From a virus: 35,411 bases of DNA. Of the stretch, positions 1 through 35,411 are shown piece after piece; within the stretch, counting starts at the first letter, position 1, and the number at the start of each line of letters is the position of its first letter. The translations under genes were made by a program, and so were the position numbers. The stretch spans positions 1-35,411 of the IMG/VR virus record IMGVR_UViG_3300038956_000205, one strand, 5' to 3'. The notes under the pieces were generated by a model. That model searched no databases. It saw only the letters and a list, made by a program, of their open reading frames with translations, and was not told the origin of the DNA.

Positions 1-11
1 GGTGAAAAAAC

Positions 12-422
12 GTGGCTGATGCTATCAGAATCGAGATTAAAGGCATTCCTCAGTTACAGGCCAAATTTAAGCAGATTGATAATGATATGCAGAAAGCACT
101 TTTGGAAGGTCTTGTCGAGGGTGGTGCTCTCGTTGTCAATACTGCAAAAGGACGAGTGGCATACAAAACAGGTAACCTGAAAAACAATATCAAAGAACAA
201 AAACAGTCGATGTCAGGAGGAAAAGCCCAGGTCGATGTCGGAGTTACTACGGTCCCTTATGCTGCCAGGATCGAGTTTGGATATACCGGACCTGACAAAC
301 TCGGAAGAAGATTTCACCAGGCAGCACAGCCTTACATGAGGAATTCTCTCGATGAAAACGGGAAAAAAATAGACAATATAATAGAATCAAAATTAAAAGC
401 AGTCATTGCGAGGTATAGATGA
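12..422 (+). CDS. HK97 gp10-like neck/tail-completion protein
   Basis: 136 aa, GTG start after GGTGA RBS; motifs 'TGNLKNNI', 'VPYAARIEFG', 'AAQPYMRNSLDE' typical of the gp10 family; lies upstream of the tail terminator. Confidence 0.8.
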   Translation: MADAIRIEIKGIPQLQAKFKQIDNDMQKALLEGLVEGGALVVNTAKGRVAYKTGNLKNNIKEQKQSMSGGKAQVDVGVTTVPYAARIEFGYTGPDKLGRRFHQAAQPYMRNSLDENGKKIDNIIESKLKAVIARYR

Positions 423-793
423 GCTTGATAGATGAGGCAGTCCGGGCGGTACTTCTCGCGAATTCTACAGTTTCCGGGCTTGTAGGTACTCGTATATATC
501 CGCTCCAGCTTCCCCTTTCATGCACATTTCCAGCAATCTCTTACTCTTTTCCTTCAGACAATTACACAAGAGTGGCGAGATCTGCCAGGCTTCAGGTGGA
601 CTGCTGGGCTGAAGATTTCACGCAATGCAAGAACCTGAAAAATGCAGTAGAAGCCGCTCTGGATGGATATTCGGGTACAGTTTCCGGTATCAATATCGAA
701 GGCATTTTTCCAATTTCTCCGTATGATCTCCCTCCGGATGAAACGGGGCTTTTTCACATTCCATATGATTTCAAAGTTATCTATAGACATTGA
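419..793 (+). CDS. tail terminator (DUF3168/gp11-like)
   Basis: 'VSGLVGTRIYPLQLP..TFPAISY', 'RLQVDCWA', 'AVEAALDGYSG'; ATGA overlap with the previous gene; position before the tail tube. Confidence 0.8.
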   Translation: MSLIDEAVRAVLLANSTVSGLVGTRIYPLQLPLSCTFPAISYSFPSDNYTRVARSARLQVDCWAEDFTQCKNLKNAVEAALDGYSGTVSGINIEGIFPISPYDLPPDETGLFHIPYDFKVIYRH

Positions 794-802
794 GGACAGA
801 AC

Positions 803-1609
803 ATGACGACATACCAGACAAGCGCGCAGCACAGCGAAACTATCCGCTTCGGTTCTGCTAAAATCGAAGTGGGAGAAACCGAGGAGAGTCTCGTAAACCT
901 GGGGCTCGCAACCGGGGTAAAATTCACCGAAGAATATACGCCTGTTGTCCTGAAACCCGACAATGCCCCTGAAATCGTTGTCGGTGTAAAAGACCACAGC
1001 GCAACCGTTGAATTCGAGATGTGGGAAGTCAACCTCACAAATCTCAACCTGATCCGAGGCGGGATTGATACCCTCAGCAGCGTTGAAGGTTCGGCAACTT
1101 CTGTAAGCGCAGAAACCCATACACTGACTGATACTAAATTTGTCAGGCTTGCCCACAAGAACGGCGACGGCTCCGAGGTAGCTTCGATTGAAGTCACTGA
1201 CTCATCGGACAATGCTGCAACAAGAAACACTGACTACGTGGTTGCAGTCGATGAAGAGGGCTATACCTGCATTGCCAGGGTTGCAACTTCAACCGTAATT
1301 GCAGACGGCGACAGCGTGAAAGTCAACTATACCTATACTCCAAATGCTGCAACAACCCTCTCAACAGGTGGTAAAAATACGGTATCCGCCAGAGTGGTCA
1401 GGCTCACGAACACCAATGCAGCTGGCAAGAAGTTCGAGATCACCGTTTACGCCGCGAAAAACCAGGGTGGCATCGAACTTGAACTCCCAGCAGATGACGG
1501 AGACGAGCCACTGAAGCCCACGATTACCTTGAAAGGTATATGTGATACTACAAGGACGGCAGGCGACCAGCTGTTCAAGATTGTAGATGAGCAAGGTGTA
1601 AGCGCATAA
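803..1609 (+). CDS. major tail tube protein, probably with an inserted beta domain
   Basis: 268 aa, acidic and Thr-rich; 'FGSAKIEVG', 'LGLATGVKFTEE', 'ATVEFEMWE'; lies between terminator and chaperone. Confidence 0.75.
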   Translation: MTTYQTSAQHSETIRFGSAKIEVGETEESLVNLGLATGVKFTEEYTPVVLKPDNAPEIVVGVKDHSATVEFEMWEVNLTNLNLIRGGIDTLSSVEGSATSVSAETHTLTDTKFVRLAHKNGDGSEVASIEVTDSSDNAATRNTDYVVAVDEEGYTCIARVATSTVIADGDSVKVNYTYTPNAATTLSTGGKNTVSARVVRLTNTNAAGKKFEITVYAAKNQGGIELELPADDGDEPLKPTITLKGICDTTRTAGDQLFKIVDEQGVSA

Positions 1610-1636
1610 TTTCCCAGGAAATAAAGGTGAAAGAAA

Positions 1637-2029
1637 ATGTCCGAAAATGGTCTGCTAAAAGATTTCGATATCCTTGCTCCTCCAAAAAGAATTGCCCGGA
1701 TCGGAGGGGAGGAAATAGATGTCACAATCGTTCCTGCGAGAGCTGCCCTGAAGTTCATCAGTTACACAAAAAAATACAGCGTTAAATCGCTTGAATCTAT
1801 GGATCAGGACAGCTTTGACCCTGGTATGATTGATGCTATTCTCGAAGTTGTTGAACTTGTATGCAAGCGGTCAAGCACGAAAATTACCCGCGACTGGCTT
1901 CTTGATAATGTAGACATCAAGGTCCTTATGGAGTTCGTGCAGTATGTCTTTGCAGGCATGAAAAATGTAAGCTCTGAAGAATCCTCCTCCAGAGAAGAAG
2001 GAAAAAACTCGGAATCTGGGACATCATAA
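1637..2029 (+). CDS. tail assembly chaperone (lambda gpG analogue)
   Basis: 130 aa between tail tube and tape measure; ends just after a slippery heptamer. Confidence 0.75.
   Translation: MSENGLLKDFDILAPPKRIARIGGEEIDVTIVPARAALKFISYTKKYSVKSLESMDQDSFDPGMIDAILEVVELVCKRSSTKITRDWLLDNVDIKVLMEFVQYVFAGMKNVSSEESSSREEGKNSESGTS
2002..2008 (+). other. -1 programmed frameshift site A AAA AAC
   Basis: In-frame codons GGA-AAA-AAC; the -1 frame is open from here through 2280 (KKLGIWDIITQLGQMYAW...). Confidence 0.75.
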
Positions 2030-2280
2030 CCCAGCTTGGACAGATGTACGCCTGGGCGACTCCGGAGAAGCTTCTCGATGAAATGAGTCTGGAACAGTTG
2101 ATCTTGTTCTATCGGTACGGATGGGAAGCAAGGAAAACTGACGCTCAGGTATATTGGGGTGTTCTCGGTCAAGCTCTCCAGGGCACGGAAGCCGGGGAAA
2201 AGGTACAGGGTCTTGAGAAGTTCAGAGAAGCGCATCCGGACGCAAAGATAGAAAACGGTGCTTGGATAGTGAGCAGGTGA
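2008..2280 (+). CDS. frameshift extension of the tail chaperone (gpT analogue)
   Basis: ORF-track 2044..2280 extends upstream without a stop to the slippery site. Confidence 0.7.
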   Translation, partial: LGIWDIITQLGQMYAWATPEKLLDEMSLEQLILFYRYGWEARKTDAQVYWGVLGQALQGTEAGEKVQGLEKFREAHPDAKIENGAWIVSR

Positions 2281-2284
2281 TTTT

Positions 2285-5071
2285 GTGGCAGTAGGTGAGC
2301 TTGTTGTATCAATTATAGGAGATATGCGAGAACTTTCCAAGACTTTCGCCAAGGTCCAGACTGAAATAGATGGTATCGGAAAAAAGTTTCAGAGTGTGGG
2401 AAGTACCCTTAAAAATACTGGAAAAACGATGTCTACCTACATCACTGCTCCTTTGGTAGGCATAGGCGCAGTTTCCCTTCATACTGCAGCTAATTTTGAC
2501 GACTCAATGCGGAAAGTCCAGGCTGTTTCGGGTGCAACTGGATCAGATTTTGAAAAACTTTCAAATCAGGCTAGAGAGCTTGGAGCGACCACGGCATTCT
2601 CGGCAACCGATGCAGCGGACGCAATGTATTACCTAGCACTCGCAGGCTGGGACGTCAACGAGATCATGGACGCCACGCCTGGGCTGCTTTCGTTGGCAAG
2701 CGCGGCAGGTATGGATCTCGGCGAAGCGGCAGATATCGTAAGTGACACAATGTCAGGTTTCACGATGACCGCTGACCAAGCTGGGAGAGCGGCTGACGTT
2801 TTTGCAACCATCACCTCAAGCGCAAACACTGATGTACACCAGCTAGGCGAGGCTATGAAATATGCTAGCTCGACGGCAAACGCTGCAGGTATGGACCTTG
2901 AGCAGACTGCAGCAGTGCTTGGAGTTCTTGCAGATTCCGGTATCAAGGGAAGCATGGCTGGAACTACATTTAATGCTATGCTTCGGGATATGAAAAAGAA
3001 TGCTGACGACGGCACAATTGCGATCGGGGAACACACGATAGCCCTATACAATCAGGACGGGACTATGCGTGACCTCGGCAGCATCATGGCAGAAGTAGAA
3101 AAAGCTACCGAGGGAATGACTGACAAACAAAGAGATGCTGCTCTAAGTGCGATTTTCCAGGAAGAGTCCATAAGGGGAGTTAACATCATGCTTGCCACGG
3201 GCTCAGAGCGGTATCAAGAACTTGAAGAGAAGTTAAGAGACTCGGAAGGCGCAGCAAAGGACATGGCTGACACCATGGAAGGAGGTGTTGGCGGGGCAAT
3301 TCGAGAGATGGAGTCCGCTCTTGAAGAACTCTCGATAGTTATTGGGAATATAATAGCCGTGGGATTCACTCCACTTATAAAAGATATCACTGAACTGGCA
3401 AACAGGTTCTCGGAACTCCCTGCTCCGGTTCAACAAACCGTTGTAGCTATAGGAGCGTTATTGGTGGTAATTGGATCGCTCCTCGTAATACTCGGCTTGG
3501 CTGCCTCTGCAATCGGTTCTATAGCTACATTATTCGGCGCAGGTGGTGCTCTCGCTACAGCAATGACGTTTATTTCTGGAACAGTGATCCCCGCGCTTGT
3601 GACCGCTTTAGGAGCTATCCTTTCACCTATCGGTCTTATTGCTATCGCAGTTGCAGCCCTGGCTCTTGCATGGAAAAACAACTGGTTCGGAATAAGAGAT
3701 ACTGCTAACGCTGTTTGGTCATGGCTGAAAACTTCCTTGAGCAATTTAGCAAACGATTTCAAAACGGCTTATACTAATATCATCAATCAGGGAAACACTT
3801 TAAAAACACTGTTTGGCAATGCCTGGAATTCAATTATAACCCTCTACAATTCATTAAAAACTCAACTGATTAATGCAGTAAATACACTTGCGACCAGCTT
3901 AGCAGCTTCATATAATAAGATAGTGGCAGGAGCTTCAAGCCTGCTTGATTCATGGAGAACTCACTGGACTAATTTCCAGGCAACTATCAGCGCAGCTGCA
4001 GGGACGATATCAAACTATCTCAGTACACTGTACTCAAACATTCAGGCCCGGTTTGAAAGCATCAAAACTGCAGCCTCTTCCATTCTTTCGGCTTGGAAAA
4101 GCCACTGGTCGAGTTTCCAGTCTGCGACCTCGGCAGCTGCTTCAACACTGTCAAGTGTACTTTCTTCCATGCACTCTTACGTTCAGAGCCGGTTCAACCA
4201 GATCAAGAGTGCAGCATCCTCTATTCTCTCAGCCTGGAAAACTCACTGGAACAATTTCAAGAGCGCAACAAGTTCAGCCGCGAGTTCAATTAACAGCGCG
4301 TTAGGCTCAATGCTGTCTTATGTTCAGAGCAGATTCAACTCCATAAAATCTGCAGCCTCTTCCATTCTCTCAGCCTGGAAAACACACTGGTCAAATTTTG
4401 TAAGTGCAACATCTTCAGCAGCGAGCAGTATAAGCAGCGCACTGTCATCCATGCTCTCAAATATGCAGAGTAGGTTCAACTCGATAAAATCAGCCGTGTT
4501 AAGCTTACTGAACGATTGGAAAACGCGCTGGAATAACATTGTAAGCTCCACCAAAACAGCAGGCTCACAGGTCGTAAATGCAGTAAAAGGTATAGCCTCT
4601 GATGTAAAAGCCCTGGTATCAAGTTTCTCAGCTGCAGGACGGGCTATCATGGACGCTCTGTATGACTCGATTACAAGCGGGTTCAGTAAGGCAATTAAAA
4701 AGGCCAAGGACTCCCTGAAGGAACTGAAATCTTACCTGCCTTCTTCACCGGCTGAAAAGGGTCCTTTCCGTGTTCTACCTAACTGGGATGCCGCTTTTTC
4801 AGATCCTATCGAAGCTTCAATCAAAAAAGTCAGGTCCATGTCTGGAGATCTGAGAAGCGCACTATCAGGACTCAGAAGCCCTATAGATTCTTCTCTATCA
4901 GCTGGATTCAGCAGGATCTCGAATATTACAAACTCTTATACCACGTACGGAGGGGACACCATAAACATTGGTCCCAATACCATAAGCAATGGTATTGACC
5001 TGCAGGCAATAATCGCAGAGATCGAAAGACAAACCGCAAACAAACGCAGGGCAAGGGGGCTTTACAAATGA
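2285..5071 (+). CDS. tape measure protein (TP901-like core)
   Basis: 928 aa; 'FDDSMRKVQAVSGATG', 'T.FSATDAADAMYYLALAGW', 'GIKGSMAGT'; central hydrophobic stretch; Trp-periodic Ala/Ser repeats. Confidence 0.95.
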   Translation: MAVGELVVSIIGDMRELSKTFAKVQTEIDGIGKKFQSVGSTLKNTGKTMSTYITAPLVGIGAVSLHTAANFDDSMRKVQAVSGATGSDFEKLSNQARELGATTAFSATDAADAMYYLALAGWDVNEIMDATPGLLSLASAAGMDLGEAADIVSDTMSGFTMTADQAGRAADVFATITSSANTDVHQLGEAMKYASSTANAAGMDLEQTAAVLGVLADSGIKGSMAGTTFNAMLRDMKKNADDGTIAIGEHTIALYNQDGTMRDLGSIMAEVEKATEGMTDKQRDAALSAIFQEESIRGVNIMLATGSERYQELEEKLRDSEGAAKDMADTMEGGVGGAIREMESALEELSIVIGNIIAVGFTPLIKDITELANRFSELPAPVQQTVVAIGALLVVIGSLLVILGLAASAIGSIATLFGAGGALATAMTFISGTVIPALVTALGAILSPIGLIAIAVAALALAWKNNWFGIRDTANAVWSWLKTSLSNLANDFKTAYTNIINQGNTLKTLFGNAWNSIITLYNSLKTQLINAVNTLATSLAASYNKIVAGASSLLDSWRTHWTNFQATISAAAGTISNYLSTLYSNIQARFESIKTAASSILSAWKSHWSSFQSATSAAASTLSSVLSSMHSYVQSRFNQIKSAASSILSAWKTHWNNFKSATSSAASSINSALGSMLSYVQSRFNSIKSAASSILSAWKTHWSNFVSATSSAASSISSALSSMLSNMQSRFNSIKSAVLSLLNDWKTRWNNIVSSTKTAGSQVVNAVKGIASDVKALVSSFSAAGRAIMDALYDSITSGFSKAIKKAKDSLKELKSYLPSSPAEKGPFRVLPNWDAAFSDPIEASIKKVRSMSGDLRSALSGLRSPIDSSLSAGFSRISNITNSYTTYGGDTINIGPNTISNGIDLQAIIAEIERQTANKRRARGLYK
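3929..4560 (+). repeat. 141-bp (47-aa) tandem repeats in the tape measure gene
   Basis: 'AASSILSAWK(S/T)HW' starts at 4070, 4211 and 4352; diverged copies lie one period on either side. Confidence 0.9.
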
Positions 5072-5415
5072 GCTTTTTATCAGTGACTTTCGCAGGTCTG
5101 CCAGTCTCAGCCTATCAAGACAGTGAAATCAATTACGTGATTGTGGCTAAAGAAGTGCAGCTCTACAAAGGAGACTACTTCGCTGCATTGAGTCAGAAGA
5201 CCCGGACGTTCCCCCGGTCATTTGATTGCTACACGGAAGATTATACCGAAATATCCAACCTTGCAAAGAAAATTGGCACTTTCGAAACTCTAACTATAGA
5301 GGGCGAAAACTTCTCAGATTGTTACATCTCGGACCTCGGAGCTATCAAGGAAGTTGTCCGGGGGTCCGGGAAATTCACATACTCAATAAAATTCTCGAAG
5401 GTCGATCAACATTGA
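5068..5415 (+). CDS. distal tail (Dit)-like protein
   Basis: 115 aa immediately after the tape measure gene with ATGA overlap; call is mainly positional. Confidence 0.5.
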   Translation: MSFLSVTFAGLPVSAYQDSEINYVIVAKEVQLYKGDYFAALSQKTRTFPRSFDCYTEDYTEISNLAKKIGTFETLTIEGENFSDCYISDLGAIKEVVRGSGKFTYSIKFSKVDQH

Positions 5416-5540
5416 CAGCAACAGAAACAGCGTCCCTTACGGTCATTGATATCAAATCTAGGGACCGCGAGGGCAACATAACCGAGCATATCAGGATACA
5501 TCCAGATGGAAAAGAGGAGGTCTTAGTATCGCGACGCTAA
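5412..5540 (+). CDS. small hypothetical virion protein (42 aa)
   Basis: TTG start overlapping the previous TGA; 'IDIKSRDREGNITEHIRIHPDG'. Confidence 0.5.
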   Translation: MTATETASLTVIDIKSRDREGNITEHIRIHPDGKEEVLVSRR

Positions 5541-5914
5541 CCGATAAGGCACTTGAAGCAGCTGCAAGAATGATTATAGGGGCGTCCCCTCCTGATCCTT
5601 TTGTCTATATGGCTACAGGGACGGGGGCAAGGGCCGAAAGTACCGCCGACACTGCATTAGAAAACGAAAACACGCAATACGGAGCACAGAGGGCGCAGGC
5701 GACCGTATCTTATGTCAGTCTTGGGATTTCACAGTGGTCTATTCTGTATGCCTTCACTGGACCAGTGACAATCAGGGAACTGGGGATATTCAACGCTCCC
5801 GTAGGCGGTGACATGTTCTTAAGGCATGTGCTCTCGGAAAATAAAACCTATTCCGACGGTGAGAGCGTCGAGATCACGATTACGAACACAAATACAAGGG
5901 TAACATCCATCTAA
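5528..5914 (+). CDS. tail/baseplate-associated virion protein; probable start ATC at 5528 (track start 5570)
   Basis: 'FVYMATGTG', 'DTALENE', 'TIRELGIFNAPVGGDMFLR' resemble phage tail-fibre N-terminal/baseplate proteins; GAGGAGGT RBS lies 6 nt before ATC-GCG-ACG. Confidence 0.6.
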   Translation: MATLTDKALEAAARMIIGASPPDPFVYMATGTGARAESTADTALENENTQYGAQRAQATVSYVSLGISQWSILYAFTGPVTIRELGIFNAPVGGDMFLRHVLSENKTYSDGESVEITITNTNTRVTSI

Positions 5915-5927
5915 GGAGCTCTGGAAA

Positions 5928-6524
5928 ATGGTCACGCTTAATATCGTTCCTGTCGACGATCCCCCTTATACCGTGGATGATGACGGTGCTATCCACATCG
6001 TTCTGAAGGATACTGCTAATACCTACGCAGACGGCAGCAACCCGCAAAAAGATTTTATTGTCATTCCGAAAGAGCAAACGATGCAGGGTCTAAACAAGGC
6101 TCTGATCCTGGCTAAGGAAGAGGCAATCGATTATTTCAGGAAGGAAGCTGAACGAATCGCTTATAGGCACTTGGTAATTACCGGAATGAACCATGTCACA
6201 ATTCCCGAAGTGATCTTCTCAGGAGACCCTGCCGGATACGAGAAGGTCGAGAAAATAGGAGTCAACAAAGACGAAATCATCATTGCAGATTCAATAGACG
6301 TTAGGATTATAAGTGCTGATATATGCGAAGTATCGGCTGCTGTTCTTGGAAAAGATCAGGACAGATCCCAAGCAAGAAATGTGAAAATCACATGGAATAG
6401 AAACGAGGGTCTTGATTCATGCCGGGACAAGCTAATCACGGCATATAATAACATAATTTCAACACCAGAAGACGCTATTAGATCACAGCTTATACAAGGA
6501 ATTGGTACAGTAGTACCGGAATGA
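5928..6524 (+). CDS. hypothetical virion protein
   Basis: 198 aa, GGAG RBS, within the tail operon. Confidence 0.6.
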   Translation: MVTLNIVPVDDPPYTVDDDGAIHIVLKDTANTYADGSNPQKDFIVIPKEQTMQGLNKALILAKEEAIDYFRKEAERIAYRHLVITGMNHVTIPEVIFSGDPAGYEKVEKIGVNKDEIIIADSIDVRIISADICEVSAAVLGKDQDRSQARNVKITWNRNEGLDSCRDKLITAYNNIISTPEDAIRSQLIQGIGTVVPE

Positions 6525-6534
6525 GGTGATAAAT

Positions 6535-6918
6535 ATGGCACTTTCGAAAACACCAACTCTTATACTTGACAGCGTAACCGTAGCAGCAAACAGCGCAAGT
6601 GCCGCAAGTACAGGCGTGGACCTGAACGATGCGGTTGACTTCGGCATTGGATACCAAATGACGTTTCACTCAAGCGCAACAAAGGGCGCAAGAATAGACC
6701 TCTATGCAGATCCTGCAGGAGCTTCACAAAGTTTCACCATCGGGACTTATGCCGATCCCTGCGACTCAGGGGACGTTCAAGTCGATGCGGGGCATCAGGT
6801 ACAGGGATTTATACAGATGCAGAGAGCCGCCCGTTATGTAAGGGCTAGAGTGGTAAACCTTGACACTGGGCAAGCAATAACAGGCTGTTCACTCTGGGCA
6901 ATTGTGCAGAAACCTTAA
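6535..6918 (+). CDS. hypothetical beta-rich virion protein
   Basis: GAGGTGA RBS before ATG 6535; Ala/Gly/Thr-rich. Confidence 0.6.
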   Translation: MALSKTPTLILDSVTVAANSASAASTGVDLNDAVDFGIGYQMTFHSSATKGARIDLYADPAGASQSFTIGTYADPCDSGDVQVDAGHQVQGFIQMQRAARYVRARVVNLDTGQAITGCSLWAIVQKP

Positions 6919-6939
6919 AACCTTCTCCAGGGTGGAAGC

Positions 6940-9900
6940 GTGAGTATAAACCCTTATCTCGCTTGGAAGTATAAGCTAGAAGTCCATGTCACTGGATTTT
7001 CGACGACTGGCGACTTTTTGGCTAACATTACCCTTCTCTATCGTCCAGGGATGCGGGCAGATTTCAGGGATATAAGAGCCTCTACCAAAACAGGGGCGAA
7101 AATTCCTCTGTTTATCGAGTCTGTAACGGAGTTCAACCAAGCTTTTATCTGGTTTAAGCTGCCTCAGAATACCGATTTCTTTTATCTGCACTACGGAAAC
7201 GGCGGGGCAACTTCCGAAAGCGACGGTAAGAAGGTTTTCACATTCTTTGACCACTTCGAGAAACTAGACTCGACGGTCTGGAGAACGATAGCAGGCTCGG
7301 CGACTGTCTCAGGGTCTATACTCACACTTCAAAACACATCACAAAGCAGCGTTTTAGAAAGCTACTCGACATTTCCCCCTAACACAGTGGTGGAAATCAA
7401 GGCACAGTACAACGCAGGCAACCGCACAATCTTTGGATACCGGAGTTACAGCTCACAAAAAGCAGCAGCTTGGCAGAGCTCGGCAGTAGGAGACGCGAAT
7501 AATCAGAGGTTCGCTCACAACGGATCTACTGGAAATTGGGACTCCGATGGCGTTAACAGGGCAGGGGGTTCCTATTATGTTTATGGAGTCGCCCACATTG
7601 TTACAGGCCCGCTTTACTACGTCAATTATACCTATCGCGGGACCATTACAGATTACATCCCCGGAAACGTCTCCCTGCCTGTTCAGTTCTATTGCTACTC
7701 AAATACAGGACCATTCAGGGTCGATTGGGTTAGGGTTAGGGATTTTGATGCGACCCTACCAACTCTCACGATAGGGCGGAAGTTCACAACCCAGCCTAAA
7801 GGATTTCCCTGGGATAATGCAATTACAGAGGCAAATACCAGGATGGGAATGTATCCATCCGTAAATATAAAGTCATTTTTAAAAAATATTAATACTAAAT
7901 TAGGAATGAAAGCGAGCGTAATGTTCAGACGGCCGCTTTTCTATAGCCCCCAGCTCAGAAGTCCTTATCCTCGCTGGAAATACAAAGGAGAAATAGAACT
8001 TGGAGAACAGGAGAGCCCGGCACGGGTCCGGCTCCCTATCCTCCCAGGCATGGCCCTCGACGGTCGAGACCTCAGATATACAGATCTCGACGATAAAGAG
8101 CTAAAATTTAACATCTTTGATACTGGGCTCGACTTCCTGGACTGCTGGGTCGAGATCCCTGCAGGGACCACCCGGATAAAATTTTATTACGGTAACGGAG
8201 TCGCTAAAACAAAGAGCGACCCCTCTATAGTCGGAGTCCCACAGACAGAGACGATCGTAACCGTAACCCCCCATATAGGCGGAGGGGGCGACGTCTGGCA
8301 GTTTCCAGGCTGGGAATATCAGCAGGACGTTAACCTCTCGGCGACTTCCTCGGCTACCGGAGGCGAGCAGATCCTCCTCTCTATTCCATACCGTCCAGGC
8401 ATGACAGCAGACGGCAGAGATTTAAGATTTTATGACCTGGCAGGGAATAAGCTTTCGTACTTCTTAGAAACCATTACATCCTCGACATTTTCGGTATGGG
8501 TTAAGCTTCCTGCAGATCATGATAAAATTATAATGGTTTTCGGCAACGGTCTTGCTACCTCTGAAAGTTCTGCATCGGATGTTTTCGACCTTTTTGATGA
8601 TTTCGAAGGGTCTACTCTTGGGTCTGAGTGGACTCTAGAAGGAGGGACGGCCTCAGTTACTAACTCTACTCTGGTATTAGGTAGTACGGAACGTAATAGT
8701 TTAATCCGGGGATCTTCTACTTTCGGACCTGGCCATATATTAGAAATGAGGATGTACCACCCGAACCAAAACCAGACCATTTGCGGGTTCTGGTCTGCAT
8801 CTAATCAGAGGGCCTGCTGGTTAGGGGCTTCGGGGACAAATTACAATGATCATACACATACTTATAACGGTTCTAACTCTACAATTATAGACGATGGAAT
8901 AAATAGAGGCGGTACAACATTCCACAAATACGGAATAACTTACGAGGCTGGTAGTGTTGGTTTTTTCGTGGATGACAATTACCGTCGAACCATGACCGTA
9001 ACAACCCCTTCTGGATCTATCCCGATTTCGTTTTACAGTACCGTAAATAAAGGTAATCTAGTCGTCGATTGGGTAAGGGTCCGCAAAATTACCAATATAA
9101 CCGGGACTCTCGGAAAGCTGACAAGGAAAACAGGGGCGATATATTACGAGACCACGACCGAAACAAGTATCGAAATTATACCAGAGATACAGCTCTCCCA
9201 CCGCCCACAGTGGAAGACTCCGCAAATTTATTATGAATACATAAAGTTACCCTCGTCTTTTATGGGGATGGCCCCAGGAGAGCCGACATTTAAGGAGCGT
9301 CGAGAGCTTGGCGATTATGCTATTGTATCCTGCGAGGTTAACAGGTCCATTAATGACGCTTATATGCAGCTCTCGACCGAGTTTCAAAACCTTACTGTCC
9401 CACCAGAAGGCAGCACGATAAAACATAATGCATATGACTCGCATGGCGACCCTCACTTATTATTCCATGGAAAAATAGTAACTAATTCGCCGACTCACGG
9501 ACATTATTCCCAAACCGTGAAAATGCACGCGGCGGATGACAGTATAAACCTAGTAACTCAGCCAGTCCCCTGGGTATATCAGGTAATTGATACAGCAGTG
9601 GATACAGTCCCTAACTGGCTTGTAAGGATTTTAGAACCTGAAAAGTCTGGGGTGTATCCTAAAACGCTTATAGATACTAACAAAGAGCCTAAACAGTTTG
9701 TTTTCGATCCTAAAACCAAAAAACTAGAGGCAATAAAAGAGCTTGCAAAATACGCAGGATGCCTGTATCAGACGAAACTCATAACAAGAGAAATTGATGG
9801 GCATATAATCACAAGACCAGAATTTTATTTTGTGCCTCCAGAACGGATTGACGAGCCCGTTAACGGCTTTGACCTTCCTGCCCCCTTAATCCTTGATGCT

Positions 9901-10656
9901 GATACTAGTAAGCTTATTAGCGATCCCCAGGTCACAAACGAAAGCGAGGAAAAATATAACTCTGTCATAGTTTATGGAGTCCTTAGCGAGAACGGGGAAA
10001 GTGTAGTCGCTCAAGCATTTTCTTATGAGGTCTATACAGGAGAACAAAAACCTAAAGTATATATTATTGAAGATAACGCGATCACGGAAAAAGGCAGCAC
10101 AGCCGAGCGTGAAGCCATAAAATGGCTCCTGTACTTCCTGGCTAAACGGGTCAAGGTCAGCATGTCTTTTGTGGACCGGTTCGACCTGGAGCTGTATCAG
10201 AGAATCCGTTTTGGACCGGGATTTTCAAACAAGCTGCAAGAGCTTACCAGCTCCACCCAGGTTCAGCAAGTCGCAGCCTGCGACCCCAGGGACGCCGAGA
10301 ACTCCACCCACTTAATAGACGTCTCAGGAGTCCCCCGCCCGGCATGGCTGCGGATTTCAGACATAAAATATCATAGTGAGTATAAACTAGAAACGGTAAC
10401 TGTCACTGCAATCACCGATAATATATATTCTATAGTTGACCCAATAGTCCCTGAGCCGTATAACGAGTACCTGAGCCCAGGATACTATAAACCGGTAATA
10501 GATGACCTTGTGGATACAACCCAGTCGATAGTAGAGGATAAGTTAGAAAAACAATTAACCCCTGAGAGCTGCACGGTCCTGAGCATAAACGAGGAAAATA
10601 ATACCGCAGTAGTGCAAACCGCAAGCGGAAAAATAGTAACGGTGTCCCTAGCATGA
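6940..10656 (+). CDS. large tail-tip protein: three DUF2341-like/lectin modules fused to a C-terminal hub (Tal-like) region
   Basis: Three repeats of 'W.Y...(P)GM..D.RD(I/L)R...W..(L/I)P...(Y)GNG'; two followed by 'FD.F(E)' lectin-like domains; C-terminal ~450 aa resembles a hub protein. Confidence 0.75.
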   Translation: MSINPYLAWKYKLEVHVTGFSTTGDFLANITLLYRPGMRADFRDIRASTKTGAKIPLFIESVTEFNQAFIWFKLPQNTDFFYLHYGNGGATSESDGKKVFTFFDHFEKLDSTVWRTIAGSATVSGSILTLQNTSQSSVLESYSTFPPNTVVEIKAQYNAGNRTIFGYRSYSSQKAAAWQSSAVGDANNQRFAHNGSTGNWDSDGVNRAGGSYYVYGVAHIVTGPLYYVNYTYRGTITDYIPGNVSLPVQFYCYSNTGPFRVDWVRVRDFDATLPTLTIGRKFTTQPKGFPWDNAITEANTRMGMYPSVNIKSFLKNINTKLGMKASVMFRRPLFYSPQLRSPYPRWKYKGEIELGEQESPARVRLPILPGMALDGRDLRYTDLDDKELKFNIFDTGLDFLDCWVEIPAGTTRIKFYYGNGVAKTKSDPSIVGVPQTETIVTVTPHIGGGGDVWQFPGWEYQQDVNLSATSSATGGEQILLSIPYRPGMTADGRDLRFYDLAGNKLSYFLETITSSTFSVWVKLPADHDKIIMVFGNGLATSESSASDVFDLFDDFEGSTLGSEWTLEGGTASVTNSTLVLGSTERNSLIRGSSTFGPGHILEMRMYHPNQNQTICGFWSASNQRACWLGASGTNYNDHTHTYNGSNSTIIDDGINRGGTTFHKYGITYEAGSVGFFVDDNYRRTMTVTTPSGSIPISFYSTVNKGNLVVDWVRVRKITNITGTLGKLTRKTGAIYYETTTETSIEIIPEIQLSHRPQWKTPQIYYEYIKLPSSFMGMAPGEPTFKERRELGDYAIVSCEVNRSINDAYMQLSTEFQNLTVPPEGSTIKHNAYDSHGDPHLLFHGKIVTNSPTHGHYSQTVKMHAADDSINLVTQPVPWVYQVIDTAVDTVPNWLVRILEPEKSGVYPKTLIDTNKEPKQFVFDPKTKKLEAIKELAKYAGCLYQTKLITREIDGHIITRPEFYFVPPERIDEPVNGFDLPAPLILDADTSKLISDPQVTNESEEKYNSVIVYGVLSENGESVVAQAFSYEVYTGEQKPKVYIIEDNAITEKGSTAEREAIKWLLYFLAKRVKVSMSFVDRFDLELYQRIRFGPGFSNKLQELTSSTQVQQVAACDPRDAENSTHLIDVSGVPRPAWLRISDIKYHSEYKLETVTVTAITDNIYSIVDPIVPEPYNEYLSPGYYKPVIDDLVDTTQSIVEDKLEKQLTPESCTVLSINEENNTAVVQTASGKIVTVSLA

Positions 10657-12140
10657 CTACGGTTTACGTTTCGAGCCTGGGAACTGATGAATACACCGTA
10701 GACGGAACAGCCGACGACGTCCAGATTAACCAGGCTCTTTTATACGCTCATAATAACGGGACAGATACCAGCCCGGTGACGGTTTATCTTCGAGGGCCTT
10801 TTACTTATGAGCTGGCCTCCTGGTTGTTAATTGGGAATAATACAATCCTTACAGGCGACCCAACCGCCAAGCTCAGGCTGAAAAATAACGCAGGCTGGGC
10901 GAACATCTACACAACGGAAGACCCAGGCACAGAGCCGCTTATTAAACAGAGGGTAAACCCTATCCGAAACGTCGAGGTCCATAACTTCGAAATTGACGCA
11001 AACAAGGACAACCAGCCCGGATACGTCCACGGAAAACTAAATTACATTATAATGTTTTTCACGAATGCCACAAATATTTCCATGCATGATATGTATATTC
11101 ACGATGGGCAAAGCGACGGCATGAGGATGGCAAATAGCAACAATCTATACTTTTTTAATAACAGAGTAGAGCGTATGGGTCACGATGGCTGTTTCTTTCT
11201 AAGGTCTCAGAATTTCTTGATTTTCGGGAATGTAACTAAAATAAGAACCAACAGCGCACACCGAGTTTATAATACAGGGCATGGCAAGATTTTTAATAAC
11301 TATATGGAGCCTTACGCTTTAAATTCCCTGGCTGGAAACCCTGGCATACAAATCGAGCACAGCGATGATACGTATGATATGTCAGGAATAGAAGTGTATG
11401 GGAACGAGATAGTTAACGCCTGGGGAGAAGGGATGTGGATAATCGAGTATGGTACAGGCTCAAATCAGAGTAATAAAGGGCTTCATGTTCATGATAATAT
11501 TATCCGTGGTGCTGGCAGGATTACCACAATTAATTATAATGCAGGTATTGCCGTCGGGGGATGGAATGGTGCAACCTTCGAGAGAAACACTATAGAAGAT
11601 TGCTATAACGCCGGATTTCTCGTTTATACGGCCGCAGGAGCTCAAACTACCCTATATGTAAAGGATAACGTAATCACAGGCACAAAAATTACCCTTAATA
11701 GCTCGAAACCTACCTGGACGGGTTACGGGATGGTATGCCCGAATGGATATAATACGACGATCCAGGCAACTGGAAACGGTCTTGATGGCAATGCTAGCGG
11801 GGATTACTATGGGAATATCATATATACTGATGCTATCCGGGTATCCTGCCGTATGGGGATGTATACAGCAGCTCCTACCCTGATAGATCAGCAGATCCCT
11901 GAAGAGGAAGCGGGTATAAAACCGGGTGATTGGGGCCTGGTCCTGCCTTCTGAGGGAGGGAAGTACAAATATATTTTATATCCTTTCAAAATGCCCAAGG
12001 TCGGCGAGCGGTGCTTAATTTATCCTGCACACTCAAGAAAGTATTACCTGCTTAAGCTGGCTCAGGGAGCCCAGCCAGGCGATAAGATCATCGCTATAAC
12101 GGACAGGAAGGGCCAGTCCTGGGGAGTAGTAGGAAATTGA
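10653..12140 (+). CDS. right-handed beta-helix (pectin-lyase fold) protein, disaggregatase-like; probable tail spike/depolymerase
   Basis: 'VQINQAL', 'GPFTY', 'IGNNTILTGD', 'GHDG', 'RTNSAHRVYN', 'PGIQIE' and Asn/Gly/Ile repeats; ATGA-coupled to the tail-tip gene. Confidence 0.8.
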   Translation: MTTVYVSSLGTDEYTVDGTADDVQINQALLYAHNNGTDTSPVTVYLRGPFTYELASWLLIGNNTILTGDPTAKLRLKNNAGWANIYTTEDPGTEPLIKQRVNPIRNVEVHNFEIDANKDNQPGYVHGKLNYIIMFFTNATNISMHDMYIHDGQSDGMRMANSNNLYFFNNRVERMGHDGCFFLRSQNFLIFGNVTKIRTNSAHRVYNTGHGKIFNNYMEPYALNSLAGNPGIQIEHSDDTYDMSGIEVYGNEIVNAWGEGMWIIEYGTGSNQSNKGLHVHDNIIRGAGRITTINYNAGIAVGGWNGATFERNTIEDCYNAGFLVYTAAGAQTTLYVKDNVITGTKITLNSSKPTWTGYGMVCPNGYNTTIQATGNGLDGNASGDYYGNIIYTDAIRVSCRMGMYTAAPTLIDQQIPEEEAGIKPGDWGLVLPSEGGKYKYILYPFKMPKVGERCLIYPAHSRKYYLLKLAQGAQPGDKIIAITDRKGQSWGVVGN

Positions 12141-12190
12141 ACTACCCCTTTTCTGGTAGGATTAGAGGCACTTTTCGCCGTGCTCATCAA

Positions 12191-12459
12191 ACGATCTCAG
12201 GCTTCCAGGTATAAACGCCTTAGACTGGTCGAGAAATGCGCTCTAAAAGCCTTAGAATAAACCGAGTTTGCCGGTAACGTTTTATTATGTGATCCAGAGA
12301 ACACCAGGAAATCCGTGATTTTATGCTCCACAACTTCCAGGAAAAGTCCCTCTAATTTTCAAACCAGGCTTAAGGACGTCGAGATCTAGGCACGATCTCA
12401 GGCTTCCAGGTATAAACGCCTTAGACTGGTCGAGAAATGCGCTCTAAAAGCCTTAGAAT
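12191..12459. repeat. perfect 68-bp direct repeat, two copies (12191-12258 and 12392-12459)
   Basis: ACGATCTCAGGCTTCCAGG...AAAAGCCTTAGAAT is identical in both copies, 201 bp apart. Confidence 0.97.
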
Positions 12460-12599
12460 GAACCTCTGCTACCGTCGTTGAGATTGATGTCGTTTCGGTT
12501 TATTATAGAAATCCACATCAACTTATATTTATCTCAGCACGAAATTAATTCAATTTTCTTTTTTATGTGCTCACCTGGATAAAACAATGTGATCCCACT

Positions 12600-12734
12600 A
12601 TGGTAAGAACCCTACAAAAAATGAGTAACGGCTGCATAAATTTCCTAAAAATGCTCGGAACGCTTACGGGCATTGGCTAACTTATTGTCGGTATTGCAGC
12701 GGCATTTACTGAAGCTCCGAAGGTTGGACCGTGA
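12600..12734 (+). pseudogene. small membrane-protein ORF interrupted by TAA (12678-12680)
   Basis: MVRTLQKMSNGCINFLKMLGTLTGIG*LIVGIAAAFTEAPKVGP*; a hydrophobic segment spans the stop. Confidence 0.35.
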
Positions 12735-12797
12735 GAAGATTCCAGTTTATTTCTTTTTTTTTCAAAAACGTTGACACTTATTTAATTGAGGTATAAC

Positions 12798-14168
12798 ATG
12801 ACTAAGATAGTTACAGTTCCTTTGTCTGTTGATGATTCTACAAAATTACAGAAGTTAATTAATTCGACTGGAAACACCCCTGCTAAATACGAATTTTCCC
12901 CAGATCACGAAATCGAAATAAACTCACTGCTTCGGGTTTTCAACTTCACAGAATGGGATGGGTAGGGCTGTAAGTTTGCACTCATGGAAAATGCGCCCCT
13001 TTCTCCATTTGCGTCTAGCGTTCCCTTGATTGCTCCAAAATATCCAACGGCAGCAGAAGGTCTTTGCTTCCACGATATAATCTTTGATGGCCGCCGGGAT
13101 ACCCAAAAATACGCAAAAGATGAGTGTAAATCGAGAGGGAAGAATGAGTGGGGGCAGGGATATCACAACACTTTCATGCTCGGTAGCTTTAATAATGTCA
13201 AATTTTCCAACGCGGTAAACTGTGAGTTTTACAATTTGGGATTTTACAACAGCCTGGGGGATGGAATAAGAATAGAGGGTGGAACTGATATTAGAGTCCA
13301 TGACATTATCGGGAAGCGTGGAGGCCATGATATAGTATGCCTTGCCGGAGTCAATGGCGGCGAAGTATCAAACGTCAACGCTAAGCTTGCCGTTAATGCA
13401 GGAGTAAGAACTCGATCAAGCAAGAATATTAAGATTCATGACTGCATCCTGGACGGAGCAACAGGGATAGCGTACAGTCCGGGTATTCAGATTCAATCGA
13501 CTGCCACAAACTGGATAACTGACAATATCGAGATCTACAATAATACAATTTCCGGGACTTACGGGCCGGGTATTCAGATCGTAGGTACAGTCCCAAATAA
13601 CGGACTTGTGTCCGTGCACAATAATCTTATCGTTGGCTGTGGAGCTATGCCTGCAGCTTCTAAGCTTCCAGGAGTCGGAGGTATTGCTTTTGATGGTATC
13701 TCGGTGGATATCCAGAACAATACGATTGATTCATGTTATGGGTACGGGCTTCTTGCTGGAAAGTATACACTTGCTTCGACCTATGCTGCAACTGCCCTGA
13801 TACGAAGGAATATTATTACGAATACTAAAAAAGCCCTGTATCCTGGCGTCGGTTCTGGCTCAGGAATCGCGGATCTGACAGCAGGCAGGTACAAAATTAT
13901 CGCAGAGGAGAACTGCCTCTGGGGCAACCTTACTGACCTATATAAAGTCATTCAAACGGACGGGCTGTATGTAGATCCTCAGTTTTCCGGCTTCGGAGAT
14001 TACCATCTGCAGCTTTCCAGTCCCTGCAGGTTCTCAGGCTATCAACTAGGTTGCTACGAAGACGCCGAGCAAGTGCCCGTGGAACTGCTCATTTCTCTCA
14101 AGGAAACCCAAATTCCCGAACTTATCAAACTACTCCCTAAAAAATACACAATATGGAGGAGACTATGA
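12798..14168 (+). CDS. second beta-helix polysaccharide-degrading enzyme candidate (paralogue of 10653..12140) with in-frame TAG at 12963-12965
   Basis: GAGGT RBS and ATG 12798 are in frame with track ORF 12984..14168; only one stop (EWDG*GCKF); 'GHD', 'NAGVR', 'SPGIQIQS', 'IEIYNN' parallel the first protein. Confidence 0.75.
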
Positions 14169-14692
14169 CAACTGTCATTGATTTGACATACACCTACACC
14201 ACAAAATACACACAGTACGACGAAAAAATCAGAACTCACGTACAGAAAACTGTCACGATCAATGGGCAGCCAGGAAAGAAAATCAGAATTGACAGTCTTA
14301 AGTGCACTCTCGCAGCTGAAAAGGAGGGTATTGTGGCCTCTGTACTGGTCACTGCGGAGGTAGCAGGTATCGACTATAGACTCGCCGAGTGGACAACCTC
14401 AAAAACTGCAGCACAAAATAAGAGCGCGTCACCTGCTTTTCTTGTGGATGAGGGAAAGGGTGTCGTCCTGCGGTGGCACTTAAAAACGTCCAATGCCGCG
14501 TACAAGGCAATTATGAAAGTTCCTGAATATTCGTACTCTTTCGTTGATGTCGAGAAGCCTGAGCCTGAACCCGAGAAGCCGGATCCGCAGTTTCTTGTCA
14601 CTGTCTCGTGTTCGTCAGAAACAGAGGCGAATGAACTCATTAAAACACTTAAAACTAGTACACAAGATTATACTATCTTTAAGCAGGCTTGA
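14165..14692 (+). CDS. hypothetical protein with PEPE linker and small C-terminal domain
   Basis: ATGA overlap with the upstream stop; 'KPEPEPEKPDP' linker. Confidence 0.65.
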   Translation: MTTVIDLTYTYTTKYTQYDEKIRTHVQKTVTINGQPGKKIRIDSLKCTLAAEKEGIVASVLVTAEVAGIDYRLAEWTTSKTAAQNKSASPAFLVDEGKGVVLRWHLKTSNAAYKAIMKVPEYSYSFVDVEKPEPEPEKPDPQFLVTVSCSSETEANELIKTLKTSTQDYTIFKQA

Positions 14693-14696
14693 AAAA

Positions 14697-14834
14697 ATGC
14701 ATACTGAACCAAAACGCTGCTATTGTTGCTCAGATTTCGAACCGGATGAATTCGACGATTTGATGTTTGGGAAATGTAGAAAAACAGGAAAAACGGTAGC
14801 ATGTAATCATATTTGTACACTTGGAGAAAACTAA
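14697..14834 (+). CDS. 45-aa Cys-rich (metal-binding) protein
   Basis: MHTEPKRCYCCSDF...GKCRK...ACNHIC. Confidence 0.55.
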   Translation: MHTEPKRCYCCSDFEPDEFDDLMFGKCRKTGKTVACNHICTLGEN

Positions 14835-14835
14835 C

Positions 14836-15147
14836 ATGGTAGACATGGTTGTATTATCTCAAATTGCAACCGGAGCATTTGCACTGCTCGCTGTTGCTAG
14901 TACTAGAATAGCTGTCAAATACAAACAGGAGATCGAGCAGGTCACAAAACTCAAAGATCTTGCCCTATATTCACTTGAAAAAATTCAAGTATTGGCAACC
15001 GAAGTCAAGAAATCACGGGACGCAACTAGCCCGGGTGGAAGTACGGTCACGCCAGAAGAAATGAAAAATTTCTATTATCTCACTACCAGTATTCTTGAAT
15101 CCGAGGAAGTAAAAGAGATCCTTTCCGAATATGGGGTGAGTAAGTGA
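14836..15147 (+). CDS. holin-like membrane protein (one N-terminal TM helix, coiled cytoplasmic tail)
   Basis: 'VVLSQIATGAFALLAVAST' hydrophobic; 'SPGGSTVTPEE'; located at the end of the late operon. Confidence 0.5.
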   Translation: MVDMVVLSQIATGAFALLAVASTRIAVKYKQEIEQVTKLKDLALYSLEKIQVLATEVKKSRDATSPGGSTVTPEEMKNFYYLTTSILESEEVKEILSEYGVSK

Positions 15148-15206
15148 AATTCCTAACAGAATTTTGGAATAAACTAAGGGACTTGTTCAACCGGTCGATT
15201 TCATGA
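15144..15206 (+). CDS. 20-aa amphipathic peptide MKFLTEFWNKLRDLFNRSIS
   Basis: GTGA overlap with the upstream stop, ATGA overlap with the downstream start, GGGGTGAG RBS. Confidence 0.6.
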   Translation: MKFLTEFWNKLRDLFNRSIS

Positions 15207-15598
15207 CTGCAGTAACAGTAGACATTGACAGTATAGGAGGTGCACTTGCAGGGATAATTTCGATCCTCGTCACACTCTTTGCATATCTCAAGTCGAGGGG
15301 ATATATCGACATCTGGAAAACGAAACTGTTTGATATCCCATCTCCTATTGCAGAAGAAGTGAAGCACCAGGATAATGATGTTGTCCTGATGAAACTACAG
15401 ATACCTGATGACGTACTCTGTGTCCTGCACTCCTTTGAGGTCAATGACGCGGGACAGGTTGTTTTGAAGGGGCATGGGCGAGTGAATACTCTGCTGAAGT
15501 TGAACCGCCCTCTCACAGATTCTGAGAAGGACGAAATTATAAAAATTGTTAGAAAAGTGTTAGTGAATTGTAAAAAAGAGAATTGTAAAAAAGAGTGA
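15203..15598 (+). CDS. membrane-anchored protein, possible lysis component
   Basis: N-terminal TM 'GGALAGIISILVTLFAYL'. Confidence 0.55.
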   Translation: MTAVTVDIDSIGGALAGIISILVTLFAYLKSRGYIDIWKTKLFDIPSPIAEEVKHQDNDVVLMKLQIPDDVLCVLHSFEVNDAGQVVLKGHGRVNTLLKLNRPLTDSEKDEIIKIVRKVLVNCKKENCKKE

Positions 15599-15625
15599 TG
15601 TTATTTTATTTATTTTTCTTTTTTC
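15599..15625. terminator. T-rich terminator between convergent units
   Basis: TTATTTTATTTATTTTTCTTTTTT after the last + strand late gene. Confidence 0.5.
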
Positions 15626-15676
15626 GGACACTGTGAGAGGCGTTTTAAAAGTCTTGATCAAGTTGAATGTATTGGT

Positions 15677-15820
15677 TTAAGCCTCCATAACTGCCAGTAC
15701 TTCTTCCATCACTGGGAACACACTTACCCTGTTGCAGGCAAATCTCATCTCGTCCTGTAGTGCCCTGGCTTTTTCGGGTGGAAGTTCGATAGTGGTCTTT
15801 TTTGAAAGGACTAGTTTCAT
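15677..15820 (-). CDS. 47-aa hypothetical protein
   Basis: MKLVLSKKTTIELPPEKARALQDEMRF...; GAGGTG RBS. Confidence 0.5.
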   Translation of the reverse strand: MKLVLSKKTTIELPPEKARALQDEMRFACNRVSVFPVMEEVLAVMEA

Positions 15821-15947
15821 ACTATTTTACACCTCATTCTCTTCTTCATCGTCAACCTGTCTCTTTACATCTTTATTGTCAGATCTGCCAAAACGTCACA
15901 CGAACATGAAAATTTTATTGTCGCCTCGCTAGGCAAATTTGAGATAT

Positions 15948-16202
15948 CTAATAGATACCCGTATGGATAGTCGTGTGTAGCTCCTCGCCCCCTTCAAGTA
16001 ATCTCTTATGTGACGGTCCAGGGAGAGCATCCTGCTCGTACTCCCTGTTTCTCAGGGGGAAATCTTCGCCCCGAAGTTCCCATGAGAACCCGTCGGGGTA
16101 TTTCAGAGTTATTTTCCCCTGGTTGAAGTTACAAAAAACGCATTCGGCTTTCAGGTTCTTTTTATTCTGGTTGTACCAGTCCCATATTGATTGTTTTATC
16201 AT
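15948..16202 (-). CDS. hypothetical protein (CxxC)
   Basis: 84 aa, downstream of the palindromic promoter at 16267-16301. Confidence 0.5.
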   Translation of the reverse strand: MIKQSIWDWYNQNKKNLKAECVFCNFNQGKITLKYPDGFSWELRGEDFPLRNREYEQDALPGPSHKRLLEGGEELHTTIHTGIY

Positions 16203-16266
16203 AGTTTGTGGCTCCGTGATTTTTTAAGTTGCTATGCCGCACTTTTTAGCTAAGTGCAATATACTA

Positions 16267-16301
16267 TAGTAGCCAATACTATATATAGTTTATGGCTACT
16301 A
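16267..16301 (-). promoter_or_regulatory. TATA box flanked by operator palindrome TAGTAGCCA-N17-TGGCTACTA
   Basis: Perfect 9-bp inverted repeat around TATATATA; near-identical copy at 20947-20979. Confidence 0.75.
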
Positions 16302-16319
16302 ACAATTAAAAAATAATAA

Positions 16320-16667
16320 TTAATGTAGGATTAGATAAATTGTATCAGTCTGCTGCATATCTTTAAAAAATTTAGTCCCGACCGACAGACGCTGGTTATT
16401 AAATGAGCTGTCTGAAATGTCGGAATATTTGTAAGTGATTCTTTTCCTGATGTCGGTTTCATTGATTTCTATTGAAGTGTCACAAAGAAGCGATGGTGAT
16501 TTTTTTAAGATAATTACATCTATCGTTTGCCCTGGCTGAATTCTGTTAACTACTGATCCAGCCGGGAGTCTACCTTCCTTAGATCTGGATTCTGGGATAT
16601 CAGAAGGTGATTTAATAGTGCAATGTTTGATATCCGAAATACAAACTTTAGATGCCATTGCATTCAT
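16320..16667 (-). CDS. hypothetical protein
   Basis: 115 aa, overlaps the end of ibrB. Confidence 0.45.
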   Translation of the reverse strand: MNAMASKVCISDIKHCTIKSPSDIPESRSKEGRLPAGSVVNRIQPGQTIDVIILKKSPSLLCDTSIEINETDIRKRITYKYSDISDSSFNNQRLSVGTKFFKDMQQTDTIYLILH

Positions 16668-17184
16668 CCCCTATTACATCCCACGACTGGCTAAATTCTG
16701 CATCTCTAAAAAGCTCTGCAAGCCCTCCTATCTGTTTTAGCCTTAGAACTTCGTCTGCATCCATCCCAAGCTTCTTAGCAATCCAAGAATCAGACTTACC
16801 GATACGGTGCAACTCTGCAACTATATTGCTCATCAGGTCAACGTCATGAGATCCCCTGGCCCGGTTGTGTCGGATGGTAGAAGCCATCCTTTCTCCAATA
16901 TCCTTGTCAATTACGACCACTGGGAGGAGTCCTTTTTCTCTCTCGTAAATTCGTTTACTCGTTTTCAAGATTGAGTAACGATGGAAGCCGTCAACTACGA
17001 TATAAACATCCTTCATAGAGTCGTAATAGGTAACTACAGGCTGAGTATATCCGTCTTCCCAGATTGAGAGCTCTAATAAGCGCATCTCGGGTGGCGGGAC
17101 ACGATTTGGGTTGTAATCATTCGCAATCACTTTTTCAACTGGTATAGCTCGAACTGCATAAACTGGGCTTATAAAGTCTGACAT
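16648..17184 (-). CDS. ibrB: IbrB-like ParB/Srx domain protein
   Basis: 'ANDYNPNRVPPPEMRLLELSIWEDGYTQP', 'VDGFHRY', 'STIRHNRARGSH'. Confidence 0.9.
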   Translation of the reverse strand: MSDFISPVYAVRAIPVEKVIANDYNPNRVPPPEMRLLELSIWEDGYTQPVVTYYDSMKDVYIVVDGFHRYSILKTSKRIYEREKGLLPVVVIDKDIGERMASTIRHNRARGSHDVDLMSNIVAELHRIGKSDSWIAKKLGMDADEVLRLKQIGGLAELFRDAEFSQSWDVIGDECNGI

Positions 17185-17193
17185 AATCACTCC

Positions 17194-18486
17194 TCAAATA
17201 TCCTTATATTTTTCAATTAACATTTTCATTCTCTCTGACTGGTCCTTAGTCTGAGCAAAACTCAGCCCCTTGCACAAGTAATCATTCTTGAGAATACAGA
17301 TGGCCATCCTGCGCCACGTAGGAGCCGCGCGTCTAGATTCTAATTTGTGGTCTACTGTGTCTGGTATTGATGAGTACCTCACTACTCTTTTGTTTTTGTT
17401 GCCTCTAGTGGATAGCTCTGGCCTGATTTCGGCCTCTTCTGGTAAGAGTGGTAATAACTCATCGGGTACGCCAGATCCTTTCTCTTTCCAATGCTTGATG
17501 AACTTTCTAAATCTATCAATATAATTGAGTCTCATTTCATCTGGAAGTGACGCTAGTAGGAATTTAGTATAAGACTCCCAGGTGTGCCCCTTTGGAAGCT
17601 GCACATTCCTGTACCCTAATATCTTATTTCCAGCGTAGATATTGCCAAAATTCGCCCCAGAAACCCTATTAACTACTCTCGCCCAGGTTTCAGGCTCGAT
17701 AACTCTAAACAGATTGAGCCCTATTCGCTGATCATCGCCGTATGGCTGGCAGATCCTCATATTAGAAAGGGGGACGCCTGCTTTGTAAAACATGTCATAG
17801 AGCCTGTTATAGTCCCATCCAAACTTACCATATGCAGTCCAGATGTCCTCTGTTTTCCAGTCATAGATTGGGTATACATTGTAAATATCTTGATCTTGAA
17901 ATAGCCTGGTAGTCCATTGATTCCCATCTATAGTTTCCTTCGATTTAGATGCTATTGTCCTGTATCGGTTCAGACTCTCGTCTGATCTAATGCCTACAAT
18001 TGTAGCCGTTTTTTCTCCATCAGCATACCATTTAGCAAACTCAGGTACAAACTCTTCAAATTCCATTCTATACTTCCAGAATGGAAAATACGATTGATCA
18101 GAGATTACTGCAGGATGTGATGGCATTTGTCTTATCCACTTGTCTTCATGCCCAGGTTCCCAGCAACACCAGAAAGGCTGATATACTGATACAGCATTCC
18201 TTAAGTTGAGGGGCAGGCAGACCCAGTAAGGTTCAATCAATTCAGCGTTGTCATTGAGTACGCGCTCAACATACTCAATAGTAAGTTTGTACTGCCCTTC
18301 GAGATCAATGAAGAGAACGCCAATTTTCTGATTACGTTTTTTTGCTTCTTGTAGTGCAAGCATCAGAGAAATGCCCGAATCCTTGCCTCCCGAGAATGAA
18401 ACGCAGACCTTTTCAAAATTGTCAAAGATATATTCCATTCGCCTGCACGCGGCATGATACACGTTTTCATTTGAGTACAGCTTCAT
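17194..18486 (-). CDS. ibrA: IbrA-like PP-loop/PAPS-reductase-family protein (DUF3440)
   Basis: 'SFSGGKDSG', 'WVCLP', 'GIRSDESLNR', 'YPIYDW', 'MRICQPYGD', 'WRRMAICILKND'. Confidence 0.9.
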   Translation of the reverse strand: MKLYSNENVYHAACRRMEYIFDNFEKVCVSFSGGKDSGISLMLALQEAKKRNQKIGVLFIDLEGQYKLTIEYVERVLNDNAELIEPYWVCLPLNLRNAVSVYQPFWCCWEPGHEDKWIRQMPSHPAVISDQSYFPFWKYRMEFEEFVPEFAKWYADGEKTATIVGIRSDESLNRYRTIASKSKETIDGNQWTTRLFQDQDIYNVYPIYDWKTEDIWTAYGKFGWDYNRLYDMFYKAGVPLSNMRICQPYGDDQRIGLNLFRVIEPETWARVVNRVSGANFGNIYAGNKILGYRNVQLPKGHTWESYTKFLLASLPDEMRLNYIDRFRKFIKHWKEKGSGVPDELLPLLPEEAEIRPELSTRGNKNKRVVRYSSIPDTVDHKLESRRAAPTWRRMAICILKNDYLCKGLSFAQTKDQSERMKMLIEKYKDI

Positions 18487-18637
18487 CCTTCATCTCCTTC
18501 CTCAAAAAAACATAATTTTTCGTTGAATTTCTCAGATATGGAAGTTCTTTCTTTATTTCTGGCATCGTGAGCACGTCGCCCATATACCCGTAAAATTCTT
18601 TTTTATCGTAACCGGGTTCATAGGTTTTAATTTGCAT
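18467..18637 (-). pseudogene. short ORF, possibly the truncated N-terminus of a phage GNAT-like protein
   Basis: MQIKTYEPGYDKKEFYGYMGDVLTMPEIKKELPYL; strong GGAGGGAG RBS; family call from recall only. Confidence 0.3.
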
Positions 18638-18648
18638 GATCTCCCTCC

Positions 18649-20109
18649 TTATAATAATTTTACCAAATCCTTTAATTTGGCTTTTTCATCTTTGACCGCG
18701 TCCACTTCTCTCTTAAAAGAGTCTGCGACGTTCTCTTTTCGAGAAATGGATTCCCATATCTTTTCATCGATTCCTGGTCCGATGATATCATAATATGTAA
18801 CTTCGTGATCCTGGCCGAACCTATGACATCTATCTTCAGCCTGTAACCTCTCCGAATATTTGAAGGAATTTGAAAAGAAAATAACATGCCTAGCCTCGTT
18901 GAGTGTAAGGCCATGTCCACCGCATGACTGAGTTGAAATAAAAAATCTAGCATGCCCTCTAAATTTTTCAACTTCTGCCTGTCTATCTTTCTGCTTTGTT
19001 GACCCTGTAAATACTGAAACTGATTCAGGCCCGTAACATTCTCTTAATTCTGATACTATCCGATCTACATCATATCGAAATTTAGCCCAGATGATGACTT
19101 TTTCATCGGCTTGAATTTGAGAGATTATATTAAATAGCGCTGGAAGCCGGTTATCCTCGAAGGTAAGAAACTTAAAAGTGTCTTCTTCGCTCAAACCCAT
19201 ATGATATTTGCAGATTCTTCGATTCCAAAACCCCGATGCGATCTGTTGCAGGACATTATATAGTCTAAAAATTGTATATGGTTTGAAATCATCGAGGTCT
19301 ATCTGGAGAAGCATTTCATTTTTTGCAGCTTCGTAAGCATCTCTCTGTTCGCGCGTGAGCTTAAAATACTTAGTTTGATAGTGTTTCCCTGGCAACGTCA
19401 TACACTCGTCTTTAGTGACCTGATAGACGTAAGGAGCAATCTTCGCGGCTAACTGTTCAGTGTTGTGAGTTCGCACGATTAAGCCAGGGTGACGCTCTGA
19501 ATATTCCAGGTGATTATTTGCGAAAGTGTACCAAGAGCGGTATCCTAAAATTTGCGGAGATAAAAACTTCATCTGAGAAAAGAGGTCTTCTACTCCCTGG
19601 CTGATCGGCGTACCTGTCAGGACAAAACGATATTTAGCTTTTTCAGCTATGAGAATTATTCTTTCAGTTCGTTTTGCCCGATGTCCTTTTATATAAGAGC
19701 TTTCATCAAGAATTACAAATGTCTTGTCCGTGATTAATTCTTTAGCTGCAAAAACTACACGGTTCGATGACGACATTGATTCTATCCCGATTATATACCA
19801 TCTCATATTAGGTATGTTTCTTGACGTTGTTTTTTCATCAAAAACATAGATATCCTTGGCGTCAGTGTGTTTAAGAATTTCTAAAAATATAGTAGATTTC
19901 AGGGAAACTGGACAGAACCAGACAACTTTATCAATTTTATGCGCTCGTTGTTTAATTATTTCGATTGCTGTACGGGTCTTTCCAGTACCCATTTCCATAA
20001 AAAGCCCACCTACTCTAGTGGGTTTCAGTTTATTGACTGCTGCCTCCTGCCAGGGCATTAATTCAGTCATCGTCTCGAAGGCTTGCATGGATACCAACCT
20101 CTGTTTCAT
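18649..20109 (-). CDS. SNF2-family helicase/ATPase
   Basis: 'MEMGTGKT', 'ILDESSYIK', 'LTGTP', 'GGHGLTL', 'QAEDRCHRFGQ'. Confidence 0.95.
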   Translation of the reverse strand: MKQRLVSMQAFETMTELMPWQEAAVNKLKPTRVGGLFMEMGTGKTRTAIEIIKQRAHKIDKVVWFCPVSLKSTIFLEILKHTDAKDIYVFDEKTTSRNIPNMRWYIIGIESMSSSNRVVFAAKELITDKTFVILDESSYIKGHRAKRTERIILIAEKAKYRFVLTGTPISQGVEDLFSQMKFLSPQILGYRSWYTFANNHLEYSERHPGLIVRTHNTEQLAAKIAPYVYQVTKDECMTLPGKHYQTKYFKLTREQRDAYEAAKNEMLLQIDLDDFKPYTIFRLYNVLQQIASGFWNRRICKYHMGLSEEDTFKFLTFEDNRLPALFNIISQIQADEKVIIWAKFRYDVDRIVSELRECYGPESVSVFTGSTKQKDRQAEVEKFRGHARFFISTQSCGGHGLTLNEARHVIFFSNSFKYSERLQAEDRCHRFGQDHEVTYYDIIGPGIDEKIWESISRKENVADSFKREVDAVKDEKAKLKDLVKLL

Positions 20110-20719
20110 TTTCCTTTGCTTGTCCTGATGTAGGTAATTCTACTTCGCTCATATCTACAACGAGAGCCTCTTCTCTGGCTTTCTTTGCTCCAGCTATGAG
20201 CTCAATTGCTCCTTCAGATAGTTTGAAATCAAACTTATCTACAAGGTCTAGAATCGCCTCGTATTGGTATGAAGGTATTACAACGTTGGGACTAGACCAT
20301 TTACTTCCTGCAATTGCTCTAGCTGCCTTGTATATTTCTTCATTTCCATATTCCCATGAAATGGAAAACCAGTCTTTGAATTTACCCTCTGATCTCTTAG
20401 CTATCCAGCGTTTTTGTTCAGGTTCGTACTCTTTATTAAGTACCTTCTCTTTGAGGGAGTCGTCAACGATGCAGACAATATATCCTGCTTTCAATAGTTT
20501 GATAGATATTTCGGTTGCTCGATCAAGCGGGGAGCCTGTAAATTTATTACATTTGCGTTTCCATCCTTCGCCGCCCCACCGGAAACCATGAGATTTTATC
20601 AGGTTTTTGAAATCGCTGTCTTTCTCAAAAAATGTTATTTTCACATAGTTTCCCAAAATGAGTATGTCTGCCACGGTTTCCGTGACAGGTTTAACCGGTC
20701 GAATAGTAGTTTGAGGCAT
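20063..20719 (-). CDS. SNF2 partner with two HARP-like repeats
   Basis: Duplicated pattern 'F..LIKSHGFRW' and 'IYKAARAIAGSKW'; adjacent to the helicase. Confidence 0.5.
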   Translation of the reverse strand: MPQTTIRPVKPVTETVADILILGNYVKITFFEKDSDFKNLIKSHGFRWGGEGWKRKCNKFTGSPLDRATEISIKLLKAGYIVCIVDDSLKEKVLNKEYEPEQKRWIAKRSEGKFKDWFSISWEYGNEEIYKAARAIAGSKWSSPNVVIPSYQYEAILDLVDKFDFKLSEGAIELIAGAKKAREEALVVDMSEVELPTSGQAKENETEVGIHASLRDDD

Positions 20720-20725
20720 GTTATG

Positions 20726-20911
20726 TCACTCCGGATATTTGCTAAGATACTCTTCGTATTTTGAGTATGCTGCTTCTTTCGGTGTTACCTGCTTGTATCC
20801 ATTCTTTTCACAAACAATTGAGCCGTCGTTCTCGAGCGTTACATTGATTCCCTGTCTTTTGAGAGTTGGGAAAAGGAAATTTTCTAACCATTCTTTGTAG
20901 CTGAAAGGCAT
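20726..20911 (-). CDS. hypothetical protein (61 aa)
   Basis: ATG at 20911, downstream of the duplicated promoter. Confidence 0.5.
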   Translation of the reverse strand: MPFSYKEWLENFLFPTLKRQGINVTLENDGSIVCEKNGYKQVTPKEAAYSKYEEYLSKYPE

Positions 20912-20946
20912 TTGTGTCAACCGTCCTACGTTCTGGTAGTATATAC

Positions 20947-20979
20947 TAGTAGCCAATCGTATATATAGTTTATGGCTAC
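20947..20979 (-). promoter_or_regulatory. second copy of the GTAGCCA-N17-TGGCTAC promoter/operator
   Basis: TAGTAGCCAATCGTATATATAGTTTATGGCTAC versus the 16267 copy. Confidence 0.75.
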
Positions 20980-21048
20980 AATGTTAAACATACTTAACTA
21001 ACTCATATAAAATAAATTATTTTAATCTGTAAAATATTATATAGTCTA

Positions 21049-21064
21049 TGTGCTAAATATCACA
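21049..21064. promoter_or_regulatory. operator TGTGC-TA-N4-TCACA, copy 1
   Basis: Lies after TATTATATA; further copies at 25965 and 26030. Confidence 0.6.
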
Positions 21065-21091
21065 TACTTAAAAAAATAAGGAGCCACTATC

Positions 21092-21499
21092 ATAAAAATA
21101 AGAATCATCTCCCACCGTGAAGACATTCCCGAACTGCATCCAACCGAGCGCATCGTACATATCGCTTTCAGACCGTCAAATAAAGACATATTCCGCATCG
21201 TGGAAGCCTGCCCGAAAGTAGAAGCTATTCAGTTACCCGTTTCATACAAGAGAACGCTTTCGCAGTCCATCCAGCTATTCCTGAAAATGCAGAATGTAGC
21301 AGTTCTTGAGGGTAATGTCTGGGGGCATAGAAAAGACATTTGTGAGTATCGCCTTATCCCGCCTAGCCTCTTCGATGAGATTGAATCGATGCGTCAGAAG
21401 AGAGTAGACCAGGATAAGATTGTACACGATGTCGGGGCTAAGTATCGGTTATCTCCTGGATTCGTTGAGTTTGTAATTAAGAAAGGAGTGACTACATGA
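21092..21499 (+). CDS. DUF1699-family protein (Methanosarcina-typical); apparent ATA start
   Basis: (I)KIRIISHREDI..LHPTERIVHIAFRPSNKDIF...EGNVWGHRKDI; the frame is open from 21092; AAGGAG RBS. Confidence 0.75.
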   Translation: MKIRIISHREDIPELHPTERIVHIAFRPSNKDIFRIVEACPKVEAIQLPVSYKRTLSQSIQLFLKMQNVAVLEGNVWGHRKDICEYRLIPPSLFDEIESMRQKRVDQDKIVHDVGAKYRLSPGFVEFVIKKGVTT

Positions 21500-21591
21500 G
21501 TGACTACATAATGCAACCTAAAAAGAACCCTGGGCTTGCAGCCGTTGCATCCTTCTTTTTTTCTGGACTTGGACAGATTTATAACGGAGAA
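21496..21591 (+). pseudogene. truncated TM2-like membrane protein
   Basis: 'KKNPGLAAVASFFFSGLGQIYNGE' is followed abruptly by AT-rich sequence belonging to the methylase insert. Confidence 0.65.
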
Positions 21592-21674
21592 AGTTTAATC
21601 AGTCGATTACTGACTGATTCTTTTATTTTTTTGTATTTGTTCAAGACGAATAAGAACATTGTCTGCTTATTTAA

Positions 21675-22574
21675 TTAAATTTCAATTTTGTTAATATTGA
21701 GGGATTTGATCGAAGAATCTATTTCGAAGGCAATTTTTTTACACTTTAGAATAGGGATCTCATAGTTAGAGATAAAAAGTTCTTGCCCTTTTGAAGCAGA
21801 AGTTTGTTTATAGTTATTCATTCCATACTGAAGTTCCCATTCATAGATATTTGCAAAAGAAAACAATTTTTTTACTTCAGGAGAATTATCATAGGTAATT
21901 AACCATTTGTGCTTACATTGCTTCATATTTTCAGCAAATTGTTCATGGTCAAATAACTCATGTAAGTCTCCATTTTTTCCATATAGTTTTGATTTTTTTG
22001 TAGATAAATAAGGTGGATCTAAAAATATGAATACGTTCTTTCCGTCTTCATTGATAATTTTTTGATAGTCTAAGTTTGTTATTTCCACATTCGATAATAA
22101 TTCTTTTATGTCTTCAAGCCTTTTAATAGAAGAATCTGTAAATCTTCCATTAAAAGACTGTTCCGAATAACCACCTGATTCTATAGTTCCTGAAAAGGTA
22201 ATTCTATTCAAAACAAAGAATCTTACTGCCCTTTCAAAGTCTGTAAAGTCTTTTTTCCCATCAGTTAATTCAGTAAAAAGTGCTCTTCCGTTAGCGTATG
22301 TATTTTTAATTCTTGTCACTTCAGAAACAAGCCCTTCCATATCCTCTTTACAGTATTTCCAGAATATATACAGGTCTCGATTAATGTCATTTATCCAATA
22401 CTTTTTATTTGGGTATTTTTGAAACAAAGCAAAAAAAACAGAACCTCCGCCTACCATAGGCTCTCTATACTCATCGAAAGATGGTACAATAGGCAGTATT
22501 TGTTTTATTGCCCTTGATTTTCCACCAGGATAACGCAACGGACTTTTTATATTCATAGAATATAACATAGTCAT
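21675..22574 (-). CDS. dam: Dam/D12-class N6-adenine DNA methyltransferase (orphan)
   Basis: 'SPLRYPGGKSR', 'EPMVGGGSVF', 'INDIN', 'FLDPPY'; target site not established. Confidence 0.9.
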   Translation of the reverse strand: MTMLYSMNIKSPLRYPGGKSRAIKQILPIVPSFDEYREPMVGGGSVFFALFQKYPNKKYWINDINRDLYIFWKYCKEDMEGLVSEVTRIKNTYANGRALFTELTDGKKDFTDFERAVRFFVLNRITFSGTIESGGYSEQSFNGRFTDSSIKRLEDIKELLSNVEITNLDYQKIINEDGKNVFIFLDPPYLSTKKSKLYGKNGDLHELFDHEQFAENMKQCKHKWLITYDNSPEVKKLFSFANIYEWELQYGMNNYKQTSASKGQELFISNYEIPILKCKKIAFEIDSSIKSLNINKIEI

Positions 22575-22730
22575 TTTATTCTTAAGTCTTATGCATTATC
22601 AAAGTATCGTTAAAAAGTCGATTTATTATTTCTATTTTTTATCTTACTTTTTTTATTATTCATTCGATACTTTTCGGAAAGCTTAAATAGGGTAATAGCG
22701 TACTAGATTTGTAAGCGAATTGAGGTCGAA

Positions 22731-22895
22731 ATGATGGCAAATGCTACGGTGAAACGAACCCTAAGAACTCCTAAATCTGATGATAATTATCTAGTTGGAC
22801 TCTGGGAGAAAGGAGAATATACAACTCTTAATGCTGCGTATAATGACGCGATTAGGAGAGGGGTAAAAGCGATAAAAAGGGAAAGGAAAGAGTAG
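22731..22895 (+). CDS. 54-aa ribbon-helix-helix-like regulator
   Basis: MMANATVKRTLRTPKSDDNYLVGLWEKGEYTTLNAAYNDAIRRG; GAGGT RBS. Confidence 0.5.
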   Translation: MMANATVKRTLRTPKSDDNYLVGLWEKGEYTTLNAAYNDAIRRGVKAIKRERKE

Positions 22896-22969
22896 TTATA
22901 ATGTATGAAAAATTAAAATGTTTCAATCAAAATAAATAACCCCCTGTTAATCCTCCGGCAGGGGGCATC

Positions 22970-23030
22970 ATGCCATATAGCACCCATAAACCTGGGTGGG
23001 CTTGAGGGGTTCGAATCCTCGGTGTGGCAT
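22970..23030 (+). ncRNA. tRNA-like structure lacking a D arm
   Basis: ATGCCAT/GTGGCAT acceptor-like stem, CACCCA/TGGGTG stem-loop, GGTTCGAATCC T-loop. Confidence 0.4.
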
Positions 23031-23205
23031 CTCCGAGAGGAGAGTAAGAAAAAAAGTGAGATACGTATACGTATAGTTGTTGAACGCCCTTTGGAAATCA
23101 AGGGTCACGATGATCCAAAGTTATCTTGAATTACCCAGGGAAAATCAAAATAGATATCTGAAAAATCTACTCGCGAACTGCAACCCGGAGCAATCCGGGC
23201 CAAGT

Positions 23206-23278
23206 ACTCCCGTAGTGTAGTGGTCAATCACTCCAGCCTTTGGAGCTGGAAACCTCGGTTCGAATCCGGCAGGGAGTT
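23206..23278 (+). tRNA. tRNA-Gln(UUG)
   Basis: ACTCCCG acceptor, GTGTAGTGGTCAATCAC D arm, CCAGC-CTTTGGA-GCTGG anticodon arm, GGTTCGAATCC; mismatches at pairs 7-66 and 49-65. Confidence 0.8.
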
Positions 23279-23316
23279 TGAAAAAACGGGATGATAAATT
23301 TTAAGAGGTAAAAAAT

Positions 23317-23751
23317 ATGGAAGACCCACTTTTTGATACAAGTAAAGTTGATGAGCTGGCGGCAGCCGAATACGTTAATGCTGAAACGCAACCGGAAACC
23401 CTTGAAGACCTATTCCACGAACTAAATTCCCTGTCCTGGCAGCTTGCAGATGAATGCAAGGAAATTGATGAAATCATAGCCGACATGGAAGAGAAGCGGG
23501 CAGAAAAGGCCGATGAGTATGCCCCACGGATTCAGGAACTTAATGAGCAGATTAAAGCGGAAATTCTCAAAAATGGAAAATCATTCAAATGTGAGTGGGG
23601 ATCTGCCACATACAGAAAGGGCCGGACAACTATTACGTGGAATGATGATGCTCTGATGGGGTACGCTGTAGACCACCCTGAAATTCTGAAGTTTAGGACT
23701 GAGAAGACCGGGGAACCGTCTGTTTCGTTGAAAATAGGTGATCTGAAATGA
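23317..23751 (+). CDS. Gam/Gp157-like coiled-coil DNA-end protection protein
   Basis: Coiled coil followed by 'KSFKCEWGSATYRKGRTTITWNDDALMGYA'. Confidence 0.6.
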   Translation: MEDPLFDTSKVDELAAAEYVNAETQPETLEDLFHELNSLSWQLADECKEIDEIIADMEEKRAEKADEYAPRIQELNEQIKAEILKNGKSFKCEWGSATYRKGRTTITWNDDALMGYAVDHPEILKFRTEKTGEPSVSLKIGDLK

Positions 23752-23764
23752 CATCCCTCAAGAC

Positions 23765-24073
23765 GTGGGATATGTAATTCCTGGGAAATGTAAAAAATAC
23801 GGAGCCAACAAGATGATAGATGAGAGACAGATTAATACAGTTGAATCAATTGCAGAATCATTGAAAATCATTGCTGAGAAACCGCCTGTAGGGGTTACCT
23901 TAGAAATAACAGACGGTTTTAACAAAGCCTCTGAAAATTTAAGAGAACTTGTTTTAGCTGATGCCCGATATAAAAAAGTTCAGAAGTATTGCGAACATTG
24001 TGGTGTGCCCCTTATCGTAGACCAGGATGAAGAACATCCTCTTTGTGAAGAGCATTCGGGGGCGGGACTATGA
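23765..24073 (+). CDS. hypothetical protein with C-terminal Zn finger
   Basis: 'CEHCG...LCEEH'; exact start uncertain. Confidence 0.55.
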   Translation: MGYVIPGKCKKYGANKMIDERQINTVESIAESLKIIAEKPPVGVTLEITDGFNKASENLRELVLADARYKKVQKYCEHCGVPLIVDQDEEHPLCEEHSGAGL

Positions 24074-24666
24074 GCCACGAAGAAGCTCTGAAACTTGACA
24101 TTCTCCTGCGTCTACAGAAAGACGGCTGGAACCTGAAAGAAACGGATGATCCAGCAACGCTGTCTATGAGTGCGGGTACTGGATATACTCTTTTCGCAAG
24201 CGTGAATAAGCCCTGGTATATCCTGTTTGACGATGGGGTAGAGAAAACAGAATATCCCATTGATTCCGAGAAGGTCCCATATACAAACCGCAAGGATGTT
24301 AAAAAGTTATGGGACCAGTTTGAGGCTGGTGTTAAGGCTCTCGGTATGTCGGGAAGTCAGAAAGAACCACTTTTCCAGCCTGCAAAGCGCGAAGAAGCTG
24401 CGCCCTCTAAAAAGAAGAAGCCCGCTTCTGCAAAAAAGAAGGCTCCTATAGAAGCCGAGGGGATGAAGCTTCCTATTGTGTACCCTGCTGAATTTAAAGG
24501 CTCTTTCATGCTTTTTAAGCAGTGGACCGCCAAGAACGATGTAATACCTGCGAACAGTGAAGTCGTAATTCTTGAAGAAACTGAAAAGAGTTTCAGGGTG
24601 TCCATCGCGCAGGCACATATCTCTTTTGATATTTCGAAGAGTAAGGCTGAGGTGGTTGAAGCATGA
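24070..24666 (+). CDS. hypothetical protein
   Basis: 198 aa, ATGA-coupled on both sides, Lys-rich linker. Confidence 0.65.
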   Translation: MSHEEALKLDILLRLQKDGWNLKETDDPATLSMSAGTGYTLFASVNKPWYILFDDGVEKTEYPIDSEKVPYTNRKDVKKLWDQFEAGVKALGMSGSQKEPLFQPAKREEAAPSKKKKPASAKKKAPIEAEGMKLPIVYPAEFKGSFMLFKQWTAKNDVIPANSEVVILEETEKSFRVSIAQAHISFDISKSKAEVVEA

Positions 24667-25016
24667 ACCCGCCTAGAGTAACCTCCCCCAGAAAATCCCG
24701 CTTCGCAGAATCCCTCCTTAAAGCTCGCTCTAAAGGGAAATCCCCTTCTGTCATTCCCCTTTACGGTATCCACCGTGTCACTATTAAGCCTAGTGACGAA
24801 ATGAAAGAAATCCTTGAGGAAATTAACAAATCTCTCAAGAAACTTGCCAACTCGGATAAGTCAACTTCCCAGATTGTCCAGGAAGTCCTTTCTCAGCCTC
24901 TTGGTGAGCCTGGAACTACAGAAGAGGTAGACGAACCTGCTGAACTGTCAGGAGTTAATACAGAAGCTCTCAGCATGAAGAAGGGGGGTGTTAAATGCAG
25001 ACAGCTCCTGCTATAA
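24663..25016 (+). CDS. hypothetical protein
   Basis: 117 aa, ATGA-coupled. Confidence 0.55.
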   Translation: MNPPRVTSPRKSRFAESLLKARSKGKSPSVIPLYGIHRVTIKPSDEMKEILEEINKSLKKLANSDKSTSQIVQEVLSQPLGEPGTTEEVDEPAELSGVNTEALSMKKGGVKCRQLLL

Positions 25017-25213
25017 ATCCTGGTATAAATGTGGACCTGGATAGATATCTCAGGCGTTTTAAACGCCCTGAAAAATACCGCTCAAAAGTAATAAAAATAA
25101 TTGAAATGTCTAAAGAAGGCAGGACTCTTGAGGAAATTAAGAATGCTGTAAGGATGAGTAATGGGAATATTAATTCTGCTCGGAGATGGGGCAGACAGGC
25201 GGGGTTGTGGTAA
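24995..25213 (+). CDS. small helix-turn-helix protein
   Basis: 'EGRTLEEIKNAVRMSNGNINSARRW'. Confidence 0.55.
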   Translation: MQTAPAINPGINVDLDRYLRRFKRPEKYRSKVIKIIEMSKEGRTLEEIKNAVRMSNGNINSARRWGRQAGLW

Positions 25214-25294
25214 GATGTCTCGTTTAGACTGTGGGATTATCATTTTTAATACCCGCGTTGCCGGCGCCTTAAAAATTGTCTCGTTGGTGATCTG

Positions 25295-25486
25295 ATGACT
25301 GACGAGATCAAAGCCATTGACGGACAATTCTCAAAAGTCGGACCTGCTATCTGCACAATTCAGCCAATGGCTGTATGTTCTATTCAGGAGCAGTGTTCAG
25401 TCTGCCCGATTGCCAGGACCCACCTTAATCCAGATCTCCGATTAGACATCTATAAGGAAATTAAAAAGATTAAGGGGGTTATGTGA
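25295..25486 (+). CDS. small Cys-rich protein
   Basis: C..C..C..C pattern. Confidence 0.5.
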   Translation: MTDEIKAIDGQFSKVGPAICTIQPMAVCSIQEQCSVCPIARTHLNPDLRLDIYKEIKKIKGVM

Positions 25487-25674
25487 TGGCAGCGAAAAGC
25501 AAGACTGTTAAAGGCGGTCTGTTTGTTCGCTGTGTCTGCTGTGGAAGGGTATTCAAGGTAAAGTCCTCCGAAGAGCGGTTCTGCTCAAGGGATTGTAAGG
25601 CTGTGGGCAGGCAGGCTGTCGTTGAGAGGGCGGTCTTGCATGAATTGGGGGGGACTGTACGTGGCTCGAATTGA
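25483..25674 (+). CDS. small Zn-finger protein
   Basis: 'CVCCGRVF......RFCSRDC'. Confidence 0.6.
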   Translation: MMAAKSKTVKGGLFVRCVCCGRVFKVKSSEERFCSRDCKAVGRQAVVERAVLHELGGTVRGSN

Positions 25675-25741
25675 TTATGGGCAAGTCCCATCTGTCCGAA
25701 AACCTAATACACAAAATAAAAATATGGGAGGTGGTTAAGTA

Positions 25742-25912
25742 ATGTCTTTCGTTGTGAAATGGAAACCGAGAGACGTTGTTTTAACTAAAGAGTTTACTAC
25801 TGAAGAAGAAGCGAATAATTTTAAAAAGAATTGCAGGTCACTTGGGATTAAGGTAATCGGTTCTGAAACGCAAGAAAAAATGATTAATACAATTGAGTGG
25901 CCCAGAATATGA
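25742..25912 (+). CDS. 56-aa hypothetical protein
   Basis: GGAGGTGG RBS; MSFVVKWKPRDVVLTKEFTTEEEANNF. Confidence 0.5.
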   Translation: MSFVVKWKPRDVVLTKEFTTEEEANNFKKNCRSLGIKVIGSETQEKMINTIEWPRI

Positions 25913-25964
25913 CTCTTGAAGTGCGGCGACCCACTGAAAAACGATCTCCTTCTTTTTTAAAAAA

Positions 25965-26045
25965 TGTGCTATACATCACATTATTTTTTCAATGTCGGCA
26001 GCCATTATTAAAAATGAGTATATAAAAAATGTGCTATCTGTCACA
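25965..26045. promoter_or_regulatory. two TGTGC-TA-N4-TCACA operators (25965-25980, 26030-26045)
   Basis: Both are preceded by an A-run; TATA-like elements lie at about 26019 and 26057. Confidence 0.6.
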
Positions 26046-26480
26046 AATGAGAATACTTTATATATGTTGACAACTAAATGAGTTTCGGATATCTCAAGAA
26101 CGAAAAGCAGTTTAGATACCTTTGTCGAACCTCTTCCTTTGAAAACCTTTGAAAAACAGCCGGTAGTTTTAGCCCAGGGAAACCGGAGCCATCCAAAACC
26201 CTGGGCTAATACTTTTCACTTCATTTTGATAGGAAGTGACAAAGACTATGTTTCACATGCATAATATAAATAACTTTTCTTTTCTAACATATTATTTTTA
26301 ACAGTGCGTAACATATATTAGATATATATTCAGTATGAAGAGTCGTGTTTTTTGATTGGAGAGTTTGAAATTATTTTAAAATTGTGATTTTTATATTTAG
26401 TGGGTTACAGTGTGAAATATATTTGGGTATTTTTATTTAATTTTTTGGATAAGTAGAAAACTTTATATACATAAGTTACG

Positions 26481-26499
26481 TATTACGTAGTACGTAATA
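26481..26499. promoter_or_regulatory. perfect palindrome TATTACGTA-G-TACGTAATA downstream of a TATA box
   Basis: TTTATATA at 26462; lies upstream of the small regulator gene. Confidence 0.65.
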
Positions 26500-26530
26500 A
26501 TTACAAAGAGTAAATGGAGATGGAGATATT

Positions 26531-26710
26531 ATGGCTGCAAAAGGCATCAAGGAAATATACCTCAAAGAAGAAGATTACAAAGTAATAAGAGACTTCGCAA
26601 ACCGAACAAAACCAGCAGGCTGTAAACCGAAAAGGAACAGTGAGCTAGTTAAAGAAGCGTTTAAAATTGCGTTTGGGGTTGAATTTCCGAGTGATGTAAG
26701 AAAACAATAA
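26531..26710 (+). CDS. 59-aa ribbon-helix-helix-like regulator
   Basis: MAAKGIKEIYLKEEDYKVIRDFA...NSELVKEAFKIA; GGAG RBS. Confidence 0.55.
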   Translation: MAAKGIKEIYLKEEDYKVIRDFANRTKPAGCKPKRNSELVKEAFKIAFGVEFPSDVRKQ

Positions 26711-26808
26711 ATAAAAGAATACTCATAAAATAGAGGAACTACTATGAAAGAAATCGGAGCCATTATAGTTACTACTATTTTTCAAAGAAATGAAGGGAGG
26801 GTTTAATT

Positions 26809-27087
26809 ATGCCCTACTTAGACCCATTCCCTGAAGATAACCCCAGTAATTTTAAGATTGTCAAGCCGGGGTATATAGAGGAATATCTGAAAGATGCGAC
26901 TCTCACGGATTGTCAAAAACAATTCATTGAATGTATAAAAGACCCTGTAATTTTATCTTTGTTGAATCTGTTTCTCCTTGAGAAAGTTGTTCCATTATCC
27001 ACGATTAAAGAACAGGAGCGCGTTCTTGAAAATCTGAGTGAAGAGATGGAAAAATGGGTACATGAGAGGGGATTTGATGACATCTAA
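26809..27087 (+). CDS. hypothetical protein
   Basis: 92 aa; GGAGGG RBS. Confidence 0.55.
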   Translation: MPYLDPFPEDNPSNFKIVKPGYIEEYLKDATLTDCQKQFIECIKDPVILSLLNLFLLEKVVPLSTIKEQERVLENLSEEMEKWVHERGFDDI

Positions 27088-27754
27088 ACAGGGGCTTTTA
27101 CTCATGGGGTCATCAAAAGAAAGGAAGTTTTTAGACTTGTGGAATGATCCAGAACTAAAGCCGGTAATCGAGAGCCAAATAGGTAAATACTTGCTTTCGG
27201 ATGCGGGGCGAAGTATAATATCAGATGTTTTTTTCTCGATGCTTAGGGAAACAAGACTACTTAAACGGGTCGGGCTTCTCGAAGCATATACAGGACTAGA
27301 CGTTGATACTCATTGCGTCGGATCTGATTGGGAATGGGAAGAAATGAGCCCGGTTGAAAGGGAAATGTACCCGGAGAATAAAAAAATCGTAGTACAACCT
27401 CTAAACGCTCAACTTTCCCTTATTGCTGATAGGATCAATGATGTTTCATTACCTGTCCTTAAAGAAACTGTCATCCTCGCTGCAAACGAAACTGAGGTAC
27501 GGGCACGACTCCTTAAAGATAAGCTCTCCTCTGTGCCCTACCGGAACGGAAAAAAGTTCATGTTGGGAACAGAAGTTCAAAAGTTTCTACTTCACGAAAT
27601 TGCCGAGGATCACAGGGCAAATGAGAAAGGAATAAGGCAAACTGCAAAAGACGTAATGAAAAAGGCAGTTGAACAATTTCCTAATGAAGTGAGACTCGGA
27701 AAGAACGAGAAAAAAAGAAACTTTATTGAATATATCGAAAAGCCATATAACTAA
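27077..27754 (+). CDS. hypothetical protein, candidate origin-binding/replication protein
   Basis: GAGGGG RBS; basic C-terminus; directly upstream of the palindrome cluster. Confidence 0.45.
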   Translation: MTSKQGLLLMGSSKERKFLDLWNDPELKPVIESQIGKYLLSDAGRSIISDVFFSMLRETRLLKRVGLLEAYTGLDVDTHCVGSDWEWEEMSPVEREMYPENKKIVVQPLNAQLSLIADRINDVSLPVLKETVILAANETEVRARLLKDKLSSVPYRNGKKFMLGTEVQKFLLHEIAEDHRANEKGIRQTAKDVMKKAVEQFPNEVRLGKNEKKRNFIEYIEKPYN

Positions 27755-27756
27755 AT

Positions 27757-28070
27757 GTTGTAAGTTCTAACTTACATTCTTGTAAGTTTGTGTAAGGACT
27801 TACTTACAACTCAGCGACTAAGAAGGAGAGAAAAAGGAAGGATTTGAGGTAAAATGTAACACAAAAAGAAAAGCTAAAGAAATAAAGATGAAAACTTGAC
27901 TAAAAATGTCGTTTAACATCTTTGAATAATATAGATAGAATAATACGAATAGCTTAGAATGTGTTACGATTTCATGTGTTAGATTAGTAAGGTTTGAGTA
28001 ACCCGCTTACAGATTTTCCAATTCTTGTAAGTAAGAACTTACAAGAACTTACATGAATTCTTGTTAAGAA
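27757..28070. repeat. iteron-like cluster TGTAAG(T/G)-N4-ACTTACA flanking an AT-rich spacer
   Basis: Full palindromes at 27759, 27791 and 28026; extra half-sites at 27781 and 28047. Confidence 0.75.
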
Positions 28071-28160
28071 ATTAGGAAAACGTGTTATCTTAGGAAAATT
28101 CACTTAAAGTTCTTAAATAAACAACTTAATAAAAAATTGGAGCTATATCGAGGTGTCTAA

Positions 28161-28466
28161 ATGCGCTTAATGAGTGTCTCAGAATCAAGATATCATTATC
28201 TCCCAGATAAAATAAAACTGAAACGGGCTAAAATGTTTGTCAAGCTCGCTACATTGCTGGAAATGGGACAACTTGAAAACCCAGATAAAATATGGAATTA
28301 TATTGAGTCTCATATGATAGAAGACGATCTTGAGTATATGACTATCGAGGAACTTATACTCATGAGGTCTAAGGGATTTGTAGATGACTCTAAAATTTAT
28401 GATCTTTTCCCTGAAGAATTCGATTTTTTAGAGGGAATTCCTGTTTTAATGTGGGATGTATTATAA
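28161..28466 (+). CDS. hypothetical protein
   Basis: 101 aa; GAGGTG RBS. Confidence 0.55.
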   Translation: MRLMSVSESRYHYLPDKIKLKRAKMFVKLATLLEMGQLENPDKIWNYIESHMIEDDLEYMTIEELILMRSKGFVDDSKIYDLFPEEFDFLEGIPVLMWDVL

Positions 28467-28857
28467 TATAACATCATTTAAAAAATCGGAGCCACAAATT
28501 ATGTTACTTTCAGATAACGTATCTTGCGTTTTACAAGTCCCTACTATCAAGACTCTAAGCTCTTTGAAGGAAGTAAAAGACCCTTCATTTCCATTCGATG
28601 TAAAACTCCATTTCAGACAAAGACCGGATCACTGGAAAGAAGTTCAAAAATTCCGCTTCGAAAATAAAATCCACTACACAAGAGATGCAGAAACCGAATA
28701 CGTCAAACATAAAATCAAACTTCTCAATAGCGACATCTTTTATTTCCTTCGCGCACATCCCGACGCAAGCTCTCAAGAGTTTTGTAATGCGTTTAGGGGT
28801 TATGCCTTAACATATGGAGAGGAACTTATCAGGAGGGCTTTACAACGGCTAAAGTAA
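28456..28857 (+). CDS. hypothetical protein
   Basis: 133 aa, overlaps the previous gene. Confidence 0.55.
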   Translation: MYYNITSFKKSEPQIMLLSDNVSCVLQVPTIKTLSSLKEVKDPSFPFDVKLHFRQRPDHWKEVQKFRFENKIHYTRDAETEYVKHKIKLLNSDIFYFLRAHPDASSQEFCNAFRGYALTYGEELIRRALQRLK

Positions 28858-29442
28858 TCATGCCTCAAGCGGGGCCAGTATTCGACTTCAATTTTAAAAT
28901 GAAATATAATGGCCCAGAAGCTTATCATTTCCCATCAGGCCCTTCTCATAATTCCCCCTGCATGGATCAATATTGGCGAGCTCAACCTATCCGACAGAGC
29001 GAACCGAGAGAGGAAGATACAGAGCACGAAAACTGAGACATTCTCAATTTATTTGTGTAAGTCCTTCGAAATCTATTTAAACTTGAAAGTTGTGTTTAAA
29101 TTGGGCATTGTGTTTTTTTGTCTTTGGAGTCCTGGCAGGGACTCCAAGCTACTCTTCTAGTTTTTAGCGTTCAAATGGAGCGTCGCTATGAGCGTATATA
29201 GTAGCAATCATTGTGTTGGATCGCTAGATATAACAAATTATCCAACAGCAGAACAAACCTTTTTGTTTAATGTCTGGACAGTTCTCGAACAAATTCAAGA
29301 CTCCATATATGACCAATCAAGCCCGGATCTACCGGGAGTTTGCATATAACAAGCTGGGGAATAAGTAATAATCTCCTTATTTTTAATTTCCTTTAAATAG
29401 TAACATAATAAAATAAAAGATAATATATTGAAAGGTGCGAAG

Positions 29443-29952
29443 ATGGCGGTCCAGAAAAAAAAGAAACCAAAGAAGAAAACTTCTGAAAATTCAAATAAAT
29501 TAGAAGTTTTTACATGGACTCCAAAAAGAAAACAAGCCGCTCTTTTACTATCAGAAGGCACTAAAACTTATGAAGAAGTCGCTGAAGCGGTTAGAATCCA
29601 TATTTCAACACTCTGGTTATGGAGACAGCACGACATTTTTTTAAAAGAAGTTGACAGGCTCACTCTTGAAAACGAGAAAGCAACTAAGGCGGGACTTCTA
29701 AGAATAGCTATCAAGGCACTCGAAGATAAGAAAGACGGTATTAAGGACGATAAGAACACCGCTCTCGATTGGGCTAAGTTCATAGCTGATATTCAGGGGC
29801 ATGTTAAACAGAAGGTTGAACTTGATGCCAATATGAAACATGATATTAAACAGCCTTCTGAAATGACAGACGAGGAGCTGGAGCAGGCTATAGAAGATGA
29901 CAGGAAAAAGCTTATCGAAGCTGGAATTATACCAGACGTTACAAAGGTATAA
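29443..29952 (+). CDS. terS: terminase small subunit (HTH)
   Basis: 'QAALLLSEG..TYEEVAEAVRIHISTLWLW' HTH; 'KQKVELDANMK...SEMTDEEL'; immediately before terL. Confidence 0.8.
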   Translation: MAVQKKKKPKKKTSENSNKLEVFTWTPKRKQAALLLSEGTKTYEEVAEAVRIHISTLWLWRQHDIFLKEVDRLTLENEKATKAGLLRIAIKALEDKKDGIKDDKNTALDWAKFIADIQGHVKQKVELDANMKHDIKQPSEMTDEELEQAIEDDRKKLIEAGIIPDVTKV

Positions 29953-31447
29953 GCAAAACGAAAGAGAGAGGAGGGTAAGACAGGCCCGGACTAACCTTCT
30001 CGATTTTACTCGTTTTACAATGCCAGAATATAGGGTTAACTGGCATCACCGCTTAATATGTCAAAAACTCGATGAATTTATCGAAGGAAAAAACAAACGT
30101 TTAATTATCGCTTGCCCGCCGCGTCATGGGAAAAGTGAGTTAGTTTCAAGAAGGTTTCCAGCTTACATTTTAGGCAGGAATCCAGACGCTAAAATTATAG
30201 CCTGCTCTTATGGTTCGGACTTAGCTTCTCTTTTAAATCGAGATGTTCAGAGGATAATTTCATCTCCCGAATACGCTGAACTATTCCCAGATACAAAACT
30301 CAATGATGCAAATGTAAGGTCAACGGCTCAAGAAAACTACCTCAGGAACTCTGATATATTCGAGGTAGTGAACCACAAAGGGGTTTATCGTTCAGCAGGC
30401 GTGGGAGGAGCAATTACCGGGATGGGCGGCGATTATCTTATAGTAGACGACCCAATACGCAGCAGGGCAGATGCCGAGAGCCCCGCAATCAGAGATAAAG
30501 TATGGAAATGGTACAGCTCGACCTTCAGGACTCGTAGACAGAAAGATGCTTCTATCCTCATTACAGCTACTCGCTGGCATGAAGACGACCTTACAGGCAG
30601 GCTCTTAGAACTCGCAAAAAATAACCCGGATGCTGACCAATGGGAAGTAATCAATCTTCCGGCATTATCCGAGGAACCGCTTGAAGAATATGATCAGCGA
30701 ACCGGACCAGGTCAGGCACTCTGGCCTGACGAATTTCCAGAAGTTGACCTGTTAAGTACTAAGGCATCTTCTACGGTCTATGAATGGCTTTCCCTCTACC
30801 AGCAAAGACCAAGTGCAGCAGCTGGAAACCTTGTAAAGAAAGAACACTTCAAATACTGCACTCTTGAAAATGGAGTATTATCTCTTAGCGAAAATAAAAA
30901 GTTCATGCTCTCACAGTGCAAAGTTTTCCAAACATGCGACCCGGCAGCCAGTGAGAAAGCTTCAGCCGATGATTTTGTCTTGGCGACCTGGGCGCAGACT
31001 CCTCAGAACGATCTAGCCCTAATTGACATTCTAAAAACAAGAATGGAAACACCCGTACAGGTTCCATTGTTCAGACAGCAATACACCAAATGGCGACCTC
31101 TTCAACAATGGGTAGAAACGAACGGACTTGGTATCTCATTATATCAGCATCTTATAGCCGAAGGGCTGCCAATTGGGAAACTGAATGCCGGAAAAGCAGA
31201 TAAATTAACCAGGTTCATTCCTGCAGCAACACGGATCACAGCAGGAGCAGTATACTTCTTAGCAGGCGCACCCTGGCTGAATGACTATGAAGCAGAGCTT
31301 CTAGGGTTCCCGAATGTTAAGCAGGATGGACAGGTCGACGTTACTTCTTATGCTTGTCAGGTTGTAATTGAACATCCCTTTGTAGAAATGTCTTATGAAA
31401 CCTCCTACATAGGCACTTCATACAGTTCAGGGAGCATGAGAATTTAA
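29897..31447 (+). CDS. terL: terminase large subunit
   Basis: Walker A 'PPRHGKS', Walker B 'YLIVDDP', 'TRWHEDDL', nuclease 'CDPA' and 'GFPN..QDGQVD'. Confidence 0.95.
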   Translation: MTGKSLSKLELYQTLQRYKQNERERRVRQARTNLLDFTRFTMPEYRVNWHHRLICQKLDEFIEGKNKRLIIACPPRHGKSELVSRRFPAYILGRNPDAKIIACSYGSDLASLLNRDVQRIISSPEYAELFPDTKLNDANVRSTAQENYLRNSDIFEVVNHKGVYRSAGVGGAITGMGGDYLIVDDPIRSRADAESPAIRDKVWKWYSSTFRTRRQKDASILITATRWHEDDLTGRLLELAKNNPDADQWEVINLPALSEEPLEEYDQRTGPGQALWPDEFPEVDLLSTKASSTVYEWLSLYQQRPSAAAGNLVKKEHFKYCTLENGVLSLSENKKFMLSQCKVFQTCDPAASEKASADDFVLATWAQTPQNDLALIDILKTRMETPVQVPLFRQQYTKWRPLQQWVETNGLGISLYQHLIAEGLPIGKLNAGKADKLTRFIPAATRITAGAVYFLAGAPWLNDYEAELLGFPNVKQDGQVDVTSYACQVVIEHPFVEMSYETSYIGTSYSSGSMRI

Positions 31448-31520
31448 TTTTTTTCGTTGGTATATTTGCGTTAAGCTTATATAATATTTGCGTTATAACA
31501 CTTTACACAGGAGGTGAACC

Positions 31521-31691
31521 GTGAAAAAAAGAAAATTCAAACTTGAAAAATACGAAACCCCCCGAGACATAACTATAAAAAACGTAGTCTACGAAACAGC
31601 CGGAACCGTAACAGACCGAGGGTTTGTTTATGTCTCATCACTTCCAGAATTCAAAAATAAGAAGGTGATAATGTTAATCCAGGATCAATAA
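31521..31691 (+). CDS. 56-aa DUF2080/AbrB-like small protein
   Basis: GGAGGTGA RBS, TATA at about 31478; 'GFVYVSSLPEFKNKKVIMLIQD'. Confidence 0.5.
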   Translation: MKKRKFKLEKYETPRDITIKNVVYETAGTVTDRGFVYVSSLPEFKNKKVIMLIQDQ

Positions 31692-31849
31692 CCCTTTCTC
31701 AATTAATCTGTAAGTCCAGAAACATCCAGCCAGACCAGGGCAACATACAAGGAACTTGTGTTTATTGCGGTCTGCCTACGGACCGCGGAGTGAGCTCACT
31801 TTCAATGCACACTTGGAGAAATAACGGATGGAAATTAAGAATTATCTGA
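31688..31849 (+). pseudogene. truncated Zn-finger N-terminus resembling Csf1/Cas8-like proteins of type IV-B modules
   Basis: (I)TLSQLICKSRNIQPDQGNIQGTCVYCGLPTDRG, then unrelated sequence; ATA start overlaps the upstream TAA; resemblance from recall. Confidence 0.35.
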
Positions 31850-32319
31850 ACAAGGAGCGTATCCATTATACAGTTACTCTCAAGGAGGGGAGGAGCAAGT
31901 CAATTCAGCTCTGGGAACATATAGACGGAATGAATAGGCATTACAAGAATCAAATTGGATCTGTGTTTACATGGCGAGCAGAAATTATTCGTCTTTTTCT
32001 CGATAAACTTGTTATCAAGTATCAGCAAGATGTAAAAGTTACGATTCTGAAAAGGCAAATGATATTGGATACTGATGGTAGTGGGATCATTCACTTAGAT
32101 AAATCCCAGTGGAACAGTGACTATCGGTTGCCTGAAGAGACGGCAATGAAGATGCTCTTTGCAATTAAACTGGTTTCGAGTATGGAACAACGTCCTCGAA
32201 TAGAAGAGGCATTAGAGATTATTAATTCTTTGACTGATGAAGAAATTTCGTTCTGGGCATGGAAAGTACTATCATTAAAAAATGCTGCCCTCAATGCGTT
32301 TAAAGCAATGTATCTTTGA
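31828..32319 (+). CDS. hypothetical protein with C-terminal 'IEEALEIINSLTDEEISFW' motif
   Basis: 163 aa; the tail resembles small proteins seen with archaeal methylase/defence operons (recall, unverified). Confidence 0.55.
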   Translation: MEIKNYLNKERIHYTVTLKEGRSKSIQLWEHIDGMNRHYKNQIGSVFTWRAEIIRLFLDKLVIKYQQDVKVTILKRQMILDTDGSGIIHLDKSQWNSDYRLPEETAMKMLFAIKLVSSMEQRPRIEEALEIINSLTDEEISFWAWKVLSLKNAALNAFKAMYL

Positions 32320-32440
32320 GATGATTCTGTTTTCAAATTAACTTTTTTCATCACCATTAGCAAAGATTTATATACCATTAGCAATATAGTATAGTATGCA
32401 GTAATCTTATCTTACTGGATTAAAGAGCAAGAGGCTAAAA

Positions 32441-32617
32441 ATGCAGTCAAAAACTGAGAAATGGCCAGATCACGGAGCTTTATCTATTCCCATCAAGCCC
32501 GAAACTGAAGTATATACATGTGAGCTCGATAAATTACGCAGACCTTCCGCTATTCCTTCAGGGAAGAAAGGGAAAAAATGTATAGTGGTGATGATTGATG
32601 AAACAAACAACCCTTGA
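32441..32617 (+). CDS. 58-aa DUF2080-like small protein
   Basis: GAGG RBS, TATA at about 32369; 'IPSGKKGKKCIVVMIDE'. Confidence 0.45.
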   Translation: MQSKTEKWPDHGALSIPIKPETEVYTCELDKLRRPSAIPSGKKGKKCIVVMIDETNNP

Positions 32618-32959
32618 AGAATTAAAGCCGTCTCTTTTAGATCAAGTGCGGAAAATCGCTCAAGAAGCTTCTAACCTCCCACTTGAAGAGAAAGTTAACT
32701 TCCTGAACGAAGCCCGCCGCATATTGCATGAGATTAGCCCGTTCAATTTTGAGCCTATAGACTTCGTTGAGTGGGTCCCGGCTGAAACCTTAGAGGCTAA
32801 CGGCTGAAAAAGAGATTCAGTAAACAACCTGAAGTTGATTCAATTCACCGGCAGCAGTGCAGGTAGGTTCTTTTGTGTGATTATGAGAACAATCTACCTG
32901 TTAACACTCAGGCCATGAAGAAGGATGAATTGCGGGCTAAATGGTGGAATGTCCTGTGA
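32595..32959 (+). pseudogene. deletion relic joining an IbrB-like N-terminus to an IbrA-like C-terminus
   Basis: 'ISPFNFEPIDFVEWVPAETLEAN' stops just before the expected DYNPN motif; a different frame gives 'RFSKQPEV..HRQQCR*VLLCDYENN...KWWNVL' with TAG at 32864. Confidence 0.55.
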
Positions 32960-33630
32960 AACAGACGAACTTACAAACCTTCGGGAAGCCTCCACTCCCA
33001 CGAGGTTACTCTCCTTCCCACATTCTCACGTATCGAAGATGTGAATATAAATTCCTGTTGGCATTTATTTATAAAGTCAAAGTGGAAACTAAATTTCAGC
33101 CACTATTAACAGGGTCTTCGATACATGAAGACATTTCAAAGGGCATTTTTACATCCGAAGACCCCGAAAGACAAAAAATGTTAACATTCGCTCAGAACTT
33201 CCTTAATAACATGCCGTCGAATCCAGTTTTTGAAACTGATATTAACGATAAAAATAACCCTGGTACGTTCAGAGGTTCGGTTTTCGAAGTCCCATTTTTA
33301 GCCGTTTTCGACGTTCATTTCCCAGAAGATCGAATAGGGATTGACTGGAAGACCGGGAAACAAAAAGAAGACAAGTCAGAGTATGAAATACAGGCTTATA
33401 TTCTTAATGAACTTTTCAGGCAGAAGTATAAACATAACTTGAGAAAGTTCTACTTTGTGTTTCTGAAGGATGGCACTACTTATGAAGCTCAGTCTATGTT
33501 CAACGGTCCAGTGAGAAGCCGAACCGAAACAAAAATAAAAAACGCTCTGGAAGGAGTTAAAAAACTAGAATTTAAAAAATCTACTTCGTGGGCTTGCGAA
33601 TGGTGCGATTATAGAGGGTTCTGCCTATGA
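32941..33630 (+). CDS. PD-(D/E)XK RecB/Cas4-like exonuclease with four conserved Cys
   Basis: 'YSPSHILTYRRC', 'GSSIHE', 'FD...IDWKTG', 'Q..I', 'CEWCDYRGFC'. Confidence 0.85.
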   Translation: MVECPVKQTNLQTFGKPPLPRGYSPSHILTYRRCEYKFLLAFIYKVKVETKFQPLLTGSSIHEDISKGIFTSEDPERQKMLTFAQNFLNNMPSNPVFETDINDKNNPGTFRGSVFEVPFLAVFDVHFPEDRIGIDWKTGKQKEDKSEYEIQAYILNELFRQKYKHNLRKFYFVFLKDGTTYEAQSMFNGPVRSRTETKIKNALEGVKKLEFKKSTSWACEWCDYRGFCL

Positions 33631-33752
33631 CTGATAACGGGGCGTGTTTTCGTTGTGGAGAATCAACGGATTTCCATATATACAAATCAGAGAGGGGCGA
33701 AAATAAAACATATTATTGCTGCGAAAAATGCGAAGACGAGCTGAGAAAATGA
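33627..33752 (+). CDS. 41-aa Zn-finger microprotein
   Basis: MTDNGACFRCG...YYCCEKCEDELRK; ATGA overlaps at both ends. Confidence 0.65.
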   Translation: MTDNGACFRCGESTDFHIYKSERGENKTYYCCEKCEDELRK

Positions 33753-34444
33753 ATCCCATAGATAAAGAAATGTACCTGATGTACGCAGAAACAGACGAAT
33801 ACCAAAAAGCCGTAAGGCAACTTGAGGAGAACGTTTCTAAGGCGTTTTCTGAGTACTCTAATCCTTACGTTGCCTATTCAGGAGGGAAGGACTCTCTGGT
33901 AATGTCTCATGCAGTCTTGCAGGAAAACATAGACACTTTAATTTTTCATTGGGATTATGGGCCGTATTACATGCCTAGAGAACTGGAAAAAGAAGTAATT
34001 GATATGGCGTATAAGATCGGAGCTAAGAACATTAGAGTAGATAGTACAGAAGTATATAAGCAGAAAAAGAGAGAGGCTATAAGTGTTTTAGGCAGGATGC
34101 TCTATGGTAGAGTACTACCAGGATTGAAAGCAGAAGGTTACGATTTATCCTTTGTTGGACTTCGAGCTCAGGAAGGATGTAAGCGAGCCAGAAGAGTTTC
34201 AGATCTCTTTGAAAATGATTCAGTACTACCTAATTGTTTTCCAGTCCGTCACATGAAAGCTAGGGATATATGGGCTTATATCGTCAGTAATAATCTACCT
34301 TACTGCTCACATTATGATAAATATGCTTCACTTGTAGGATACGAAGAAGTAAGATTCTGTACTTTCTTTGATAAAGAGTTTGATAAGTACGGGAATTCTA
34401 ATTTAGATGGCGTTTTAATGACTCAATTTAAAAATGTTTTTTAA
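33749..34444 (+). CDS. CysH-like PAPS-reductase-family (PP-loop) protein
   Basis: 'VAYSGGKDS', 'FVGLRAQEGCKR', 'FPVRHMKARDIWAYIVSNNLPY'; start ATG 33749 is coupled to the previous stop. Confidence 0.85.
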   Translation: MNPIDKEMYLMYAETDEYQKAVRQLEENVSKAFSEYSNPYVAYSGGKDSLVMSHAVLQENIDTLIFHWDYGPYYMPRELEKEVIDMAYKIGAKNIRVDSTEVYKQKKREAISVLGRMLYGRVLPGLKAEGYDLSFVGLRAQEGCKRARRVSDLFENDSVLPNCFPVRHMKARDIWAYIVSNNLPYCSHYDKYASLVGYEEVRFCTFFDKEFDKYGNSNLDGVLMTQFKNVF

Positions 34445-34480
34445 TTTTCTTTTATAACTATTTTTAAACTTCTTTCCTGT

Positions 34481-35411
34481 ATGCCTTTCCCTAATTTCAT
34501 ATTTTCAGCTTCCCCAACTCCACAAAATGACCCCCAAACAACTACCGTAGGCGCAAGCGTAGCAACAGAACGAGAACAATTTACCTATCATTCCGACATC
34601 TTAAAATGGATCTCAGAAACTAAAAATAAACTCCCTCGCGCCACTCCTTTACTCAGAAAAGAAGCATTCCTAGCCGACCCCATGATAAGCGGGACTATTT
34701 ATCCATACCTAAAAAACGTACTTCTCAAAGACTATAAAATTATCACAAGTGATAATAAACTCTACTCAGAAGCCATAGAAGAAATTACTGACTACCTCGA
34801 AGCCCTTAAAATAATGCAGGTATTCCGCGAGGACTTTCTGGACTATGCCTTTTTAGTTGGTCACTCATATAGGAGAGCTGACCCAGATAAACAGGGAAAT
34901 ATTGCAAGTCTCGGACGGCTGGACCCGGCAAGTATGGAAGTGTACGAAGATCCCTGGGACAGTTCGATTATCGCATACCACCAGAAAGCCCAGGTCAAAA
35001 CATCCTGGTCTTCAATGAGTACAACGATAGACGTCGATAGTTGGTTTATCCCATTCGGCGCAGATATCCCGAATATTTATGATACATGGGTCCAGGACAG
35101 GGAAACCGGAAACAATTCGAAAGTCTATGATCTGTTCGAGACTTATAAAACAAAATATTCAATCAGCGATATCAACAACCTGCGGATAGGCTCATCTGAG
35201 CGTATTTTTGCAATGCACAATTCCGATATCAAATATACTCAAACTTCAGATGATGATTACAGGGAAACTTATAATCCTGCACCTATTGATTCCGTACTAC
35301 TTGCGGTCTGGCTTAAGAGACTTCTATTAGTCAACAGTCCAAATTTAATTTATGTTGTTCTCAGTCCTTTCCTTCATTTGATTTCCGGAGTTCTAAAAGA
35401 ATCAAAAGATG
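34481..35411 (+). CDS. portal protein, 5' part (runs off the window)
   Basis: Open frame from ATG 34481 to the window end (MPFPNFIFSASPTPQ...LGRLDPASMEV...); not in the ORF track; follows terminase. Confidence 0.7.
   Translation, partial: MPFPNFIFSASPTPQNDPQTTTVGASVATEREQFTYHSDILKWISETKNKLPRATPLLRKEAFLADPMISGTIYPYLKNVLLKDYKIITSDNKLYSEAIEEITDYLEALKIMQVFREDFLDYAFLVGHSYRRADPDKQGNIASLGRLDPASMEVYEDPWDSSIIAYHQKAQVKTSWSSMSTTIDVDSWFIPFGADIPNIYDTWVQDRETGNNSKVYDLFETYKTKYSISDINNLRIGSSERIFAMHNSDIKYTQTSDDDYRETYNPAPIDSVLLAVWLKRLLLVNSPNLIYVVLSPFLHLISGVLKESKD

Follow-up and report, generated by a model that had tools for sequence, protein, structure and literature searches.

A conserved gene cassette that looks like cell-exit machinery of tailed Methanosarcinaceae viruses

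Background

How does a tailed virus leave an archaeal cell that has only an S-layer, and how does its progeny escape from the matrix around host aggregates? A 2024 review found the holin genes of archaeal viruses still elusive and the membrane passage of the Pei enzymes unexplained (PMC10791045). The question is raised by one locus in a viral DNA of 35,411 nt (IMG/VR record IMGVR_UViG_3300038956_000205; the whole stretch analysed is referred to as the window), in which six tightly coupled genes on the + strand form a candidate exit cassette. The initial annotation had seen in it an endolysin-holin analogue directed against methanochondroitin, and had known of no characterisation of this exit strategy; the literature searched indeed yielded no description of a cassette of this kind. 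The analysis below suggests that the cassette looks like cell-exit machinery of tailed Methanosarcinaceae viruses.

Results

Organisation of the cassette and its surroundings

All ORFs of the initial annotation were recovered at the same positions, and the arrangement it described, a tail module followed by a non-coding gap and then a coupled unit, was confirmed. Upstream of the cassette lie genes for tail completion, a tape measure protein, a DUF2341 fibre and a second Disaggr_assoc beta-helix protein, and the gap behind the tail genes (12141..12797) is real. The features of the region are:

10653..12140, + strand: paralogous Disaggr_assoc beta-helix protein, 495 aa (Pfam PF08480, 3.8e-15)
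12728..12797, + strand: conserved leader, rich in AT and T, that contains a TATA-like stretch and the RBS GAGGT; putative promoter for the cassette
12798..14168, + strand: beta-helix enzyme, 456 codons, interrupted by an in-frame TAG; acidic linker, then a ~35-aa C-terminal module
14165..14692, + strand: jelly-roll protein p179; ATGA overlap with the enzyme stop, RBS GGAGGAG
14697..14834, + strand: Cys-rich miniprotein, 45 aa
14836..15147, + strand: TM protein 1 (tm108 family); alternative start TTG at 14821
15144..15206, + strand: 20-codon micro-ORF encoding a cationic amphipathic helix; overlaps both neighbours (GTGA, ATGA)
15203..15598, + strand: TM protein 2 (tm131 family), followed by an oligo-T tract
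15599..15630, + strand: oligo-T tract, likely archaeal terminator of the unit

The ATGA and GTGA overlaps bear out the translational coupling first described, and the coupled unit has a separate leader and an oligo-T end. The leader, ~70 nt, is near-identical in the related locus L005, where the DNA further upstream is unrelated, and AT-rich, TATA-like sequence was found 5′ of the enzyme start in all relatives. We infer that 12728..12797 is the cassette's own promoter; the oligo-T tract is likely its terminator, and an ORF on the - strand (15677..15820) converges on the cassette end. The paralogue at 10653..12140 overlaps by ATGA the stop of 6940..10656, the 1238-aa DUF2341 tail-fibre gene, and is 26-30% identical to the cassette enzyme; its product is likely a virion-borne depolymerase. 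Among the other long ORFs of the window that were scanned, no lysis-suggestive Pfam family was found.

The enzyme belongs to a disaggregatase-related family

The enzyme gene has the RBS GAGGT 7-11 nt 5′ of its ATG (12798). HMM search confirmed the disaggregatase likeness proposed earlier: the product belongs to the disaggregatase-related Pfam family PF08480 (Disaggr_assoc), with 87.2 bits (cut-off 22.6, E 1.8e-24) over residues 180-351 of the 394-aa part, and also matches PF13229 (Beta_helix) with 50 bits. The PF08480 domain is precomputed on ~100 of its homologues, and all family-invariant residues are kept. The AlphaFold2 (AF2) model (pLDDT 94) is a right-handed beta-helix whose cap begins at residue 3, so that an N-terminal virion-attachment domain is absent from the model, and hydropathy analysis found no hydrophobic N-terminus (best 19-residue Kyte-Doolittle mean 1.11); both agree with the beta-helix without an obvious signal peptide that had been described. 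No match to PF06848 (Disaggr_repeat/DNRLRE/CBM96) was found in the enzyme or in p179 at E <= 0.1.

The structure search suggested at the outset returned, as the best solved folds, the A-module of AlgE4/AlgE6, alginate epimerase/lyase, GH28 enzymes, RbmB and tailspikes (Foldseek E 4e-5 to 2e-4 for the tailspikes). The closest of these act on uronic-acid polysaccharides, and a biofilm-dispersal lyase is among them. Methanochondroitin contains glucuronic acid and is cleaved by the disaggregatase of M. mazei (PMC12369344); by analogy, it may be the substrate of the cassette enzyme. The enzyme would be no lysin in the strict sense, because methanochondroitin is an outer matrix and not an osmotic barrier.

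Chromosomal Methanosarcina proteins are ~30% identical to the enzyme, and a 46%-identical homologue stands alone, without TM genes, in a Methanosarcinaceae chromosome. A scan of genome contigs with the enzyme profile found one locus only, and tblastn gave 0 matches in 50,697 phage and 72,556 plasmid records.

An in-frame TAG in a gene under selection

The enzyme frame is not open. A TAG at 12963-12965, omitted from the initial annotation, occupies codon 56, splits the frame into 55 and 400 codons and falls inside beta-strand 51-62 of the AF2 model. Homologues have Q, K or N at this codon, and the nearest relative has CAG. Three more loci (L003, L004 and L023) retain the TAG, as do contigs from four additional runs. 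A cluster with 88 member sequences has a called length of 394 aa, corresponding to the part of the frame downstream of the TAG, and the allele spans several samples and years. The TAG is fixed in this lineage and the enzyme gene is under purifying selection, with 8 nonsynonymous versus 17 synonymous changes (dN/dS about 0.14, P 2e-6).

The stop 55 codons into the frame, the CAG of the nearest relative and the lack of an RBS before the internal ATG at 12984 could be taken to mean that the gene is a decaying pseudogene, produced by a CAG-to-TAG nonsense mutation, and that this virus has a non-functional cassette. We rejected this reading as very improbable because of the purifying selection within the TAG lineage; the recurrence of the allele over samples and years and the full set of family-invariant residues also argue against it, as do a second lineage that has a different in-frame TAG, with TAA or TGA never seen, and PylS in the host family, above cut-off in three of four related genomes. 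TAG is the stop of one of the 38 window ORFs. Read-through of codon 56 as pyrrolysine likely explains the TAG: the full-length enzyme would require read-through of UAG, most likely as pyrrolysine, and its dose would therefore stay low. A fixed UAG in a selected viral gene is a candidate for pyrrolysine read-through outside methylamine metabolism.

p179 and the Cys-rich miniprotein

The second gene of the unit had been taken to encode a linker protein. Its fold points instead to a putative carbohydrate- or receptor-binding jelly-roll protein of 175-179 aa (likely start ATG 14165), composed of the jelly-roll (CBM, TNF-like or tail-fibre-tip-like), a Pro/Glu linker and, at the C-terminus, a module of ~35 aa. 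Comparison of the AF2 model (pLDDT 88) by VIA-align gave a flat list at Z 9-10, in which the BcsB CBD and CBM36 (Z 9.5-10.1) stand beside the lectin PLTL, Pgp3, TNF-like lectins, viral capsids and phage fibre tips (lambda gpJ, cyanophage fibres). p179 matched no CBM family of Pfam, and neither p179 nor the miniprotein had a match in PHROGs, NCBIfam or PADLOC. The C-terminal modules of the enzyme and p179 align with each other (hhalign probability 82%, E 1e-5), and this module was found in no other window or locus protein outside the two families. At the position of p179, L005 has a Disaggr_repeat/CBM96 gene (PF06848, E 8e-63). Complex prediction for p179 and the 394-aa part of the enzyme scored 0.14 against a mark of 0.32, which is evidence neither way. 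p179 is a probable non-catalytic binding partner of the enzyme.

The Cys-rich miniprotein, present as first described (14697..14834, 45 aa), carries the motif CxC/CxxC ... LFG.C ... C and is probably a zinc ribbon. Relatives occur in L008 and L012, and several related cassettes have none; in locus G135 it forms the N-terminal part of a fusion protein of 140 aa that has a CarboxypepD_reg-like domain.

Membrane proteins and micropeptide

The two N-terminal-TM proteins of the initial annotation, tm108 (103-108 aa) and tm131 (131 aa), have one N-terminal hydrophobic segment each (Kyte-Doolittle, KD, 1.9-2.3), and both are predicted to be single-pass with N-out/C-in topology. tm108 (KD 2.06) has an acidic N flank and a basic C flank in seven family members and a helical, charged C-terminal part; the family was found in the window, L006, L008, L011, L015, L016, L017 and many metagenome loci. 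tm131 (KD 2.30) has a short acidic N-terminus, a Gly/Ala/Ser-rich TM segment, a basic flank and a conserved soluble domain of ~85 aa, with a charge of 0 to -4 on the N flank and, in 16 of 18 members, of +2 to +5 on the C flank. Weak matches of the soluble domain to centrin/EF-hand proteins (E 0.007-0.1) are a lead only. Small-xxx-small motifs are frequent in the TM segments, and the C-terminal domains of both proteins are conserved and 75-100 residues long, with no short, highly charged tail.

Neither protein matched a holin or other family in Pfam, PHROGs, NCBIfam or PADLOC, and a Protein Atlas feature search gave nothing usable for either. Profile search of 1.84 billion proteins found only 12 representatives of tm131, which nearly always lies downstream of the enzyme; word-based searches returned 3 clusters each for tm131 and p179, whose relatives came from profile searches and locus scans. 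Small N-terminal-TM proteins next to a lysin candidate, the arrangement by which holins are recognised, are thus found here, and the linkage is conserved.

Micro-ORFs of 20-25 codons with a common residue pattern occupy the same place in L006, L010, L015 and L017. The hydrophobic moment of the peptide exceeds 98.9-99.9% of shuffles in four of five cases and its net charge is +1 to +4, which upholds the 20-aa amphipathic peptide first described; its micro-ORF is conserved. The conservation in position expected of the TM proteins holds in part: their linkage to the enzyme is kept across loci, but a 331-bp deletion removes tm131 and the micropeptide in the near-identical viruses L003 and L004 from other samples, and a divergence at 15173 is seen as well in two contigs from RNA libraries (runs X15 and X16). 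Either the virus can do without these parts, then, or the copies concerned are defective. From their architecture, the TM proteins may permeabilise the membrane.

Conservation, mobility and host

A comparison of synteny, proposed with the initial annotation, showed that more than 20 independent viral or metagenomic loci have these genes in the same order, separate from the tail operon. The order is enzyme-p179-tm108-tm131 in L022-26, L028, L030, L036, L006, L010 and L015/19 (counted where the DNA upstream of tm131 suffices) and enzyme-tm131-tm108 in L008, L034, L035 and L038. In the window and L005 the cassette adjoins tail genes, in L008 a DUF1699 gene that is next to the terminase, and in L007, L010 and L015 minus-strand modules; in G135, 2.9 kb of minus-strand genes separate the cassette from tail genes that are about 80% identical, while its enzyme is only 50% identical. 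A variant of the cassette also encodes a peptidase of the papain family and additional beta-helix proteins. As the same cassette occurs in differing neighbourhoods, it is an autonomous module and not part of the tail operon. In L017, enzyme and p179 come straight after tailspike genes, at a distance of 4 kb from the TM pair; the same locus encodes a tail protein of 1605 aa in which p179-like and Disaggr_assoc domains are fused, and a 775-aa protein of L005 contains a p179-like domain.

The host family is Methanosarcinaceae, which supports at family level the Methanosarcina-type host first suggested. This DNA was found in 16 studies, with digesters and landfills as sample types. The cassette is also present in contigs from six RNA libraries of separate studies, where DNA carry-over is possible; because such contigs are no proof of transcription or of its starts, ends or levels, they were not used as evidence of expression.

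Discussion

A possible two-step exit module as the preferred explanation

The explanation that we prefer, tentatively and with slightly less than even confidence, is that the cassette is an autonomous late two-step exit module of tailed Methanosarcinaceae viruses, its expression presumably being late. The two N-out/C-in TM proteins and the micropeptide would accumulate in the cytoplasmic membrane and then breach it in a holin-like manner, which an S-layer-only cell would not survive. Judging from homology, the breach would free the leaderless cytoplasmic beta-helix glycanase/lyase together with the jelly-roll binding protein, the two resembling the catalytic and binding subunits of a two-component lysin, and these would cut the methanochondroitin-like matrix round the host aggregates so that the progeny could escape. 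Entry would be served by the virion's own depolymerase, the paralogue at 10653..12140, which is coupled to the tail fibre gene and can fill this role.

In favour of the exit module are the union of a leaderless polysaccharide-active enzyme and small TM proteins in one coupled unit; the conserved linkage of these genes and the autonomy of the cassette amid changing neighbours; the variant cassette with its added peptidase; the second Disaggr_assoc protein at the tail fibre gene; the absence of lysis-suggestive Pfam families from the other long ORFs scanned; the sequence of beta-helix, linker and small C-terminal module, as in modular lysins; the conserved charge asymmetry and small-xxx-small motifs of the TM segments along with the cationic amphipathic micropeptide; the likeness of the enzyme to folds acting on uronate polymers, given the glucuronic acid of methanochondroitin (PMC12369344); and the selection that marks the enzyme gene as functional despite its TAG. 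Against it stand the lack of a match between the TM proteins and any known holin family, their large conserved C-terminal domains where classical holins have short charged tails, the loss of tm131 and micropeptide from two near-identical viruses, the split of enzyme-p179 (behind tailspikes) from the TM pair in L017, the p179-like and enzyme-like domains inside large tail proteins, the 46%-identical chromosomal homologue that stands alone without TM genes, and the position of methanochondroitin as an outer matrix. The endolysin-holin analogue of the initial annotation thus survives in part. Its disaggregatase family, its host family, the conserved linkage of TM proteins and micropeptide and the separation from the tail operon all stood; on the other side, the TAG had been missed, the 'linker' misread, and near-identical viruses in circulation have lost tm131 and the micropeptide.

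A more elaborate form of egress, in which cargo and pore are coupled, seems quite improbable. Here the beta-alpha-beta C-terminal module shared by enzyme and p179 would be a docking tag, recognised by the cytoplasmic domains of the N-out/C-in TM proteins, which would stage the matrix-degrading complex at the membrane until they and the micropeptide opened it; pyrrolysine read-through would tie the dose of enzyme to the methylamine/Pyl physiology of the host.

Other readings of the cassette

The main rival, which we think less likely than the exit module, is that enzyme and p179 are virion parts, namely a second, exchangeable tail depolymerase and a receptor-binding subunit for entry through the matrix, docked via their shared C-terminal module, and that the TM proteins serve separately in holin-like lysis of their own or in superinfection exclusion. 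In the window, L005 and L017 the pair does come after genes for a tail fibre or tailspikes; both domains are fused in the 1605-aa tail protein of L017 and the p179-like one recurs in the 775-aa protein of L005; p179 resembles fibre tips (lambda gpJ, cyanophage fibres) and the enzyme tailspikes in fold; and the 50% identity of the G135 enzyme beside tail genes of about 80% indicates fast exchange, typical of host-recognition modules. However, the unit has its own leader and in most relatives lies apart from tail genes, no anchoring domain precedes the beta-helix, a tail-coupled paralogue is already there, and the pair is linked more closely to TM genes than to tail genes.

Rather improbable, in our estimate, is a non-lytic, host-modifying module, in which the leaderless enzyme would be exported through the holin-like proteins and disperse host aggregates, promoting the spread of host and element as a lysogenic-conversion or accessory trait and not as a lysis device. 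The stand-alone chromosomal homologue, the circulating variants without tm131 and the contigs of six RNA libraries (with DNA carry-over possible) are compatible with it, as are the disaggregatase-related genes of Methanosarcina plasmids, which have been proposed to switch growth between aggregated and dispersed forms (bioRxiv 10.64898/2026.10.06.756670). Yet wherever the surrounding sequence suffices, the cassette sits on a contig of viral character, with terminase or tail genes or a common backbone, the enzyme was unmatched in the 72,556 plasmid records, and the position beside structural genes fits late expression.

Significance

With two candidate TM families, a micropeptide and a two-part enzyme at hand, the exit of tailed viruses from S-layer-only archaea becomes testable. 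Genetic tools exist for Methanosarcina, a driver of methane formation in digesters and landfills. If the viral enzyme does dissolve aggregates of this genus, it would be a useful reagent and help in understanding how viruses control methanogenesis.

Comparison with known systems

As in the holin-endolysin cassettes of tailed phages, a leaderless wall- or matrix-degrading enzyme adjoins small membrane proteins at the end of late genes. The presumed target differs, being a polysaccharide matrix outside the S-layer of an archaeal host and not a murein sacculus, and the TM proteins differ from holins in having no holin-family match and large conserved cytoplasmic domains. PlyC consists of catalytic and binding subunits, and Lys170 and CTP1L have extra binding-domain subunits; as in such two-component lysins, catalysis and predicted binding are placed here on separate polypeptides, with a common C-terminal module.

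Disruptin (gp28 of phage PhiKT) is a cationic amphipathic peptide and a lysis-cassette component. The micropeptide is likewise a short cationic amphipathic helix encoded in a putative lysis cassette, but it has 20-25 residues versus about 56 and there is no outer membrane to disrupt; we know of no sequence relation between the two.

PVAP (STIV C92, SIRV2 P98) is the pyramid-forming egress protein of crenarchaeal viruses. Compared by description only, it resembles the TM proteins in its ~100 aa, its single N-terminal TM helix and its helical, cytoplasm-facing C-terminal part; unlike it, the cassette combines two different TM proteins, a micropeptide and an enzyme, in a tailed virus. PVAP is cited in PMC12596118.

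Tailspikes and capsule depolymerases of phages share the pectate-lyase-superfamily beta-helix with the enzyme (Foldseek matches to HK620, CBA120 and Klebsiella/Acinetobacter depolymerases). Unlike them, the enzyme has no N-terminal particle-binding domain, lies in a putative transcription unit of its own and has its best structural matches among soluble AlgE-type epimerases/lyases.

Among enzymes by which tailed viruses of methanogens degrade the envelope for exit, only PeiW, PeiP and PeiR have been characterised; like the cassette enzyme they are leaderless, with an unexplained membrane route (PMC10791045). Their fold and chemistry are different, being those of a protease on pseudomurein peptides, and their hosts have pseudomurein, whereas Methanosarcina has none.

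Among the closest known systems are also the M. mazei disaggregatase and 'disaggregatase-related' proteins, with which the enzyme shares PF08480 on a right-handed beta-helix and the host family; the relative L005 has a PF06848/CBM96 gene immediately downstream. The M. mazei disaggregatase is extracellular, whereas the cassette enzyme shows no signal peptide by hydropathy and the window's proteins have no Disaggr_repeat. The cassette enzyme is viral, ~455 aa long and of putative activity, and it bears a distinct C-terminal module.

Layout and genomic context of the cassette

The six ORFs previously described as a tightly coupled unit (the cassette, 12798–15598, plus strand) were all found to be present and arranged in that way, downstream of a siphovirus-type tail module:

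12–12140, siphovirus-type tail module (Pfam): HK97-gp10-like and tail-completion proteins, a 928-aa tape measure, a 1238-aa DUF2341 fibre protein and, at the end and overlapping the fibre gene's stop, a 495-aa Disaggr_assoc beta-helix protein
12798–14168, plus strand, leaderless disaggregatase-like beta-helix protein (the enzyme), 456 codons
14165–14692, plus strand, neighbouring protein p179; ATG 14165 in an ATGA overlap with the enzyme stop, preceded by GGAGGAG
14697–14834, plus strand, Cys-rich miniprotein; start 4 nt past the p179 stop
14836–15147, plus strand, membrane protein tm108; ATG 14836 1 nt past the Cys-rich ORF stop, preceded by GGAGA
15144–15206, plus strand, micro-ORF encoding a micropeptide; start GTG 15144 in a GTGA overlap, 3′ end in an ATGA overlap with tm131
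15203–15598, plus strand, membrane protein tm131
after 15598, oligo-T tract; the next gene is convergent

The window, a 35.4-kb IMG/VR viral contig, has an estimated completeness of about 50%. To the right of the cassette are convergent minus-strand genes (PAPS_reduct/DUF3440, SNF2), with a Dam methylase gene further along; the small and large terminase genes lie further right, beyond the minus-strand genes. The operon at 16320–20719 (minus strand), encoding the PAPS_reduct/DUF3440 protein, a ParB-like 180-aa protein with no Pfam match and an SNF2 helicase, probably serves DNA modification or anti-defence. A 73-nt direct repeat (12191–12263 and 12392–12464, 99% identical, 201 bp apart) lies in the gap upstream of the cassette. 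The 201-bp repeat unit is missing from L004, a near-identical virus, and from one DNA-run contig (joint 12178 to 12380), and is therefore a recent insertion or duplication polymorphism.

When the enzyme was compared with the genome collection, the sole match was a Methanosarcinaceae MAG. Relatives of the large terminase were found in 10 of 177 Methanosarcinaceae genomes, with a top identity of 78%; the nearest deposited terminase, of a Methanomicrobiales-associated virus, shares 42% identity. The window also carries, 5.6 kb downstream of the cassette (21200–21499), a gene of DUF1699, a family typical of Methanosarcina; such a gene is located directly upstream of the cassette in loci L006 (1529–1978) and L008 (2015–2485). 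On this sequence evidence the host was assigned to Methanosarcinaceae, at the level of family only and not of genus. Runs containing near-identical cassette DNA came from 16 studies, which sampled digesters, biogas reactors, landfill and compost.

Family and fold of the enzyme

Profile search supported the proposed kinship with disaggregatases, the enzyme matching Pfam Disaggr_assoc with 87 bits (cut-off 22.6) as well as Beta_helix. AlphaFold2 with 44 homologues gave a right-handed beta-helix (pLDDT 94) running from residue 3 on, with a cap helix at 14–24. The top solved folds were the A-modules of mannuronan epimerases AlgE4/AlgE6, alginate epimerase/lyase and GH28 polygalacturonases, together with the Vibrio biofilm lyase RbmB and phage tailspikes; these top structural matches all act on polysaccharides, mostly uronate. 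Methanochondroitin, the substrate of M. mazei disaggregatase, contains glucuronic acid (PMC12369344). The conserved polar residues D155, H177, D178 and R204 are kept in the enzyme, on successive rungs. The C-terminus consists of an acidic linker and a module of ~35 aa with a strand-helix-strand pattern in a low-confidence model.

An in-frame TAG in the enzyme gene

The enzyme gene is present as annotated, but its frame is interrupted at codon 56 by a TAG (12963–12965) that the initial annotation had not recorded. Relatives have CAG, AAG or AAT at this codon. The TAG allele was also found in L003, L004 and L023; a cluster with 88 member sequences, called at 394 aa and so corresponding to the frame downstream of the TAG, implies it as well. 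Contigs covering the site, from three RNA libraries and a single DNA run, showed no variant there. Polymorphisms pooled over the TAG lineage comprised 8 nonsynonymous and 17 synonymous changes (dN/dS about 0.14; P = 2e-6 under neutrality for a nonsynonymous count this low). A second lineage, L006/L025, has another in-frame TAG, at codon 208 (L006 2655–2660; same split in L025), and neither TAA nor TGA interrupts any of the enzyme orthologues examined. TAG serves as terminal stop in only one of the 38 window ORFs, PylS was above cut-off in three of four related host-family genomes, and in-frame UAG is known in Methanosarcinaceae elements (bioRxiv 10.64898/2026.10.06.756670). From the fixed TAG, selection, rarity of TAG stops, PylS and the UAG precedent we conclude that this is a functional gene whose full-length product is most likely made by reading codon 56 through as pyrrolysine. 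The internal ATG at 12984 has no RBS, and since codon 56 falls within strand 51–62 of the model, a product starting there would miss the cap and the first rung. Codon 56 is a candidate for natural read-through as pyrrolysine in a viral gene.

The partner protein p179

The protein p179, called a linker protein in the initial annotation, is a modelled jelly-roll (pLDDT 88) that also has a Pro/Glu linker, with a flat list of structure matches at Z 9–10 to CBMs, TNF-like lectins and phage fibre tips. The C-terminal modules of p179 and the enzyme align in profile-profile comparison (probability 82%, E 1e-5), and this module was found in no other protein of the window or the fetched loci. In L005 (enzyme 75% identical), the position of p179 is taken by a Disaggr_repeat/CBM96 gene (E 8e-63), which supports a carbohydrate-binding role. 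As a pair, the two proteins look like a split catalytic-plus-binding enzyme, the binding being predicted. L017 (1918–6735) has, downstream of the tape measure, a tail protein of 1605 aa in which a Disaggr_assoc beta-helix and a jelly-roll domain like that of p179 are joined, a fused equivalent of what are here two separate proteins.

Membrane proteins, micropeptide and Cys-rich miniprotein

Each of tm108 and tm131 has one N-terminal hydrophobic segment (KD 2.1 and 2.3, respectively) and a conserved soluble domain of 75–100 residues. In the 7 tm108 and 18 tm131 members compared, an acidic or neutral N flank is paired with a basic C flank (16/18 for tm131), so that an N-out/C-in topology is predicted by the positive-inside rule. 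Small-xxx-small motifs are plentiful in the tm131 segment. No described family in Pfam, PHROGs, NCBIfam or PADLOC was matched by either protein, and tm131 had just 12 representatives in 1.84 billion proteins. The tm131 soluble domain (residues about 65–112) repeatedly matched centrins, at their C-terminal EF-hand pair, with weak scores (E 0.007–0.1), and a D-x-x-G-x-I-D-like loop is shared by many members of the family; one could imagine a calcium-responsive trigger, but the idea is unsupported.

The 20-codon micro-ORF is evidently not accidental, as ORFs of 20–25 codons sharing a residue pattern occur at the same junction in L006, L010, L015 and L017. The micropeptides carry a net charge of +1 to +4, and in four of five the hydrophobic moment exceeds that of 98.9–99.9% of shuffles. 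The Cys-rich miniprotein was also found in L008 and L012, and forms the N-terminus of a larger protein in locus G135.

In L003 and L004, near-identical viruses from other metagenomes, the micropeptide and the TM part of tm131 have been lost through a 331-bp microhomology deletion (window 15145–15475 versus L003 3580–3590 and L004 8337–8347), which lies between two short stretches of similar sequence, GGGGTGAGT.AGTGAA / GGGCGAGTGAATAC. RNA-library contigs of runs X15 and X16 diverge at 15173. Both observations speak against an essential lysis role of tm131 and the micropeptide.

The cassette as an exchangeable module

HMMs of the enzyme, p179, tm108 and tm131 families were run over 24 metagenome loci and over viral and genomic loci. 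Synteny of the cassette held up, the order enzyme-p179-tm108-tm131 recurring in L022–L026, L028, L030, L036, L006, L010 and L015/L019. An alternative order, enzyme-tm131-tm108-second beta-helix, was found in L008, L034, L035 and L038; exceptions were L029 (IS605 insertion), L013 (enzyme joined directly to tm131) and L014 (unrelated context). The surroundings are tail genes in the window, L005 and L017, DUF1699 beside terminase in L008, and minus-strand modules in L007, L010, L011 and L015. The fibre and tail beta-helix proteins of G135 are 78–81% identical to those of the window; its cassette lies 2.9 kb further on, with an enzyme just 50% identical and different accessory genes. AT-rich, TATA-like DNA precedes all enzyme starts compared, and the final 70 nt before the enzyme are conserved between the window and L005, the DNA upstream of them being unrelated. 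Given these varied surroundings, the G135 differences and its own conserved AT-rich leader, the cassette is an autonomous, exchangeable module, more strongly linked internally than to the tail genes.

Several loci had further features. In the L008-type variant (L008 5057–9898; also L034, L035, L038), enzyme-tm131-tm108 leads into three further genes, encoding a beta-helix protein of 387 aa, a papain-family (Peptidase_C1) protein, whose target could be the S-layer, and another beta-helix protein, >850 aa long and with a hydrophobic stretch at its N-terminus. L010, a 101-kb contig sharing a backbone helicase with the window, has Type IV CRISPR-Cas genes (Csf1, RAMP, weak Csf3 match) and a Y1 transposase adjoining the cassette (4546–7076, minus strand). 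An IS605-type TnpB gene replaces the enzyme gene upstream of p179 in L029 (876–1976, minus strand), and TnpB genes flank the cassette in L011, L016 and L017, which makes the module borders insertion hot spots. In L009 (9775–11514), a Methanosarcinaceae MAG, a stand-alone chromosomal enzyme homologue is followed by three multi-pass membrane proteins, which by eye we take to be FxsA- and LrgB/LrgA-type-like.

Possible function of the cassette

Our preferred reading, held at somewhat below even odds, is that the cassette is a late exit module, in which its membrane proteins would breach the cell membrane and the enzyme would clear the matrix. It is favoured by the composition, coupling and autonomy of the cassette, by its lysin-like domain order and by a tail-coupled paralogue that is free for entry. 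The main rival, which we hold to be less likely, is that the enzyme and p179 form a virion depolymerase; it is based on the placement of the cassette behind tail genes in three loci, on large tail proteins that contain p179-like and Disaggr_assoc domains, and on fast module exchange. A non-lytic dispersal or export function, as suggested by the stand-alone chromosomal homologue and by disaggregatase-related genes on plasmids, seems the least probable of the three.

No report linking disaggregatase-like enzymes to viruses was found in the literature searched, and the enzyme had no tblastn match in deposited phage (50,697) or plasmid (72,556) records. The archaeal lytic repertoire described in that literature comprises Pei enzymes, PVAP and structure-predicted holins (PMC10791045, PMC12596118), and holins of archaeal viruses are considered still unidentified (PMC10791045). 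As in lysins, the enzyme has a catalytic domain, a linker and a small C-terminal module, with p179 as a separate, predicted binding subunit. We rate the cassette as resembling a holin-lysin cassette in which the protein families and the presumed target are new.
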